The translations under genes were made by a program, and so were the position numbers. From Terriglobia bacterium (lineage in GTDB: Bacteria > Acidobacteriota > Terriglobia > 20CM-2-55-15), in NCBI GenBank assembly GCA_965198225.1, contig CBDAOY010000002.1, positions 17,480-81,479 on the forward strand: a DNA stretch of 64,000 bases. Direction: 5' to 3'. This document shows, in pieces, positions 1-64,000 of this stretch. Within the stretch, counting starts at the first letter, position 1; each line of letters starts with the position of its first letter. A model generated the notes under the pieces. It was not told where the DNA came from, made no database searches, and was given only the letters and a program-made list of their open reading frames with translations.

Positions 1-155
1 CACTTTCGCGACTGAATCCTCCTGATTAAGTGCGACTTCTCTGCAGCTCGGCGCGTCGACAATGCCATTTGGCGATGGCGGTGGACTTGCATATCCCTTC
101 GATGCGGAAACCAGTTGGAAATAGCACGATGTTCGTGTAACACTATTCTCGTGCT

Positions 156-398
156 ATGAAGAATGTGACGATCACGCTTGATGAGGAAGTGGCGCGCTGG
201 GCCCGAATCTGGGCTGCCGAACGAGATACCAGCGTCTCTCAGTTCGTAGGCCAGCTCCTGAAGGAACGAATGCTCCAGGAGAAAGGCTACCAGGACGCTA
301 TGAAACAGTACCTGTCCAGGAAACCAAGAGCCCTAAAGGCCAAGGGACGTCCCTATCCCTCCCGTGACGAGCTCCATGACCGAAAGAATCTTCGTTGA
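156..398 (+). CDS. RHH/CopG-type antitoxin (VapB-like)
   Basis: MKNVTITLDEEVARWARIWAAERDTSVSQFV beta-alpha-alpha pattern; C-terminal SRDELHDR; overlaps downstream PIN gene. Confidence 0.8.
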   Translation: MKNVTITLDEEVARWARIWAAERDTSVSQFVGQLLKERMLQEKGYQDAMKQYLSRKPRALKAKGRPYPSRDELHDRKNLR

Positions 399-822
399 TA
401 CGAACGTCCTCGTCTACACCCGCGATTCTTCCGAAAAGCCAAAGCAGCGAAGAGCCGACGAATGGATGAAGCGGCTGTGGGCCACCGGTAGCGGAAGGCT
501 GAGCGTTCAGGTGCTGCAAGAGTTCTACGTCACCGTAACTCAAAAGCTCAAGCCGGGAATGACTCAGGCGGCTGCACGTGAGGATGTCCGGAACCTGTCG
601 AAGTGGCAACCCGTCGGATCTGACCCCAGTCTACTGGAGTTGGCCTGGAGCGTGCAGGATCAGCACAGAGTGAACTGGTGGGACTCGCTGATCCTGGCCG
701 CCGCACTGCAGAGCAACTGCCAACACGTCTTGACTGAGGATTTGGCAGACGGCACCGAATTCGATGACGTGACGATCATCGATCCCTTTCGGCACGAACC
801 CGCATCGATAATCACGGGCTGA
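376..822 (+). CDS. vapC: PIN-domain VapC toxin
   Basis: IFVDTNVLVY, QVLQEF, WWDSLILAAA, LTEDL PIN motifs. Confidence 0.9.
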   Translation: MTERIFVDTNVLVYTRDSSEKPKQRRADEWMKRLWATGSGRLSVQVLQEFYVTVTQKLKPGMTQAAAREDVRNLSKWQPVGSDPSLLELAWSVQDQHRVNWWDSLILAAALQSNCQHVLTEDLADGTEFDDVTIIDPFRHEPASIITG

Positions 823-862
823 GTCTCTCCAGAATGGAGGCTCGGGATCTCATGGGACCGTC

Positions 863-2128
863 CTAAGCGCCGAAGCTCTTTTCCACAACCGCGGATCCAA
901 CCGAATCACCAAAGGCGTTGACGGCCGTCCGGAAACGGTCCAGCAACCAGTCCACCGAGAGAATCAGGCCGATGTATTCGACAGGGAGTCCAACGGCGTT
1001 CAGGACGATGATCATCGTGACGAGCCCGGCTTCCGGAATGCCGGCCGCACCGATCGCTGCGAGCGTGGCGGTAACCGCGACCACCAGCTGTTGCAGAAGA
1101 CCCAGCTCAAAGCCAATGGCCTGGGCAATGAAAATGGCTGCCGCCGCCTCATAGAGCGCCGTTCCATCCATGTTGATCGTCGCGCCCAGCGGTAGGACGA
1201 AATCGGTCGATCGTTTAGACACTCCGGCCTTCGTCACGGCACACTCCATCGTTACTGGAAGGGTCGCCGTCGAGCTCGCCGTCGAGAACGCGGTCAGCAG
1301 GGCCTGAGACATTTGATACATGAAGCGGAAAGGGTTTCTCTTCGTGAACACCCAGAGTATGAGTGGCAGGGTGATAAAGGCGTGCACGGCCAGGCCCGCC
1401 AGGACGGTCGCAAAATAAGCCCCGGTCTGACGAAGAACTTCCATCAGGTTCCCTTCCGCCTGCGCCTCTCCGAACCGGGCGGTTACCAGACAGAAGATGC
1501 CTATCGGAGCCAGTTTCATCAGCAACAGGATGAACGAAAGCAGCGCATCGTTAACTTGGACGATCATCTGATTGATCGCCTCGACACGCCTACCCATTGT
1601 GGTCAGCATGCCGGCGAAGATGATGGCAAAGACGATCAGGGGCAGCAGGTTGGTCTCTGCGGCCGACGAGATAAGGTTGTCCGTGAAGAGCATCAAGAGC
1701 AGATTCCGCAGGATCGTCCCAAGCGTCGCATCTTCCTGAGTGGCGGCAATCCCCTCGCCCTCGGTCGCCATCGCGTCAAGAGTCGCCTGATCGATGGCTC
1801 CGACACCGGGCCTGATCAAGTTGACCATGATCAGGCCGACGATGACGGCCATGACCGTGGTCGTCAGGTAGTAGGTCACGGCGAAACCACCTGGACGTCC
1901 CAGTTTGCGGATATCACCGAGGCCGATGATCCCGCTCATGACGCTCGCCATCACGAGCGGTACGACCATCATCGTCAGGAGCCGGAGAAAGATCTGGCCA
2001 CCGACTTCGAAGCCCATTGCGAGGTGAGGACGAATGAGGGCTAGGATTACCGCCGCCACGATGGCGATGAAGATGTAGAGGGTTAGGTGACTCTTTGTCG
2101 GTTCGGTAGCTGCTGTTTCATCCGTCAT
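863..2128 (-). CDS. Dicarboxylate/amino acid:cation symporter (DAACS/GltP family)
   Basis: FSTASSTATLP, GATINMDGTALYE, LDRFRTAVNAFGD motifs; multiple TM helices. Confidence 0.93.
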   Translation of the reverse strand: MTDETAATEPTKSHLTLYIFIAIVAAVILALIRPHLAMGFEVGGQIFLRLLTMMVVPLVMASVMSGIIGLGDIRKLGRPGGFAVTYYLTTTVMAVIVGLIMVNLIRPGVGAIDQATLDAMATEGEGIAATQEDATLGTILRNLLLMLFTDNLISSAAETNLLPLIVFAIIFAGMLTTMGRRVEAINQMIVQVNDALLSFILLLMKLAPIGIFCLVTARFGEAQAEGNLMEVLRQTGAYFATVLAGLAVHAFITLPLILWVFTKRNPFRFMYQMSQALLTAFSTASSTATLPVTMECAVTKAGVSKRSTDFVLPLGATINMDGTALYEAAAAIFIAQAIGFELGLLQQLVVAVTATLAAIGAAGIPEAGLVTMIIVLNAVGLPVEYIGLILSVDWLLDRFRTAVNAFGDSVGSAVVEKSFGA

Positions 2129-2188
2129 CAACGTTTCTCCAACCCTTCCCACAGAGATCGAACTGATTCCGACACTCCCGCGAACGCT

Positions 2189-3208
2189 CTAGAACAACCC
2201 CGACTGCGGCGACTGTTTGAACTCGATCCCCAGGTGTTTGTAGGCGAGCTTTGTGGCCACCCGGCCGCGGGGGGTCCGCTGCAGGAAGCCGATCTGTAGC
2301 AGGAAGGGTTCGTAGATATCTTCGATCGCATCGACTTCTTCGCTCAGAACAGCCGCGATCGTGTTCACGCCGACGGGCCCGCCGTCGAACTTCTCGATGA
2401 TCGCGCGCAGGAGACGGCGGTCGGTTTCATCGAAGCCATGCTCGTCGACGTCGAGCAGGCGGAGGGCGTCCCGAGCGATTTCCGGTGTGATATTGCCGTC
2501 GGCGCGCACTTCGGCGAAATCCCGCGTACGCTTCAGCAGCCGGTTTGCGATACGTGGCGTCCCGCGGGCACGGCGTGCGATTTCGCGCGCACCTTCCTCG
2601 GTGATCGGTGCGTTGAGGATGTCGGCCGATCGACGGATGATGATTTCGAGATCTTCCTGCGTGTAGAAGTCCAAGCGGTGAACGATCCCGAAGCGCGAGC
2701 GCAGCGGCGCCGTGATGAGACCGATGCGTGTTGTCGCGCCGATAAGCGTGAATCGGTTGAGATCCAGCCGATGTGTCCGGGCGCTCGGTCCCTGGCCGAT
2801 GATGATGTCGAGCTTGTAGTCCTCCATCGCGGGATAGAGAATTTCCTCGATACTGGGCTGAAGCCGGTGGATCTCGTCGATGAAGAAGATGTCGGAGCCC
2901 TCGAGGTTCGTCAGGATCGCCGTGAGATCGCCTTTGATCTGAATCAGCGGGCCGGCGGAGGGGCGAAAGTGGGCTCCCATCTCGTTGGCGATGACCGATG
3001 CGAGCGTGGTCTTGCCCAGGCCCGGAGGACCGTAGAGAAGGATGTGATCCAGCGGTTCACCTCGCTTGCGTGCCGCACCTATCGATACCTCGAGGTTTTC
3101 CTTGACCAGCGCCTGGCCGATGTATTCGTTCAGCGTTTTGGGACGCAGCGACAGTTCGAACGGAATCTCTTCCTCGGTCGCGGCCCCGGTAACGATCCTC
3201 TCCGCCAT
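2189..3208 (-). CDS. ruvB: Holliday junction helicase RuvB
   Basis: [35 protein letters not shown]. Confidence 0.98.
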
Positions 3209-3209
3209 C

Positions 3210-3791
3210 TTATCCCTTGGTCAGAATCTTAAGCGTACGCTTGAACAGTTCGTCGAAACCCGGATCAGCGCCGCCGTCGAGCGCTCGCCTGATCGCAGCC
3301 TCGATCATGCCCCGGTTGTAGCCCAGGTTGTCCATCGCCGAGATCACGTCGGTTTCGCTGTCGCTTCGATCCGATTCGTCGACGACGAACTCGCGCAGCT
3401 TATCCTTCAGCTCCAGGAGGATTCGCTCGGCGGTCTTCTTGCCGACACCCGGTATCGTGGTCAGGCGGGCCAGATCACTTTTCTTGATTGACGTGATCAG
3501 GTCCTCGACTGAACTACCCGAGAGGATCGTCAACGCCAGGCGTGGTCCGATGCCGGAAATGCCGGTTAACCGTTCGAAGATCGCCTTTTCCAGGCGGGTG
3601 GCGAAGCCGTAGAGCTGGATAACGTCTTCCCGGACGTGCGTGTAGATGTCGAGGGTGACATCGGAACCAGACTCGGGCGCGGCCGAGTAAGTGGGCATCG
3701 CGATGAAGACCTCGTACCCGACGCCGTTGACATCGACCAGCATCTGCCCCGGTGTCTTCTCGAGCAGTTTCCCGTGCAGCCGGGCGATCAC
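3210..3791 (-). CDS. ruvA: Holliday junction protein RuvA
   Basis: [39 protein letters not shown] HhH motifs. Confidence 0.97.
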
Positions 3792-4057
3792 GTGAAATCC
3801 ACGGCGTCGATCACGCCGACTACCGCCGCGTCGATCGGAGCCATCGTCCGTCCGACCGTCGCAGCGGCCGACCAGCCTTCCTGGACGATGAGCACGCGGT
3901 CACCGACTCCTGCATCGACGCCATCGAGTGCCAGCAGGGTCTTCCCGGCTTCTTCACCGCCGAGGTCGAGCGGTTGAATGAGAAGGATCTTACGACCGTG
4001 ATGGCTCGGTTCCTTCTGTGTCGCCACTACGTTCCCGACGACTCTCGCGATGATCAT
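3788..4057 (-). CDS. BMC pentamer shell protein (EutN/CcmL)
   Basis: [15 protein letters not shown]...[12 protein letters not shown]...[11 protein letters not shown]; start reassigned to ATG at 4057. Confidence 0.92.
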
Positions 4058-4298
4058 AGATATTGTCCACGATGCCGACGATCGTCGCATCGGAAGGAAC
4101 TTCTTCGGGCGAGAACGCGAATGAGGCTTCGCGCCCCCTGCAGACGTAAACTCTCTCGCCGGCCCCGGCGCCGACAGCATCGATTGCGACCACGGACCCT
4201 CCGTCCGAGTCGCGTCGCACGAGCAGCAGTTTCTTACCTTCGAGAGTTTCGTTCTTGGCTGTGGAGACGACGCGGCCGATGACTTGTCCCAGATACAT
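3990..4298 (-). CDS. BMC pentamer shell protein (EutN/CcmL)
   Basis: [15 protein letters not shown]...[13 protein letters not shown]...DATIVGIVD; tail overlaps next gene by 68 nt. Confidence 0.9.
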
Positions 4299-4309
4299 CA
4301 GCGAGTACC

Positions 4310-4576
4310 TCAGTCTTGATAGACTTCGTCGACAATCCCGACGACAGCCGCGTCCACGGGCGTGTCTTTACAACCGGACGCCATCCGTGCGGAACTGCCC
4401 TGGACGACGAGGACTTTTTCATGGAAGCCGGCGGAGACAGTGTCAACAGCGACGAGGTATGTGTTCTCATCGTCGCCATCGGGATTCAAGGGACGGCATA
4501 TCAGCAGCTTTTTGCCTTCCAGGCGCGGATCCTTGCGTGTCGCAACAACCGTGCCTATGATCCTGGCCAGCTGCAT
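4310..4576 (-). CDS. BMC pentamer shell protein (EutN/CcmL)
   Basis: [15 protein letters not shown]...VQGSSAR...[11 protein letters not shown]. Confidence 0.93.
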
Positions 4577-4581
4577 TTTGC

Positions 4582-4887
4582 CTAGCTACTCGCCTTGCCT
4601 ATCGGGAACACATCCTCGAGGTTCGAGTGCGGGCGCGGGATCACGTGAACGCTGATGAGTTCACCGACCCGTCGCGCTGCCGCAGCACCGGCATCGGTCG
4701 CAGCCTTGACCGCGGCAACGTCTCCCCGGACCATGGCGGTGACGTAGCCGGACCCGATCTTTTCCCACCCCATCAGGCTGACCTTGGCTGCTTTCACCAT
4801 CGCGTCGGAAGCTTCGATCAGCGACACCAGACCTCGTGTCTCGATCATGCCTAGAGCTTCACCAATCTGTTCTCCCTCTTGTGCCAT
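4582..4887 (-). CDS. BMC hexamer shell protein (EutM/PduA/CcmK family)
   Basis: [36 protein letters not shown]. Confidence 0.96.
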
Positions 4888-4960
4888 TCAATGCTCCTTG
4901 ATTTAGAAACCGGCGGGACGCCGGTGAGCGCCCGATTTGCGCGGTCCACAGACCGCTCGT

Positions 4961-5740
4961 TCAATTCTGTTTCTCCAAACTCGAAACGACCTGATGGACC
5001 AGATCGATCAGTTCATCCCTAGTGAGAGAGATCGTCTCCGATCTTCCGTCGGTCACTGGACACATCGGGTCCTTCGGACGCGCCTCGTCAGAGGTCTCCA
5101 GGCCGAAGTAGGCCTGTCTCTGAACCCAAAGCTTTTCGACGTCATCGGCTGAGAGCAGTTGCTCCTTACCCAGGATCCGCGTGCAGATGGAAATCTTGGC
5201 GAAATGTTCGACCGTATCCATCCGGTTGTAGGCATCCATGAGGTTGGATCCGTACGTGACGACGCCGTGGTTCGCCATCAGCAGTGCGTCGTAGTTGGAG
5301 ACGTAGGGCCTCAGCCTGTCGGTCAGTTCCGGCGTACCCGGCGTCCCGTATTCGGCAACCGGGATGCAGCCCAGAGCCAGTACGACCTCAGAAATCAACG
5401 CCTTGTTCAACGGGATACCCGCCGCCGCATACGCCGTCGCGGCGGGCGGGTGGCAGTGCACGACAGCGTTGACGTCAGGCCGCAGCTCGTAGACGAGCAG
5501 GTGCATCGCGATCTCACTCGACGCCTTCCGCTCGCCACGGACAGCCCGCCCCTGCAGGTCGACGACGACCGAGTCCTCCGGCCGGACGAAACCCTTGTTG
5601 ATCATCGTCGGCGTACAAATGATCTCGCCATCGGAAAGTCGCGCGCTGAGGTTGCCGTCCGTCGACGCCAGGTACCCTTTCTGGTACGTCAGACGGGAAA
5701 AATCGGCGATCTCCTGCCGCAGTTGATCTTCAGAAGGCAT
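4961..5740 (-). CDS. Class II aldolase/adducin family protein with C-terminal encapsulation peptide
   Basis: DGNLSAR, ASSEIAMH, VHCHPP, LMANHG; amphipathic tail LTRDELIDLVHQVVSSL. Confidence 0.9.
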   Translation of the reverse strand: MPSEDQLRQEIADFSRLTYQKGYLASTDGNLSARLSDGEIICTPTMINKGFVRPEDSVVVDLQGRAVRGERKASSEIAMHLLVYELRPDVNAVVHCHPPAATAYAAAGIPLNKALISEVVLALGCIPVAEYGTPGTPELTDRLRPYVSNYDALLMANHGVVTYGSNLMDAYNRMDTVEHFAKISICTRILGKEQLLSADDVEKLWVQRQAYFGLETSDEARPKDPMCPVTDGRSETISLTRDELIDLVHQVVSSLEKQN

Positions 5741-5920
5741 TCACGAGGCCCGGTTGCTCGAGGTCCAAACAGATACAAGAATCCCGCCGAAACGTGCAAA
5801 TTTTGCGCCAGATGGGCGGGGGGTTCGCGTCTGGGAAGCCGCAATTCTACTACAGAAGTGGGAGGTTATCAGTAGTCAGTAGTCGGTAGTCGGTAGTCAG
5901 TAAGAGTCAGTTAGGGAAGT

Positions 5921-6271
5921 GTAGGTGCGCTCTATGAGCGCACATGAATCTTCCACGAAGACGTGCGGTCACAGACCATTGCTGTCCAAAACAATCCGAA
6001 AACGCGTTTTGGACGGAGTTAACCACCTTTGTTATCAACATCGCAGTCAAGATCCAGAATTGAGGTCTCTGTCGGCGTTCCCAGCCTGTCCAAGATATCC
6101 GCCCGCCATGCTCGACCTCAATTCCAGCCCGGAACCGCCCCGAGAGGCTTGTTGGAACCGGTTTGGGAGTACGTAGCATAGGGCTGCCGTTTCTCAGGGG
6201 GTCGTAGCCTGTCCAAAACGGGAACCAGCAAAAAGCTATTTTGGACAGGAATGGTCACAGACCGCACCTAC
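5921..6271. repeat. GTAG-type REP doublet, second REP split by an insertion
   Basis: GTAGGTGCGCTCTATGAGCGCAC at 5921; inverted REP split as GTGCGGTCACAGACC|...|GGTCACAGACCGCACCTAC. Confidence 0.8.
5978..6252. mobile_element. 275-bp MITE with 14-bp TIRs and 11-bp target duplication
   Basis: ATTGCTGTCCAAAA ... TTTTGGACAGGAAT flanked by direct GGTCACAGACC (5967-5977, 6253-6263). Confidence 0.8.
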
Positions 6272-6297
6272 AATCACTGGTCACTTGTCACTTCTTA

Positions 6298-8526
6298 CTA
6301 CTTCGCAATCTCCAAGGACGCGTATCTGGCGATCATCTTTTTCAGGCCGTAGTTGCTGAAGCTGATCGTGAGCTTCGTATCGGCGCCGCTGCCTTCGGTC
6401 CGCAGGATGGTGCCGAAACCGTACTTGGGATGTCTCACGCGGGTCCCGAGCGAGTACGGGTTGGCTTTGCCGCGGGAGCGGGCCTTCCCCCCGCCCCGCC
6501 GCCCCGCCGAATCGAGAAAATTCCGGACGGCATCGGGTGTGTTGTAGGTTGTCCCGGCATAGTCCACCCGCTCGCGGGACTGAGACGTGGCAAGGCGTGA
6601 ATCTTCGAGCCCGTCTACCAGGTGCGGTGGAATCTCACGCAGAAAGCGAGACACCTCCGATACCAACGGTTCCATCGTCCCGAATGTCCGCCTGTAGCGG
6701 GAGGAGGTCAGGTAGAGCTGGGCTTCCGCCCGGGTCATCCCGACATAGAACAGCCGTCGCTCCTCCTCGAGCGACGCCGTCTCGTTGATCGATCGATTGT
6801 GAGGGAAAAGCCCGTCTTCCATCCCTATGATGAACACCACGGGGAATTCCAAACCCTTCGCCGTGTGCAGGGTCATCAGTGTGACCGGCGCCCTTTCGTC
6901 GTAGTCGTCCTGATCGGACACCAGGGCGGCGTTGTCCAGGAAGGTCCGCAGGCTCTCGCCCCGCTCTTCACTTTCCTCGGCGGCGTTCAGCAGTTCCCGA
7001 AGGTTATCGATGCGGGTCAGAGCCTCTTCGGTCCCCTCCTGCTGCAGAACATCTGTATATCGTGTCTTGTCGATGACCCTCTGAATCAGGTCGGCGCCGG
7101 AGTGCTCGTCTGCCGTTCGGACGAAACCGTCCATCAGCTCTCGAAAGTGCCCCAGTGCCCGCAACGACCGCAGTGGCAGCGTCGCCTCGTCCAGTGCGAC
7201 ACCGAGCGCATCCCACAGCGAGCTTTCGCGATCCGCCGCCAGATCCATCAGGGCATCGATCGTCGTCTTTCCGATACCGCGTGAAGGCGTGTTGATGATC
7301 CGCAGCAGGTGGACGGAATCGTGAGGATTGAGGGCGGCGGTCAAGTAGCTGATCATGTCCTTGATTTCAGCTCGCTCGTAGAAACTGAAGCCGCCGACCA
7401 CCCGGTATGGGATGTCGAACCGCCGGAACACTTCTTCCAGGATGCGTGACAGAAAGTTCGTACGGTACAAGACCGCGATGCGCGTGTCGGTTCGCTTGCG
7501 ACGATGATCCGCCACCTTCTGCGCGACGAAAGCGGCCTCCTGGTCCGGGTCGGCCGCTTCGAAATAGGTGATCCGCTCACCCGGGTCGTTTTTTGTCCAG
7601 AGCTCTTTGCCCTTGCGCATTTCGTTGTTGGCAACGACGGCGCTGGCGCCCGCGAGTATCGTCTTCGTCGAGCGGTAGTTCTGCTCCAACCGAACGATCC
7701 GGGCGTTCGGGTAGTCCTTCTCGAACGAAAGGATGTTCTGGATATCGGCGCCGCGCCAGCTGTAGATCGACTGATCTTCGTCGCCAACGACGCACACGTT
7801 GCCGTGTGAGCGCGAGAGGTGCCGGATCAGCATGTACTGCGTGCGGTTCGTGTCCTGGTATTCGTCCACCATGACGTGGCGAAAACGCTGGCTGTATTTC
7901 TCAGCGATCTGGGGAGACTTCTCGAACAGAAGGACGGTTTTCCCGAGCAAATCGTCGAAGTCCAGCGCGTTCGCCTTCCTCAGGCGCTTCTCATACTCCG
8001 CATAGACGCTCGCCGTGTGCTCCCAGTCGGGTTGAAAGGCGTCGTCGGCCATCTCCTCCGGACTCGTGCGCTGGTTCTTGGCGCTGGAGATACGGGCCTG
8101 GATCACGCGGGCCGTCACCTCCTTGTCGTTGACGCCGAGCTCTTTCATCGCGGTCTTCACAACCTGGAGCTGATCGGCACTGTCGTAAATGGTGAACTCC
8201 CGGGTGTAGCCCAACGATTCGATCTCGCGACGGAGGAGGCGCACACACAGGGAGTGAAAAGTCGAGATCCAGGCGTCGGCTGAACGGGGCGCATGGAGCT
8301 GGTTCCGCACCCGCGTCTTCATCTGGTCGGCAGCTTTGTTCGTGAACGTGACGGCGAGTATCGATTCCGGCCGGACCCCCAGGTTTTCGATCAGGTGGAC
8401 GATCCGGTAGGTAATGACACGGGTCTTCCCGCTCCCCGCACCCGCAAGGATGAGTATCGGCCCCTCGACAGCCTCCGCCGCCACCAACTGCTCCGGGTTC
8501 AAATGTTCCTTCAGATCAATCGACAT
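6298..8526 (-). CDS. pcrA: ATP-dependent DNA helicase PcrA/UvrD
   Basis: AGAGSGKTR, VDEYQDTN, VGDEDQSIY, LEQNYRS, HTAKGLEF, C-terminal Tudor-like RVRHPKYGFG. Confidence 0.96.
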   Translation of the reverse strand: MSIDLKEHLNPEQLVAAEAVEGPILILAGAGSGKTRVITYRIVHLIENLGVRPESILAVTFTNKAADQMKTRVRNQLHAPRSADAWISTFHSLCVRLLRREIESLGYTREFTIYDSADQLQVVKTAMKELGVNDKEVTARVIQARISSAKNQRTSPEEMADDAFQPDWEHTASVYAEYEKRLRKANALDFDDLLGKTVLLFEKSPQIAEKYSQRFRHVMVDEYQDTNRTQYMLIRHLSRSHGNVCVVGDEDQSIYSWRGADIQNILSFEKDYPNARIVRLEQNYRSTKTILAGASAVVANNEMRKGKELWTKNDPGERITYFEAADPDQEAAFVAQKVADHRRKRTDTRIAVLYRTNFLSRILEEVFRRFDIPYRVVGGFSFYERAEIKDMISYLTAALNPHDSVHLLRIINTPSRGIGKTTIDALMDLAADRESSLWDALGVALDEATLPLRSLRALGHFRELMDGFVRTADEHSGADLIQRVIDKTRYTDVLQQEGTEEALTRIDNLRELLNAAEESEERGESLRTFLDNAALVSDQDDYDERAPVTLMTLHTAKGLEFPVVFIIGMEDGLFPHNRSINETASLEEERRLFYVGMTRAEAQLYLTSSRYRRTFGTMEPLVSEVSRFLREIPPHLVDGLEDSRLATSQSRERVDYAGTTYNTPDAVRNFLDSAGRRGGGKARSRGKANPYSLGTRVRHPKYGFGTILRTEGSGADTKLTISFSNYGLKKMIARYASLEIAK

Positions 8527-8544
8527 GGCTTAGAAGACAATTTT

Positions 8545-8673
8545 AACCACGGAGGCGCTGAGGCACGGAGGGGACAATAAAGACTTTTCTCAAGAAATTG
8601 AAGTCGTCCGGAGGCACGGTCGAGTGAGCAATGAAATGACTGTTCTCCTCAGTGCCTTGGCGCCTCCGTGGTT
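8545..8673. repeat. Intergenic imperfect inverted repeat pair
   Basis: AACCACGGAGGCGCTGAGGCACGGAGG ... CCTCAGTGCCTTGGCGCCTCCGTGGTT. Confidence 0.7.
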
Positions 8674-8678
8674 ATTCC

Positions 8679-10529
8679 CTACTCGACGGTGACGCTTTTG
8701 GCCAGGTTGCGAGGCTGGTCGACGTCGCACCCGCGTCGGATGGCGATCTCGTAAGCGAGCAACTGCAGGGGGACGACTTCCAGGATGGGCAGCAGGAAGT
8801 CGTTGGTCGCGGGCACCATCAGGGTGTGGTCGGATGCCTCCGCCACTTCCTCGTCGCCCTCGACGGCGACGGAGAGGATTATTCCGTCCCGGGATTTTAC
8901 TTCACGGATGTTGTTCAGCACCTTCTCGTAGATCAGTCGTGATTCCTCGATACTCTCGTCCCTGGTCGCCACGAACACCACCGGCAGATTCTCGTCAATG
9001 AGCGCGTTCGGACCGTGCTTCATCTCGCCGGCGGGGTAGCCTTCAGCATGGATGTAGGAAATCTCCTTCAGCTTCAGAGCACCTTCGAGCGCAATCGGAA
9101 AATGTACACCCCGGCCTAGAAACAGGAAATCGTTCGACCGGGAAAAGGTGCGGGCGATCTTCTCGATCTTGGAGTCGAGCTTCAGGACTTCTTCCAGCTT
9201 GTGTGGCAGGGCAGCCAATTCCGACAACGCTACGCTGAGCCGCTCTTCAGAGATCGTCTCGTGGACCTTGCCCAGATGCAGTGCCAGCAGGTAGAGGGCC
9301 GCAAGCTGCGTGACGAACGCCTTCGTCGACGCCACTCCGATTTCCGGTCCGGCACGCGTATACAGAACACCGTCGGCGATCCGGGTCGTCATCGAACCGA
9401 CGACATTCGTCACGGTCAGGATCTTCATGCCCATGTCGCGGATCTTCCGTTGTGCCGCAACCGTGTCGGCGGTCTCGCCGGACTGTGTGATGACGACATA
9501 CAGCGTGCCTGGCTGCGGCACGGGGTTCCGATATCGGAACTCGCTGGCGTAGTCCACGTCGGCCGGGATGCGGGCCAGGGACTCGATCATGTACCTGGCG
9601 GCAAGGGCGGAATGCCAGCTGGTCCCGCACGCCAGGAGACAGACGCGCTCGAAACTCTTCCAGTCTTCGTCCCCGAACCCGACGTCGTCCAGCCGCGCTT
9701 CGTTGGAGTCCAGAGACAGGCGTCCGACGAGCGTTTCGCTGACGGCCGACGGCTGCTCGTAGATCTCCTTCTGCATGAAGTGCTTGTAACCGCCCTTCTC
9801 GGCCTGGATGGGATCCCAGGTGATCCGGTTGAAGTGCAGCTTGCGTTCTTTGCCGGAAAAATCCATCAAACGGATCCGATCCGGCTCGACGATGGCCAGT
9901 TCGCCGTCGTCGAGGAAGAGCAGATCACGCGTGTACGGCAGCAGGGCGGGGATGTCGGAAGCGACGAAGCCCTCACCGTCGACGCGCCCGACCACCGTCG
10001 GGGGCCCGTCCCTTCCGGTCACGATTTTGTACGGGTCGTCGGCCGAGATCACGGACAATGCAAACATGCCACGCAGCTCTTTCAGGGCTTCGAGTACGGC
10101 TGCTTCGAGGTTCCCGTCGAAATACTTCTCGACCAGGTGCGCGATGACCTCGGTATCGGTGTCCGTCGTGAATTCGTGGCCCTCCGAACTGAGCGTTCGT
10201 TTGATGGTGAGGTAGTTCTCGATGATGCCGTTGTGGACGACGACGACTCGGCCACTGCAGTCGCGGTGCGGATGGGCGTTCTCTTCTGTCGGGCGACCGT
10301 GCGTGGCCCAGCGTGTGTGTCCGAGTCCGTAGGTGCCACTCAGCGGCTCCTCGGCGAGAAGCGACTCCAGATTCGACAGCTTCCCGGAACAACGGCGCAG
10401 TTCCACTTCGCCGTCGTTGATCACGGCGATGCCGGCCGAATCGTAGCCTCGATACTCGAGGCTGCGGAGCCCGCTCAGCACGAGGGGAACGGCGTCGCGA
10501 TTACCGATGTAGCCGAAAATTCCACACAT
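8679..10529 (-). CDS. glmS: Glutamine--fructose-6-phosphate aminotransferase
   Basis: MCGIFG start, EYRGYDSAG, GHTRWATHG, PRNLAKSVTVE. Confidence 0.98.
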   Translation of the reverse strand: MCGIFGYIGNRDAVPLVLSGLRSLEYRGYDSAGIAVINDGEVELRRCSGKLSNLESLLAEEPLSGTYGLGHTRWATHGRPTEENAHPHRDCSGRVVVVHNGIIENYLTIKRTLSSEGHEFTTDTDTEVIAHLVEKYFDGNLEAAVLEALKELRGMFALSVISADDPYKIVTGRDGPPTVVGRVDGEGFVASDIPALLPYTRDLLFLDDGELAIVEPDRIRLMDFSGKERKLHFNRITWDPIQAEKGGYKHFMQKEIYEQPSAVSETLVGRLSLDSNEARLDDVGFGDEDWKSFERVCLLACGTSWHSALAARYMIESLARIPADVDYASEFRYRNPVPQPGTLYVVITQSGETADTVAAQRKIRDMGMKILTVTNVVGSMTTRIADGVLYTRAGPEIGVASTKAFVTQLAALYLLALHLGKVHETISEERLSVALSELAALPHKLEEVLKLDSKIEKIARTFSRSNDFLFLGRGVHFPIALEGALKLKEISYIHAEGYPAGEMKHGPNALIDENLPVVFVATRDESIEESRLIYEKVLNNIREVKSRDGIILSVAVEGDEEVAEASDHTLMVPATNDFLLPILEVVPLQLLAYEIAIRRGCDVDQPRNLAKSVTVE

Positions 10530-10552
10530 GACAGGAGAATACCAGATTAGGT

Positions 10553-10619
10553 GTAGGGGCGGTCTATGACCGCACAACCGCTGGAGGGGAAAGAGTGTGC
10601 GGTCATAGACCGCACCTAC
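10553..10619. repeat. GTAG-type REP doublet (inverted pair)
   Basis: GTAGGGGCGGTCTATGACCGCAC ... GTGCGGTCATAGACCGCACCTAC. Confidence 0.85.
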
Positions 10620-10623
10620 AGGG

Positions 10624-12003
10624 CTATTTTTTCTTCCTCTTCTTCTTCCGTTCCCTGACCCAGCCTTCTTTCACGGCCTGGCGACCCCGCGCGATCGCGA
10701 GCGATTCGGGAGGGACGTCGTCGGTGATCGATGATCCCGCCGCCACATAGGCATCCTTTCCGACACGGACCGGGGCCATCAACTGGCTGTCGCTGCCGAT
10801 AAATGCGCCGTCTTCGATCACGGTCGGGTTCTTGTCGACGCCGTCGTAGTTGCAGGTAATCGTGCCTGCGCCGACGTTGACCTTCTTGCCGATCGTCGCG
10901 TCACCCAGGTAGGTCAGGTGCATTGACTTGGTTCCTTCTCCCAAGGTGGATTTCTTGATTTCCACGAAGTTACCGACCTTGACCTGATTCTCGAGGACAA
11001 CGCCCATCCTCAGGTGCGCGTAGGGTCCGATCTGGACGTCCTCGCTGATCTTCGAGTCGTTCACGACGCAGCCTTCGAGGATCGTCGAGCGGTTGCCGAC
11101 CCGGGAATTCGTCAGACGGCTGAATGACCGCACCGTGACGTCCTCGCCAAGAACGGACCGGCCCTCGATGCAAACTGAAGGATGGATTACCGAGTCCGGC
11201 CCAATCTCCACGTCGGCATCGATCCATGCCGTGTCGGGGTCGACGATCGAAACGCCGGAAACCATCAGCTTTTCGCACTTTCGCCGGCGCATCAAGCCAT
11301 CGATTCGCGCCAGTTCCTGCCGGGAGTTCACCCCGAGAACCTCCGAGGCTTCGTCGGCCTCGAAAGCCCCGAGACGATGTCCGTCACCGGCAAGAATGCC
11401 AACGACGTCGGTCAGATAGTACTCCTCCTGGTCGTTGTCGGTCCTGACGTGGTCGAGCGCGCCGAACAGGAGCGACGTATCGAAGACATAGATGCTGGAG
11501 TTGATCTCGCGTATAGACAGGACGTCCTCTCCGGCGTCCCGATGCTCGGTGATGGCTTCCACCGCCCCATCGGAGCGGCGGACGATCCTTCCGTACCCGG
11601 AAGGATCCGCAACGGTGGCCGTCAAGACGGAGCCTCCGAATCCACCTTCTCGATGAAAGTCGATAAACGCCCGCAGGGTCTCCGGCCGGATGAGAGGGAC
11701 GTCTCCGGGAACGATGAGCAAATGCCCGCCACGCTTCACCAGCGACTCCCGTGCCGCCATCACGGCATGCCCCGTGCCGAGTTGATCCTTCTGTTCGACG
11801 AATTCAACTCCTTCAACGGACTCCCGAACCGCTGCAGCCTGGTGTCCGACGACCACGCTCACCTCTTTTGACACTTGGCGGGTCGAGCGCAGTACGAAAT
11901 CCAGCATCGGTCGACCAGCGACCGGATGGAGCACTTTGGCCTTCTTGGACTTCATCCGGGTGCCTTTGCCGGCGGCTAAGATCAATACGCTCAGGTTGCT
12001 CAT
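10624..12003 (-). CDS. glmU: Bifunctional UDP-GlcNAc pyrophosphorylase/acetyltransferase
   Basis: LAAGKGTRMKS, QLGTGHAV, EYYLTD, GAGTITCNYDG, hexapeptide repeats. Confidence 0.97.
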   Translation of the reverse strand: MSNLSVLILAAGKGTRMKSKKAKVLHPVAGRPMLDFVLRSTRQVSKEVSVVVGHQAAAVRESVEGVEFVEQKDQLGTGHAVMAARESLVKRGGHLLIVPGDVPLIRPETLRAFIDFHREGGFGGSVLTATVADPSGYGRIVRRSDGAVEAITEHRDAGEDVLSIREINSSIYVFDTSLLFGALDHVRTDNDQEEYYLTDVVGILAGDGHRLGAFEADEASEVLGVNSRQELARIDGLMRRRKCEKLMVSGVSIVDPDTAWIDADVEIGPDSVIHPSVCIEGRSVLGEDVTVRSFSRLTNSRVGNRSTILEGCVVNDSKISEDVQIGPYAHLRMGVVLENQVKVGNFVEIKKSTLGEGTKSMHLTYLGDATIGKKVNVGAGTITCNYDGVDKNPTVIEDGAFIGSDSQLMAPVRVGKDAYVAAGSSITDDVPPESLAIARGRQAVKEGWVRERKKKRKKK

Positions 12004-12024
12004 TTCAGAAAGGGTGCGGGCGGC

Positions 12025-12388
12025 CTACCCAGCGGCTTCGAGAACTGCCGCGGCAAGCAGGTCCGAATCATGACGGATCGCGCCATCCTCAGCGAGCAGA
12101 TCGCGCTCCACGAGCCTCAGGCCGAGATTCCCCAGGCGATCACGATCAATTTCCACGGTGCGGGCGTTCTCCTGTTCGTATTTTGTCAGAATACTTCGGG
12201 AAGGGGTGCGGGTATTTACGAGCACGGTCGGAAACAGAACACGTCCACAATGCTCGATCAAAGCTGTCGGTCACCGCAGCGATCACCGACAGCTCTACCG
12301 GTGACTTCTTGAGGCCACGCAAGAGGGTCGACAGACCCGTGCCGCCGCCGATAGAGACTACTCGCGCTCGTCTTACCTCCCGAGCCAT
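12025..12388 (-). pseudogene. yvcK: YvcK/GlmR (UPF0052) with large internal deletion and frameshift
   Basis: N-term VVSIGGGTGLSTLLRGLK...VTD joined near 12265 to C-term DLLAEDGAIRHDSDLLA in another frame. Confidence 0.8.
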
Positions 12389-12391
12389 CGA

Positions 12392-13114
12392 TCAGTTTTC
12401 GTCGGACGTTACCAGCTGGATGAATTCGGAATCTTCGGAGAGAGATTCGAAATCGGAATCGTTTGCCGCTTGGAAACGATTCACATCGCGGTACTGAATC
12501 GCCTTCCTGAGGGACTCCAGCGCCGCATCCCGCTCACCGTCGAGAGCGGACGCCGCGGCAAGAGCATAGTGAACATGGTCAGCCTTTGGGGACAGCTTCA
12601 TCGCGCTTTCGAGATGCTCCCTGGCTGAATCGAACTTGTGCCGGTTCAACTCCGCGACGCCAACTTCGTAGTATTCGTCGGCGGTCTTCAGCTTAGGTGC
12701 CTTGTCTCGCTTCTCCGAGATCCGCTTTTCGCAGGCCTGGACCAGGACGTGGGCGCGGTCGAGCAGTTCCGTTTCGGTGGCGTATTGGCTGATCAGTTCC
12801 TCAAGCTTGGCCTTGGCCCGATCGAACTTCTCCGAATGCATCAACTTGAGGCCGGCTTCGTAAACCTTAACGGCAGAAGCGAAGACTGTCGGCCGCTTGC
12901 GGGATGCCGGGGCCTTCGAAGTCGCTTTCTTGGCGGTCTTCTTCGATGCCTTACCTGCCTGGGCCGACTTCCCCGACCCGGCTGCAGGCCCTACGTTCTT
13001 TGAGGCCTTCTTGTTGCCGGCCGACTTACTCGCCGCTACTTCTCTCTTTTTGCTGGACTTAGCCGCTTTGGGCCGAGCTTTCTGGGCCTTCTTCGCTGCT
13101 TTTCTTGTCGCCAT
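12392..13114 (-). CDS. TPR protein with Lys/Ala-rich basic N-terminus
   Basis: KAAKKA-type low-complexity N-term; TPR-like helices; C-terminal AANDSDFESL. Confidence 0.75.
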   Translation of the reverse strand: MATRKAAKKAQKARPKAAKSSKKREVAASKSAGNKKASKNVGPAAGSGKSAQAGKASKKTAKKATSKAPASRKRPTVFASAVKVYEAGLKLMHSEKFDRAKAKLEELISQYATETELLDRAHVLVQACEKRISEKRDKAPKLKTADEYYEVGVAELNRHKFDSAREHLESAMKLSPKADHVHYALAAASALDGERDAALESLRKAIQYRDVNRFQAANDSDFESLSEDSEFIQLVTSDEN

Positions 13115-13323
13115 AGGATTCGGTGGTCCACCGGGTCAGAAGCGCAACCTTAATGAAACACCGTTCCAAAGTCAAGGCGTCCGCGACGCTGCGGATCGGC
13201 TAACAATATTAGAATCAGCAATTTAAGGAATTTGTTGCGGAGCTGACCGCTTCCGAAGTCCGGTCGATTCGTGAGGGTTCCAGTCGGAACGGTTGGGAGT
13301 CTCAGGAGGGGGTTGGGAGCCCT

Positions 13324-13536
13324 TCAGGACCGGCGTCCGGCGTAGGCCGATTTCGCCCTGGCTTGCGGTTCCGAAGCGGGCTCGGTGTCCACCTTTTGAA
13401 CTTTGGTTTGAACACGCACTTCCTTGGGAGCCTCGATACCGAACCGGACGCGGTTTCGCCCGATCTCGAGAATCGTAATCTCGATGTTGTCAGCGATGAT
13501 GATCTTCTGGTTACGTTTCCGACCAATAATGAGCAC
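13324..13536 (-). CDS. csrA: Carbon storage regulator CsrA-like
   Basis: MLIIGRKRNQKIIIADNIEITILEIGRNRVRFGIEAPKEV; AAGGAG RBS. Confidence 0.85.
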   Translation of the reverse strand: MLIIGRKRNQKIIIADNIEITILEIGRNRVRFGIEAPKEVRVQTKVQKVDTEPASEPQARAKSAYAGRRS

Positions 13537-13909
13537 AACACTCCTTGTTCATTTAGAGGCGGAAGTCGATTCCAAAAATACTAGAAAGAGCACCTCCCTA
13601 CCTAGGAACAAAACTGAGCCCTCGTTCCACCGTGCCTCCTGCCCGTGGCAGCCTTTTCGTATGATCAGCTTCGGCGGTGCCGCTAATTTCACACTGGCTC
13701 TTCTTTTTTTCGGTGTTTTTTGGCAAAATAGCCCCGTTTATTCTGCGGAACGGTGCGCGCTTTCAGCAACGATCGGCGTTTTGGCCGGGGGAGCGTCACG
13801 GCGTTCATCGTTGTCTCGTCGTGGAAACAGGTAGCCTGGCACCTTGTCGGTTCGGAATTTGGTGGCCCGACGCTAACTCTTGCGCTGAAAGGAAGCACTC
13901 ATCCGATCG

Positions 13910-15091
13910 ATGGTCAACCGTTCCGTCTGTTCCCTTCTGCTGACAGCCGTCGTTTTCTGGCCGATCCAGGCCACGGAATCGATCTCCGAGCTCTCGTCTC
14001 TTCGAGAGCCCCTCCGAGTCGAAGCCGACGCCGAGGTCGCCTACCTGAAGGAACTCTCCACCCGAGGGGTGGACTTGTGGGACCAGGGCATCCGGGTCGA
14101 ATCCCTGGACGGTTCCCTGATCTACGCCGACCATCACGGCGACCGGGTCTTCAACCCCGCTTCCGTCATCAAGATCGGGACGACCCTCGCAGCGCTGGAA
14201 CGTTTCGGTCCGAAACACCGGTTCGAAACTTCCTTTTATGTCAATGGCACGATCGACGAAAAAGGGGTTCTCGATGGTGATCTCATCCTCGAAAGCGACG
14301 GGGACCCGGAAATGGGCACGACGGATCTGGTGCGGCTGGCGCGACAGCTCACCCGCAAGGGACTGCGACGCGTCGAAGGCCGGCTCCTGATCGCCGGACC
14401 TTTCACGGTCGGAAACCTGTACTCGAAGAAGTGGGTCACGCGCCACCTGTCTCGAACGCTTCGTCGCATCGGGTTGAGAGTCCCGACCGAGGTCGGGTTC
14501 GGGGAGCGTCGGGGCACACTGATGGCTCAGAGGTTTTCAGAGCCACTGCGGGAGATCCTGTTCTACCAGAACGCCCGCAGCAACAACACGATCGCCGATC
14601 GGCTTGGTGTATCCCTGGGAGGACCTCGCGCAGTAGAGCGGTATCTGGAAACGGAAGTCGGCATCCCGGCCAACCAGGTACGCGTCGTGCGTGCATCGGG
14701 ACTTAGGAGCAACAGGATCACACCGACCGGAACGGTCATGATGCTCCGGAAAATGGTGCGGTGGCTGGAAAAGAACCAGATGTCTCCCGAAGACGTAATG
14801 CCCGTCGCCGGCATCGACCGCGGCACACTCCGTCTGCGATTCAGCGCGCGTGCCCACCGAGGGGCGGTTGTCGCAAAGACGGGCACGCTGGTGGCCACCG
14901 ACGAAGGCATCAGCACTCTCGCCGGCATCCTCTACACGAAAGATCACGGCCCGATGTTGTTCGCGATCTTCAACACACACGGCCCGGTTTTGCAGTACCG
15001 GAAGTTCCAGGACAGGTTCCTGAAAGGACTTCTCGCGGAATACGGTGGGATGCCGCTGGTCAACGCGTCGTCGACCCGATCGGGCAACTAG
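13910..15091 (+). CDS. dacB: D-alanyl-D-alanine carboxypeptidase/endopeptidase (peptidase S13, PBP4)
   Basis: Signal peptide; PASVIK (SxxK), SNN, KTGTL. Confidence 0.88.
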   Translation: MVNRSVCSLLLTAVVFWPIQATESISELSSLREPLRVEADAEVAYLKELSTRGVDLWDQGIRVESLDGSLIYADHHGDRVFNPASVIKIGTTLAALERFGPKHRFETSFYVNGTIDEKGVLDGDLILESDGDPEMGTTDLVRLARQLTRKGLRRVEGRLLIAGPFTVGNLYSKKWVTRHLSRTLRRIGLRVPTEVGFGERRGTLMAQRFSEPLREILFYQNARSNNTIADRLGVSLGGPRAVERYLETEVGIPANQVRVVRASGLRSNRITPTGTVMMLRKMVRWLEKNQMSPEDVMPVAGIDRGTLRLRFSARAHRGAVVAKTGTLVATDEGISTLAGILYTKDHGPMLFAIFNTHGPVLQYRKFQDRFLKGLLAEYGGMPLVNASSTRSGN

Positions 15092-15170
15092 TTGACCCAG
15101 TGCCCTCCTTAACCTCGTCTCCCTGACCTCTCGGCAGGTCCTAAGTTGAGCGGCAATCCCGCTTCCTGGT

Positions 15171-15316
15171 GTAGGTGCGGTCTATGACCATCCCTGTCAA
15201 AACAGTTCGAGGGAAGGGCATCTTGGAGACGCCCGTGTGCAAACGGAGGTGTAGGTGCGGTCTATGACCGCACACTCTTCGAACCGAAATAGGGGCGCTC
15301 ATAGAGCGCCCCTATA
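15171..15316. repeat. GTAG-type REP cluster with a remnant MITE end
   Basis: GTAGGTGCGGTCTATGACC followed by ATCCCTGTCAAAAC; full REP at 15251; GGGGCGCTCATAGAGCGCCCCTA at 15292. Confidence 0.8.
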
Positions 15317-15343
15317 CCCTCGGTAGGGCAAAATGAGTAGAGC

Positions 15344-16243
15344 ATGAGCTTGTTTGATCGTCTGGTTGTCTCCACCCTTCCCTTTGTCCCCAAGACCGTC
15401 GTTGGGATGGTCGCGAGGCGTTACATCGCGGGTGAAACGCCGGAAGAAGCGCTCGCTGCCGCTACGGAGCTCGGCGGCCAGGGCTTCCTGACGACGCTGG
15501 ATATGCTCGGAGAAGACGTCCCCAGCATGGCTCAGGCTCGGGAGGCCGCCAACACGTACGGCTTCCTGCTGGAGGAGATCCAGCGGCTCGGCCTCGAAAC
15601 CAACGTCTCGCTCAAGCCGACTCAGTTCGGTCTGAGATTGGATAAGAACGCATGCCGCGACCTGCTGCGATGGCTGATCGAAAAGGCAGGCGGACACAAC
15701 AACTTCGTCCGTATCGAGATGGAGAACTCGACCTGTACGACCGACACGCTAGAGCTCTACCGGTCGCTGCGGTCAGACTTCGACAACACCGGAATCGTGC
15801 TGCAGGCCTACCTGCGCCGCACCAAGGACGATGCTGCCGCAATCGCGGACATCCCGCCGAACGTGCGGATCGTGAAAGGAGTCTACGTCGAACCGCACAA
15901 GATCGCCTACAAGGAGCCCCGGATCATCAACCAGAACTACATGCACCTCGCCGAGACTCTTCTGCGGAAGGGAGCCTACGTCGCCTTTGCGACACACGAT
16001 GAGTTGCTCGTGTGGGAAGCGTCCCAGCTGGTCGACCGGCTCGGGCTTCCGCCGTCTGCCTACGAATTCCAGATGCTGCTCGGAGTCGAACCACGGCTTC
16101 GCGACGTCGTCCGGGACGCGGGACATCGCATTCGTGTCTACATCCCGTTCGGCAGGGACTGGTACCCGTACTCAGTTCGACGGCTCGGCGAAAACCCCAA
16201 GATCGCCGGATACGTCATGCGGGCAATGCTCCAGCGCCAGTGA
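15344..16243 (+). CDS. Monofunctional proline dehydrogenase
   Basis: RRYIAGET, SLKPTQFG, VLQAYLRRT, RIVKGVY, ATHD, EFQMLLG, YSVRRLGENP. Confidence 0.93.
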   Translation: MSLFDRLVVSTLPFVPKTVVGMVARRYIAGETPEEALAAATELGGQGFLTTLDMLGEDVPSMAQAREAANTYGFLLEEIQRLGLETNVSLKPTQFGLRLDKNACRDLLRWLIEKAGGHNNFVRIEMENSTCTTDTLELYRSLRSDFDNTGIVLQAYLRRTKDDAAAIADIPPNVRIVKGVYVEPHKIAYKEPRIINQNYMHLAETLLRKGAYVAFATHDELLVWEASQLVDRLGLPPSAYEFQMLLGVEPRLRDVVRDAGHRIRVYIPFGRDWYPYSVRRLGENPKIAGYVMRAMLQRQ

Positions 16244-16377
16244 CCTGTAACAGCTGTTACAGGCGACTAGTAGCGTGGTCCCGAATATACGGGCGTGTTA
16301 ATCTAAGAATTTACGGTTGGGCTGGAAACAAGAACCCATTGTCAGGCGGAATTCGGGCCACAGGAGGGTTTCAACCG

Positions 16378-16629
16378 ATGCCGATCTACGACTACCGATG
16401 CGGCGCGTGTGGCCAGGTCTTCGAGAAACTGGTCATGCCCTCGAAGGAACCCGAACTGATCTGCCCTGACTGCGGTTCGAAGGAGGTCGAACGTGTCGCA
16501 TCGCTTCCGACACTGACGGGTACTTCGGCCAAACACGACGTCCTGCAGCGGGAGTACAAGCAGTATCGTAAGAAATGGGTCGAGAACGCCTATATGCCCA
16601 AACCTCCCAAGAAGAAGTCGAACGATTAG
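16378..16629 (+). CDS. FmdB-family zinc-ribbon protein
   Basis: MPIYDYRCGACG...CPDCGS; AGGAGG RBS. Confidence 0.88.
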   Translation: MPIYDYRCGACGQVFEKLVMPSKEPELICPDCGSKEVERVASLPTLTGTSAKHDVLQREYKQYRKKWVENAYMPKPPKKKSND

Positions 16630-16645
16630 TCCTCTCACTCCTCCA

Positions 16646-17560
16646 ATGAAGATCATCCTGCTCGGGACGAGTTCTGCGACTCCAACGCTGTACCGGGGCC
16701 TGTCTTCGACTGCCTTGATTCGTGAAGGAGATGTTTTCCTTTTCGATTGCGGGGAAGGGACACAGATCCAGTTGATGCGTGCCGGCATCCGGCGAAGCAA
16801 GATCCACTCCATCTTCATCGGACATCTCCACGGGGATCATCTTTACGGGATCAACGGCCTGTTGAGCACGCTTCACCTGGACAACCGCGAAACCCCCATC
16901 CGCGTGTTCGGTCCGGAGGGTCTGCTCCGCTTCCTTCATGCCTCGTTCCGTACGAACAACCTGCGTTTCACCTATCCGATCGAGGTTCGGGAATTCCCAA
17001 GGGGCTTTGAGGGTCGGGTCCTGGACGAACGGGAATTCTTCGTCGATGCGATGCCGCTGGATCACTCTATCTTCTGCCTGGGCTGGCGGTTCCAGGAGAA
17101 AGATCGGCCCGGCGTATTCAACCTGGAGAAGGCCCAGGAGTTGGAAATTCCCCCCGGTCCTCTCTTCGGTCGGCTGCAGAACGGTGAACCGATCGCGCTG
17201 CCCGACGGACGCACGATCCAACCGAGCGAAGTACTCGGTGCTCCTCGACCGGGCAAGTCGGTCGCGTACTGCCTCGACACCGAGTTTTCCAAGCGGTCCA
17301 TAGCGCTTGCCGAGAATTGCACGGCCCTTGTCCATGAAACCACGTTCGGACCTGACGGCATCGACATGGCCAAAGATCGAAAGCACTCCACGATGGAAGA
17401 CGCCGCCCGCGTCGCGGCGGAAGCCGGTACTGAGCTGCTCATCGCGACGCACTTCAGCAGTCGTTACGATCATCGTGATGTGAAGCGAATCGCCGACGCC
17501 GCACGGCCGGTTTACGAGAACATCAAGGCCGCGCGGGATCTTCAGGAAATTGAGATTTGA
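16646..17560 (+). CDS. rnz: Ribonuclease Z
   Basis: LGTSSATP, FDCGEGTQ, HLHGDH, exosite IPPGPLFGRL, THFSSRY. Confidence 0.95.
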   Translation: MKIILLGTSSATPTLYRGLSSTALIREGDVFLFDCGEGTQIQLMRAGIRRSKIHSIFIGHLHGDHLYGINGLLSTLHLDNRETPIRVFGPEGLLRFLHASFRTNNLRFTYPIEVREFPRGFEGRVLDEREFFVDAMPLDHSIFCLGWRFQEKDRPGVFNLEKAQELEIPPGPLFGRLQNGEPIALPDGRTIQPSEVLGAPRPGKSVAYCLDTEFSKRSIALAENCTALVHETTFGPDGIDMAKDRKHSTMEDAARVAAEAGTELLIATHFSSRYDHRDVKRIADAARPVYENIKAARDLQEIEI

Positions 17561-17563
17561 TTT

Positions 17564-17629
17564 GTAGGTGCGGTCTATGACCGCACGACCTTTCGGTTTG
17601 ACAAATGTGCGGTCATAGACCGCACCTAC
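17564..17629. repeat. GTAG-type REP doublet between convergent genes
   Basis: GTAGGTGCGGTCTATGACCGCAC ... GTGCGGTCATAGACCGCACCTAC. Confidence 0.88.
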
Positions 17630-17673
17630 ACAGAAAAGTCGCGGGTGTTTGCTTACGCAGGGGTTCGGAAACG

Positions 17674-18954
17674 TTACGCGGGCACTTCTTCGCTAACCAC
17701 GGCTCCTTCCAGCGTCACGCGTTCGGCGTTCGTGACGAGGGCACGGACGGTTCTGCCGGGGCGAACTGGCCGATCCACCTGCATCTTGTAGTTGCCGCGC
17801 GTGCGGCCGAAGTTGTCTTTTTCGACCAGAACTTCTTGAGTTGAACCGATCAGGCCACGCCGCTTCTCCAGACCGATCCGCTCCACCAGTTCCAGACACT
17901 CCCGGTGTCGCTCCTCGATCAGTTCGGTCGGAAAGCAAGGCAGATCCGCGGCAGGAGTTCCCTGTCTCGGAGAGTACTTGAAGACAAACCCCCAGTCGAA
18001 CCCGACCTCTTCGATCAGAGACAGCGTCCGGCGAAAGTCTTCTTCCGTCTCGCCGGGGAAACCCACGATCACGTCGGTTGCGATCGCGATGCCGGGCATC
18101 GCCGAACGCAGTCTGCCGACCAACTCGAGGTAGTGCTCGCGCGTGTAGTTGCGCAGCATGGACTTGAGGATCGAATTCGAACCCGATTGAACGGGCAGGT
18201 GGAGCCCTTCGCAGACCTCCGGCACGCCGGCCATCGCTTCGATGACCCGCACGGTCATGTAGTAGGGATGAGGGCTGATGAAACGGACACGTTCGACCCC
18301 GTCGACCCGGGCGACGGCTTCGAGCAGGTCGGAGAAATCCGTATCGCGTCCCTTCGACCCGTCGCGGTGGTAGGAGTTTACGGTCTGACCGAGCAGGGTG
18401 ATGTCGCGGGCGCCTTCGCCGACACGCTCACGGACTTCCTCGACGACCTCATTCATCGGCTGGTAGCTTTCGCGCCCCCGAACGTAGGGAACGATGCAGT
18501 ACGTGCAGGAGTAGTTGCATCCCCTCATGATGGTCACGAACCTGGAGACCTGGCCGTCTGAGGTGCCGAGTGCGTATTCCAGACTCTCGTCGGTTTCCCG
18601 ACCCTCCAGCAAGCCGTCCACGATCGGGCCGAACTCTTCGATCGAGCGCGCACCGACGACGAGATCGATGTGCGGGAAGCGCGTCTCCAGGAACTCCTTG
18701 GTCCGCTCGGCCGCACATCCGGTGATGACGACCTTCCGGTTCGGCTGCTTTGCCTTCCAGCGGCGAAGCCGGCCGATCTCGGAGAGCGCGCGGTCTTCTG
18801 CATGCTGTCGGACCGTGCAGGTGTTCATCAAATAGACGGACGCCTCGTCCGGGTCCGCGGTGGGCTCGCAGCCTCGTCGGGCGAGATGACGGCCCATCTC
18901 ATCCGAGTCCGCGACATTCATCTGGCAGCCGTAGGTTCTGACGAAATACTTCAT
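17674..18954 (-). CDS. miaB: tRNA methylthiotransferase MiaB
   Basis: TYGCQMNVADS, NTCTVR, GCNYSCTYCIVPYVRG, HLPVQSGS, TRAM-like tail. Confidence 0.93.
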   Translation of the reverse strand: MKYFVRTYGCQMNVADSDEMGRHLARRGCEPTADPDEASVYLMNTCTVRQHAEDRALSEIGRLRRWKAKQPNRKVVITGCAAERTKEFLETRFPHIDLVVGARSIEEFGPIVDGLLEGRETDESLEYALGTSDGQVSRFVTIMRGCNYSCTYCIVPYVRGRESYQPMNEVVEEVRERVGEGARDITLLGQTVNSYHRDGSKGRDTDFSDLLEAVARVDGVERVRFISPHPYYMTVRVIEAMAGVPEVCEGLHLPVQSGSNSILKSMLRNYTREHYLELVGRLRSAMPGIAIATDVIVGFPGETEEDFRRTLSLIEEVGFDWGFVFKYSPRQGTPAADLPCFPTELIEERHRECLELVERIGLEKRRGLIGSTQEVLVEKDNFGRTRGNYKMQVDRPVRPGRTVRALVTNAERVTLEGAVVSEEVPA

Positions 18955-19044
18955 CGCAACCCTGTGATCTTACACGAGCGCCCCGAAAATTGGCACGGAC
19001 CCGAACGAAAACAGCCGTTCATACAGGTAGCGTGCAATCCTTAC

Positions 19045-19110
19045 TTTTATTGTTTTTCAATAAATATATTGACTGTTTATCGATAAATATTTATTGTTTA
19101 TCAATAAAAG
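19045..19110 (+). promoter_or_regulatory. AT-rich promoter with palindromic operators for the DUF2975/XRE operon
   Basis: TTATTGTTTTTCAATAA and TTATTGTTTATCAATAA around a TTGACT -35-like hexamer. Confidence 0.65.
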
Positions 19111-19123
19111 GAGGTTGATCTTT

Positions 19124-19783
19124 ATGGAGGTCATGGGGAAAACATCGATTGCCTCGGTGCTGAAGATCATCATGGACGTACTGTGGTATCTGTCGTTTGC
19201 CGGACTCGCCCTGGTCGGGTTGCTGATGGTCGCCGGGGCATTCACGAGTCCGTCGCTGAACCCGTCTGCACCGTCGATCGACCGCGTCTGGGCAACGATG
19301 ACGGTTCCCGTCGTTTTTGAGCTCGAGGAAGGCAGTTACGAAATACGGGCCGACGCGCTCGGTATCGAAACGGCCGAGATGGGTCAGGCGCTCTCCGAAC
19401 TGAGTTTCGAAGTGCCGCCCGGCTGGTTCTACCAATTGAACATGATGGTCGCGGCGCTGGGTCTCGTGATCATTATGTGGGTCCTCTACCAGCTTCGTGC
19501 CGTGTTCGCGACGCTCAAGGCCGGAACTCCGTTCGTTGGGGCGAACGCCGGCCGAATCCGATGGATCGGTATCGCCATCATCGCGGGAGAAGTGCTGAAG
19601 TCGTTCGTCGTCGGGCTGGAACACTACTACGTCATGACACACTTCTCGTCCGATGGCTTGAATTTCGGCACTTCGTTCGAGATCCAGGGCGTGACGATTA
19701 TCGTCGGGTTCACGGTAATCGTGATCTCTGAAGTCTTCCGCTTGGGCAGTCAGCTCGAACAGGATCAGTCACTGACCGTGTGA
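19124..19783 (+). CDS. DUF2975 membrane protein
   Basis: 4 TM; GTPFVGANAGRIRWIG; SEVFRLGSQLEQDQSLTV. Confidence 0.88.
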   Translation: MEVMGKTSIASVLKIIMDVLWYLSFAGLALVGLLMVAGAFTSPSLNPSAPSIDRVWATMTVPVVFELEEGSYEIRADALGIETAEMGQALSELSFEVPPGWFYQLNMMVAALGLVIIMWVLYQLRAVFATLKAGTPFVGANAGRIRWIGIAIIAGEVLKSFVVGLEHYYVMTHFSSDGLNFGTSFEIQGVTIIVGFTVIVISEVFRLGSQLEQDQSLTV

Positions 19784-19792
19784 GGCGGGACG

Positions 19793-20014
19793 ATGTCCAT
19801 CAAGATCAACCTGGATCGCCTGTTACTCGAAAAACGGGTAACTCTAACGGAGCTGGCCGAGCGCGTCGGGATAACGATCGCGAACCTGTCCATCCTGAAG
19901 ACGAACAAGGCCAAGGCAATCCGCTTCTCGACGCTGGAGGCCCTGTGCCGGGAGTTGGACTGCCAGCCCGGAGACCTGATCGAGCGCCCTGCCGAAGAGG
20001 AAAAAATCGAATAA
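19793..20014 (+). CDS. XRE/YozG-like HTH regulator
   Basis: ELAERVGITIANLSILKTNKAKAIRFSTL...CQPGDL. Confidence 0.92.
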   Translation: MSIKINLDRLLLEKRVTLTELAERVGITIANLSILKTNKAKAIRFSTLEALCRELDCQPGDLIERPAEEEKIE

Positions 20015-20023
20015 GATGGGTCG

Positions 20024-20287
20024 GTGCACGAGATTCCAATCGAAGACACGATCGACCTGCATACTTTCCAGCCAAAAGAAGTTGCGATCGTCGTCGAGGA
20101 GTACCTCTACCAGGCGCTACAGAAGGGACTGACCCAGGTGCGGATCATCCATGGAAGAGGAATCGGCGTGCAGCGCGAGATCGTACACTCCATTCTTAGA
20201 AAGCACGCCGACGTAGTCGAGTTCCACGATCTTCCGGACCGGGGCTCGACGGGGGTGGAGCTGAGGGAGGACGCTTCGCGTCCGTAG
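20024..20287 (+). CDS. Stand-alone Smr domain protein
   Basis: IDLHTF, VRIIHGRGIGVQR. Confidence 0.88.
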   Translation: MHEIPIEDTIDLHTFQPKEVAIVVEEYLYQALQKGLTQVRIIHGRGIGVQREIVHSILRKHADVVEFHDLPDRGSTGVELREDASRP

Positions 20288-20506
20288 GCCGTTGTCCGTT
20301 GGCGGCTGCGCCGCCGGGAAGAGGAGTCTCGGTTCCGACGGTTCCGCTAACAGACACCCCGGGGACAGGGCCAGGCGCCTGTCCACCTCACATTACCTCT
20401 CCTCACGGATCATCCAGCTAGTAAAGCTTGCTTGACATATAGTCGAGGGTTATTTACACTACAAAATGTAAAGTGACATTGATATTTTGTCAAGGAGGCT
20501 TAAATC

Positions 20507-20935
20507 ATGGAAAAGACGTGGTGGGAAAGGTTTACGTGCGACGTCGGGCTCTCCGAGCGGGACCGACGCAACCAGAGGATCCTGCTGGCCTGGCTGTTCG
20601 CGTGGATGGCGGCCTGGGTGGGGGCAAGCCTCCTCATAGACCGGGTGCTGGTGCCCGGAAGCGCGGCCACGCTGGTCGCCGCCCTGGCTCCGAACCTTCT
20701 CGGGGTTGTGGCAGTCCGCGCCTTCATGACGTTCCTGCGGGAGGTCGAAGAGCTGCAGCGCAAGGTGCAGTTGGACGCGCTTGCCTTCGCATTCGGTGTC
20801 GGGGTGATGGCGATCATCGGCCTCGAACTGGCCAACGAGGCCGGCTTCTACGAAGGCAGCCCTACCGATGCGTTGATGTTCATGGCGGTGTCCTATTCCC
20901 TCGGTGTGACTCTTGGATGGCGGCGATACCGATGA
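20507..20935 (+). CDS. Four-TM membrane protein co-transcribed with XRE regulator
   Basis: AGGAGG RBS; EELQRKVQLDALAFAF; ATGA overlap with next gene. Confidence 0.75.
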   Translation: MEKTWWERFTCDVGLSERDRRNQRILLAWLFAWMAAWVGASLLIDRVLVPGSAATLVAALAPNLLGVVAVRAFMTFLREVEELQRKVQLDALAFAFGVGVMAIIGLELANEAGFYEGSPTDALMFMAVSYSLGVTLGWRRYR

Positions 20936-21141
20936 AAAACCGGATCAAGGTGTTGCGCGCCGAGCGTGACTGGACTCAGGCAGACCTGGCGGTCCAACTC
21001 GAAGTATCACGGCAGACCGTCAATGCGATCGAGACCGGTCGATACGACCCGAGCCTGCCCCTCGCTTTCCGCATCGCCGATGTCTTCGAGCAGTCGATCG
21101 AAACGATATTCACTCCGAACGGCCGGGAAGTGAACACGTGA
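20932..21141 (+). CDS. XRE-family HTH regulator
   Basis: MKNRIKVLRAERDWTQADLA..VSRQTVNAIETGRYDPSLPLAF. Confidence 0.92.
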   Translation: MKNRIKVLRAERDWTQADLAVQLEVSRQTVNAIETGRYDPSLPLAFRIADVFEQSIETIFTPNGREVNT

Positions 21142-21201
21142 TGGGCCCCACTTTCCCCGCGGCGCAGCCGCCAACGGCCCACGCACAACGGCCTACGTCT
21201 T

Positions 21202-22491
21202 CTAGATCCTTCCCTCTTCCCTCAATTTCTCCAGATGTGCCGTCACCGACCGCTCGGCCAGGCTCCACATCTTCGGATGGACGTCGGTGTAAATCTCCGG
21301 AACGATTTCGTCGGCCGTCCGGGTTCCCCGCTCCCAGGCTTTGAGGATGTTGGCCTCACGCTCCATACGATGATCGATGTATTCGCGGAGCTTCTCGGGC
21401 GCCGTGGCCGACGCCGGGCCATGGGCGAAGAACAGCGCTTCCGGGTTGAGCGCTTCTACTTGCCGCAGCGATGCGAGGTAGGTCGCCATGTGTCCTTCCG
21501 GCGGGTCGATGAGAATGGTCCCGATGCCCGCCATCAGGTCGCCGGTGATCACGGACCGACGCTTTTCCTCGAGAACACAAACGTGGCCGCGGGCGTGCCC
21601 TGGCGTATGCAGGACTTTCAACGTCCAGCCCGGGTCGCCGGCCAGTTCCACCCGTTCCCCATCGACGAGAAACCGATCCACTTCGACGATCCCTCGAATC
21701 TCGTCCGCGGTGACTTCATGCGCCGCGATGGGGATCTTCCATCGATCACGCAGATGGTTGGCACCGCTGATGTGATCGCTGTGACGGTGGGTCAGCCAGA
21801 TCTCCCGGATCTTGCGACCCTCCGCAACCATGTCCTCGAGGACGGAATCCAGGATCGCCTGCTCTTCCGGGTAAGGCGAAGCCGGATCGATAACGATCAG
21901 CTCGTCGCCACCGACGAGGTAACAGTTCGTATGGGTGGCCGGCGGCAGGGTGGGTGTCCGTACCGGAACGAGGACGATGCCCTTCCGCATCTCGATCGCA
22001 CTTATTTCCCCGCCTCGAGCCCTGGGATCCTGGGTGATTCGAGATTCAATATCGTCGAGTCCCGACGACAGGGCCTCCAGGGCATGTCGGATGGGCGGCG
22101 CCATCATAATGGAGCCTTCTTCCCACAGCGCGACGGCATCACCGGGCCGGACCCATTCGCCATGGTCGAGTTCAGGAGTGTTCGGGGTGGGATTCTGCCC
22201 CTCCTGACATTGCGCAAGGAAGAAGCACGTATCGAAACGGCGCGGAGCGAAGGCGGGTGTCACCCAGCGGCCGACCGGACTCAGTGCGGCCTCCTCGACC
22301 CGAACACCGAGTTCTTCGTCGAGTTCCCGCGCCGCGCAGGCCGTCATCTCCTCTCCCGGCTCGCACTGGCCACCGGGAAAGGCATAATAGCCGCCCAAGA
22401 ACATCATTGTTCGGGACCGCCGAACCCAATAGACCTCCAGCTCCGGACTTTCGCGGTACAGGATCACCGCCGCGGCGTTGCGTGGTGGCAC
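21202..22491 (-). CDS. NUDIX hydrolase / metallo-beta-lactamase-fold fusion
   Basis: FPGG..ARELDEELG Nudix box; THRHSDH, HTPGHARGH; GTG start after AGGAGG. Confidence 0.88.
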   Translation of the reverse strand: MPPRNAAAVILYRESPELEVYWVRRSRTMMFLGGYYAFPGGQCEPGEEMTACAARELDEELGVRVEEAALSPVGRWVTPAFAPRRFDTCFFLAQCQEGQNPTPNTPELDHGEWVRPGDAVALWEEGSIMMAPPIRHALEALSSGLDDIESRITQDPRARGGEISAIEMRKGIVLVPVRTPTLPPATHTNCYLVGGDELIVIDPASPYPEEQAILDSVLEDMVAEGRKIREIWLTHRHSDHISGANHLRDRWKIPIAAHEVTADEIRGIVEVDRFLVDGERVELAGDPGWTLKVLHTPGHARGHVCVLEEKRRSVITGDLMAGIGTILIDPPEGHMATYLASLRQVEALNPEALFFAHGPASATAPEKLREYIDHRMEREANILKAWERGTRTADEIVPEIYTDVHPKMWSLAERSVTAHLEKLREEGRI

Positions 22492-22702
22492 ATCTCCTCC
22501 TAAGGACCGGGCAGTATAGCAACCTTTCGAGGACGCGCCCACTCCGGGAGAGTGGCGAGGGCCACGGCCGGCGGCAGTCTTGGCAAACCACTCGCTTCCG
22601 GCGGCGGCATACGTCAATTGAACTTTATATGTGCCTTTGCTAGGGTAGTTGTCAGTTCCGCATACGCGGCGCACGACCGTCAGTGCACCCACGTGCCAAT
22701 GA

Positions 22703-22776
<74 letters not shown>

Positions 22777-22915
22777 TTTATTTTCAGTAATTTAGGGCTT
22801 TATCAGAGTACGTGCGGAGGGCGACTGTAGCAGGAACTGTAGACGGCAGGTTCCTGCAGCGCGAATCCCGATGTGGCTGGCTTGTCGCTGGTAGGCCATC
22901 TCCCTAATCGTTTTC

Positions 22916-24019
22916 TCAATGAATTGCGTGGTTCCGCTCTTCGAGCGCAACGTTCTTTTCGAGGTTCAAGCCTTCAAGTTTCTCGAAAGCTCGTTCTACC
23001 ATTTCCGGGGTCGGGTGGACGTAGCGTGTACTGATGTTGATGTTCGAGTGTCCTGCAATTTTCTGAATCGTGAACGGATCAGCACCGGCTTGCCCCAATC
23101 GCGTCAGCATCGTGTGACGTAGCGAGTAAAGCACGAAGTGAGAAACGCCTGACAGCCTCAACGCCTTGGCGTGTTGAGATTTGAGGCTTTCCAGATGGCC
23201 GCTGGCAGCCTTGGAAGAAAACACCCAGCCTTTCTCCGGCCTACCACCCTGTACCCATCGCACTTCGAGCACGTTCTTCACGCGATTCGTCATTGGGATA
23301 TGTCGTCGGGCGTTCTTACTCTTGCCGAACGGATTGAAGATGTACCCGCATCGGGAATTCGGAGCAGGCTCGAAGTGGATATTCTCCCAATCCATCCTGA
23401 AGACTTCCTCTGGGCGCATACCTGTATCGAGCAGTACCAAGGCTACCGTGCGAAGTGGCTCCGACGCGACTCTCAGGTACGCCTCCTCCTCTTGGTGAGT
23501 CAGCACACGTTCCCGGATGACCTCGCCCGGAAGGCGGCGAATCATTGGCGCGGCCCCTATGACCTTCCACTCAGCGGCTAACCGCAACATTCGGCGAAGC
23601 ACTTCCAAATGCCTGTTGATGGTGGCAGGCTTGAAGGGCTTCCCGTTTGGCTTTCGTTCCTGCCTTCGCTTAGTGACGTAAGCAGCTACCATGCCCTCAT
23701 CCACCTGGTCTAGGCGGGCCTTACGGAGCACATCGAAATCAAGTAGCCGCTTGACACCGGTTTCGTAGTATTCGACGGTATTGGGCTTGCCGCGATGCCA
23801 CTCGCGCATGGTCTCCAAGAACCGATCCGCGAATTCCTCGAATCCAGGTACCGGATCAGGTTCCCGAATACCCACATCCTCCTTAGCCAGCTTCGTTCGG
23901 TAAGCTGCTTCGATCTTCCTTGCCTCCGTGCGGTTTCTTTGCGCGGTGCTTCGTTGAATCCTCTTGCCGTCATGCCAAAAGGAAAACCAATAGACGTTTC
24001 CGCGTTTGTAGATCGACAT
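22916..24019 (-). CDS. Tyrosine recombinase/integrase
   Basis: Arm-binding MSIYKRGNVYWFSF; TGMRPEE, KSK, YSLRHT, AGHSNINISTRY. Confidence 0.95.
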   Translation of the reverse strand: MSIYKRGNVYWFSFWHDGKRIQRSTAQRNRTEARKIEAAYRTKLAKEDVGIREPDPVPGFEEFADRFLETMREWHRGKPNTVEYYETGVKRLLDFDVLRKARLDQVDEGMVAAYVTKRRQERKPNGKPFKPATINRHLEVLRRMLRLAAEWKVIGAAPMIRRLPGEVIRERVLTHQEEEAYLRVASEPLRTVALVLLDTGMRPEEVFRMDWENIHFEPAPNSRCGYIFNPFGKSKNARRHIPMTNRVKNVLEVRWVQGGRPEKGWVFSSKAASGHLESLKSQHAKALRLSGVSHFVLYSLRHTMLTRLGQAGADPFTIQKIAGHSNINISTRYVHPTPEMVERAFEKLEGLNLEKNVALEERNHAIH

Positions 24020-24038
24020 TACTTTCGCTCTCCTCCTT

Positions 24039-24233
24039 TCAAATTGATTTGGTCGTCTTCGCTTTCTGCCTAGCGCCTTTCTTTGCCTTGGGCGGTCTGC
24101 CACCCAGCTTGCCCCACTCGCGCATCTTGCGTTCAAACTCTTCCTTGCCCCACTTTCGCTTACGCACGGCAGCACTCCGTTTGCCGAGTAGGCTGGCCGC
24201 CTCGTTGACTTCCTGTTGCTTACTGCGTGTCAT
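24039..24233 (-). CDS. Small basic protein upstream of integrase
   Basis: GGAGG RBS; LGKRS...WGKLGGRPPK; co-oriented with integrase. Confidence 0.6.
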   Translation of the reverse strand: MTRSKQQEVNEAASLLGKRSAAVRKRKWGKEEFERKMREWGKLGGRPPKAKKGARQKAKTTKSI

Positions 24234-24335
24234 GGTGTCCTACCTCCATTATAACCTATCGTTAGGTTTATAGCTTGAGATTTTTGTGTCTAAATAGGGT
24301 GTCCGGTAGTGTCCTAAATAAGGCGGTGCTCCACG

Positions 24336-25250
24336 ATGCCTATGCGCGACGATCCTGAAACGAATCTTCAGAGGCAACTCAAAGCGGCTCTTGACAAGGC
24401 TCTCGATAACTTAGTCGAGGGAGCGATGACTAACTGCCGCCTCGATAAAGAGTGCGCGGAAACCGAGGAAAGCATTCGTGAACGTCTCCTCGTCTTGGGA
24501 GAGCAACTCTTGTCGATTTCCCATGACGATGACCACGCCAGAGCGGGAACTTTATTTGGCTTCGACATGGACCAAGGCGATATCGAACCGGCGAGAAGAC
24601 GCATTACGAAAGCAATCGAAGATATCCGTAAGTTCAACAACACGAAGGCCCTCAAATCCCGCGACATCCTGGAGGGATTTCCGTCGATAGAAGAATTGCC
24701 AATCAGACACGAAGTCGATCCAGATAGCCCGCACGACATTCCAGATAGTAGACTCTTTGATTTCTTACCGGCCATCATGGAGGCCTATCTCGTCCACCTT
24801 CAGCGCTATGTCGAGGGCTGCAAGCAGCACCAGTTCCGCAACCGCCTCCGCGACGCAAACAAGGCAGCCCTATTGAGATGCGTTCGAGGTTCGGAGGCTG
24901 GCAAAGCGCACTACAATCGGATTATTCTGTTTCTCGAACAACTCGCCGAATTCCGAGGCGTTAACCTTCCTGTAGACGACGACCGATACGAATTCACTTA
25001 TGACGCCCTCCGTCAGTTCGACCGGCGTCATCCAGTACCGGAAGAACCCCGACATTTCTCTCCGTTCCTCCCTTCGGTTGAAGAAGACGGGGCAACTGCC
25101 TCCGGCCACCCGGTGCGACTGGAAACGAAGCCACGGCGAGGAGTGAGGCACCGGAATCGGCGAAAGCCACCGGCAACAGCTACCCCCTTTGCCTACCGCC
25201 ACCGCGCCAGTCGTCGACTCTACCCCCCCTGCCGGACTCGACCCCTTTAA
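24336..25250 (+). CDS. Hypothetical protein
   Basis: 304-aa ORF divergent from integrase; no motif recognised; C-terminus may be frameshifted. Confidence 0.5.
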   Translation: MPMRDDPETNLQRQLKAALDKALDNLVEGAMTNCRLDKECAETEESIRERLLVLGEQLLSISHDDDHARAGTLFGFDMDQGDIEPARRRITKAIEDIRKFNNTKALKSRDILEGFPSIEELPIRHEVDPDSPHDIPDSRLFDFLPAIMEAYLVHLQRYVEGCKQHQFRNRLRDANKAALLRCVRGSEAGKAHYNRIILFLEQLAEFRGVNLPVDDDRYEFTYDALRQFDRRHPVPEEPRHFSPFLPSVEEDGATASGHPVRLETKPRRGVRHRNRRKPPATATPFAYRHRASRRLYPPCRTRPL

Positions 25251-25359
25251 GGGACGGTTCATCCTTCAAGCCAATATTCCCGGCTTGTTCCCTTGCGCCC
25301 AGTAGCCTCACGCACATGCTGGATGCGGGATAGAGAAAAGGTATATATTCAATACTATA

Positions 25360-25642
25360 ATGACCCAATTGTCATTCGAGTATGATCGTTGTTTGATCAG
25401 CCAAAAGCGCCACAAACAAGGCCAAGCATGGCATCAACTTCGACGAAGCCCAGGTCCTTTGGAAAGATGATCGGAGGCTGGAAGCTCCGGCAAAAACCGA
25501 TGACGAGCCGCGCTTTCTGGTGATCGGAAAGATTGGCGAGAACCACTGGGCTGCCGTCTGCGCTCATCGGGGGGACAATGTGCGGATCATCTCGGCGCGG
25601 CGCGCCCGGAAACAGGAGATCGATCACTATGAAAGCAACTGA
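25360..25642 (+). pseudogene. BrnT-family toxin disrupted near its N-terminus
   Basis: FEYD / AKSATNKAKHGINFDEAQVLW...RIISARRARKQE, interrupted by TGATC-GTTGTT-TGATC. Confidence 0.75.
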
Positions 25643-25844
25643 GTTCGACCGAAAATTTGATAAGGGAGAGGACGTTAGCGAGCATGTCGACTGGTTGAAA
25701 GCAAAGCGCCCGAATGTGCAGGTAAAGCGGGTGAATGTGGACTTCCCGACATGGGTTGTCGACGGGCTGGACCGTCAGGCACGGCACCTTGGCGTGACCC
25801 GACAAGCGCTCATCAAGTTGTGGATCGCGGAACGGCTACAGTGA
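25629..25844 (+). CDS. BrnA/CopG-type antitoxin
   Basis: MKATEFDRKFDKGED...KRVNVDFPTW..LDRQARHLGVTRQALIKLW. Confidence 0.85.
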   Translation: MKATEFDRKFDKGEDVSEHVDWLKAKRPNVQVKRVNVDFPTWVVDGLDRQARHLGVTRQALIKLWIAERLQ

Positions 25845-26267
25845 CGCGACAGCCGAAGCTGAAGGCGGCCTTATACTCCTAATACTGTCCCACGAATGTC
25901 GATCGCATCATTGAGTTAAGAGACGGGACGTTGAAATTTGCGAGCTTTGCTAAGGCCCTCGACGCTCACCCAAAACCGGCCAAAGAAGTGATCACCGACC
26001 CTGGCGAAGGGATAGCGGCAGCCGGAGCGCAGAAGGGAGCGTAATCCGACGCGGAAACGGTACCGGAGCGGATACTACACCCTTGATCCAGATCTCCCTG
26101 GCCTGCCAGTAGACGATGCAGGCGAGGATCAGGGTCGGAGGTCGGCACGGTTCTGTCCGAAACAAACGCTCGTCTTGACCGAACAGTTTAGTAGCATGGA
26201 ACGTGACGCATTCCATGTTTCGTATCTGTCATATAAAATACCAGAAGCCGTATTCCATCGTCAGGCC

Positions 26268-26595
26268 GTGAAAACCGTTGCCTATTTGAGGGTCTCGACC
26301 GCGCAGCAGGACGTGCGCAGCCAGCGCCTCGCCAGCCTCGAGTACGCACGCAAACACGACTTCCGCATCGACGATTTCATCGAGGCGACCGCCTCTGGAC
26401 AGGTTTCCGAAAAGCGCCGCCGACTCGACGAGCTGATGAACGTCCTCCAGCCCGGCACCGTTTGGTCGTCAGCGAACTCTTCCGGCTCGGTCGGTCGCTG
26501 GGTCAGATCGTTGCCATCCTCGACGCCCTCGCCAAGGCAGGCGTCGCCTTCGTGGCGATGAAGGAGAACATCCGCATCGAGGGCCAGCGCGACCT
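26268..26595 (+). pseudogene. Serine resolvase fragment (frameshifted, truncated)
   Basis: VAYLRVSTAQQD; VVSELFRLGRSL in a shifted frame. Confidence 0.8.
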
Positions 26596-26967
26596 CATCC
26601 GATGCCCCAAGCGTTTCCTGGCCCAAGACGTCTACCAGCGCGTCATGGTCGACCATCGAGCCCGCCCTGCGCACTGAACGACACTTTTGACTTATAGGAG
26701 CTTATAGGAGCGTCCAAAGCACTGGCCGAATCCGTAATCGGCCTATACAAAACCGAGATCCTTCGGAAGGACGGCCCCAGGAGGAGCGTCAACGATGTGG
26801 ATTCGCCGCACTGGGCTGGGTCGCCTGGTTCAACGACCAGCGGTTCCTGGGACCGATTGGCGACATACCACCGGAATTCGAACAGATGTACTATCAGCAG
26901 CAACAGTCCCGGCTTCATCGAGGCCGGACTCAACTAAAACTGTCTCAGAAAAACTCGGGGTGATTCA
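26596..26967 (+). mobile_element. IS110-like 3' end followed by IS3-family 3' fragment and IRR
   Basis: IRCPKRFLAQDVYQ plus TTGACTTATAGGAGC; ALAESVIGLYKTE..WFN..; end CTCAGAAAAACTCGGGGTGATTCA. Confidence 0.65.
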
Positions 26968-27200
26968 GTCGAGCCGATGAGGAAGCCTTCGTCAAAGATT
27001 CTGCAGTGACCTGTGTTGCGGCCCTAAAGTACACTTCCTGGCGGAGCATTCAGATTTGACGTATTCGGGGTTGAGGGTCTTGCTCGTCACCTTTGCGGGC
27101 TCGCAGTGGGCCTCGACGCACCTATCGACCTGTCCGATCCCGTCTCAAATGGCGAGAGTGCCCGTAAACAATCGTGAAACGTGGTTGGAGAAATTGAAAT

Positions 27201-28045
27201 TTGAACGTCATCGACATCAATACGTGGGACGACTTCGAGTTCAGATTGCGAAACTTCCGGAGGGATCATGGTGGTCGGCCTTTCTTGTTTCGTGGTCTTG
27301 AAGACCATCGGTACGAGTTGACTACAACTCTTGAACGACATGCTTCCATGGGAATGTCGTTCAGGCAGTACTACCGCCTCATTTCCATTATCAGACCTCA
27401 GATTGAAAGTTTCACCCAAAAGAAGTGGGACGTTCCAGAGTACCCTGAGTACCTGAAGTGGCTCGACCGGAATGACAGCATTGGGCTTTTCAATGAACTG
27501 CCAGCATATGACTACATGGTGTATTTGCGTCATCATGGATTCCCGTCTCCGTTGCTCGATTGGACGGCATCTCCATACGTCGCAGCCTATTTTGCGTTCC
27601 GCGGTTTCACCGAAGAGTCCAGCCAAGGTCACCGAGAGAAAAAGGTGGCAATTTGTGTCTTTAGTGAGCAGGCACTAGATTTCAGAGCTACGTCGAGCGG
27701 CGAGCCAGAAATTCGTCGTTGCGGTCCGTACGTTCGGAGCCACCAAAGACACTTTCTTCAACAAAGCGACTACACGTTGTGTGTTGTTCGGACCACCAAT
27801 ACCACGGCCGATCCTGATTCGGGTGGAGATGCGTGGTGTTATGCGTCGCATGAAGACGTGTTCGGAAGTGCTGATTGCCCCGAGAATCTTCTATGGAAAT
27901 TCTGTATTCCAGCGACCGAACAGCGAAAGTCCAGAAGATGCTAGATTCGTACAACTTAAACGCGTTCTCGTTATTTGGCTCAGAGGAGAGTCTTATGGAA
28001 ACGATGGCTTTACGAGAACTGCACTTTCGCAACCAGCCGCTCTGA
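27201..28045 (+). pseudogene. FRG-domain protein with frameshift near 27930
   Basis: FLFRG, RHHGFPSPLLDWTASPYVAAYFA, QQS; tail LDSYNLNAFSLFG continues in another frame. Confidence 0.8.
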
Positions 28046-28527
28046 AAGGCGGTTTCTGGATAGCGAAACGGCGTCGCACGCACTAGCTATCCAACGAATC
28101 GCCGCGCCGACGGCGATTCGGTCTACCTGCTCCGTCAGCTCGAACCCGCCATCACTGTGCGCCGTCAGAGACTTTCCCACAAAGATGCTGGAACGGTCGA
28201 GGACGCGGTCGATCGCGCTGCGCAGAGCCCCGATGCGTCGATGACGAACAGATGCCCACGGGTTGGATCGATCCCTTCGACCAGATCCTCCAGGAACGCC
28301 GACGCGGCCTTCTCTCGCTGGCCCCCAACAAGGAGGTAACCAGCGGAAGGGCCGCTTCAGCTGCGAGCAAGGTTCTTCCTAATCCGCAGTCAATCCGAAA
28401 AGCCAAGACAGCAGTGGCTTCTGCCCTAACACAACGCCCGAACAGCCAAGAGTAAAGCGCAAAATGGAGACGACGATGACGCGCTCACGAACTTGATAGC
28501 GGGTCACGGCTGATGATGCTTTCGCCG

Positions 28528-28890
28528 CTATTCTCGTCTGTCTCTTTTCTCGTCCAACAGTTTGCGTTGTTCGGAACGCTGTTCAACCCAGTGTTCCATA
28601 AGCGGCCGGAACTGCTCCCATTCTGAAGGCATGAATCGATACATGGTCTCCGACCATGGTAACTCCGGGTCTGTGTTGATCCTTGCGTCTTCCAATATTC
28701 CTACTAGGTGATAACAGGCCCGCGATCCAAAGATGAAGGTGCATTCCCTTATGGCCCCGACGACGCCATCTTCGTCGCAAACAGCAATCTTGTGAAGCGC
28801 TTCAATGGCGGCTCCCACCGCCTCGCATATCTGATCATCTGTGCTACCAGTTTGAGCAGAGATTTCAGCCAGAATGTTTTGCGTGGTCAT
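28528..28890 (-). CDS. Hypothetical protein
   Basis: GGAGGAGG RBS; 120-aa ORF. Confidence 0.55.
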   Translation of the reverse strand: MTTQNILAEISAQTGSTDDQICEAVGAAIEALHKIAVCDEDGVVGAIRECTFIFGSRACYHLVGILEDARINTDPELPWSETMYRFMPSEWEQFRPLMEHWVEQRSEQRKLLDEKRDRRE

Positions 28891-29065
28891 GCGGCCTCCT
28901 CCGCTGGCGAGTTATCCCCACCGACGAGAGCACGAACTAAGTTTGACGGGGACCGGCTTTTACTCGAGATTCGCGAGACCAGACGAGCCGACAGCCGTGA
29001 CGCACTCCCCTAAACCCACGGTCTTGCCTGAAGAGGAGAACATCCAACCGTCTGGTCTGTGACAT

Positions 29066-29686
29066 CTACGTCAGCCTTGCCTCCACAAGCAGCAGAAAAC
29101 TGTCGGCGCCCACAGGTTCCGGGAACGCCCGAGCATTCGCTCTCAAACTCACCACGGCCCCTGGCTTCTCCAGGGCCGCCTCCTGCGCCTCGGTCAGCAC
29201 CAGGCCGTCCTGAGCCACTCTCGCTTCCAACGCCTTCAGACGCTTCTTTGTGTTTTCTACGTCGTGACGTTGCCACACGCATCGGACGCCGGCTGGCGAA
29301 ATCATAAGCCCTTGCTTCCGCAGCTCGTTGGCCACCCGCACCTGGCCCCATGTCGGTTGCTCGATCGCCAGCTCCACCACCGCGGCTTCGATCTCCGGCG
29401 CCACGCGGTTCTTCAGAACCGGTTTCCGTCGGCTCATGTCCGCCACCGCGGCTTCTCCGCCTTTCTCGTACAGCTTTTTGAATCGGTAAAAGCTGTCCCG
29501 GCTGTATCCCATGACCTGGCAGGCCTGAGACACGTTCCCCAACTGCTTGGCCAACTCCAAAAGGCCAACTTTCGTCTTGATCACTTTTTGTGCTTGAGTC
29601 ATTGTCATCGTCTCCATTTCCCCGTTCAGAGATCTAAAGACTCCGACTATCGTAGAGGCGTGTCAGATCCGGTCTGAACTAATGCA
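29066..29686 (-). mobile_element. Truncated IS481-family element
   Basis: [27 protein letters not shown]; IRL-like TGCATTAGTTCAGACCGGATCTGACA; DDE domain missing. Confidence 0.85.
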
Positions 29687-30348
29687 TTTGAAAACAACTC
29701 ACCCACAAGATATTCGCCGTTCCTCCACGCCTTCTCCTGATTCAACTGCAAAAATATCCTTTCAAGGGCGATGAGTCCGCGCCCGCGTGGATCCCATCCG
29801 TCACGGACAGCGCGCCTCAAGTTTTCTCGGCACTCTGCGATGGTGGCTTCAAGGGTGGCTTCATATGCTTCGCGCCATTCCTGGTCCCACGGCACGTCAG
29901 TAAACCAATTGATGATGTCGAGGGAGAGTTGTGCTTCCGCTATATGTCCGGGCAGTTCGTTCTGGTTCGTCAGGATCAACTGAACAAAACAGACGCGGTG
30001 CGGATAGTCGATCCACCCGGCGATCTCGTGGCGGAGCCAGTCAAGCCAGAGCGTTTGAACCTCGTCAAGAGAGTTCTTCTCTACGAACGGCAGCGCGGCC
30101 TCTCGAAAGTCATTCCGGAGGCGCCAAACCGCAGCCAGAAGGTCGTGAGCATGCTGAAGTGTTCGGTGATCGAAACCATCAACGGTGCCCCATTCTGAGT
30201 GATCGGCATCGTCCAGAAGAGATCGGGCAAATTCTGTGTATCGATTGCATTTGGAAACGATGATCCCAAGCGCCTGGTGATACACGTCGTGCTGTTTCCC
30301 AGCCACTTCCATGTCGCCGTCACCTTTAACAATGGGTATGACAATCAC
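29647..30348 (-). CDS. Hypothetical protein, 3' end runs into the IS481 end
   Basis: 233-aa ORF directly downstream of the type IIL R-M gene. Confidence 0.5.
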
Positions 30349-30422
30349 TTTGGCTTTCCCGCACGTTCACGCAGATGCTTCACTGTAAGCGCCGTTACCG
30401 CCCAGTTCGCTCAGAAGTCGCC

Positions 30423-33242
30423 TCACCGACGCGCTCGCGCCGATTTTCGCCTTGTGCGCTGTCGTTTCGATTTCGTCTTCATCACCGCCGCCAGCGGCGC
30501 GCGCATCTTCTCGTAGAGCATAAACAGGTACTCGACGCGCTCGCGTTCGGAAGTGAAGCGCGGCCGGCGATAGAGGCGATCAACGGCCCGGTCCAGCGCG
30601 TTATGTGCCGTTCGGAGGTTAGGCGGCATCAGGTCAGGGTCGTATAGATCGGCCAAAGTTGCGTCAGCGTGGACAGCACGGGCGTCGAGCACCGCCTGCG
30701 CGACCGGTTCCAGTTTCGATAGGTTCGCGCCCGCAGGTGGAGTGGGGAAGGTGTTGTAGACGAGGCCGATGGAATAGCGGTAGTCGCTCTTTAGTCGCCC
30801 GCCGATGTGCCGCAGCCACGCCATGTGCATGGCCGAGCTCAGAAGCGCGAAGTCCGTAAGAGTCGCGTCATTTAGAAGACGCACGAGATTGCTGGGAATG
30901 GTCGGCGGCTCAAGCCAGCCGATGGGCGCATACTCCCGCCGCTCCGAACTGGATTCCGGGATGACCAGGAAGGGTGCGCTGGGGATGACATCAACGTTGT
31001 ACCGCGTCGGATAATCGACAATCGCCAAGGTGCTCTTGCGCTTGCTTTTCGCCCGAAAACGGCTGACCGCAGCCATGCGCTCCCGCACGCGAGGAAGATT
31101 CTTCAACGTCGGCGGCGATGCTTCCTGCAACGCCAGAATCCAGCGCTCGCCTCCTTGCAGGTATTCACGAGCACCGACATAGGGGCGAAGAAAGCGCGCG
31201 GCATCCGGCTCGGCTTCCAACAGTGCGGCGCGCTCCTCCGCATTGAAGATGTACTCGCCGTCATCGATGGGCTGGCTTCCGCTAATCAGCCTACCCATCC
31301 CGTTGATCGGCGCACTCTCTTCCCGCACCACGAGATGCGGGTCGGACAGCCCGCCGGCGTCGAACAGGTAGGGCGACAGCACCGCGTGGCCGCTTTCCTC
31401 CGGCTCGCCGTTGATGTCGGGATAGCTGAACAGGCGCTTCTCCGGTCGCGCAGCCTCCCGCCGGTCGAGGCCGAGAATGACGACATGAACGTGCGCCTTG
31501 CCGCGTGCGTCCGATCCCCACGCGAACGTGCGGTGAGCGAACGCGATCTCCAGCTTGCAGCGCTCGAACAGGACCGGCCAGAGTTGCGCGACCTGCTCGC
31601 CCTGCGTGATCGAATTGGTCGCGACGAAGCCGATCCGCGCGCGGCTGCCCCTCACATACTCTCCCGCCTTGATGAACCACGCGGCGACGTAATCGAGCGT
31701 GCCGCCGCTCTTGCCGAGCGCAGCGATCCCGCGCACCAGCGCGCGTTGTTCCACCGTCTGATACTTCGCACCGACAAACGGCGGATTGCCAAACACGTAG
31801 GAGCAATCTTCCGGAGGCAACAGGTCTGTCCATTCGGTTTCCAGCGCATCGGCGTTCCAGATATGCGGCGAGCCTTCAAGCGGAATGCGGACGTAGCTCT
31901 GACCAAACGCCAGGCTCAACCGGTTGTTCATGATGTGATCCATCATCCACAGCGCGGTCTCGGCGATGCGGGCCGGAAACTCGCCGATCTCAATGCCGTA
32001 AAACTGGTCCACGGTGATCCATGACAGAAGTTCGGCAGTCGTGAGCGCCTGTTGTTCCTCATCGCCCCGGCCGCGGCGCAATTCCCGGATCAGTTCAATT
32101 TCCAGTTCCCGCAATTCCCGATAGGCAATGATTAGGAAATTGCCGCAACCGCAAGCAGGATCGAAGAACTTCATTTCGCCCAGCCGCTTCTGAAAGGCTT
32201 TCAGTTCGACACGGCGGCGAGTCTTACGCGCCCTGAGCCGTTTGAATTCCACTCTCAGATCGTCGAGAAACAGCGCCCCGATCACCTTCAGGATGTTCTT
32301 CTCAGTTGTGTAGTGGGCACCCTGGGCGCGTCGCTCAGCAGAGTCCATCACAGACTGAAAGAGTGCACCGAAAATGGCAGGGGAGATGGCCGACCAGTCG
32401 AAGCGGCAGGCGTCGATCACCGCCGTCCGCATCGCCGCGTCGAAATCGGGAATGGAGAGCTTGTCCGCGAACAGGTCGCCATTGACATAGGGAAAGCGGG
32501 AGAGGTCTTCATCAATCTTGGCCTGACGTTGGGCTACGGGCGTATCCAGCACCTGGGACAACCGCGCCAGCCATCCGCCGAGGTCTGAGCCGTCTTCCTG
32601 GGTCCGGTTCTCCAGCAGGTCCAGAAAGATGTCGCGCGGCTCGAAGATGCCGGTGTCATCGGCGAATAGGCAGAACACTGTGCGAACCAGGAACAATTCC
32701 AGGTCATGGCCGCCGTAACCGGACGCCTCAAGTGCGTCATGCAACCGCCCAATTACCTCTGCTGCTTCGACGTTGACTGGGTCTTGATCGCGGAAGGACC
32801 GGCGCTGCACGCCCAGAATGAAGGAGAACCTCTCGATATGGCTGGGCAGGTCCGCTATGGCGAAATCGATGTGTTCGTCTTCGTCCAGGTCGTGAAGCTC
32901 GAACGTCTGGAAGTCGCTGACCAAGATATGGCGCGGACGGTCCCTCTCAGGCAGGCCGTCGAAATACTCCCCGGCCTGCCCGTAGGCGCGATTGAGATCG
33001 CGTCCCGCACTCTTCTGCTCGACGATCAGGACACCCGGCCAGAACAGGTCGATGAACCCGGATCGGTCATCCAGCTTCCGTACATGCGCTTCGTAGCGCG
33101 CGACGGTCCGCCGACGCACATCGAAGATCTCGAAGAACTCGTTGTAAAAGCTCTGCGTCTCGCCTTCCTCGTAGGCCGCATCCTGCCACTCTTCCGCGAA
33201 GCGGGCCGCACGTGCACGCATTTCGTTCCAGGACAGACGCAT
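30423..33242 (-). CDS. MmeI-like type IIL restriction-modification enzyme (m6A MTase plus endonuclease)
   Basis: IDLFWPGVLIVEQKS nuclease, GAHYT, FDPACGCGNF, GNPPF, GGRLKSDYRYS, LADLYDPDLMP. Confidence 0.92.
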   Translation of the reverse strand: MRLSWNEMRARAARFAEEWQDAAYEEGETQSFYNEFFEIFDVRRRTVARYEAHVRKLDDRSGFIDLFWPGVLIVEQKSAGRDLNRAYGQAGEYFDGLPERDRPRHILVSDFQTFELHDLDEDEHIDFAIADLPSHIERFSFILGVQRRSFRDQDPVNVEAAEVIGRLHDALEASGYGGHDLELFLVRTVFCLFADDTGIFEPRDIFLDLLENRTQEDGSDLGGWLARLSQVLDTPVAQRQAKIDEDLSRFPYVNGDLFADKLSIPDFDAAMRTAVIDACRFDWSAISPAIFGALFQSVMDSAERRAQGAHYTTEKNILKVIGALFLDDLRVEFKRLRARKTRRRVELKAFQKRLGEMKFFDPACGCGNFLIIAYRELRELEIELIRELRRGRGDEEQQALTTAELLSWITVDQFYGIEIGEFPARIAETALWMMDHIMNNRLSLAFGQSYVRIPLEGSPHIWNADALETEWTDLLPPEDCSYVFGNPPFVGAKYQTVEQRALVRGIAALGKSGGTLDYVAAWFIKAGEYVRGSRARIGFVATNSITQGEQVAQLWPVLFERCKLEIAFAHRTFAWGSDARGKAHVHVVILGLDRREAARPEKRLFSYPDINGEPEESGHAVLSPYLFDAGGLSDPHLVVREESAPINGMGRLISGSQPIDDGEYIFNAEERAALLEAEPDAARFLRPYVGAREYLQGGERWILALQEASPPTLKNLPRVRERMAAVSRFRAKSKRKSTLAIVDYPTRYNVDVIPSAPFLVIPESSSERREYAPIGWLEPPTIPSNLVRLLNDATLTDFALLSSAMHMAWLRHIGGRLKSDYRYSIGLVYNTFPTPPAGANLSKLEPVAQAVLDARAVHADATLADLYDPDLMPPNLRTAHNALDRAVDRLYRRPRFTSERERVEYLFMLYEKMRAPLAAVMKTKSKRQRTRRKSARARR

Positions 33243-33339
33243 GGTCTAAGGGTCTTCCATTTCAGACATGTCGAAATAATCCTCGGGCTGCCGTGGTGAT
33301 GGCGACCATAGTGTACCATCTAATGTTACACTTCCTTTT

Positions 33340-33618
33340 ATGATCAAGGGGTTCGCTTCCAAGGTCCTCAGGAGGGCGTTTGAAGATGGACACTATCGGA
33401 AGATCAACCCTCAATGGAGGTCCAGGGTTGAACTCCTTCTGGACGCACTGGACGCGGCAGAGAAAGTGGGAGACTTGAACCTGCTAACGCTCGGCGCCCA
33501 CCCGCTGAAGGGCAACCGAAAGGGTGAGTGGGGAATGACCGTGACGAAGAACTGGAGAATTACCTTCAGATTCGAGGCGGGAGACGCCATCGATGTAAAC
33601 CTGGAAGATTATCACTAG
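33340..33618 (+). CDS. higB: HigB (RelE-fold) toxin
   Basis: HPLKGNRKGEW..VTKNWRITFRF..VNLEDYH. Confidence 0.9.
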   Translation: MIKGFASKVLRRAFEDGHYRKINPQWRSRVELLLDALDAAEKVGDLNLLTLGAHPLKGNRKGEWGMTVTKNWRITFRFEAGDAIDVNLEDYH

Positions 33619-33633
33619 AACGGAGGGCGCGAC

Positions 33634-33936
33634 ATGGCTAGAAGTCTGGAGAGACGACCGACGCATCCAGGCCGGTTGCTACGGAGCGAGATCGAGGCTC
33701 GGGAACTCAATCAGGGGCAGGTGGCGGATCTTGTCGGCGTCGGGCGCAGGACCATTAACGAGATATGCCAAGGACGAAGACCGATGAGCACCGACATGGC
33801 GCACCGGATCGGGAAGCTCTTCGGCAACGGTCCGACGCTCTGGGTCAACATGCAGAAGTCGATTGACATCTGGGACGCTGAACGCGAGCACTCGACAGAA
33901 TACGCAAAGATTCAGACCTTGGAGATAGTTCGATAA
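33634..33936 (+). CDS. higA: HigA antitoxin
   Basis: PTHPGRLL, HTH, LWVNMQ. Confidence 0.9.
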   Translation: MARSLERRPTHPGRLLRSEIEARELNQGQVADLVGVGRRTINEICQGRRPMSTDMAHRIGKLFGNGPTLWVNMQKSIDIWDAEREHSTEYAKIQTLEIVR

Positions 33937-34019
33937 AGCGCGCTTGTCATTTGGTTTTAGGGGTTCTGGCGCAGATAGGATTGTCGGAGCGATAAGATCA
34001 GGAGTGCGCTACGGCGATG

Positions 34020-34490
34020 CGGACTATGCTGCCATGACGTGCCGCCAGATCACCCCAGGGATTCGACCGCCAGCTCTGCATCGAGGCGTTACAGATGGCC
34101 ATCGCAGCGCGTCTCGACACCCGGGGCTGCATCCATCATTCAGATCGGGGCGTGCAGTATGCCTCCGACGACTACATCGACATCTTGCGAACACACGGCT
34201 TCCAGATCAGCATGTCGGCGAAGGGCAATCCCGGGGACAACGCTTTCGTGGAGTCGTTCTTCAAGACGTTGAAGTACGAGGAGATCCATCTCTGGAACTA
34301 CGAGACCTACGAGGACGTGATCGAACGTGTCCCATACTTCATCGAGGAGGTCTACAATCGCAAGCGGCTGCACTCCTCAATCGGCTATCGTCCGCCGATC
34401 GAGTTCGAGCAGCTCGTGAACTTGAAACGCGCCGATCGGCCTATTCTCAATCTTTGACGAAATCTGTCCAGTTTTGGGGGCGCACTCCCC
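34020..34490 (+). mobile_element. IS3-family transposase 3' fragment with right end
   Basis: HHSDRGVQY, DNAFVESFFKTLKYEE, YNRKRLHSSIGY. Confidence 0.85.
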
Positions 34491-34717
34491 CCTTGGGCTA
34501 CTGGTCGGCGCCAGTCCGGTTGAGGCGCTCCCACTTGAGAGGCCAACGATAACTAAAGTTCTCGTTCTGAGTGGAGTGTTCCATCCCCCGTCCCGCCTGT
34601 GGAAACGTGGTATCCGGTTTCGTTTCATGATGGACCCGGTCATCGGAAAAGGCAGGATGACTAACGAGTGCTCCCCTGTGCGATCTGGCCAAGGCCGGGC
34701 AAAGCTGTGAAGAACAC

Positions 34718-36418
34718 TCATGGTCCGGTAGCAATCGCGACGAGCCCCTGCTCCACTTCTTCGTTCCGGTCTACGTTGATCACGACGCCTCGATTCCAAT
34801 AAGGCGCCATGAACCGGTCGTTCATCCATGCGCGATGGGGGATCATGGTGAAGGCGAACAGCCTATAGGCACCTGGGCGGATACGGCGGATCGTGAACCG
34901 GCCGGACTGGTCCGGGTAGACGGTCTTGTACGCTTCCTGGTCGCCCCTAAAGGGCTGTCCCGGCACGAGAACAACGTGCGCCTGGCCCATCGCATTGCCC
35001 TGCTGGTCGGTCACAGCGCCTTGGATTTGGCCGCCGCCTCGTCGTAATTCCAGCACCAGTTCGCCTGGAGGGTCTCCGCTTAGATCGAATGCCCGGCCGA
35101 GGATGTTTTCGGCTCCCAATCGGGCGGCTGCCAGGTAGACATCTTCCGGGGGCCTCGGCGTCAGGACGAGTCGGTAGCGCCCGCGAGCGGCGGCGGGGAT
35201 CTCAAACGTACCGTCCGCTTCCACCATCTGGTTTCGCCCAAGAAAAGCAGTTGGTGCGAGAATTCCGGGCTTCTCGTCTGCAGCAAACAGCAGTGGTATG
35301 AACTGCGTCAGGTCGATTGGCGAAGCGGACAAGGACTCATCCGTCAGGATCCGGCCCGTGAGCAACACACCGGGGTCGATCGTCACCGTCAGACCCGTCA
35401 CGTCCCGATCAAATACATCCACAGAGGTCGAGCCCGAGTAGAAGGTGATCTCGGGAGGTCGGCCGATCCCGTAAGCGGCATACAGGGTGTAGGACCCTGG
35501 TGGCACGCCCCGAATCTCAAACTCATCATCTCCAGTCGCGTAGTTTCGGAGTGACTCCGGTCGCTCCCCGAGTGCGCAGTCCCGCGGCACCAAATAGAAA
35601 GTATCGATCCGGCTCGAACCATCGGACGTGAGTGGATTTATCGTTCGACCGAGAACGCGGACCTTCGGTACGGCGTTGAAGGTGAAGTCGATTGCTGTCA
35701 GCTCCAATCCCGGCAGCACCTGTACCGATACGGCCTCCGCGGCGCTCGCGACGCCGGGATAGTAAGTCGGCGCCATGGTTTTCACCACCATGGGGGAGCG
35801 CCGCGTTTCAGACGGATCGTACGCCACGCGGACGTAGTAGGACCCTGGTGCGAGTCCAAAGAAACGGTACTGACCACGATCATCTGTTTTAGCTGGTTCA
35901 AAGCGGCCTGGTTCAAAGGGGTTCGGCTCCGCATCCGACAGAACGCGACAACCGCTTCCACTGTACAGGGACTGGAGCAGCCGGACTTCGGCCCCTGCCA
36001 GTGGCTGTCCGTCTTGTCGATATATGCGGCCGGCGAGGACGCCAGCCCGTATCAGCCGAAACACGACGTGTGGAACTGGCTGATCCAGAGTGACGTCGAT
36101 AGTCGCGGTTGGCCGATCCGGTGTCGTTTGTCCGTATTGTTGTGGCACGTAGGCCGCGTGTTGAGCCTGAAGTCGGTAGCGCCCGGGCTCGATTTCCTCA
36201 AACCGAAAACGCCCCCCCTCCCCGCTTCTTGTGTCCCACTCGCCCCGACTTTCTAGTCGGGTGAGAACTAGTCTCGCACCCCGGACAGGCTGACCCCCGG
36301 AGTCCAGGGTCACGCCTGAAATTGATCCTACCTGCGGTTCCGCCAAAGGTTGCTGTGCCATCCCCGCAGGGGTAACTACCAGCAGACAAAGGAGGGTGGC
36401 CAGAATCGATCGGATCAT
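34718..36418 (-). CDS. Secreted protein with carboxypeptidase-regulatory-like (transthyretin-like) repeats
   Basis: Signal peptide; TDDRGQYRFFGLAPGSYYV; PTYYPGV. Confidence 0.8.
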   Translation of the reverse strand: MIRSILATLLCLLVVTPAGMAQQPLAEPQVGSISGVTLDSGGQPVRGARLVLTRLESRGEWDTRSGEGGRFRFEEIEPGRYRLQAQHAAYVPQQYGQTTPDRPTATIDVTLDQPVPHVVFRLIRAGVLAGRIYRQDGQPLAGAEVRLLQSLYSGSGCRVLSDAEPNPFEPGRFEPAKTDDRGQYRFFGLAPGSYYVRVAYDPSETRRSPMVVKTMAPTYYPGVASAAEAVSVQVLPGLELTAIDFTFNAVPKVRVLGRTINPLTSDGSSRIDTFYLVPRDCALGERPESLRNYATGDDEFEIRGVPPGSYTLYAAYGIGRPPEITFYSGSTSVDVFDRDVTGLTVTIDPGVLLTGRILTDESLSASPIDLTQFIPLLFAADEKPGILAPTAFLGRNQMVEADGTFEIPAAARGRYRLVLTPRPPEDVYLAAARLGAENILGRAFDLSGDPPGELVLELRRGGGQIQGAVTDQQGNAMGQAHVVLVPGQPFRGDQEAYKTVYPDQSGRFTIRRIRPGAYRLFAFTMIPHRAWMNDRFMAPYWNRGVVINVDRNEEVEQGLVAIATGP

Positions 36419-36485
36419 AGTGCCCTCATTTGTCGGTTTCCAACCTCATTCCTTCTCTCCGGTCCGCGCGAAACCTTATTCGCTA

Positions 36486-36532
36486 ACCCCGTGTTGACAA
36501 CAAGGGACTTACGCCGTCCGACAGGCTGCTAG
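36486..36532 (-). repeat. Partial copy of the CTAG-flanked MITE at 57987
   Basis: Reverse complement reads CTAGCAGCCTGTCGGAC-GGCGTAAGTCCCTTGTTGTCAACACGGGG. Confidence 0.7.
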
Positions 36533-37010
36533 AGACGTGAACAACCCCATCGTCTTATTCAGTCCTCCGTGGCCTGGGCACCTCTATTCCTTGGACTTGG
36601 CACGCCGGTCAACGGTTGGCCAACAAAGATCGCGACCCGAGAGACCGCCCCCCCAAGCGCCTGATCCTTTATCATTATGTCCCGGGATGCCGTCCTTCGT
36701 GTACCGTCCCGCGTCCCCGGCTATGTTTCCCCTTCAGGGGCGAAGGACGCCTCCGCGGGACCACCGCCGCCGGCTGCAGATCTGGACGATCGGTGTTCGT
36801 CGACTCAGCCCCGTCCGATGCGAAGGGCATGCACGATGGCAAGCAGCCAGACAAGATGCCCCAGAAAACAGCTAGGCCGGGGTATCGATCAACCAGCGGG
36901 AGCGACACGGCGGCGGCTACGTACACGGCCCCGACCGCGATCCACTTCGGTTTCAATCTCACGGTTCCTCAAAATCGGCTCGGGCAGGGGTGCGTCGCGG
37001 AATCCAAGGG

Positions 37011-37826
37011 TCAGTCCAGAAAGGCGGCGGTCATGACCAATATCATTGCACTCTCGCCAACGGTGGCTTTACCGACGACGACCTGCTGGCCCTCCGGGAT
37101 GTTCACGTCTGTATGGATTCGGGCGTCGACGTATTGAGTCCGCACGACAGGAGGGTCGGTGTCACCGGCGGACTGCGGCTGAAAGTTTCCCGATGGCACT
37201 GGGAAACGAAAGCTGCTTCTCATCTCCGTCAGTTGCAGCACAGCCGCGCCAAGCTCCGGAGCGACGATTTTGAAATTGGCGCGGAAGTTGTAGAAGATGG
37301 GCATGTCCGGAAACGTGCCTAACGGGGGAGGCCTGAGTGCCCCTCCCGTGTCTGCATGACGGCCATCGATTGCCCGGAGCAGGACTGTGTCGAGAATCTC
37401 GAAGTTGGAATAAGAAAAGATCCTCCTAAGCTGTTCGACAACGGGTCGAACAGGACCGGGCAGCGGGTCTGATTCCGTGTGGTCGTTGCCGCTCAGGATA
37501 TACACGGTCAGTTCCACAGCGCGTGGGACTGTAAGCACATCCAGCCGGGTAATGGTTTCTTCGATGGCAGTCATGATCTCGGGCCGGGAGCGGACCGTGA
37601 GGGTCTGGAGATCGTCGTTGCTTCTGAAATCGGCCGAAAAGAGCGACAGCGTCGCTTCCAGCGAGGTCGGCTCCAAGTGCTTGATCTGGAATACACGCGT
37701 AAGCAACTCCTGAGCTTCAGCCGTGGGGGGCCCACCCAGCAGCATCATCGTGACAACCGCCGACAAGACGATTTGGGAATAGACCTTCATCATACGCCTC
37801 CTTTGTTCCGCGACCATCTCATTCAT
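37011..37826 (-). CDS. Secreted protein with secretin N-domain-like region
   Basis: Signal peptide; VFQIKH..TLTVR..AIEETITRLDV..VELTVYIL; EGQQVVVGK. Confidence 0.65.
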   Translation of the reverse strand: MNEMVAEQRRRMMKVYSQIVLSAVVTMMLLGGPPTAEAQELLTRVFQIKHLEPTSLEATLSLFSADFRSNDDLQTLTVRSRPEIMTAIEETITRLDVLTVPRAVELTVYILSGNDHTESDPLPGPVRPVVEQLRRIFSYSNFEILDTVLLRAIDGRHADTGGALRPPPLGTFPDMPIFYNFRANFKIVAPELGAAVLQLTEMRSSFRFPVPSGNFQPQSAGDTDPPVVRTQYVDARIHTDVNIPEGQQVVVGKATVGESAMILVMTAAFLD

Positions 37827-38052
37827 TGGACTAGCCCGGCCTGGCGGCGTGCTTCCAGAAAACTTGTGTTGTCAGCCGACGGCCCCTCCCCATCGCGACC
37901 CGAGCGGCCAGTCCCCCTATATTGTCCGGTCAGCAAAGGATCGATCTCCAGCAAATCCGCCCCCCCCCCGCCGTGTCACCAACATCATAGTCGGGGAACC
38001 GGCCGCGTCACTGTTTGAACTTCCTTCCGGTAAACTGGCGGGGTTACCATCC

Positions 38053-38194
38053 CATACTGCCAAGGAGGAAAACGGGCTTGAGTCGGCGAGATGCGTCTTG
38101 TAAGTATCTTCGGATGAAGAGCCCATTTCGCTATTTCAAGACCTGGCCCGAGATCATTCGGCTTGCCGTGATGATGTATGTTCGTTTCCCGCTG
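38053..38194 (+). mobile_element. IS6-family 5' remnant, in frame with the downstream gene
   Basis: MKSPFRYFKTWPEIIRLAVMMYVRFPL matches the IS6 transposase N-terminus. Confidence 0.75.
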
Positions 38195-38200
38195 GAGACT

Positions 38201-39868
38201 ATGATGATGTGGGTTAGGTGCCTGGCTTGTGGGCGGCCATCTCGACGATTGCTGAGGAGCCTTCGATTGCTCGTTGCCTTGATTGTTATCTACTTGGCGA
38301 CAGTTCCAATCGGTTCCGCACAGGAGAGAGGAGGCGTCGTAAAGGGAAGAGTTATCAGTGCCGCCAGCGGAGCTCCGATCGTCGGCGCAGATGTGTTTCT
38401 TAGAACCACCCCGGGTCGCGAAATTGCTACCAAGAGCGATCTTGAGGGTAAATTCCAGTTTGGCAACTTACCGGCGAACGTGTACTTCGTACGGGTCTCC
38501 GCTGAGGGTTACCGCCTGATAGGTGATGCACGGAGGGCAGAACCATCCGTCCGAGTCGACGTTCCGCAGAACGGTGCTGGCATCGATGTGACACTCAGCC
38601 TTGCACCTGGTGGATCTATCCTGGGGCGAGTATACGATGAAAACGGTGCCGGTATCCGGGAGGTGGTGGTCCAAGCTTTTGAGCAGACCCACGATCGATA
38701 TGGTAGCCGTACTCTAAGGAGAGTTGGAGATCGAGTACGAACAGGTGAGAACGGAGAGTTTGTCATTAGTGGGCTAGTTCAAGGGCAGTATTTTCTGCGC
38801 GTCAGAAGAGGATCTAATAGCGAATTAGGTCCTGACTATCCGCCGGTTTTTCACCCTGGCACGACCGACCCTGAAATGGCTTCGCCTGTTGTAATCCCGT
38901 CAAGTTCAGCTGTCGTAGCGGTGGGTATTGATTTCTGGAGACGAGATACAGCAACAATAAGCGGGTCGATCATCAATGAGGTAGATCCTGACAACCGAGA
39001 AGCCATACGGGAGTTCTTCCTTGTGCCGGTCAAAGAAGGCGCAGACCTAAGGGCAGTGAATTCGAGCCCAAGGGACTCGCCCTGGAAGTCGTATCGACTG
39101 GAAGGGGTTCTACCGGGAACTTACGACCTATACGCGGTGTTTAGGCCTGACGACGTTTCGTTCTACGGACGAACAAGAATCGAAGTAGGAGTTGATGATC
39201 AAGATAACGTGAATCTTGTGATTCGTCCCGGCGTCTCGGTGAGTGGACGTGTGACAGTCGGCCAGGCAAACGCCAGCGATGCAGTTACAGACGCAATTAC
39301 TACGATGAACCTGTGGCTGGATCCGATGCATGTAGTAATGATGATTCCTCTGCTGAGTCCTACGATAGAGCCAGACGGGAGCTTTCATATTGAGAACGTT
39401 CCGGACCTGGATTTCTTTATTGCACGGATCGATGGTCTGCCTCGTGGAATGTACGTGCATAACGCACTCTTGGACGGTGTCGACGTGCTGCATCAAAGAT
39501 TCAGGATACAAAGATCGGCTTTCCTGGAGATTCAGCTGGCCGGAGGCGGGGGACATGTCACGGGTGGTGTGCTCGACGACAAACGACACCCGTTCAAGGG
39601 GAAAGCTGTTGTAGGTCTCATCCCGTACCGACGGCCTGGGCCCAACCCGCGGTTTAGTTTTCGAGTCGGCCCAACGCGAACGGGCCAGTTTTCGATCGAT
39701 GCTGTGCCTCCGGGTGAGTACTTGCTCCTGGCTTTGGAAGGAGTCAGAAACCAAACGAGTCTGTTTAATGATCGCTTTATGGCGAGGTACCGTTCTCAGG
39801 CGGAGCGGATAGTAATCGAACCGGGCTCGGTTTTGAGTCAGGATATCGTCGTGATCGCTGTACAGTGA
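38201..39868 (+). CDS. Secreted carboxypeptidase-regulatory-like repeat protein (paralog of 34718-36418)
   Basis: GSILGRVYDENG, TGENGEFVISGL..GQYFL, PVFHPG, VPPGEYLL. Confidence 0.78.
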   Translation: MMMWVRCLACGRPSRRLLRSLRLLVALIVIYLATVPIGSAQERGGVVKGRVISAASGAPIVGADVFLRTTPGREIATKSDLEGKFQFGNLPANVYFVRVSAEGYRLIGDARRAEPSVRVDVPQNGAGIDVTLSLAPGGSILGRVYDENGAGIREVVVQAFEQTHDRYGSRTLRRVGDRVRTGENGEFVISGLVQGQYFLRVRRGSNSELGPDYPPVFHPGTTDPEMASPVVIPSSSAVVAVGIDFWRRDTATISGSIINEVDPDNREAIREFFLVPVKEGADLRAVNSSPRDSPWKSYRLEGVLPGTYDLYAVFRPDDVSFYGRTRIEVGVDDQDNVNLVIRPGVSVSGRVTVGQANASDAVTDAITTMNLWLDPMHVVMMIPLLSPTIEPDGSFHIENVPDLDFFIARIDGLPRGMYVHNALLDGVDVLHQRFRIQRSAFLEIQLAGGGGHVTGGVLDDKRHPFKGKAVVGLIPYRRPGPNPRFSFRVGPTRTGQFSIDAVPPGEYLLLALEGVRNQTSLFNDRFMARYRSQAERIVIEPGSVLSQDIVVIAVQ

Positions 39869-40096
39869 GGGTTACCAGCAGCGAAGGTGTCGAGGCCAGT
39901 TTAACCTAGGAGCGTAAGTCTGTCGGGAATTGGCTCCCTCGAAGCAAGAATCAACAACTTACGAGCCATCCCTGGTCTGTAAGTTGTTGATTCTTGGTTG
40001 CAGACTTCTTATTCCCGACAGGCTCCTAGCAAGACCGGAGGGCCCTGTCTGTACCGGTTTAGTGTTTCCCCGACACCGGGATCGACTAACGCCGAT

Positions 40097-41272
40097 TCAT
40101 TGCTCGAAATCGGGCAGGCCCGACATGCGGACCTGGTGAAGAGGGTTGGTTGTGCGAACATGAATCTTGCCCGACTCGTAAAGGCTGGATTCGGACGCAT
40201 AGAATCCGATTGAGTACTGTGCGCGGATCTCCGCTGCGATTGCATCAAACACGGAATCAATCTCGGCAGTCCAGTCCCCGATGGCCTGGGTCACGTCTAA
40301 CCCATATGTTTTTCCACCACTCTCTCCCGTCAGTGTCGCCATCATGTCACTCGGATACCAAAAGATCTGATCTGGAGTGTAGTAGTCCGCACGCGGGCAA
40401 GTACCGGAGGTGGTCCGAGTTGTCCAAAGAGGAGTGGTCCGAGTTATCCTACGAGTTTTGCTGGAGAAGCTCGGGCGCATCTGCTCGACCAGGCTCGGTG
40501 TCGGTGTCGGGCGCCCGGCCAACATGGCGCGTCTGCGGACAGCAATCCCCGGTTTGAGTTCCTCTTCGACTTCCTCTAGGGGGCCGGCCTGAAGGAGAAT
40601 CCCATAGATAACTACACCGGAGTCTCGGATTTCCGTCCGAAACTGACCTTTGGTTGTGCAGTGAAATCCCGTGATACCGTCACTGATGACGACCAATGCT
40701 TTCTTGTAGTGCTGGCCACGCTTGTGTTTGTCCAGTACATCAACAATCGAGTCCGGGATGTTGGTTGATCTCTTGTAGAACTCCACTTCCCGTAACGCGT
40801 CGTGCATTCTATCGACGTCTCCCGTAAAGTCCTGCAGGAGATCCGCTTCCTGATCAAACTTCATCAAGAAGAATTCATCTCCGCTACGCATGCTTTCAAC
40901 GAACTGTTCAGCTGCGGCCAGAGCTGAGACCCACTTGTTCTTCTGGATCATGCTGCCGCTCGTGTCGATTACAATTCCAAGCGTCACAGGAACGTCCTGA
41001 CTCACGCTCTCAATCCCAAAGTGCTCGATGTTCTGCGGCACCCCGTCGATCTCCACGACGAAATCCTACACATCGAGGTCCGACACCGGTACACCTTCAC
41101 TGTCGGTCACTGTGACGACCAGTTGTTTGAGATTGACGTCCACACGAATGAGTTGTTGCGCGTTGATCCAACTAGGAAGGGCCACCGTCAGCAGCCCGGA
41201 AGTAACAATCATTGTTAAAAGGTAGCGGCTCAGGGTGACTCGATCGGACCCGATTTGTAAGTCGAACTTCAT
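40097..41272 (-). pseudogene. Secreted VWA-domain protein with an in-frame TAG at 41066-41068
   Basis: IRVDVNLKQLVVTVTD..DLDV*DFVVEIDG; MIDAS DTSGSM; ISDG; IRAQYSIGF. Confidence 0.8.
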
Positions 41273-42297
41273 GCACCCTCCTTACCTGCGAATCGCCTCG
41301 AACGTTGCGACCAACAGGGACCGTCAGGCTGGCAGGTCGCGCCGGAGTCTCGGAAATCTCGGATTGTCGCGATCCACGGGCGCAACTCCGCAGGCACACA
41401 CAACCCCGTGTTGCGAATGTCGAACACTCCGAGGCGGGTCAGGTTCGCTAATTCGTGCGGGATCGCACCGCTCAACTCATTGTCGGCGAGAGACAGCCTC
41501 TGGAGGTTGGCCAATCCGCCCAGCTCCACCGGGATCGCTCCACTCAATGTATTCCCGGCGAGATCCAGATCGTCGAGGTTGGTCAAGCCGCCCAGCTCCA
41601 CCGGGATCGCTCCGCTCAACGTATTCCCGTTGAGAGACACTTCCTCGAGGTTGGCCAATCCGCCCAACGTAGCCGGGATCGGCCCGCTCAATTCATTCCA
41701 GGAAAGAGTCAGATCCTCGAGGTAGGTCAAGTTGCTCAACTCCGCGGGGATCGGACCGCTCAATTCATTTTCGAAGAGAGACAGCCTCTGGAGGTTGGCC
41801 AAGCCGCCCAACTCCGCCGGGATCGCACCGCTCAACTCATTGCTGGAGAGAGACAGCCTCTGGAGGTTGGCCAAGCCGCTCAGCTCCACCGGGATCGCTC
41901 CGCTCAACTCATTGCTGAAGAGATCCAGCGTCCGGAGGTTGGCCAAGCCGCCCAACTCCACCGGGATCGCACCGCTCAACTCATTGCTGGAGAGAGACAG
42001 GCGCGTAACGCGTCCGGCCGCGTCCGTGGTGACCCCATGCCACGCCGAGAGGGGTTCGCCGGTTTTCCAGTTCGTGCTGGTTATCCAGTTCGAACCGTCC
42101 GTGGCTTCGTAAAGCGCCTCCAAAGCTGCCCTGTCGGTCGCCCCGCTCTCCTGCGCCAAGACGTTGCCGACGGACAACCCGTTCACTGCGGCCATACCCC
42201 AAGATGCGCCGACGAGCAGGCCGGCGGTGGCCGCAACAAGCATGCCGGCTCCGATGCCAACCCCGATTGAGCGCTCCGTGAACACTGTAACTTTCAT
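41269..42297 (-). CDS. Plant-type leucine-rich repeat protein
   Basis: DRAALEALYEATDG..W cap; about 8 copies of a 24-aa LxxNxLSGAIPxELGGLANL repeat (72-bp DNA repeats). Confidence 0.9.
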   Translation of the reverse strand: MKVTVFTERSIGVGIGAGMLVAATAGLLVGASWGMAAVNGLSVGNVLAQESGATDRAALEALYEATDGSNWITSTNWKTGEPLSAWHGVTTDAAGRVTRLSLSSNELSGAIPVELGGLANLRTLDLFSNELSGAIPVELSGLANLQRLSLSSNELSGAIPAELGGLANLQRLSLFENELSGPIPAELSNLTYLEDLTLSWNELSGPIPATLGGLANLEEVSLNGNTLSGAIPVELGGLTNLDDLDLAGNTLSGAIPVELGGLANLQRLSLADNELSGAIPHELANLTRLGVFDIRNTGLCVPAELRPWIATIRDFRDSGATCQPDGPCWSQRSRRFAGKEGA

Positions 42298-43112
42298 TCG
42301 TCAACCCCCTCCCAACAGCAGTCGATGTTCAGCATTTTAACGCCGATTCCATTCTACCCGGGAGCAACGTCTGTCGAGTTCCGGTGCGGGCTAAAAGAGG
42401 GTACGGCAGGAATGATGGATGATTCGTTCGCCAAGACAAACCCCGCAGAGAACCTGCTCCTACGCACCACTCCCGCGTCAAGAATCCGTCTCAGAATAAA
42501 GGAATCAAAAGGGCGCTGGCAGGATCCCGGAGGACGTCCAGAATTTCCGGAAGTCTGTGAAACCCCGCCGGTTTTCGAGGCATCGTGCGGGCTCCGCCTC
42601 TACCACATGTGAGGGCGCGATCCGGCATTATAGGATTTTCGGGAAACGGGGGGGCCGGACTGGTTATGACCGATAAACGCCATGATTCTATCGGAGATCG
42701 TCAGGCACCGACAGTGACAGAAAATGATGCCGGGCGATGTCGGATAGAATGCTTTGAAGTGCGCCGGAGGCGCGTTAAGAGGATGCGGGCCAGCGCCTAT
42801 GGGTTGTCAATTGTAACCGGCTTGTAATGAAAGGCTTACGACTTTGTGTCGAAAAGTGACTCACGTTGGGGCGTGATTTGCGAAATACCTTCATCGTCTG
42901 ATCGCACCAGACCATACCACACATGTAGCATCCGAGCGCCTGCGGCTTAGTTCAAAGGACATTATCATTCATATAGAATGGCTCCTGACCGATCCGGCGA
43001 TCTCTAGGTCCGAAACCTATGTCGCCTCGGCACCGTTGCCTGTGTCGGGAGTATCAGAAGCAACATTTGCGAGCGGCGGTGGCGCGGCCGGAACGCCGCC
43101 TGCTTCACGCCT

Positions 43113-44624
43113 TCACCCGGCCCGTAGCGAGTCTCGCGCCTCGACAATGGCCCGAAGCTTGGCTTCGGCGACGCGGGCCGACGCGACGGGATTGTCGGCG
43201 AAGGTGGCGAAACCGCAGTCCGGCGTCAGCAGGACGCGCTCGGAGCCGAACAGGTCCATGGCGCGGAAAATCCGCCGCCGGATGTCCTCCACCGGCTCCA
43301 CGGCGTCGACCTTCGGGTTGACGACGCCCACGCCGATGCGCTTCTCGTCCGGGATCGCCCGGAGCACCTCGGCCTCGCCCGCACGCTCGGTGCACAGCTC
43401 CAGGTACACAACCCCGACGTCGACGCTACGTAGCGCGGCCATCAACGGGCGGTAGTCGCCGGCCAGGGCGACGGACTCGTCGCGGGTCCAGTTGCCCCGG
43501 CAGACATGCAGCCCCAGCCGCTCCTCGGGCAGACCCGCGGTCACCGCGTTCAGCAGACCGACGGCGAAGTCGAGCTCAGGGCCGGGCTCGAGCCGCTCGC
43601 TCAACGCACCGCACATGAAACTACGCGTCCGGCGCGCGCTTCCGAAGACGACCTCGGTCAACACCGGTTCGTCGAGCTGCACGATCGCGGCGCCTGACGC
43701 CAACAGAAAATGCAGTTCCTCGCGCAGCACCCGGACAACGTCACTGGCGAGTTCCTCCCGGGTTTCGTACGGGCGGTCCGTGAGGCAGTCCAGCCACATC
43801 GTGCGCGTGAGCAGGTAGGGGCCGGGCAGCGCCACCTTGACGGGCCGGCCGGCCTCCGCGCGGGCAAAATCGAGCTCGTGGACGGCGAGGGGGCGGCCGC
43901 GGCCCAAGCGGCCGTAGGCAACCGGGTGCCGGACCTCCGCGGCGGGCACGTCCAGCGCACGGAGATCCCGCTCGAAAGCCTCCGGGTCGTCTACCATCGC
44001 CGCAAGGTCGTCCAACGGTATGAGCTGGCAGTTGTCCGGCCGGCCGCCGGCGAAGCTGGCGTAGCTGTCCCGCCGCTGCTCGCCGTCGGTCACGACATCG
44101 ACCCCCGCCCGCAACTGCGCGTCCAGACACAGGCGCACCGCGTCGTCGGCCGTGGACTGAAAATCCGCTTCATCCAGCCGACCCTCCAGGTGGTCGTGCA
44201 TGGCCTGGAGCATCCATCGCGGACGGGGCCAACTGCCAACGCCCATCACCGACAGCGGCAGGATCTCCGGCGCGGGGGAGGGAGAGGGCAGCGACTCGGG
44301 CACCGTGACCCCCACCCGGATCGGCGCGCCGTGGGGCGCTTCGGCTGGCGCCCGCGCGCGCTCGGCGTAGGGACCCTTGCTGATCAGGAAGCTGCGCTGC
44401 CGTCCCTGGCGGGTCCACGACACCAGCGCGTTCCCCGTCAACCGGCACCAGGCCGGCAACTCGACCTCGACCGTCGAGTCGGTGGACAGGATCTCCAGCA
44501 GGTCGCCGGGTTTCAGGGGGTCGATGTGCCGGCGGATCAGGAGCAGCAGCCCGCCGCCGCAGTCCAGGTCGCCGCCGTTGAAACGGCCGTCGGGCGTATG
44601 CGCGTGGCGTTCGATGGGTTCCAT
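43113..44624 (-). CDS. TusA-domain / MetE-C-terminal-like (cobalamin-independent methionine synthase type II fold) fusion
   Basis: N-term GDLDCGGGLLL..ELPAWCRLTG; VGSWPRP, TDGEQRR, QLDEP, HVCRGN, E, TPDCGF Zn ligands. Confidence 0.88.
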   Translation of the reverse strand: MEPIERHAHTPDGRFNGGDLDCGGGLLLLIRRHIDPLKPGDLLEILSTDSTVEVELPAWCRLTGNALVSWTRQGRQRSFLISKGPYAERARAPAEAPHGAPIRVGVTVPESLPSPSPAPEILPLSVMGVGSWPRPRWMLQAMHDHLEGRLDEADFQSTADDAVRLCLDAQLRAGVDVVTDGEQRRDSYASFAGGRPDNCQLIPLDDLAAMVDDPEAFERDLRALDVPAAEVRHPVAYGRLGRGRPLAVHELDFARAEAGRPVKVALPGPYLLTRTMWLDCLTDRPYETREELASDVVRVLREELHFLLASGAAIVQLDEPVLTEVVFGSARRTRSFMCGALSERLEPGPELDFAVGLLNAVTAGLPEERLGLHVCRGNWTRDESVALAGDYRPLMAALRSVDVGVVYLELCTERAGEAEVLRAIPDEKRIGVGVVNPKVDAVEPVEDIRRRIFRAMDLFGSERVLLTPDCGFATFADNPVASARVAEAKLRAIVEARDSLRAG

Positions 44625-44658
44625 CAAGCGGTCCGCGCGCGGAGCATCGAAACGCGGA

Positions 44659-45021
44659 TCAAAAGCTGACGCAGGGGGCGCCGCCGGAGAGGAACTCGAC
44701 CAGGACTGCGCCGCCGACGATCTTCGCGCCGTCGACCAGGTTGTTCTCGTCCAACCCGCGCTTCTTGAAGCACGGCGCACACACGTAAACGATGCCTCCT
44801 GCCTCGACGAAGTTGTCCATCAGCTCCTTGAGGGGCATGAAACCCTCTTCGTGAACGTCGTCGGCGAACCCTTTCTGGGACCATCGGACGCCTTCGGTGG
44901 TCAAGAAGACGACCGTTTCCTTTTCCGAGCCGACTGCGGCGTTGCCAATGACGAAGGCCACCGTGGACTTGTCAGTGTCGTCCTTCGCGCAGGTGAGACT
45001 CACGCAGAATTTTCCAGCCAT
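44659..45021 (-). CDS. DsrE-family protein
   Basis: VFLTTEGV, YVCAPCFKKRGL, IVGG. Confidence 0.85.
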   Translation of the reverse strand: MAGKFCVSLTCAKDDTDKSTVAFVIGNAAVGSEKETVVFLTTEGVRWSQKGFADDVHEEGFMPLKELMDNFVEAGGIVYVCAPCFKKRGLDENNLVDGAKIVGGAVLVEFLSGGAPCVSF

Positions 45022-45054
45022 TCGCTGTTCTTCCCTTTCCGGCCGATCCCGCGA

Positions 45055-45348
45055 TCAGCCGTTCTTCTGTTCGATCCAGTAATGGGGATGCGCGGCGCGA
45101 AGCAGGCGGCGTCCGGTCATCCGGCACCACGCGGGCAGGTCTTCGGGCGCGCCCAGGTCCTGGGAGGTCAGCTTGAGAACGTCTCCGGGACGGAGCTTTC
45201 GCATTCGCAAACGCAGCAGGACGATGACCTCGCCGCATCCCATGTGGCCGGCGTCCCACTCGTCGGCGACGGGCAGATAGGTCGCGGCGACGCCAACCGC
45301 GTCCGCCTCGACTTCACCCACAGGCTGTGATCGCCCATCCGGCAGCAT
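45055..45348 (-). CDS. TusA/SirA-family sulfur carrier
   Basis: WDAGHMGCGE..LRPGDVLKLTSQDLGAPEDLPAWCRMTG. Confidence 0.85.
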   Translation of the reverse strand: MLPDGRSQPVGEVEADAVGVAATYLPVADEWDAGHMGCGEVIVLLRLRMRKLRPGDVLKLTSQDLGAPEDLPAWCRMTGRRLLRAAHPHYWIEQKNG

Positions 45349-45526
45349 CCGGGCAATCTACATCGGCGGGATTGCGCCGTCAACCGTCCCCGGGCTCGGA
45401 CATGTCGAACAAGCACTCCATGGGGTGCAATTAAACAAAGGCACCCCATCCGTCATCGCGACCACGGCTAACCTTCCCCGGATTCACAATCGCCGTTTTC
45501 ACGAATTGCCATCGTGGCGGCGGGGT

Positions 45527-46141
45527 CTACTCGTCCTTCAGTTGCTCCCAGCTCCTCGGTTTCCATACCCGAGCCAAGCGTTTCGCTTTGATGACTTGTG
45601 AAGCGGTCATCTTCGCTGCCACTTCATTTCTCGATGATCGGTATTCCGCCGCCGCCTCGGGAAGCGGGCGTGCAGCGGCCAATTTCAGCCACTTGTAGGC
45701 TTGGATGTAATTCCGGGACACGCCCTCGCCATTGGCGTACATGATGCCGAGGTCGTGTTGTGCGGAGTCGGCCCCCTGCTCAGCGGCCAGCCGATACCAC
45801 CGCACGGCCTCCCGCTTGTCCTGAGGAACGCCGACTCCTGTTTCGTACCTGAAGCCGAGGAGAGATTGTGCGTAGGCGTACCCCTGCTCGGCCGCTAGGC
45901 GGAACCACCGCACGGCCTCCTGTTCATCAACGGTCACGCCCTCGCCGTCGGCGTACATGATACCGAGGTTGAATTGTGCTCTGGCGCTTCCCTGCTCCGC
46001 TGCCAAGCGATACCACTTCAAAGATTCGTGGTAATCCCGGTGAACGCCCTCACCGTCGGCGTACATGGCCCCGAGGGTTAATCGGGCTGTGGTGTCCCCT
46101 TGCTCGGCGGCCAACCGCAGTTGTTCGATATCTTTGTTCAC
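45527..46141 (-). CDS. Sel1-repeat protein
   Basis: Repeated AAEQG..AQFNLG.MY..GEGV..D..EAV.WYR. Confidence 0.92.
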   Translation of the reverse strand: MNKDIEQLRLAAEQGDTTARLTLGAMYADGEGVHRDYHESLKWYRLAAEQGSARAQFNLGIMYADGEGVTVDEQEAVRWFRLAAEQGYAYAQSLLGFRYETGVGVPQDKREAVRWYRLAAEQGADSAQHDLGIMYANGEGVSRNYIQAYKWLKLAAARPLPEAAAEYRSSRNEVAAKMTASQVIKAKRLARVWKPRSWEQLKDE

Positions 46142-46325
46142 AGAATGGGTGCTCTACGTTTCATCCGGCTGTCCCCCAATTCGTTACCCATCCGAGGACT
46201 TCCCCGCTCCCCTCCCGTTCAGCTCAGACCATACTGGCGCATCCGGCCAGGAACATGCTGTTGAGCAGCGCCATCAGAACCACGGTGGAGACTATTCGCA
46301 AGACAACCGCACTGTCAGAGTCGAA

Positions 46326-47120
46326 TCAAAGCCGGAATCGGATGCCTGCCTCAATCTGATCGGAATCAATCGGCGCCCCCCGGCTGGAGCGAAAGCGATA
46401 ACCAAATCGGAAATCCACGCGCTGGGCGGCCCGAACCAAGAAGCCCGCCATGATCTGATAGGAAAACCGGGAATCCTCATGTTCGGCTGTGGTCGTGAAG
46501 GGTAGGTGCAGGGGTGGGAGCGAGGGAACAAAGTTTTCTGGAATAACAGAGCCGGGAAAAGCCTCGAAGTCGAATGGACTGGTAATGACTGGGTAACTAA
46601 AGCCGGGTGGATACGACAGGGTAGAGGTGACGGTTCTATCGTGGAAGAAAGCGCCCAGACCGAACCCAACATAGGGACTCACTCTCCATTCGGGATAGCG
46701 GTAGTAAAAATTCCCCATGAGGGACGGGGTCTTGATCTCTCCGTCAATCTCTACGGTCGGTAAGGGAAAGGAAATGCTAGTAAAACGAGCACTGGAACTT
46801 TCAAAAGACCCCGCCAATGCCCCCGTAGTAAAACCTGTGGGAACGCCGGAGGGATCGCCGATGCCGACTTGCTGGTATCCCCCTTCGATCTCAATCGAGA
46901 TGCCCTCGTTGAAGGCGTAGCCGAAGGCCGCGGTAAAAGCGCCCCCAGCTTTCAAACCGAGACCCGTTGAGGTCTTCGGGTCGTATGGGAAAACACCCGA
47001 TCCAGCAACAGCGAGATAGAACTGCCCGTTTCCGTCAATCGGTTGCGCAGCCTGTTGCGCAGTTCCAGGCAGAGCAAGCTGCGCCAGAGCGATAGCAAGG
47101 CCGGCGAGCGTCTTGGTCAA
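46326..47120 (-). CDS. Outer-membrane beta-barrel protein (OmpA/Opa-like)
   Basis: Signal peptide; SPYVGFGLG; FSYQIMAG; FGYRF; C-terminal AGIRFRL; start uncertain. Confidence 0.75.
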   Translation of the reverse strand: MTKTLAGLAIALAQLALPGTAQQAAQPIDGNGQFYLAVAGSGVFPYDPKTSTGLGLKAGGAFTAAFGYAFNEGISIEIEGGYQQVGIGDPSGVPTGFTTGALAGSFESSSARFTSISFPLPTVEIDGEIKTPSLMGNFYYRYPEWRVSPYVGFGLGAFFHDRTVTSTLSYPPGFSYPVITSPFDFEAFPGSVIPENFVPSLPPLHLPFTTTAEHEDSRFSYQIMAGFLVRAAQRVDFRFGYRFRSSRGAPIDSDQIEAGIRFRL

Positions 47121-47497
47121 ACTTTTTTCTCTCTCGTTCGTTAGCTGGCCTTGACCCGTCCGCTGATGGCTTCGCGCAACACTTCCTGGTGCACCATGCG
47201 TTTCACGCAGTTGAGCAACCTCGGCCCGAATCTCCAGGATCTCAGCTTGCAACCTGCTAGTCGCGTTGAGGAGCACCCCCGCGAGTGCGCCGCCAACGCT
47301 GAGAATGGCGATGATTCTCCACGATGCTGGACTCGACCCAGTCACAGAGTCTGGGATACTTTTGTTGCCACTTCTTCGCCATGCGGCCAGGTCCCGCCGG
47401 GACGCTGACCGATCCCAGGATCTCGAGCCCGCCCTCCGCTCAGGTCAGGCAATATCATACATATTCTGGCGGTAGGTGGCTCCGTCTCGAAGAAATC

Positions 47498-47860
47498 TCA
47501 AGACGGGGGCTGCCGCTGGCCGCTCTTGATCGAAGACCCCCTATCGGGGTCCTCTCCGGCGAAAGGCCACGGCGCGAACGCCGGGATAGCCTCGCCGGTC
47601 ATCCACTGCTGCAGGACACGCTGCCAGCCCGCCTCGGGGGTGGCGGTCCAAGCGTCCAGGTCCGCATCCATCGTCTTGCGGTGGACTTCCGCCCGGAGCG
47701 CGATGAGGCGCGTGAACTCGTCTTCGAGCTGCGCCAAGTGGTCGATCTGCTTCCGGGTTTCCTCACCGCGTTCCAACTCGTCGGCCAGCTCCATGAGTCG
47801 GGCCGTCATTGCCTTGGTGATCGCGGCCCGTTGTTCGTCAATGGATGTTGCGTTCGCCAT
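47498..47860 (-). CDS. Hypothetical helical protein behind structured leader A
   Basis: GGAGG RBS from the repeat; 120 aa. Confidence 0.65.
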   Translation of the reverse strand: MANATSIDEQRAAITKAMTARLMELADELERGEETRKQIDHLAQLEDEFTRLIALRAEVHRKTMDADLDAWTATPEAGWQRVLQQWMTGEAIPAFAPWPFAGEDPDRGSSIKSGQRQPPS

Positions 47861-48103
47861 GATGTGTTGTCCTCCGAAGTGAAAGGGTTTGATCTGTGTC
47901 GCTCACAAAGACACGCGACACCGGGAAACCCTGTGGAGGGGGACAAGTGCCCCCGCGACCGGTGACGGCCGGGCCGAACAAGAGCGCCACGCATGAGAGA
48001 CCCCGCGAAGCGGATTCCCGGTCTGGCCTGGGGGATGCTTCGGCCAAGCCCAAGGCACCGGCAAAAGGCCAAGCGCACACTGGCGAACCACGCCCCATGA
48101 TCC
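47861..48103 (-). repeat. Structured ~240-nt leader, copy A
   Basis: Shares GGATCATG, CCAGACCGGGAA..CGC..TCGCGGGGTCT and GTGAGCGACA..ATCAAACCCTT..GGAGG..ATGGCG with copies B and C. Confidence 0.88.
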
Positions 48104-48241
48104 GCGACGCGATCAGAGGGACAGGGCCGGATGAGGCGGTGAGGGGAAAGCTACGCGAGAGCAGGTTAGAGACACACTAGACACGGGCTGTCGGACATGT
48201 CTGCAAAGTGTTTCCAACCGGAAGGCTATGGGCCCTGCCCG

Positions 48242-48740
48242 TAGCCACGGTGGGGTGGCTACGGAAATAGAGCATAGATCAGGACAAGAGGAACGCCTGC
48301 CAGGATCGCCACCTGAAGGCTGAACGCCATCGGCAACATCCGCTCCTTGCGTTGCTCTTCAAGCATCCGGGAGAGTGTTCGAACCTGGCGAGCCGCCTCG
48401 GCTGAATCTTCGCGGGACCTCGGCCTGTTCCTGAGCGCTTGTCAACATGGCTTGCAAGCGTTCCTCAACGGAGAGCAAGGCTGGGTCCGGATTCTTCCCG
48501 CTCGATGTTCCTGTCCCGCTGCCTGTCGCCGTCAATGCTGACGACGGCGCGGAGTTCCTCCTGCTGCCGCCATATCCATATCGCGTGCTCCAGCCGGTCT
48601 ATCTCATCCGATATTGGTTTGATCTCTTTTCGCATCCAGTCCGGGTCCGTCTCCTTGCCGGTAGCCTTCCGGGCCTGAAACAAGTTGGCCCGCTGCTTGA
48701 TGAAGAGAAAGAGTTTGGTTTCCATTTCGATGATGCTCAT
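48242..48740 (-). pseudogene. Frameshifted coiled-coil protein with C-terminal TM anchor
   Basis: MSIIEMETKLF... continues in shifted frames to FSLQVAILAGVPLVLIYALFP*. Confidence 0.45.
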
Positions 48741-48904
48741 TGGGTACTCCGTTGTTCGTCCGGCGTTGATCTCGCCGGACACGTCGAGTTCAACGGGAAA
48801 AGTTCTGAATCGGGTTACAGGCACGGGCTGTCGGGCAGGTCTCGAAAGTGTCTCGAACCGGGTTGGAAAGGACGGCGGGGCTGTTCCCCGCCGTCCGCAT
48901 TGAA

Positions 48905-49207
48905 TTATTCCCCTCTCGCGTCGTCCTCCACGATGTAGGAGTCTGCGACAACTTCCTGCCGCTCGTCAACCGGCGCAGCCTTCGCGGCGGCGTCGGACCG
49001 GAAGATTTCCGAGTGGGCCTGGTCGGCCAGTTTCGCCAACACCAGGAGGTCGTCCCTCCCGAAGCTCTACGTGGACTTCCAGGTATCGCCGTCCCTGTAG
49101 AGACGGCCAAAGGTGACATTCGCCCGGGGGCGCTCGTCGGTTCCGTTCTGCCAAATCGTCGCCTTGACGCGTCCGATCCGGATTTCGTTGATGGGTTGAT
49201 TCGCCAT
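48905..49207 (-). pseudogene. PC4/Whirly-like small nucleic-acid-binding protein with in-frame TAG (49067-49069)
   Basis: MANQPINEIRIGRVKATIWQN..NVTFGRLYRDGDTWKST*SFGRDDLLVLAKLADQAH. Confidence 0.65.
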
Positions 49208-49448
49208 GATGTTTTTCCTCCTGAGAGTTAAGGGTTTGATCTTTGTCGCTCACCCGAGGAAGGCGAGAAAGTCAAACCCGGGATTGAAGGGGATGAGTCG
49301 AAGCCGCGCGGGGGACGGGCCAGCACGGCTACCAGCAACTCGACTGACAGACCCCGCGAAGGCGGGTTCCCGGTCTGGCCGGAGAGGTGCGCCGGACCAC
49401 CGGACCCCGCAGAGGCAAGCGGAGAATGGCGACACGCATCCATGATCC
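49208..49448 (-). repeat. Structured ~240-nt leader, copy B
   Basis: Same conserved blocks; most diverged copy. Confidence 0.85.
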
Positions 49449-49824
49449 GGGGCGTCAGAGCGATTGGCATGGAACCGCTCCGCGCGCGCGACGACCTAGG
49501 GGTATCCGGACGGCGACACCTGGAAGTCCAGCATGAGGGATCCGCGGGACGCCGGGTGAAACGGCCATGCTCCGAACGCCCTGTCTTCTGCCGTGCGGGC
49601 CCGAACCGACACGGGCCACGGCGACGATGGAGTGGGCGACGCCAAGATGTTGCGGGTGGCATAATCCGGCCGGACGCGGGCGGCTCCACAAGCCCCGTCG
49701 GCGGAGCTGCATCCAAGCGGCTACAGGCGGGGAGTCGGACGTGTCTCGGACGTGTCTCCAGGCGATGATCCCGCCGGGCCCCTCGATCTACGGCGGGGAT
49801 AAGCGCCCCGCCGCGCTACGGGGC

Positions 49825-50086
49825 CTACTTCCCTGCCCCGGCCTCGAGTTTCTCCTGTGCCACGTCTTCCAACGAAAGCTCGAAGACGAAACGATGGACG
49901 CGGTCGGCCACAACCGACAGCAGGAGCAGGTCATCGATCCCAAAGTTCCGCAATCGACCGGATTTGATGCCGTGGGTATAGAGACGGTAGAAGCTGACGC
50001 CGGGGCGTAGCGTCGGCCCCGTGATCCCAAACCGTCGCGCCGACGTTGCCGAGCTGGATTTCTTTGATTCGTGTTTGTTCCGCCAT
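49825..50086 (-). pseudogene. Second PC4-like paralog, frameshift near 50003
   Basis: MAEQTRIKEIQLGNVGATVWD / VSFYRLY..NFGIDDLLLLSVVADRVH. Confidence 0.6.
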
Positions 50087-50326
50087 GATGTTGTCCTCCG
50101 AAGTGAAAGGGTTTGATTTTTGTCGCTCACAAGAACATGCGACAAAGGCAAACCCTGTAGAGGGGGACACGCGCCGCCGTCACCGCGGACGGCCTGGCCG
50201 ACAAAAAGCGCCACGCATGACAGACCCCGCGAAGCGGGTTCCCGGTCTGGCTTTGGGGGGTGCGTCGGCCACGCCAGACACCGGCAAAAGGCAAGCGGAA
50301 CACTGGCGAAACACGGCCCATGATCC
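50087..50326 (-). repeat. Structured ~240-nt leader, copy C
   Basis: Colinear with copy A over its whole length. Confidence 0.88.
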
Positions 50327-50421
50327 AGTCGGCACGGCGAGAGATCGGGAAGTCGGTTGAGCGTGGGCTATAAGAAGAAGCCCAACACGGCGTGGAAAGG
50401 CCGCTGAGAACCGGGAACGGG

Positions 50422-50901
50422 CTATTGGGAAGCCGTGTCCTTGCCCGCAAGGATGGCGCGGGCCTGGTTGGTGAGGAGTTCCTTCTCCTTGGGCGTAAAC
50501 CGGATATCTCCGCTGACCCACTTGGTGATATCCCGGGTGGCGATCTCGGTGATCCGCATCTCCTCACCCCGAAGAGTGATGGAAATCGCACCGGCAATCT
50601 CAATCGCTTGCTGGCACTCCCGGATGGATATCGTTGGCGGGCGGGGAGGAAACCGCTCAAGGAACTGGCGTTCGTCTTCTGCAATGATGGCGCGCGCCTT
50701 CCGGGTGAGCTCTTCCTGGCTGGCGCGCGGAATCCGGATATCTCCGCAAACCCAGTGCGTTCCCTGGACTCGGAGAGCTCGGGTGATGAGCACATCCTCC
50801 CCACGGATAATCACAGGAATGCCGACATCGACGGTCTGACTCGCCCTTTCGACGATAGAAATCGCCCTCTGGCAAGTTCCAATGGATATTTTCACTTTCA
50901 T
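50422..50901 (-). CDS. Hypothetical protein made of two tandem ~70-aa repeats
   Basis: ISIxxCQxAIxI...RGE...IT...WVxGDIR...ELxxxARAI occurs twice. Confidence 0.65.
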   Translation of the reverse strand: MKVKISIGTCQRAISIVERASQTVDVGIPVIIRGEDVLITRALRVQGTHWVCGDIRIPRASQEELTRKARAIIAEDERQFLERFPPRPPTISIRECQQAIEIAGAISITLRGEEMRITEIATRDITKWVSGDIRFTPKEKELLTNQARAILAGKDTASQ

Positions 50902-51252
50902 CTTTCATTCGTAGAGTGAAGCGTCGGCGTTTTCTCTGCAAGCAAAAGCGGCTGAGCCGGAGGAATCGCGGGTACCGGACCGTCCATTTCGCCGAGAACT
51001 TCATCGATCGGAACCAATCTATCTTGTTCATGCCGTATGGCTCATTCTTCCCCGGTTGCGGACAAGACAAGGACGCACGTCGCGAACCTGAGCTATTGAA
51101 ACCGGGCGTCGTCGAGCCGCCGGCAAGCATCGGTTCCCTTGCGGCGCGTTGTTTTCTGCGTAGTCGAAAGGCAGCCGGCCAATGCTATCCCGCTTCACGG
51201 GACTGGCGCTTCGCCGTGTGAAACCCTCTAACTCTTAGCGCGATTTACATGC

Positions 51253-51816
51253 TCAAAGGAATCGGGGACTGTCTCGTCGATACTCGCGATATACCTGTCC
51301 GTATTGCTCTTCCAACCAGGATTCCTCGGCTAGCGGAGCCATAAGGAAAACAAGAATGAGGAGCGCATGGGTGATCCAAAGGAGGAGCGAGTTCGCAATT
51401 ATGCTCACACCGACGAAGCAGATGATATCACCCACGTATTGCGGGTTACGGGTGAACCGGTAGGGTCCAGAGCCAACGAATCCGCCCTTCAGCCCTGAAG
51501 TATTCATCACGCCAAGCGTGACGACTCCCCAAGCTGCCAAGAACCCTCCGAGCAAGGCGACTGGAATACCGAGAAGGAACCGGAGATCGCTCCTAAAGAC
51601 CCAGGAATTCCAGTCTAAGAACAGCAGCGCCGTGTTGAGCCCTAAGACGGAATAGAATCCGACCCAAGTCAGAACATGCTGCCATGAACGCTGATGCGGC
51701 GGTGGCCAAATTCGTTTATTGGGGAGGGCAACGGACCAGACTGTAGCCGTCAACGTGATGAAGAGGATGCCGCAGTTGATGGCTAAGAGGGTGGCAATAA
51801 GATTGGGCGTTGGCAT
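51253..51816 (-). CDS. ICMT/PEMT-family membrane methyltransferase
   Basis: GPYRFTRNPQYVG; EESWLEEQYG..Y..YRR..PRF. Confidence 0.88.
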   Translation of the reverse strand: MPTPNLIATLLAINCGILFITLTATVWSVALPNKRIWPPPHQRSWQHVLTWVGFYSVLGLNTALLFLDWNSWVFRSDLRFLLGIPVALLGGFLAAWGVVTLGVMNTSGLKGGFVGSGPYRFTRNPQYVGDIICFVGVSIIANSLLLWITHALLILVFLMAPLAEESWLEEQYGQVYREYRRDSPRFL

Positions 51817-52101
51817 ACGAAGAGGTCTCTAGAACCGCTGAATAAAGCAGACACACCCGACCGTTATGGGCTGACCAGAAAATCGAGGCCGCTCGCCAGT
51901 CGATCCGCGCCGTTCATGGCTGGTATTGTCCTCCACTTCGTTTCGTGGTGAAAGACTGGGAGCGGTTCCCTGCCAGGTCCGCGGCGTGAGCACGTCGCCG
52001 ACACCGCGGACCCGGCCACAGGAAGGCCGCCGTGGACGCTGCCGGCCCGCTGGAACGGCCCACAGCCACACACCGCCTCAACCGGCCACGAGAGCAGGCT
52101 T

Positions 52102-52353
52102 TCAGGGGCGTTTTTGAATCCATCCCTTCCACACTAGATAAAGCACCAGCACAGTGAGAGGCAGGACCACAAAAACCGTCAAAGCCGCGGTGAAGAAGAA
52201 CCGCACCAGCAACCACGACGAGACGTAGAAGGCAATAACTAAAGACAGCCCCAACAGCAGATACCGATAGAGCTTGCGCGCAAACTTCCGAGACTCTCGG
52301 TTCATCCGAAGTTCCAGCTTCGTACGCCGATCGTCAAGATCCTCTGGATTCAA
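52102..52353 (-). CDS. Small two-TM membrane protein
   Basis: AGGAGG RBS; two hydrophobic helices. Confidence 0.5.
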   Translation of the reverse strand: MNPEDLDDRRTKLELRMNRESRKFARKLYRYLLLGLSLVIAFYVSSWLLVRFFFTAALTVFVVLPLTVLVLYLVWKGWIQKRP

Positions 52354-52646
52354 AGGGACACCTCCTTCGGCGGCAGATCGAACATGGCGCCGTCCCGATC
52401 CCGTTCCAGAAAGTCATCGAGCCCTTGCATGAAGCTATTGCGCTTTCCGGGATCCTCGCCGGTGACGTGTTTGAGGTAGGAATCCATGAAGATCGCGCGG
52501 GTGGTGCGGCCACCTAATACACGCAGTCGGAATGGACAAACTCATCCAAGAGCGATAGTTCCAACTTAGCGACAGACTCGTCTTGATCCGAAGTTCGACC
52601 CCCAATCCTCATCACGCCGCTGTGTTCTGTCGATACTGTCCAACCG

Positions 52647-53105
52647 TTAGAGCGGAGCCAGGCAGCAAAACGGAGGGCCGTGGGTTCGTCTCCCGGTGTG
52701 TCGCTTAGCGCCATCGCCGGATCGTTTAAATCGACTTCGATCGTCCGTCCGTCGCTCTTCCACCAATTGGCTTCCTCTGGTAATCGCACCCTGCCCCCTA
52801 ATGGTGTTCCTCGAAGGGTATTTGTGGGGCAGTCCGAACAGTGCCCGGTCTTCCGGCTTAGAGAGGAAGCCCTCGAGCTCGCGCAGCATGGCCTCTTTGG
52901 CTTCCCCATCTGTCGTGAATTTTCGCATCATGCAACGACCGAGCAGTGCCCCGCGCCGTTCATAGAGCTTGAGTTGTTCTGCCTTGATTCGCTTTTTGAC
53001 GCCCGCGACTTTTTTCTTGAGCGCCTCCCGCTATTTCTTCTGCTGCTCGACCAGTTTCTTTTGCTCCGCCTCCAGTTGGGCGAGTTGATTATCAGTATCC
53101 GACAT
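52647..53105 (-). pseudogene. MobC/MobS-like mobilization accessory protein remnant
   Basis: Coiled-coil N-term with TAG and frameshift, then ERRGALLG...LEGFLSKPEDRALFGLP. Confidence 0.5.
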
Positions 53106-53334
53106 TTGTGCTCCTCACATTTGGGTTATATACATGCTTGACGGCATGGCCGTCGATGGGAATATTAGCGTCGTGTGCGCGATAATAAAAACTTCCGGGA
53201 CCTCACTGGAAGTCAAAGAGCCTAATTCTTCACCCAACCTGTTCCAGAAATTCTTACAATACAATAGAATAAATACTTCTATTAATTAATTTCAAACGAA
53301 CTTAATATAGTATTTGTATTACGGCCTCTGTCGC

Positions 53335-54102
53335 ATGCGCATAATCGCCATTACGAATCAGAAAGGTGGTACCTGCAAGACCACAACCGCTGTCAACCTT
53401 GCCGCAGCTCTTGGGGCCCGTGGAAAGCGCGTACTACTGATCGACCTCGACCCACAAGCTAGCAGCTCTGCTTGGCTTGCCGTCAGGGATGGGGGAAAGG
53501 GGTTGTTCGAGGCCTTCAGTGAAGAGCAAGATCTCAGTAAACTTGTTGTCTCGACACAAGTGCCCGGCGTTGATCTGATCCCATCTTCCCGCTGGTTGGT
53601 TGGAATCGAGAAGACCCTTTCCGGAGAAATCGGAGCGGAGATGATGCTCCGTAAGCGCGTGGAGGCTTTGCAGTCGAGGAGGTGGAACTACCTCTTCCTC
53701 GATTGTCCCCCTTCGGTGGGTTTTCTGTCTTTGGCCGCACTCATTGCCGCCAAAGATGTCCTTGTTCCGGTGGAAGTCTCCTCCATGGCCATGGCAGGCG
53801 TCGCTTCCCTAATAGGGACCCTTGATAAAGTTCGTGAGCGGCTCAATCCAAGACTCAATCTCTACGGTGTTCTCCCTTGCCGAGTGGATATGCGTACACG
53901 CATCGGCCGCGACATTGTTGCTTCACTTAAGAAACACTTTGGCGAAAAAGTCTTCAAGTCGGCAATTCGAGAAACTGTGCGCCTCAAGGAAGCCTGGTCG
54001 CACGCTCAACCGGTAACGACCTACGCTCCAAAAAGCCGAGCGGCTGCGGATTTTCTTAGCCTGGCAGACGAGGTTCTGCAGCGGAATCAAAGAGGTAAAT
54101 AA
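53335..54102 (+). CDS. parA: ParA/Soj partition ATPase
   Basis: NQKGGTCKTTT, LIDLDPQ, DCPPS, IRETVRLKEA. Confidence 0.93.
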   Translation: MRIIAITNQKGGTCKTTTAVNLAAALGARGKRVLLIDLDPQASSSAWLAVRDGGKGLFEAFSEEQDLSKLVVSTQVPGVDLIPSSRWLVGIEKTLSGEIGAEMMLRKRVEALQSRRWNYLFLDCPPSVGFLSLAALIAAKDVLVPVEVSSMAMAGVASLIGTLDKVRERLNPRLNLYGVLPCRVDMRTRIGRDIVASLKKHFGEKVFKSAIRETVRLKEAWSHAQPVTTYAPKSRAAADFLSLADEVLQRNQRGK

Positions 54103-54104
54103 GG

Positions 54105-54530
54105 ATGACGCGGAAAAACCCGATGGGACTCGGCGACGATCCGCTTGATGTGCTCCTGCCTGGCGTTACACAAACCCCAGCAAAAGAAAACCTGCCAGAT
54201 GCTAAGGCGGCGTCGGAGCAGACTACCAGAAGGGCAAGAAATACCAGAAGAACGATCCAAGAGAGAGTAGGGAAGTTGGCTGCGACCGCAGAGTCAAATC
54301 CAGAAGTTCCTGGACCGAAGGTGACCGTTAGTCTTCACCTTCCACTCAAGCTTATCGAGCGGGTTCGCGACGCAGCCTACTACGTGCCAGGTTTGACTGT
54401 TTCGGGAATTGCAGAAACTGCCTTGCGTAATGAACTGCAACACGTGGAGCATGCCTATGAGAAGACCTATCTGCGAACAATTCCGGAAAGGACCGGAAAA
54501 CTCAGCCCTGGCAGACCGCCCAAAAGCTAG
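54105..54530 (+). CDS. RHH-type ParA partner (type Ib centromere-binding-like)
   Basis: N-term GLGDDPLDVLL; VTVSLHLPLKLIERVRDAAY..TVSGIAETAL. Confidence 0.65.
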   Translation: MTRKNPMGLGDDPLDVLLPGVTQTPAKENLPDAKAASEQTTRRARNTRRTIQERVGKLAATAESNPEVPGPKVTVSLHLPLKLIERVRDAAYYVPGLTVSGIAETALRNELQHVEHAYEKTYLRTIPERTGKLSPGRPPKS

Positions 54531-54539
54531 CCCCATTTC

Positions 54540-54879
54540 TCGGTGACGCAGTAACTTCAGCGATCACGCTGGCTCTGTCCGATGCACTCCCGGCAGTAGT
54601 CATCAAGATGTTCATCACTCGGAATTAGCGGCCCGGGGCCAGTTGATCCGACACGAAGGCCATCGACCAGCGCTGGTTCGGCCCCTCGGGTATCGGCGTC
54701 GAATCCGCGCCGGCGCCAACAGGCGCTTTCACCTCTTTCGCCGCACCTAGAGCTTCTCTTCGCGATAAATTCGATCCGTCTTCTTCCCGTTCACGACGCA
54801 AATTTATGGTGAGTTCTCCTTGCCCGTTTTACCGGAAAACTCACTCTCGAACTGGACCGTCTCAGGGGGGGGGAGGTCA
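54540..54879 (-). mobile_element. Degraded IS3-family fragment
   Basis: Minus strand reads VNGKKTDRIYREEKL..RRKR..PNQRWSM.F..D; IR-like GGACCGTCTCAGGGGGGGGGAGGTCA. Confidence 0.55.
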
Positions 54880-55087
54880 AGCGCGATCGAGGACGGCCTA
54901 GTCGCAATATCCATTGTTTGCTGACAGCCCCGGCTACAGCACGCCGCGGGGCTTGGCGATTCCAGCAGGCCTATCTCGATCAAGGACGAGTTCCCTCAGT
55001 GGTCACTTCAACGATGGTCACTTCAAAACCGGCCAACGATGGTCACTTCAAAACCGGCCAACGGGGATGGCCCGGGACGGTGTTGTT

Positions 55088-55843
55088 CTACCTCTTTGGG
55101 ACTGGACTCGGCAAGCCCGTTTTAGTCCTCCAACTCCGAGGGCCGCATTTGAGGATGTGGCCGTGATGGAGCAGCCGGTCCAGCATGGCTGTGACGGCGG
55201 CGCTATCACCCAGTAGTTTTCCCCAGTCTTGGACGGGTCGATTCGATGTCAGTAACGTACTGGTCCGTTCATAGCGTCGCATCACGATCTCGAGGAGTTC
55301 CTCTGCTGCAGTGGGAGGAAGCTTCCGCATCCCCAGATCGTCGATGATCAGCAGCGGGACCGTCGCCAAAGCTTCCATGCACTCCTTTCGAGTACCGTCA
55401 ATGGTGGCTTCGGCGATGTCGTCGAGAAGCGCATGAGTTTCACGGTAGACGACCCGATAGCCCTGCTCAATCGCAGCCAAGCCGATGGCCTGAGCCAGAT
55501 GACTCTTGCCGGTGCCAGGAGGACCGAGAAACAAGGCATCGTCGTGCCTGGAGATGAAGGCGCCCGTCGCCAGGTCGAAGACCAGACTACGATTCATCTT
55601 CTTGTTGAAAGTAAAGTCGAAGGAGTCGAGCGTCTTCTGGGGATCGCGGAACCGGGCCTGTTTCCGACGCCGTTCCAACAACCGGATGCTGCGACGGTCC
55701 AGTTCATCCGAGACCAGACGAGAGACCAAGTCGATCGGCGCCATGGCTTCGGTCTGGGCCTGGTGGAGGCGTGTTTCCAACACCTCGGCAATGCCGCCGA
55801 GCCGGAGTTGTCGGAGAGCCCGCTGGAGTTCGATCAGATTCAT
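55088..55843 (-). CDS. istB: IS21 helper ATPase IstB
   Basis: GPPGTGKSHLA, IIDDLG, TSNR, LDRLLHH. Confidence 0.95.
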   Translation of the reverse strand: MNLIELQRALRQLRLGGIAEVLETRLHQAQTEAMAPIDLVSRLVSDELDRRSIRLLERRRKQARFRDPQKTLDSFDFTFNKKMNRSLVFDLATGAFISRHDDALFLGPPGTGKSHLAQAIGLAAIEQGYRVVYRETHALLDDIAEATIDGTRKECMEALATVPLLIIDDLGMRKLPPTAAEELLEIVMRRYERTSTLLTSNRPVQDWGKLLGDSAAVTAMLDRLLHHGHILKCGPRSWRTKTGLPSPVPKR

Positions 55844-57402
55844 GAGTGTTCCTGCTCCTGGATTTTGAGGTTGATGAGATCGCGATACTGAGTCAGTTCG
55901 CGAATGAGAGGATCGACCTGACGCAGGGCGAGTGGAGGTCGCCGCTCCAGATAGCGGCGGACGAAACGATACTCGTAGACGTGGAGTTCCAGTGCCGCAG
56001 CCGAAGCATCCTCCACGGCGGAGACACCGTACTTCTTGGCCAGGGAGAGCACACCCAGGATGCGGCGGACCGCAGCTTCCCCTTGTCGGCGGTGAATGGC
56101 GTCACAGAGTGTGCCGATGTGGGTGCCAGCGCGGCGGGCTCGGGCCAGCAGTTGCACCGTCGTTAACGGGGTTTTCTTCGGGTTGTCTTCAGCACGGACA
56201 CGGTATCCACCCCGCTTCTGGCGGACATGCTCGCGGAGGAGTTGATAGGTGTTTGGGTCCAGGATCCGGACGTGAAGCGTGTCCCACTGGACCTTGACAC
56301 CCCGTCCGATCCAGCCCGGCGGTACACTGTAATAGGCGGCTTCGACTTCGACGCAACCGTCGAGATGGACGACACGTTCACCGAATTGGTAATAGCGAAA
56401 CGGTTCGATCGGCAGCGGCTTAAGAGATGGTTTCTCTTCGGCGAACATGGCCGCCACCTGCCGCTTGGTCGTGCCGTGGATGCGGGTGTCGGCCCATCGG
56501 ACTTCCCAGCGATCCAGATACCCCTGGGCCTGGTCGAGGCTCTCGAAGCGCTGTCCCTTCAATGGGGTCTTCTGGGCGTGCCCGACACCGGATTCGACTT
56601 TGCCTTTGCGGTCTGGATCGCGCACCCGGCATGGCATGGCCACCACGCCGTAATGGGTCAGGACATCTCGAAACAACGGATTCAGGGTGGGGTCGTAATG
56701 GTCCGGGACGATCACGCCTTCGCGCAGGTTATCCAGCACGATGAGGCGGGGAGTGCCGCCGAGTCGGCGGAACGCGGTCTCGTGCAACTGGGCCCAGATG
56801 CGGGAACTGGACTTGAACGTCAGCAGCCGGACCGATTTGCGGCTGTAGCCCAACGTCATCACGAACAGCCGCGTCCGTCGGTACTTGCCCGTCTTCGGAT
56901 CCCGGACCATCGGTCCGGTCCCGTAGTCGACCTGCGCTTCCTCTCCAGCTCCGGTCTGGATGATTCCGACCGCTTCCGGGGATCGCACTCCCCGGAGTTT
57001 GCGAACGAAACGCTTGACCGATTCGTAGCTGCCGACAAAACCGTGATCCGTGACCAGGTCCTGCCAGATCGCCATCGCGTTGCGGCCACGCTCCAGCGCC
57101 TGTTGGATGGTCTCCCGGTACGGCTCGCAGGAACTGCCCGACGGTGGGCTTGGAGGGGGAGCCGACGACTCTGCCGAGACCGGATTCTCGGCCTCCGGGT
57201 CGGTGGTCACTTCGTTGGCCGGTTTTGCCGGTCGCCGGCCCCAACTCCCGGGCGGCCGAATGGGGATTCCGGCCGCTCTCAGATACGCACTGGCCGTCTC
57301 ACGACGCACGCCGGTGGTCTGTTCGATCCGACGCAGCGGCCATCCAAGCCGCCCCAATGCAACAACTTGCTCTCTCTTTTCTGTGCTCAAGACATTGCTC
57401 AT
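55840..57402 (-). CDS. istA: IS21 transposase IstA
   Basis: EAQVDYG, VLDNL, KGKVESGV, RIHGTT; ATGA overlap with istB. Confidence 0.95.
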   Translation of the reverse strand: MSNVLSTEKREQVVALGRLGWPLRRIEQTTGVRRETASAYLRAAGIPIRPPGSWGRRPAKPANEVTTDPEAENPVSAESSAPPPSPPSGSSCEPYRETIQQALERGRNAMAIWQDLVTDHGFVGSYESVKRFVRKLRGVRSPEAVGIIQTGAGEEAQVDYGTGPMVRDPKTGKYRRTRLFVMTLGYSRKSVRLLTFKSSSRIWAQLHETAFRRLGGTPRLIVLDNLREGVIVPDHYDPTLNPLFRDVLTHYGVVAMPCRVRDPDRKGKVESGVGHAQKTPLKGQRFESLDQAQGYLDRWEVRWADTRIHGTTKRQVAAMFAEEKPSLKPLPIEPFRYYQFGERVVHLDGCVEVEAAYYSVPPGWIGRGVKVQWDTLHVRILDPNTYQLLREHVRQKRGGYRVRAEDNPKKTPLTTVQLLARARRAGTHIGTLCDAIHRRQGEAAVRRILGVLSLAKKYGVSAVEDASAAALELHVYEYRFVRRYLERRPPLALRQVDPLIRELTQYRDLINLKIQEQEHS

Positions 57403-57986
57403 GCCGACGGAGCCTGTTTCGGCTTCCCGTCGGTGTCAATGTCCCGGGCTTATCTATGTTCGTTGGCCGGTTTTCAGGTGACCACCATTGGCCGGTTTTG
57501 GGTGACCGCCGAGGTTCTTGCTCATGGCGGTGTGACTCCTTCCTTTCGGGCTCTTCCGCCCGGGTTTTTATTTCACACGGAAGGATAATCACCGCCTATG
57601 CTATTTACACACCTTTTGAGGGTAGCTCCACTAAAGATCCTCGTTCACTACCGACTCTAGCATAGACGACCACTGGGGATGATCCCCTCATCATCTGCCA
57701 CTGCTGCACCGAACCTCGGGATAGATCGGGGCCCGACCAGGGAGGATTTCTCATGCCTAGCAACGGTGGAGATGGGGCCAAGGGCGTATTGGCACTGCTC
57801 GCGCTTGTTGGTTTGATAGTACTGGCAATGCAAGTAACGGCTCTGATTGACGGAGACTGGCGGCGGAATGTTTTCGTGGTGTGGCTCGTGTTAGCGATAT
57901 GTGCCGGGGTAGCGTTGCTGGAGTTGTTCCGGACCAAGCGGCATCGGAGGCGAAACCGCGTCCAGAAAGCGGTGTTTCAAGCGACC

Positions 57987-58116
57987 CTAGCAGCCTGTCG
58001 GACTTTCGGCGTAAGTCCTTTGTTTTCAACACGGGGTCTTTTCGGAACGAAATTTTAAGTGCAATAATATCAATGAGATGGGTCAATCGGCTATCCCTAG
58101 TCCGACAGGCTGCTAG
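57987..58116. mobile_element. 130-bp MITE with CTAG-flanked inverted ends
   Basis: CTAGCAGCCTGTCGGACT ... AGTCCGACAGGCTGCTAG perfect 18-bp inverted repeat. Confidence 0.8.
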
Positions 58117-58515
58117 AGATTGAAAAAGAAATTATCTCTGGGTTTATGGACTTTGTGCAAGACCCTGCTAAGGAGGCATGGGGATTCAAGGGTGTGGACT
58201 GGCGGCGGGAGGCTGAGTCATGGCTTGCGGACAACGAGTGCGGTACCTCGCCGGCCATGACCCGGCAGCTTGCCACAGTCGTGAAACTGTCCAAGAAAGC
58301 GGGGTAACTCCACAATGCCACGCAATCAATTCGGAGCGCAGGGAAAGAGTCCATCGGTGTAGGCAACTTGTTGGCAGGCAGGAGAAGGTTGGAAGGCAAC
58401 AACTCCAGCCTGCATTTTCGATGGAAGATCTCGCCACTGCACTCAACGGCCGCGATAATGGACGCTTTCATTAGGGCCAAGCCCTGTCCTTGGTTGCGAC
58501 AGATCAAGAAAATCC

Positions 58516-61500
58516 ATGGCAGTCCAACGTTGGAGTGATGTCAGAGAGGTAGGGAATCGCTTGGCGGCGCATGGCCTTGCCGGTCTGCTGTCGATCGACC
58601 TTGAGGGCAGCAAGAGCATTGGGTCAATCGGCGCGATACGTACCGATCGCTCGACCACCTACGCTTGGCGTGGAGACAAGACGGGATTGCGCGCGGCGCT
58701 TGCCACGCTCGATGAATTTGCCGCCGGGGCTTCTTACCTCGTCGGGCACAACATCATCGAACACGATCTGGAACTCCTCGCCAAGCACGCGCCGGAGCTG
58801 AAGCTGCTCACCCTTCCCGCTATCGATACGCTGTACCTGAGCCCGCTGGCATTCCCGGAAAACCCTTACCATCACCTCGTCAAGCAATATCAGGAACCCA
58901 CACTCACGAGAGTGCAGATAAACGATCCCCTTCTGGATGCGGAACTGACCCTCGAACTGCTTGCCGACGTTGCCGATGCGTTGAAGATGAGAGAAGGCGA
59001 CCTCCTGCACGTTTGGCATGCACTCCTTGCCACCGGCGTCAAAGGACACGCCTTCGACCGGGTGTTCCGGACGATCCGTGGTAGCAACGCGACACCGCTT
59101 GTCAAGAACGCGGTCCCGGCGATCACGGGCCGCCTCGGGAAAGGCGGTTGCCCGAACCAAGCGGCGGATATCGCCCGTAACGCGCTCTCGGACCCCCTCG
59201 CGCTCACCTATCTACTGGCATGGTTGCCGGCGGCGGGAGGCAATTCCATCATTCCTCCCTACGTCGAGAAGCGGTTCGAACCGAGCAGACTCGCAACGAA
59301 GCTCCGCGATGCGTACTGCGGTGAACGAACCTGCCGCTGGTGCTCGGAACGCCTCGATCCCACAAAGGCGCTGAAGCGTTGGTTCGGTTTCCCGAGCTTC
59401 CGCGACCAGCCCCAGAGTCGAGACGGAAAGAGCCTCCAGCAGTCCATTACCGAGAGACATCTTGCCCGGGCCCATGTTCTCGGAATTCTTCCAACCGGGA
59501 CCGGCAAATCCCTTTGTTACCAGCTCCCGGCGCTAATGCGCTACGAAGCGACCGGCGCACTCACCGTGGTGATCTCGCCACTGGTGGCCCTGATGGCGGA
59601 TCAGGTAACGGCGATGCGTCGCCAGGGCATCGTCTGCGCCACCACGATCAATGGTCTCATCTCGATGCCAGAGCGCGCCGAAGCGCTCGATCAAATCCGT
59701 CTCGGCGATGCCGGTATCGTACTTGTCGCGCCCGAGCAGCTGCGCAACCGTTCCTTCAGAAAGGCGATCACGGGGCGCCGGATCGGCGCATGGGTTGTAG
59801 ACGAGGCGCACTGCCTCTCGAAATGGGGACACGATTTCCGCCCCGACTACCGCTACGTCGCGCGTTACATAGCCGAGCATCAGGCTGAGAGCCGGGCGCC
59901 GATTCTGTGCTTGACTGCCACCGCCAAGAATGACGTCGTCGAAGACATCCGAGATCACTTCGAGCAGACGTTGCGGTCGCAGCTCGAAGTGATCGACGGC
60001 GGGGCGGAACGCGGGAACCTCGCATTCGTTGTCATGCCGACTTCGGCTTCGCAGCGGATCGAACACATCCATCAGGCACTTGAAGACGCGCTTGAAAGGG
60101 AAGACTCAGGCGGCGCCATCGTGTACTGCACGACCAAGCGGAGCACTGAGGAGACCGCCCAAGCGCTCGCCGATCGGGGACTGACCGCCCAGCACTTCCA
60201 CTCCGGCCTCTCACCCGAACGAAAACGTGAAATCCAGCGCGGTTTCCACGAGGGAGAGATCGACGTGGTGGTCGCCACCAACGCCTTCGGCATGGGAATC
60301 GATAAGCCGGACGTTCGTGCGGTCGTGCACGCCGAGATTCCGGGCTCGCTTGAGAGCTACCTCCAAGAAGCCGGCCGGGCAGGAAGAGACGGCGCGTACG
60401 CCCATTGCCTCCTGCTATTCGAACCCGACGATACCGAGCGGCAATTCTCGCTCACAGCTCGCTCTCGATTGGAGCGACGAGACATCCAGGCAGTGCTGCG
60501 GGCGCTCCGTCGCCTCGACCAGCGTCGCCGTCGCCACCACGGGGACACCGAGGATACGGTCGTCGCGACAACGGGAGAGATCCTCCTCGAAGACGACGAC
60601 GGCGAGTTCACGCGCGACAGCGTTACCGATGACCACCGGGTGCGCACCGCCCTCGCCTGGCTAGAGGAAGCGAAGCTCGCACGCCGCGACGAAAACTACA
60701 CTTCTGTCTTTCCCTCGTCCTTGCGCGTCCCGAACCTGACAGCCGCCCGCGAACGCATCGAGCGCGAAGGAAACAAGCGGAAGATTCGAAAAGACGTCCG
60801 GGTGCAGATGCTGCGCGTCGTGCAAACACTGGCAAATGCAGATCCGGACATCGGCGTCTCCACCGACGAATTGATGAACGAGTGCGGTTGCTCCCCGCAG
60901 CAACTCCGCAAGGTCTTCAGCACGCTCGAGGAAATCGGGGTCGCGTCGAACGACGTGCGGATCACCGTCTATGTCCATGCGGGAGTCGAGAACGCTTCTT
61001 CTCGACGCCTGACGCTTGCCCGCGAGCTAGAGGAGGCGCTCATCGCGGAGCTTCGCGAGGAGGCGCCCGACCAGGAGATCGACACCTGGACCCGGCTTGC
61101 GCTTCGCCCCCTCGCCCAGCGCCTTCGGGAGAAAGACATAGAGAACCCGCTCCCCGAACGGCTGGTAAGGCTCCTGCGGAGCATCTCTGCCGACGGCCGT
61201 GACGAGCCCGACGCGAAACGAAGCATCGAAATCCGCGCCCGCGACATGGAGACCATAGGAGTTCGGCTCCGGCGGAACTGGGCTGGCATCGATCGCATCG
61301 CAAGGCTTCGCCGAGATGGCGCTGCGCGGCTCCTGGAACATCTAGTCCGAAAGGTGCCTGACGGCGTCCGCGGTGTCGACCTGCTCGTGGAAACCACCTA
61401 CGGCGCACTGGTGCAGGCAATTAAGGACGACCTCGCGCTGAGGTCGGAGTTGAAGAACCAAACGACGCAGCCGCTTGTCGACCGCGCGCTGCTCTGGATG

Positions 61501-62052
61501 CATGAACAGGAGGTCATCACTCTCAACCGCGGTCTGACCGTGTTTCGTCCAGCAATGATGTTGAAGGTCACGCGAGACGGGAAGCCCTTCACAATCGCGG
61601 ACTTCAAGCCGCTGCAAGAGCACTATGCCGAACAGACTGCGCAGATCCATGTCGTCACGGAGTACGCAAAGCTAGGCATGGCCGACATTCACTTGGCGCT
61701 CCGCCTCGCGATGGACTACTTCCAGCTTGATAACAAGGAGTTCGTCGACAAATGGTTCAAGGGTAAGGAGACGACGCTCCGCCGCAATACCCTCCCAGAG
61801 CACTACGAAGAGATCGTGAAGAAGCTTGGCAACCGGACCCAGGAGCGGATTGTCGCTGACGATCGCGACCGCACCAACGTGCTGGTACTCGCAGGCCCGG
61901 GATCGGGCAAGACGCGCGTGCTGGTGCACCGCATTGCCTACCTCATCCGTGTGCGCCGCGAAAACCCGGGAAGCATATTGGCGCTCACCTACAACCGCCA
62001 CGCAGCCGTGGAGGCACGACGGCGCCTCCACGAATCAGGTACCGCCCGCTGA
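58516..62052 (+). CDS. Large helicase fusion, 5' part: exonuclease-like, RecQ core and start of a UvrD domain
   Basis: IDLE..GHNII.HD..DTL; PTGTGKSLCYQLP, DEAHCLSKWGHDFRPDY, QEAGRAGRDG; AGPGSGKTR. Confidence 0.88.
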   Translation: MAVQRWSDVREVGNRLAAHGLAGLLSIDLEGSKSIGSIGAIRTDRSTTYAWRGDKTGLRAALATLDEFAAGASYLVGHNIIEHDLELLAKHAPELKLLTLPAIDTLYLSPLAFPENPYHHLVKQYQEPTLTRVQINDPLLDAELTLELLADVADALKMREGDLLHVWHALLATGVKGHAFDRVFRTIRGSNATPLVKNAVPAITGRLGKGGCPNQAADIARNALSDPLALTYLLAWLPAAGGNSIIPPYVEKRFEPSRLATKLRDAYCGERTCRWCSERLDPTKALKRWFGFPSFRDQPQSRDGKSLQQSITERHLARAHVLGILPTGTGKSLCYQLPALMRYEATGALTVVISPLVALMADQVTAMRRQGIVCATTINGLISMPERAEALDQIRLGDAGIVLVAPEQLRNRSFRKAITGRRIGAWVVDEAHCLSKWGHDFRPDYRYVARYIAEHQAESRAPILCLTATAKNDVVEDIRDHFEQTLRSQLEVIDGGAERGNLAFVVMPTSASQRIEHIHQALEDALEREDSGGAIVYCTTKRSTEETAQALADRGLTAQHFHSGLSPERKREIQRGFHEGEIDVVVATNAFGMGIDKPDVRAVVHAEIPGSLESYLQEAGRAGRDGAYAHCLLLFEPDDTERQFSLTARSRLERRDIQAVLRALRRLDQRRRRHHGDTEDTVVATTGEILLEDDDGEFTRDSVTDDHRVRTALAWLEEAKLARRDENYTSVFPSSLRVPNLTAARERIEREGNKRKIRKDVRVQMLRVVQTLANADPDIGVSTDELMNECGCSPQQLRKVFSTLEEIGVASNDVRITVYVHAGVENASSRRLTLARELEEALIAELREEAPDQEIDTWTRLALRPLAQRLREKDIENPLPERLVRLLRSISADGRDEPDAKRSIEIRARDMETIGVRLRRNWAGIDRIARLRRDGAARLLEHLVRKVPDGVRGVDLLVETTYGALVQAIKDDLALRSELKNQTTQPLVDRALLWMHEQEVITLNRGLTVFRPAMMLKVTRDGKPFTIADFKPLQEHYAEQTAQIHVVTEYAKLGMADIHLALRLAMDYFQLDNKEFVDKWFKGKETTLRRNTLPEHYEEIVKKLGNRTQERIVADDRDRTNVLVLAGPGSGKTRVLVHRIAYLIRVRRENPGSILALTYNRHAAVEARRRLHESGTAR

Positions 62053-62309
62053 GCGGGCGGTATGACGAAGGCCCCCCGAGGGGGCCTATAAGGGCATCCT
62101 TCCTTCCAGCCTTCTGGCCATCACAATCCACCTGTCGCTTTCGCCCGATGACGTGGACGCCGAGTGACACGACCGATGCGATACAATCCGTCGTGCTGGT
62201 GCACCGCATTGCCTACCTCATCCGTGTGCGCCGCGAAAACCCGGGAAGCATATTGGCGCTCGACCTACAACCGCCACGCAGCCGTGGAGGCACGACGGCG
62301 CCTCCACGA
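61917..62309 (+). repeat. 117-bp direct duplication around a 158-bp hairpin-bearing insert
   Basis: 61917-62033 repeated at 62192-62309 with one extra G. Confidence 0.9.
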
Positions 62310-64000
62310 GTTAATCGGAAGCGACGCACGTGGCGTCAACATCCTGACCTGCCACGCACTCGCGATGCGGATCCTTGGGGTTTCCTTTGCACAGGCCGCT
62401 GCAAACCCCAGCGACGAAACGTTCAACAACATCCTTCGGGAGGCCACGCGACTTCTAAGGATCGACGAGGCAGCCGCCTTCGTAACGCGGGAGCAGATGC
62501 TCGGACGCCTCAATTGGATTGTCGTTGATGAGTATCAGGACATCGGCGAGCCCGAGTACGAACTGATCGCAGCCCTCGCCGGAAAGAAGCTCGCCGAAGA
62601 CGATGCGAGACTGAATCTGTTCGCGGTAGGAGACGACGACCAGAACATCTACGCGTGGAAGGGCGCATCCGTGCGCTTCATCCGCCGCTTCGCCGAGGAC
62701 TATCACGCAAAGGAGGAGTACCTCGTCGAGAACTACCGTTCGAGCGGATACATCATCGATGCGGCCAACCGGTGCATCGAAGGCGCGGAGGAACGTCTCA
62801 AACGAGACCACAGACTCCGAATCGACACCCGCCGCCAGACTGATCCGCCGGGCGGAGCATGGGCCCACCGCGACGACTTGGCAGGAGGCAAGGTCCAGAT
62901 CCTGCACGTCAGGGGCGGCCGGCTATCGCAGGCCGTGACCGCGGTCGAAGAACTCAGACGCCTCTCCGAACTGGACCCGGATTGGCAGTGGCGCCGATGC
63001 GCCATCATCGCCCGGAATTGGGCCGACCTCGAACCGGTGCGAAGCGCCTGCACGTTGCACGGGATACCGTCGCAGAGCGCGCGCGAGGAACTCTCATCGT
63101 CCTGGCGCGCCAGAGAGACGCAAAGGCTGCTCCGTGCCCTCGCCGCCAAGGGAACGGCCACGATCGAGACGCAGGAAATCCGCCGCTACCGCGCGGACTT
63201 GACCGGAGATCCTTGGGCCGATCTTCTGGCACAGGCCCTCGACGAACTCCTGCTAGAGGACGGCAATACGGCGGTCCTGCCCATCGCTTACGTGCAAAAC
63301 TGGCTCGGCGAATGGAGTAAGGAAATCCGACGCCAGCAGCAGGGCTTGCTGCTTACCAGCGCACACCGGGCCAAGGGCCTTGAGTTCGACCATGTCGTGA
63401 TCCTCGACGGAAGGTGGAAGGTTACAAGTGATGGCGAGGACGCCGATACCCCGCGCCGTCTTTACTATGTCTCTATGACGCGCGCCCGTGAGACGCTCAC
63501 ATTGGTGCAGCTGGAAGATGCCGACCACCCAGATCCCCGAGACGAGTTACTCGCCAAGAACCACGGGGAACGAGCCAGGACATTGCTTCAGCTGCTGAGG
63601 AATGCTCCATCGGTAGTGGACCGCCAAGCCCCGATCCCTGACATTTCCGACCAGCGACTGGACGAGACAATCATCGAATGCACCATGGCAAACGTCGTGT
63701 TGTCCTTTGCTGGATGGCGATCTCCGGAGAGCAAGGCACACCGCGCAATCGCAGCGCTTCAACCCGGAGACACCCTGTCTTTACTACACAACGACGACCA
63801 CTGGACTGTCTTCGACACCAAAGGACAACAAGTCGGGCGGATGGCAAGGAAGTGGTCCATGCCGAACGGTATGAGAATCGCTAAAGCGGTCGTGCACGGA
63901 ATTTTCACCCGGTGGGCGAGTGACGAAAGCGATGAAGAGCACAAACAGAGGCTCCGTTCCGAAACTTGGGAGGTTGTCGTGCCTCAACTCATGCTGGCGC
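62310..64000 (+). CDS. 3' continuation of the helicase fusion (UvrD/REP domain), runs off window
   Basis: ILTCHALA, VVDEYQD, AVGDDDQNIY, VENYRS, AHRAKGLEFD, RLYYVSMTRA read directly from DNA. Confidence 0.85.

Follow-up and report, generated by a model that had tools for sequence, protein, structure and literature searches.

The window, a 64,000-nucleotide stretch of DNA from a Terriglobia bacterium, holds a unit of three genes encoding a standalone TusA-like protein, a DsrE-like protein, and a fusion of a TusA-like domain to a MetE-like barrel (Table 1). The three-gene unit described by a sequence-only reading of this DNA is real and conserved, with all three open reading frames recovered at the same positions on the minus strand. 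The start of the fusion gene was set at the ATG at 44624, which is conserved among homologues; the listed open reading frame is longer (44780-43113). A sigma-70-like match, which is a consensus match only, lies just 5' of the first gene, and the region 42600-45700 contains two promoter-like sites, against 0.4 expected from shuffled sequences.

Table 1. Positions of the three genes and of the domains, motifs and codons discussed in the text.
Feature	Position	Strand	Remarks
Sigma-70-like promoter match	45355..45383	minus	TTGACG-17-TAGATT
Standalone TusA-like carrier gene	45348-45055	minus	97 aa, Pfam TusA
Cys38 codon of standalone TusA-like gene	45237-45235	minus
DsrE-like gene	45021-44659	minus	120 aa, Pfam DsrE
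DsrE Cys81 and Cys84 codons	44781-44779, 44772-44770	minus
TusA::Meth_synt_2 fusion gene	44624-43113	minus	503 aa
N-terminal TusA-like domain of fusion	44370..44624	minus	aa 1-85, Pfam TusA
Cys22 codon of fusion	44561-44559	minus
Pro/Ala-rich linker	44265..44369	minus	aa 86-120
MetE-like single (beta/alpha)8 barrel	43113..44264	minus	aa 121-503 and stop
Inserted hairpin SFMCGALSER	43596..43625	minus	aa 334-343; Cys338 codon 43613-43611
Zinc-ligand codons	43508-43506, 43502-43500, 43400-43398, 43217-43215	minus	His373, Cys375, Glu409, Cys470

The standalone TusA-like protein is assigned to the TusA family by Pfam TusA (PF01206; 31.1 bits against a cut-off of 28.6), as is the N-terminal domain of the fusion (29.7 bits against the same cut-off), and the standalone and fused units score 28.7 and 20.5 bits against the equivalog model for TusA proper (NF001423), below its cut-off of 78. 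The CG that the sequence-only reading had noticed in both domains in place of CPxP is present as GCGE (within GCGEV, Cys38) in the standalone protein and as DCGG (within DCGGG, Cys22) in the fusion. Cys38 is found in 78 of 78 sequences and Cys22 in all 79 sequences that hold the domain. The common LPAWCRxTG pointed out in the same reading is also present, within DLPAWCRMTG (Cys75, retained in 77/78) and ELPAWCRLTG (Cys60, retained in 76/82 with Ser in the other six). Judging from the TusA-family models that match across this stretch, the LPAWC motif is nothing unusual for TusA, and we take it to be present in the family consensus. The second protein belongs to the DsrE/DsrF family (Pfam DsrE, PF02635; 50.7 bits against 22.7), and the CxxC attributed to it is found as VCAPC, formed by Cys81 and Cys84. 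Cys81, which aligns with a cysteine of the solved DsrE-like protein 3MC3, is conserved in 80/80 sequences, Cys84 in 79/80, and Cys6 likewise in 79/80.

In the predicted structure of the fusion protein, the segment joining the TusA-like domain to the barrel is without secondary structure between residues 83 and 125 and has pLDDT below 50 at residues 90-107. The barrel is matched by Pfam Meth_synt_2 with 93.3 bits. The folate-binding half of MetE is missing, as previously supposed; the Meth_synt_1 score is 18.5, short of the cut-off of 27, and the match falls on the catalytic barrel itself. The zinc ligands, also described earlier as intact, align with those of T. maritima MetE (HVC, His373 and Cys375; YLE, Glu409; PDC, Cys470), and the homocysteine-binding residues Ser131, Glu182, and Asp318 align with those of both MetE and MesD. 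The enzyme has both the zinc ligands and the homocysteine triad by which the MetE/core-MetE superfamily is recognized. His373, Cys375, and Cys470 occur in 82/82 fused sequences; in a 42-row alignment Asp318 never varies, and Glu409, Ser131, and Glu182 each show conservation of 90% or more. The best structural matches of the barrel are MesD (3RPD, TM 0.78 on target) and MetE, and 3RPD is the best match of the enzyme in both sequence and fold.

Overlooked in the sequence-only reading, and judged from the aligned sequences to be the hallmark of the enzyme's clade, is an inserted hairpin carrying an invariant cysteine. Its strands are predicted at residues 334-337 and 340-343, and Cys338 in the FMC motif is a cysteine in 82/82 fused sequences and also in the relatives of OsmC type. 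MesD, MetE, and the PRK06520-like paralogues lack the insertion. A cysteine of 3RPD is aligned with Cys338 by HMMER, and was rejected as a MesD feature because the MesX-linked MesD of genome G652 has Thr and the insertion is missing. In the relative from genome G084 the Cys338 position is a TGA codon that probably encodes selenocysteine, considering its position, the conservation of the residue, and the presence of SelB in that genome. An RNA hairpin starts 11 nt 3' of this TGA; the folding of this SECIS-like element is not better than that of shuffled sequence (z = -1.08).

The enzyme stands apart from the curated families of its fold. It scores 63 bits against the canonical MetE model TIGR01371 (cut-off 929.95), which bears out the earlier view that it is not a classical MetE, and 98.6 bits against the MesD model NF006589 (cut-off 392), where the control MesD of G652 scores 700.7. 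Four further single-barrel models, compared as a set and without assignment to individual Mes families, are likewise not reached (PRK04326, 154 against 406; PRK00957, 89 against 258; PRK01207, 48 against 399; PRK06052, 20.5 against 387). Like MesD with its partner MesX, the cassette enzyme is a single-barrel MetE-like protein lacking a folate domain, with identical zinc ligands and homocysteine triad, and it resembles that accessory-dependent system in its apparently mostly aerobic hosts and in usually sharing the genome with MetH or MetE. According to Price et al. (2021, PMC7857596), MesD coexists with MetH or MetE in most genomes, and MesA-D were called methionine synthases by the same seven zinc and homocysteine residues. 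Unlike MesD, the enzyme forms a separate clade with the FMC hairpin, and its family is partnered by TusA, DsrE, or OsmC rather than by DUF1852. MesX (DUF1852, PF08908) was not found in the genome of the window, G000 (97% complete), and the same model finds it in G652. The methylcobalamin- or corrinoid-protein-dependent MesA, MesB, and MesC have the same fold and zinc-thiolate logic, also without a folate domain, but the cassette has no linked corrinoid protein and its hosts appear from their taxon labels to be mostly aerobic lineages.

The carriers also have relatives in known systems. YedF (FdhU) is described by Lin et al. (2015, PMC5322559) as a SirA/TusA and DsrE(CGxC) fusion statistically tied to SelD; the cassette resembles it in its TusA-like and CxxC DsrE-like units and its tendency to occur in SelD-positive genomes, and differs in having separate genes, CG for CPxP in TusA, and a constant coupling to a MetE-like enzyme, which YedF does not have. 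The TusA-DsrE relays of dissimilatory sulfur oxidation (Dsr/sHdr; PMC11094781) use the same carrier families with conserved active-site cysteines, whereas the cassette DsrE has the extra cysteine of a CxxC and its relay ends at a MetE-fold enzyme.

In 78/80 public loci, drawn from at least six phyla and showing 62-88% identity, the gene order TusA-DsrE-fusion is the same; loci L074 and L086 end at a contig edge. This disposes of the concern, raised with the sequence-only reading, that the three genes might not co-occur elsewhere. One locus (L082) has a transporter interposed between DsrE and the fusion. Of 454 candidate genome stretches, 394 encode a protein related to the fusion (tblastn, E ≤ 1e-3), and among 251 sampled Dehalococcoidia the fused form occurs in 25. 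No fourth gene proved to be universal when one was sought, any other neighbour being common to at most 16/89 loci. The flanking open reading frames are heterogeneous (125 of 148 were picked and scanned, and the remaining 23 scanned separately); among them no cysteine desulfurase, rhodanese, SelD, SelA, dsr, hdr, or sox gene, corrinoid protein, or MesX was found. The three genes are a self-contained, horizontally mobile module. In a tree of 27 of 32 sequences, with five poor-quality rows dropped, the fused clade has support of 100/100 and is nested in a 100/99 clade with OsmC-type relatives, apart from MesD, MetE, and PRK06520-like proteins. The OsmC-type relatives have as their partner an OsmC-like protein or a TusA::OsmC fusion, and the finding that the TusA domain sits either on the enzyme or on OsmC indicates that it is a direct partner of the enzyme. 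One public record labels a homologue methionine synthase. In the literature searched, no characterization of the arrangement was found, in agreement with its earlier description as uncharacterized. The trio is widespread.

The reading favored here, with a probability of roughly 40%, is that the enzyme S-methylates homocysteine to methionine without folate or B12, a cysteine relay handling either the methyl supply or a by-product. As in MetE and MesD, L-homocysteine would be bound to the zinc in thiolate form, and the topology suggests that Cys338 lies above the mouth of the barrel, the place at which the methyl group would otherwise be offered by folate or a corrinoid protein. The group reacting with homocysteine may be brought to Cys338, or taken off it, by a relay running free TusA <-> DsrE <-> fused TusA <-> Cys338. 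Such a relay would do for this enzyme what MesX does for MesD, supplying a methyl-bearing species or removing its sulfur or selenium remnant. Consistent with this reading are the zinc H/C/E/C and homocysteine S/E/D residues kept in all good-quality members, MesD as the best match, the enzyme's own 100/100 clade, the conserved gene order, the TGA at Cys338 in G084, and the TusA domain that shifts between enzyme and OsmC. In addition, neither MetH nor MetE was found in G043 or in three further cassette genomes that are 98-100% complete (G006, G016, and G022), and MesD likewise shares most of its genomes with MetH or MetE. Against it, the four genomes carry several other Meth_synt_2 paralogues as possible substitutes, and MetH is present in 21 of the 33 cassette genomes checked, with MetE or split MetE in others. 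No methyl donor or methyl-generating gene linked to the cassette was found. Rfam scans returned tRNAs only and no riboswitch, SAM and B12 types included, both at 40000-50000 of the window (E ≤ 1) and in 10 of the 80 loci (gathering thresholds). Fused and unfused forms coexist in 10 of the 25 Dehalococcoidia genomes carrying the fused form, which suggests that the two are not redundant. Finally, Cys/Sec pairs are characteristic of sites for redox chemistry or chalcogen transfer and not of known methyl transfer.

A more elaborate version of homocysteine methylation, and on its own quite an improbable one, is a methyl shuttle that works without a cofactor and recovers the chalcogen as well. A methyl-thiol or methyl-selenol species, for which dimethyl disulfide, methanethiol, methylselenol, and an imported methyl-seleninate-like anion are conceivable sources, would be trapped on Cys338 or its selenocysteine counterpart in the form of a mixed dichalcogenide, Cys-S-S(e)-CH3. 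Zinc-activated homocysteine would take the methyl group to give methionine, and the per(seleno)sulfide remaining on Cys338 would travel by way of fused TusA, DsrE, and free TusA into the assimilation of sulfur or selenium, with SelD as one destination.

It is possible, though rather unlikely, that the system instead traffics sulfur or selenium at a homocysteine-shaped site, the relay bringing sulfane sulfur or selenium, as persulfide or perselenide, to Cys338. Chemistry could run in either direction: the zinc enzyme would join the chalcogen to an amino-acid skeleton, yielding homocysteine, selenohomocysteine, or a homocysteine per(seleno)sulfide, or would strip it from such a compound to feed SelD. 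The TusA and DsrE families are established persulfide or thiosulfonate carriers (PMC11094781), and the link of YedF to SelD points the same way, as do the probable selenocysteine variant of Cys338 and an HtxB-like ABC importer for small oxyanions joined to the cassette in 5/80 loci. Neither small protein, however, matches the YedF model TIGR03527 even at E ≤ 10, and the absence of desulfurase, rhodanese, SelD, and SelA genes from the flanking reading frames also counts against trafficking. To our knowledge no MetE-fold enzyme forms or breaks a C-S bond except by alkyl transfer. The involvement of selenium, suggested in the sequence-only reading, has mixed support. SelD is present in 40/40 Dehalococcoidia genomes with the enzyme family and in 149/211 others (naive Fisher p = 3.7e-6), a test confounded by clade and genome size. 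The enrichment is absent in Burkholderiales, where 6/8 cassette genomes and 207/273 others have SelD (p = 0.70), G698 having none and G732 only a fragment. In at least 17/80 loci SelB occurs on one side or the other of the cassette at a distance of no more than about 6 kb; these are all Dehalococcoidia, with SelB in a HemW-SelB-NurA housekeeping block, and the adjacency was rejected as an argument for selenium because it is lineage synteny.

A doubtful alternative is a thiol-driven reductase, in which Cys338 or selenocysteine attacks an oxidized derivative of methionine or homocysteine bound where the zinc and the amino-acid pocket lie (methionine sulfoxide, S-sulfohomocysteine, or a homocysteine disulfide are candidates) and the TusA, DsrE(CxxC), and OsmC proteins resolve and recycle the disulfide that results. 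Cys/Sec exchange at one catalytic residue is a signature of redox selenoproteins, among which DsrE-like UxxC, OsmC-like, and MsrA proteins are listed in PMC13188914. The DsrE CxxC is a typical thiol-disulfide motif, the OsmC-like proteins that pair with the relatives belong to a peroxidase family, and in the closest Acidobacterial locus a DCC1-like thiol-disulfide oxidoreductase adjoins the cassette. The full H/C/E/C zinc site is nevertheless kept, and in every characterized relative it serves thiolate activation. In addition, the OsmC-like partners keep one conserved cysteine only, and no thioredoxin or reductase linked to the cassette was found. We know of no TusA protein that acts as a disulfide reductant.

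The proposal made in the sequence-only reading, that the zinc site activates a persulfide or thiol bound to TusA and that the enzyme alkylates or methylates that sulfur, appears very doubtful. It would account for the fusion of a TusA domain with invariant Cys22 through a flexible 35-residue linker and for CG replacing the rigid CPxP motif, and the MetE fold is known to accept thiols that are not amino acids, as with CoM in epoxyalkane:CoM transferase. This part of the earlier interpretation is opposed by the conserved triad that binds homocysteine's amino and carboxyl groups, which would be needless if a protein cysteine filled the site; moreover, the TusA domain is on a separate polypeptide in relatives, and Cys338 is left unexplained. 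A free amino-acid thiol is more likely than a protein-bound sulfur to be the zinc ligand, and the carrier proteins more probably make contact with Cys338 than with the zinc. An ordinary, redundant core methionine synthase beside TusA and DsrE genes serving an unrelated sulfur relay is highly improbable: all catalytic residues are present and the public label of a homologue agrees, but six phyla share the fusion and the order of the three genes, the carrier cysteines do not vary, and neither a corrinoid protein nor MesX was found among the flanking genes.

What supplies the methyl group to those methionine synthases of aerobes that need neither folate nor B12 is a question left unsolved for MesD/MesX in the 2021 study (PMC7857596). 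The cassette is a second accessory system, with well-understood carriers, wired to the same type of active site; its Cys/Sec residue marks where the chemistry happens, and the question becomes testable with three small proteins. The cassette is relevant, too, to how bacteria of soil, freshwater, sponges, and the ocean depend on B12 and selenium. If true, a methyl shuttle of the kind described would be a new way to do the methyl-transfer job of cobalamin and a new selenium supply route.

The cassette comprises three co-directional ORFs on the minus strand at 43113-45348 of the window, separated by intergenic gaps of 33 and 34 nt, with a sigma-70-like site directly before the first gene. In the ORF list the fusion begins at GTG 44780, within the DsrE gene; in a 42-sequence alignment the first residues are conserved from ATG 44624, which was therefore adopted as the start. 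The motifs described in the sequence-only reading are present: GCGE and DCGG replace CPxP in the two TusA units, which share LPAWCR(M/L)TG, the CxxC of DsrE is CAPC, and the barrel has its zinc motifs HVC, E and PDC intact. The reported lack of a folate-binding half was likewise borne out, with scores of 18.5 for Meth_synt_1 (cut-off 27; match on the catalytic barrel) and 63 for TIGR01371 (cut-off 929.95).

Genes of the cassette, in window coordinates
Gene	Position	Strand	Length	Domain matches
First, TusA-like	45348-45055	-	97 aa	above Pfam TusA threshold
Second, DsrE-like	45021-44659	-	120 aa	above Pfam DsrE threshold
Third, fusion	ATG 44624 to 43113	-	503 aa	TusA N-terminal; Meth_synt_2 over the remainder

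Alignment with T. maritima MetE and the core methionine synthase MesD (3RPD) places His373, Cys375, Glu409 and Cys470 on the zinc ligands and Ser131, Glu182 and Asp318 on the residues holding the homocysteine carboxyl and amino groups, with roles as described in the main text of PMC7857596. The AlphaFold model of the fusion (mean pLDDT 76, pTM 0.73) matches the MesD structure best, followed by MetE structures. To our knowledge, all characterised enzymes with this seven-residue set methylate homocysteine, and the cassette enzyme is therefore read, with a probability of about 0.4, as a folate- and B12-independent methionine synthase, in which the carrier relay would handle a methyl-bearing species, or its chalcogen remnant, through Cys338. 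The fusion protein falls short of every curated model: its score with the MesD model is 98.6 bits (cut-off 392), whereas the MesD of G652, which lies next to MesX (DUF1852), scores 700.7, and no MesX was found in the window's genome. In a maximum-likelihood tree built from 27 of 32 sequences after removal of five poor-quality rows, fused proteins form a 100/100 clade nested with unfused relatives in a 100/99 clade, separate from MesD, MetE and a PRK06520-like group.

Unlike MesD, MetE and the other groups, this clade carries as its hallmark an insertion following the DEP strand, with motif (S/T)FMC(G/A)AL, modelled as a hairpin (residues 334-343); TIM-barrel topology leads us to infer that the loop following strand 6 is at the active-site mouth. 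Cys338 is present in 82/82 fused sequences and in unfused relatives. A four-gene version in G084 (L098, G084:C9:187500-194000, about 2639-5206) encodes TusA, DsrE, TusA::OsmC and an unfused enzyme with a TGA codon at the hairpin cysteine (FM-U-ATL), and this probable Cys/Sec pair, of which there is one example, marks Cys338 as a reactive residue. SelB is present in G084; a hairpin begins 11 nt past the TGA, with a fold no better than shuffles.

Sulfur or selenium insertion or salvage by the enzyme is the foremost alternative, though an unlikely one. The window's genome has SelD, and among 251 sampled Dehalococcoidia SelD occurs in 40/40 enzyme-family genomes versus 149/211 others (naive Fisher p = 3.7e-6, with no correction for kinship or genome size). 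Among 281 Burkholderiales it occurs in 6/8 cassette genomes versus 207/273 others (p = 0.70), G698 having no SelD and G732 only a fragment; three of the genomes behind the background counts (G580, G612, G791) are flagged unpublished. SelB neighbours were rejected as selenium evidence, being one housekeeping block in a single class. Given enrichment in Dehalococcoidia but not in Burkholderiales, and a SelB block confined to one class, the selenium link is suggestive, not general. The SelD of the window's genome (G000:C9:419380-420303, L096) has one in-frame TGA and is therefore probably itself a selenoprotein.

In-frame TGA also occurs among relatives (L092, L093, L094, L095) of a different MetE-like paralogue, PRK06520-like (G000 C7:339484-340512, L090), exactly at the zinc-ligand Cys of the HxC motif (FHL-U-RGNQGSRW). 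The TGA version, which may be a MetE-fold selenoprotein, was seen in G002 and G003, members of the genus of the window's genome, and in the Dehalococcoidia G041 and G042; the window's genome has Cys there. The main text of a 2026 selenoproteome review has no match to PF01717, MetE or methionine synthase. Two Dehalococcoidia chromosomes (G043, G044) show a large expansion of MetE-like paralogues, each genome of 2.6-2.7 Mb having 20-23 separate Meth_synt_2 matches.

Each carrier cysteine (TusA Cys38, DsrE Cys81 and Cys84, fused-domain Cys22) is invariant, Cys81 aligning with the cysteine of a solved DsrE-like protein, 3MC3. A thiol-driven reductase is less probable still than sulfur or selenium insertion, and a substrate bound on protein, as the sequence-only reading proposed, is improbable. 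G084 TusA::OsmC has a TusA half with 52% identity to the fused TusA domain; the domain thus travels between enzyme and OsmC. Another type of unfused enzyme is accompanied only by a downstream OsmC-like gene, whose product keeps one conserved cysteine, and both TusA and DsrE are missing within 6 kb. Of 25 fused-form Dehalococcoidia genomes, 10 also hold an unfused form. An ABC importer of the HtxB-like, hypophosphite/phosphite type lies directly upstream of, or inside, the cassette in 5/80 loci from several phyla (L053, L056, L063, L078, L082; e.g. L078:3504-5959), and its binding protein matches hypophosphite-binding HtxB (5ME4, E 1e-85). A luciferase-like monooxygenase gene lies just downstream in L056 and L078 and upstream in L053.

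A word-index search with the fusion returned at least 120 proteins among the matches listed (498-702 aa, 73-88% identity), and relatives are encoded in 394 of 454 candidate stretches, one genome per species. The best 80 loci are labelled Acidobacteria, Dehalococcoidia/Chloroflexota, Rokubacteria/Methylomirabilota, Burkholderiales, Verrucomicrobia and Planctomycetota; 78 keep the order TusA, DsrE, fusion, the contig end truncating L074 and L086 so that they start at the fusion, and in L082 a transporter is inserted between DsrE and fusion. Mere adjacency of carrier genes and enzyme is therefore very improbable. Clustering of all locus ORFs gave no fourth gene common to more than 16/89 loci. Flanking genes are heterogeneous (peptidases, permeases, ZnuA, BNR proteins, two phage integrases), and a Pfam census of 125/148 picked ORFs, the remaining 23 having been scanned earlier, found no methionine-pathway, dsr/sox/hdr, desulfurase or SelD/SelA genes. 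No paper on this arrangement was found, and the main text of the 2021 Mes paper (PMC7857596) does not mention TusA, DsrE or OsmC.

The cassette was not found in the three congeneric genomes, only 1/301 sampled genomes of the phylum (the window's own) has the fused form, and a second genus of the family has a copy with 89% identity; the cassette is therefore a mobile, self-contained unit. Phage-type integrase genes directly adjoining it in two Dehalococcoidia loci (L011:3650-4474, L021:9064-9891) fit mobility. The region is G+C-rich (63.5-65%) and flanked by surface-protein genes. A ParA-like ATPase and an rve/Mu-type transposase (window 53314-54102 and 55840-57402), 8-12 kb off the cassette, together with raised G+C at 42-46 kb, point to a variable region. 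A small PEMT/ICMT-family membrane methyltransferase gene (window 51253-51816) shows no link to the cassette.

Full MetH occurs in 21 of 33 cassette genomes checked, including the window's own; a further one has MetE and nine a C-terminal-half match resembling split MetE. Neither MetH nor MetE was found in G006, G016 and G022 (98-100% complete) or in G043, a 34th cassette genome, which has no full-length MetH. Relatives lacking the cassette mostly have MetH. Although the genomes with neither synthase also hold other MetE-like paralogues, this profile fits a methionine synthase.

Follow-up and report, generated by a model that had tools for sequence, protein, structure and literature searches.

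The locus examined here raises the question of why small genes of an acidobacterial mobile element are preceded by copies of one long, folded sequence, and whether that sequence works as RNA, as single-stranded DNA (ssDNA) or has no function of its own. Acidobacteriota dominate in soil, yet little work exists on their conjugative elements, whose relaxase is not recognisable with standard models. In the window, by which the whole analysed stretch of 64 kb is meant, three leader copies of about 240 nt (A, B and C) lie on the minus strand; the whole source genome contains seven.

The leaders and the genes behind them

47498..47860, minus strand: gene A, an intact 120-aa ORF from the ORF list, with no Pfam or NCBIfam match
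47861..48103, minus strand: leader copy A (R1 match 47859-48090, 136.9 bits)
48179..48221, minus strand: D4a, a second conserved module (repeat family D4), about 75 nt upstream of leader A
48468..48740, minus strand: 91-aa ORF without a leader, between D4b and D4a, with no Pfam or NCBIfam match
48819..48861, minus strand: D4b, second D4 copy, by nhmmer
48905..49207, minus strand: gene B, an 88-aa-family pseudogene with an in-frame TAG at 49067-49069
49208..49448, minus strand: leader copy B (R1 match 49206-49436, 182.8 bits)
49723..49765, minus strand: D4c, third and more diverged D4 copy, by nhmmer
49825..50086, minus strand: gene C, a frameshifted 88-aa-family pseudogene, by three-frame translation
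50087..50326, minus strand: leader copy C (R1 match 50085-50313, 150.3 bits)
53314..54102, plus strand: parA-type ATPase gene (Pfam AAA_31 4.8e-46; CbiA and ParA matches), neighbourhood context only

A sequence-only reading of this DNA had placed three diverged copies at 47861-48103, 49208-49448 and 50087-50326, and all three were confirmed by MAFFT (mean column identity 82%), nhmmer (E 1e-74 to 1e-88) and a covariance model (137-183 bits); they were also recovered as repeat families D2, D3, D7 and D9. Each copy can be read from a GGATCATG start through a CAGAC...GTCTG stem with a CCGC-TTC-GCGG hairpin to a further hairpin, closed by GGGTTT/AAACCC, that precedes GGAGG-N-ATGGCG. Covariation of this last hairpin between the copies had also been claimed, and it holds for A against C, in which the inner stem changes from GTGTCGC/GCGACAC to TTGTCGC/GCGACAA in a compensatory manner; in B the stem is TTCTCGC/GCGACAA, and the pairing earlier given for this copy is not perfect because of one C·C mismatch. 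Searched at gathering threshold with the window and seven of the loci, Rfam 15 returned tRNA matches only, and at E up to 10 positions 47000-51000 gave four matches of 13.9-18.5 bits against thresholds of 45-65. The leader matches no Rfam family at either setting, and the repeats belong to a genuine folded element of about 230-270 nt that had not been catalogued before. An upstream ORF starting from the ATG in GGATCATGG was considered and rejected, since this ATG is not kept in other taxa and the copies differ by indels that are not multiples of three; sigma-54 and RfaH-ops-like motifs were sought by eye and dropped.

Of the three small genes said to be driven by the leaders, only gene A is intact; genes B and C are broken by the TAG and by a frameshift that leaves the N-terminal and C-terminal parts of gene C in different frames. 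Translation against the intact copies D and E places the TAG of gene B at a Gln of the intact paralogues, and the 88-aa family is intact elsewhere in the source genome. Gene A shares with other leader-fed genes only its first 3-4 codons (MAN...), and its close homologues number only five among 5.8 billion proteins. No known family was found among the leader-fed proteins in Pfam, NCBIfam or ESM Atlas; for the 88-aa protein, sequence searches of Pfam, NCBIfam and the PDB gave no match, and ESM Atlas returned hypothetical proteins only. Its AlphaFold2 model (pLDDT 84) has four strands and one long helix and finds no Foldseek match at E up to 0.001. The second-ranked Foldseek entry is a bacterial PC4 homologue with a probability of only 0.35, and the top VIA-align rows are YbaB-like chains, whose Z values of 5.8, 5.4 and 4.5 fall short of what would be taken as a match. 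With no family for the downstream proteins and two of the three window genes broken, the establishment or anti-defence role first proposed for the gene array is a conjecture.

The D4 module, with the consensus AGACACTTTGnAGACnTGTCnGACA...GTGTCT, was located by nhmmer three times in the window and seven times in loci L010, L017, L018 and L021, always in the same orientation, and was found in only five sources. Its consensus structure is weak (-10.8 and -13.3 against -4.2 +/- 2.0 for shuffles, whose minimum is -10.2), and the module is possibly an operator, a promoter or a cassette boundary.

Genomic setting

The covariance model finds 76 copies across 84 sources. Of 43 loci from Acidobacteriota, 38 have the leader directly upstream of the 88-aa gene, as do 11 of 12 from Planctomycetota and none of 24 from Verrucomicrobiota. 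In the 80 loci retrieved through the 88-aa protein, every match except one shares the strand of the 88-aa gene. In 66 of the 76 matches a start codon that opens an ORF of at least 30 aa follows within 6 nt of the leader. The downstream gene belongs to the 88-aa family after 50 matches, while eight leaders are followed by ORFs starting with MNQTQ or MDQTQ (137-168 aa with hydrophobic stretches, plus one of 84 aa) and several others by singleton genes. Arrays of two to four leaders occur in 14 of the 43 Acidobacteriota loci. Reuse ahead of different genes in co-oriented arrays, as first proposed for the window, is supported.

A recurrent gene order is seen in the source genome and other Acidobacteriota: T4CP, VirB11-like ATPase, SNase nuclease, the leader with the 88-aa gene, further leader-gene units, and then xis/int, ParA or RepA_C. 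On contig C9 the leader begins about 16 nt past the stop codon of the upstream nuclease gene, which leaves no room for a promoter; this spacing fits read-through from the T4CP-VirB11-nuclease operon. Of the two neighbours named in the sequence-only reading, parA is a real gene (53314-54102), and the mobC-like remnant could not be found by Pfam and NCBIfam searches of the neighbouring ORFs or by PF05713, which has no match genome-wide. The relaxase models PF03432, PF08751, PF03389 and PF07514 have no match in the source genome; PF03432 occurs in one of five other carrier genomes, 52 kb from the leader locus. No oriT was found either. A 772-aa protein encoded upstream of T4CP has no Pfam, NCBIfam or PDB match.

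BLAST of copy A against 60 relatives gave one weak match outside the source genome, and in a phylum sample the model matched 3 of 150 other genomes. Distant homologues of the 88-aa protein (39-47% identity) occur on eight PLSDB plasmids, which hold no closer ones, and on two of these plasmids the model scores for a leader are not convincing (pK2D_1, 13.5 bits; pSINAC03, 5.2 bits). The Verrucomicrobiota homologues, inspected by eye, are preceded by seemingly ordinary promoters of the TTG...TGnTATAA type and short leaders, so the leader is not tied to the 88-aa gene everywhere.

Consensus fold and covariation

The leader folds in two parts: Domain I, a long, branched hairpin that contains a three-way junction, and Domain II, a helix between the Shine-Dalgarno (SD) sequence and an upstream CCUCC around the covarying hairpin P4. 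In total the consensus has 55 pairs in 13 helices, none longer than about 10 bp, with invariant unpaired bases GCCAGA and GUCUGUCAC in Domain I and an invariant GGUGA loop. The positions below, all within the minus-strand leaders, were mapped from alignment (A5 for copy A).

47947-48073: leader A, Domain I (branched long hairpin), three-way-junction core at 47995-48027
47938-47942 and 47870-47874: leader A, Domain II, anti-SD CCCCC and SD
47885-47931: leader A, hairpin P4, with inner stem GTGTCGC 47915-47921 / GCGACAC 47896-47902
49298-49420: leader B, Domain I, with anti-SD 49288-49292, P4 49232-49280 and SD GGAGG 49217-49221
50171-50296: leader C, Domain I, with anti-SD 50162-50166, P4 50108-50156 and SD GGAGG 50095-50099

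When 32 leaders are aligned with plain MAFFT, paired cells make up 77.0%, compared with 39.8-46.0% when the partners are slid, changes on both sides occur in 46 of 65 pairs (27-37 in controls), and none of 500 shuffles reaches the observed values. Default RNAalifold recovered only 7 pairs from the MAFFT alignment, and Ribosum scoring (ViennaRNA) was needed. The signal is retained in the model-fitted alignment of all 76 copies, the covariance model having been suggested by the sequence-only reading: 83.7% of cells are paired (36.4-46.4% in slid controls), 48 of 55 pairs show compensatory change (22-36) and compensatory cells number 447 (66-155). Parsimony on a tree of 54 full-length leaders counts 130 double, compensatory events. 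Consensus folding yields -71 to -85 kcal/mol, whereas alignments with shuffled columns give -16.2 +/- 3.6. For the anti-SD/SD helix itself, pairing is 72.1% in the MAFFT alignment, where 5 of 6 pairs covary, and 88.9% in the fitted one, where 4 of 5 do; in copy E, CCUUC is matched by GAAGG. Folds of single sequences do not exceed shuffled ones in stability (z -0.29 and -0.41), so the case for structure is comparative only. By covariation tests and tree parsimony, the early description of a structured, covarying family upstream of genes on conjugative elements is borne out.

These counts bear on the view that the leader has no function of its own, being either the leftover of a duplicated gene with its upstream region or a MITE-like mobile element. 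In the source genome 4 of 5 full leader copies precede paralogues of one gene, as duplication would produce; unrelated genes follow leaders elsewhere, leaders B and C are intact though their genes decayed, and a passenger would scarcely have been kept in so many Acidobacteriota and Planctomycetota loci with 130 compensatory events. MITEs carry terminal inverted repeats, make a target duplication and insert in any orientation, at variable distance from genes, whereas the leader's 3' end is fixed as an SD and start codon in 66 of 76 matches. Hardly credible on these grounds, the view of a functionless remnant is nearly refuted by comparison across loci.

Alternatively, the leaders, and perhaps the D4 boxes with them, could be shared sites at which gene cassettes are swapped between elements, with regulation secondary. 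The homology boundary lies 3-4 codons inside the gene, such that unrelated proteins start MANQ, MANA or MANS; D4 boxes divide units in the window, L021, L018, L017 and L010; and the genes after the 88-aa gene differ between otherwise syntenic loci. Homologous recombination, however, requires sequence identity and not a covarying fold, so a role mainly in recombination leaves the compensatory changes unexplained, and the D4 structure is only weak. The attC sites of integrons are imperfect palindromes of 57-141 nt 3' of the cassette ORF and act with an integron integrase; unlike them the leader is 230 nt long and 5' of its gene, and no integron-type integrase was seen in a non-systematic search. 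Cassette exchange as the main role is given a very slight chance.

Candidate functions and related systems

The favoured reading, with confidence slightly short of even, is that the leader is a portable mRNA leader of conjugative elements that gates translation. Integrative conjugative elements of Acidobacteriota would carry such a module, as would, in a weaker form, those of Planctomycetota, and each copy ends in an SD sequence with the start codon and opening 3-4 codons of the next gene. It would act as RNA, either as a 5'-UTR or as an intercistronic leader, and translation would be off by default because Domain II pairs the SD GGAGG with the upstream CCUCC around a stable covarying hairpin. 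To free the ribosome-binding site, a protein, a small RNA or a ligand would act on Domain I or on the invariant GGUGA loop. Starting from a folded element that stands before the start codons of different genes, we infer that the folded molecule is mRNA, that its translation is repressed and that a trigger exists.

Transcription and strand usage bear directly on this proposal. Four regions were scanned for promoters (window 47300-50700; L003 700-2200; L012 2000-3700; L021 2500-6100), and no sigma-70-like site lies within any leader on either strand; the L021 region has a single such site, outside its four leaders. A promoter for the sense transcript was not found in these regions with an E. coli-type consensus, from which acidobacterial promoters may differ. 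The strand signature of an RNA, in which G·U is tolerated, A·C avoided and the sense strand the better folder, is absent, which speaks against the mRNA reading: paired columns hold 131 G·U against 155 A·C, and tree events from Watson-Crick to G·U number 52 against 65 to A·C. The Domain I stem alone leans sense (23 against 14 events), and P4 leans antisense (8 against 18). Among the 54 leaders, which are related sequences and not independent, the antisense strand is the better folder in 50 with RNA parameters and in all 54 with DNA parameters, the sense strand being better in only 4 of 54 with the former; the consensus structure also fits the antisense strand better in 50. The purine-rich composition of the antisense strand may explain part of its better folding. 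On average the consensus structure has -22 to -31 kcal/mol with RNA parameters, against +0.9 to +5.3 with DNA parameters, so that the fold calls for the stability of RNA. Over the 54 leaders the mean DNA minimum free energy is -55.5 on the antisense strand and -49.1 on the sense strand.

Frpo/ssi elements are reportedly ssDNA promoters of IncF/IncI1 leading regions, a finding credited to Masai and Arai in 1997, and the leader might similarly be an ssDNA element of the transferred strand, a new promoter or priming site that fires its gene in the recipient. The conjugative context (T4CP, VirB11-like ATPase, nuclease, leader-gene units and xis/int), the lack of a double-stranded sigma-70 promoter in the four scanned regions, the better folding of the template strand (50-54 of 54) and the unfavoured G·U on the sense strand are in line with such a role, as would be a first gene product that is possibly a PC4-like ssDNA binder, though its modelled fold reaches that Foldseek probability of only 0.35. 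In PMC11541004 and PMC12672017, Frpo arrays are described as co-oriented, with small genes each carrying its own copy, which is the architecture of one leader per small gene seen here. The testable features nevertheless fail. The defining large stem-loop that rebuilds -35/-10 boxes is absent (no sites in the leaders of the four scanned regions, on either strand), a fold of 13 short helices joined in part by a three-way junction, with unpaired bases that are conserved, does not mimic a duplex, and with DNA parameters the consensus fold lacks stability. As DNA, the template strand of copy A reaches -48.3 kcal/mol (shuffle mean -46.9, z -0.41), well short of the cut-off of below -75 kcal/mol used to screen for ssDNA promoters in PMC12672017, although this comparison is rough. 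Moreover, covarying SD pairing has no role in a promoter, and should oriT be located upstream of the T4CP operon, by analogy with well-studied systems, the array would enter late and not first. On pSINAC03 the distant 88-aa homologue is oriented opposite to mobF, with no significant leader. An ssDNA promoter is considered unlikely, though it retains a real claim to attention.

Rather improbable is a further variant, in which the leader acts as a sensor and controls an entire gene set of the conjugative element at once, either as an RNA switch or as a dual-use fold that serves first as ssDNA and then as mRNA. In the switch form it would be riboswitch-like or protein-operated and common to every early gene of the element; in the dual-use form, folding first as ssDNA and then as mRNA would explain the missing wobble bias on both strands.

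The same symmetry invites a comparison with sense/antisense RNA pairs such as FinP/traJ or CopA/CopT, in which both strands are transcribed and both fold. Watson-Crick pairs are kept and neither G·U nor A·C is favoured, as expected of mirrored stem-loops in two complementary RNAs; alignment noise could also give such symmetry. YUNR-type motifs occur in the loops of antisense systems, and the opposite strand of the invariant loop GGUGAG is CUCACC, with a YUNR-type CUCA motif. The SD lies inside the paired region, and antisense control is frequent on plasmids and ICEs. Against an antisense pair, which we regard as highly improbable, the antisense strand has no promoter-like or terminator-like site in the four scanned regions.

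What is defined here, beneath all of these readings, is a large folded element whose covariation is unusually rich. It comes with a covariance model that works and has a clear place in the genome, right after the T4CP-VirB11-nuclease operon and before a highly conserved 88-aa protein. An RNA switch would be a new cis-regulatory class controlling the expression of gene sets of mobile elements, and an ssDNA promoter would extend early single-strand expression far beyond Proteobacteria and to elements without sigma-70 boxes. As a sensor or dual-use element, the leader would represent a new class of regulator, specific to the poorly known ICEs of Acidobacteriota and Planctomycetota.

Several known systems resemble the leader in part. 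CUP repeats of the IncN pKM101/R46 leading region are said to be promoter-operator DNA (credited to Delver and Belogurov, 1997) and, like the leader, are upstream modules before several different genes of a conjugative element, which places a gene set under common control. Compared by description, the leader differs in having no sigma-70 promoter and a covarying fold that extends up to the start codon; by analogy with CUP, the D4 box of some arrays could take the operator role. Frpo/ssi elements (classes 1-3) are likewise repeated folded elements of about 200-300 nt just upstream of small genes, in co-oriented arrays on a conjugative element, and as ssb follows Frpo, so the first leader-fed gene possibly encodes a nucleic-acid binder, judging from its structural model. 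Rfam has no families for Frpo or ssi. Frpo/ssi, however, is one long duplex-like hairpin with -35/-10 boxes, whereas the leader is branched, built of short helices and free of such boxes, has its SD within the covarying fold and is poorly stable with DNA parameters.

Leaders that sequester the SD, such as translational riboswitches and RNA thermometers, share with this element a covarying 5' structure, an SD within a helix and constant spacing from the start codon. Motifs in the 5'-UTRs of anti-CRISPR operons, bound by Aca proteins, are also found on mobile elements before genes of early or counter-defence type (PMC13551039). The leader, at about 230 nt and two domains, is much larger than Aca hairpins or thermometers and lacks the bias of G·U over A·C that is typical of RNA structures; with SD-sequestering leaders it has in common a structure backed by compensatory change and an SD paired with its upstream complement.

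Leader copies and their genes

Three diverged copies of a folded repeat of about 240 nt, the leader, are present on the minus strand of the window as the sequence-only reading had proposed, and the motifs named there are legible in the sequence. A repeat finder, nhmmer and a covariance model each recovered copies A to C independently, and the three share a mean column identity of 82%. Searching all 6.4 Mb of this acidobacterial genome added two intact copies (D and E), a diverged copy on contig C5 at 579 kb, a weak one on contig C4, and fragments.

Leader copies in the window and elsewhere in the genome
47861-48103, minus strand, leader copy A (repeat finder, nhmmer, covariance model)
49208-49448, minus strand, leader copy B (repeat finder, nhmmer, covariance model)
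50087-50326, minus strand, leader copy C (repeat finder, nhmmer, covariance model)
Contig C9, 48.6 kb, leader copy D, intact (whole-genome search)
Contig C5, 535 kb, leader copy E, intact (whole-genome search)

Paralogues of a single 88-aa protein lie directly 3' of copies B, C, D and E; the genes are intact after D and E, interrupted by an in-frame TAG (49067-49069) after B, and frameshifted after C. Copy A precedes an intact 120-aa ORF which is unrelated to the 88-aa family and has only five close homologues. It is true, as had been remarked, that conservation is higher in the non-coding part than in the ORFs, because two of the three genes in the window are in decay. The first 3-4 residues (MAN...) are common to otherwise unrelated leader-fed products; therefore, the module takes in the start of the gene.

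The island around the array has a degraded look, with IS elements, toxin-antitoxin pairs, an MmeI-type restriction gene and parA in it; of the two genes said to lie nearby, parA is thus confirmed, and no mobC-like gene was found. A tRNA gene (22703-22775) lies at the edge of the island and may mark the old integration site of a decayed element. Direct repeats of 70 nt and 47 nt, 100% identical, occur about 275 nt apart at 61917-62033 and 62192-62309, inside or beside a DEAD/UvrD-type helicase gene (58516-62052; 62164 onward), which suggests a recent internal duplication splitting that gene.

The 88-aa protein is widespread and highly conserved (490 matches, many at 70-90% identity), has no sequence match in Pfam, NCBIfam or the PDB, and its neighbours in the ESM Atlas are all annotated as hypothetical. 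The AlphaFold2 model (pLDDT 84) comprises four strands and a long helix. Foldseek placed a bacterial PC4 homologue second, with a probability of only 0.35, and YbaB-like chains top the VIA-align list (Z 5.8); these fold searches are not decisive, and nucleic-acid binding by the protein is a lead only.

Fold and covariation

The consensus fold of the leader (RNAalifold, ribosum scoring) reaches -71 kcal/mol for the sense strand and -85 for the antisense strand, against -16.2 +/- 3.6 for column shuffles. Domain I is a long irregular hairpin with a three-way junction at its tip, flanked by the nearly invariant GCCAGA and GUCUGUCAC. In Domain II an upstream CCUCC pairs with the Shine-Dalgarno (SD) sequence GGAGG, and the hairpin P4 lies inside that helix, with an outer GGGUUUG/CAAACCC stem, an inner stem of 7-8 bp and a loop ending in an invariant GGUGA. 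The inner stem occurs in at least 10 Watson-Crick versions, for example UUGCCGC/GCGGCAA, UUUCCCU/AGGGAAA and UCCCCGU/ACGGGGA. An alternative hairpin (GUGAGCG, loop, CGCUC), mutually exclusive with this inner stem, is possible in 30 of 75 distinct sequences, 12 of which have GNRA loops, and is absent from the window copies.

The covariation first seen among the window copies was borne out in larger alignments, in which every measure exceeded the slid controls. The model-fitted figures are biased to the structure used in fitting, so that those from MAFFT only are the safer ones.

Pairing statistics, MAFFT alignment (32 leaders) and model-fitted alignment (76 matches; biased to the fitted structure)
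Cells paired: MAFFT 77.0% (slid controls 39.8-46.0%); model-fitted 83.7% (36.4-46.4%)
Pairs changed on both sides: MAFFT 46 of 65 (27-37); model-fitted 48 of 55 (22-36)
Compensatory cells: MAFFT 165 (70-102); model-fitted 447 (66-155)
Shuffles reaching the observed value: MAFFT 0 of 500; model-fitted 0 of 500

For 54 distinct full-length leaders, parsimony on their tree counts 130 double changes. It is close to certain that the leader is a real, selected, folded nucleic-acid module, and the suggestion of a new family held: the covariance model finds 76 copies, and no Rfam family matches the leader.

Distribution and conjugative context

In total, 80 loci encoding the 88-aa protein were fetched, one genome per species, and the covariance model, built from 28 leaders, gave 76 matches at E <= 0.001 in 84 sources. 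The leader ends directly before the 88-aa gene in 38 of 43 loci in Acidobacteriota, in 11 of 12 in Planctomycetota (weak matches, mostly to the 3' domain) and in none of 24 in Verrucomicrobiota; two loci were too near an edge to be judged. Since the verrucomicrobial gene occurs without a leader of this type, the long leader is lineage-specific. In Verrucomicrobiota (L037, L047, L048, L053, L060, L061, L076 and other loci) the gene is instead preceded, about 60-130 nt 5', by an apparent ordinary promoter (TTGCCT/TTTAGC ... TGGTATAA), with a short hairpin ahead of the SD sequence. Additional leader copies are found in 14 acidobacterial loci, with a maximum of four (L021). When the phylum was sampled evenly, matches came from 3 of 150 other genomes, a patchy occurrence as expected for a mobile element.

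At 66 of the 76 matches a start codon no more than 6 nt 3' of the leader opens an ORF of at least 30 aa; of these ORFs, 50 are members of the 88-aa family and 8 start with MNQTQ or MDQTQ, the others being singletons. A recurrent gene order was seen in this genome and several others: T4 coupling protein (T4CP), VirB11-like ATPase, SNase-type nuclease, leader with 88-aa gene, further leader-gene units, and then excisionase/integrase, ParA or RepA_C. Leaders precede different genes on conjugative elements. A conserved 17-codon ORF (MANSSFNRETNWRIITS and close variants) stands after three leaders (L010 3634-3687, L015 ~3580, L021 3640-3693), and directly after it comes a longer ORF in a different frame; the short ORF may encode a genuine small peptide or a leader peptide, or reflect a shared frameshift.

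What looks like an intact ICE has its right end on contig C9 at 42.5-51.5 kb (L088 14536-19939, L089 244-3461), in the order 772-aa protein that fits no known family, T4CP, VirB11-like ATPase, SNase nuclease, leader D with the 88-aa gene, 269-aa protein of no assigned family, excisionase and tyrosine integrase, and then chromosomal RNase R. The 772-aa product is a candidate relaxase of unrecognised type. On other elements (L039 3361-5353; L075 3868-4575; L035 4384-5016) the 88-aa gene neighbours SRAP (SOS-response-associated peptidase), TIR-domain, NADAR-domain and Y-family polymerase (IMS) genes, a set commonly met in regions for establishment or counter-defence.

The same arrays contain another conserved module, D4 (AGACACTTTGnAGACnTGTCnGACA...GTGTCT), which is about 55 nt long, has inverted ends (AGACAC/GTGTCT and TAGAGACA/TGTCTCTA) and lies between the stop codon of one gene and the leader or gene that follows. 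D4 gives a weak signal for a consensus structure and may serve as operator, promoter or cassette boundary.

Copies of the D4 module
48179-48221, minus strand, window
48819-48861, minus strand, window
49723-49765, minus strand, window
4039-4091, locus L021
4571-4620, locus L021
5517-5567, locus L021
3326-3379, locus L018
3794-3846, locus L018
4227-4278, locus L017
3992-4045, locus L010

RNA or single-stranded DNA

The leader may well be a translational leader RNA, a reading that falls a little short of probable. It is favoured because the SD sequence lies within a covarying helix (72.1% paired with MAFFT, 88.9% in the fitted alignment), the start codon follows at a constant distance, unpaired bases are conserved in a branched fold, and this fold holds up with RNA parameters alone (-22 and -31 versus +5.3 and +0.9 kcal/mol with DNA parameters). 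As the C9 leader starts about 16 nt past the nuclease stop codon, read-through from the upstream operon is predicted. Against a simple RNA, however, G·U is no commoner than A·C (131 versus 155 cells, 52 versus 65 events), and the lean of G·U:A·C differs by region, with Domain I towards the sense strand (23:14) and P4 towards the antisense strand (8:18). Such symmetric selection would be accounted for by a sense/antisense RNA pair, which we consider improbable.

With RNA parameters 50 of 54 leaders, and with DNA parameters 54 of 54, fold better as the antisense strand, which is also the better match to the consensus in 50 of 54, although its purine-rich composition (sense 35% C, 14% A) and the relatedness of the sequences may account for part of this advantage. 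The advantage is a genuine argument that the template strand, or both strands, are used. A new kind of single-stranded DNA promoter or priming element is unlikely but clearly ahead of the RNA pair. The known Frpo classes are large stem-loops in which -35 and -10 boxes are re-formed (PMC11541004, PMC12672017), whereas scanning four regions on both strands yielded no sigma-70-like pair within the leaders, leader helices are short, and copy A as single-stranded DNA is no more stable than shuffled sequence. Of the initial pairing of single-stranded DNA promoters or cis-regulatory RNAs, the former therefore fares poorly in its known form, and the latter gains from the SD pairing and loses from the missing G·U bias and the better folding of the antisense strand. 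The remaining probability goes to a role as a recombination module or to no function.

Searches of the genome with four relaxase Pfam families and with MobC gave no match, and among five other carrier genomes a PF03432 relaxase occurs in only one, 52 kb from the locus. The conjugative plasmid pSINAC03 encodes a distant 88-aa homologue oriented opposite to mobF, but carries no significant leader.

No account of such an element in Acidobacteriota was found in the open-access literature searched. The leader lacks the testable defining features of Frpo. In its predicted action it is most like SD-sequestering leaders, and in architecture it most resembles Frpo/ssi arrays, the single-stranded DNA promoters of plasmid leading regions, and the conserved upstream (CUP) repeats of IncN plasmids.
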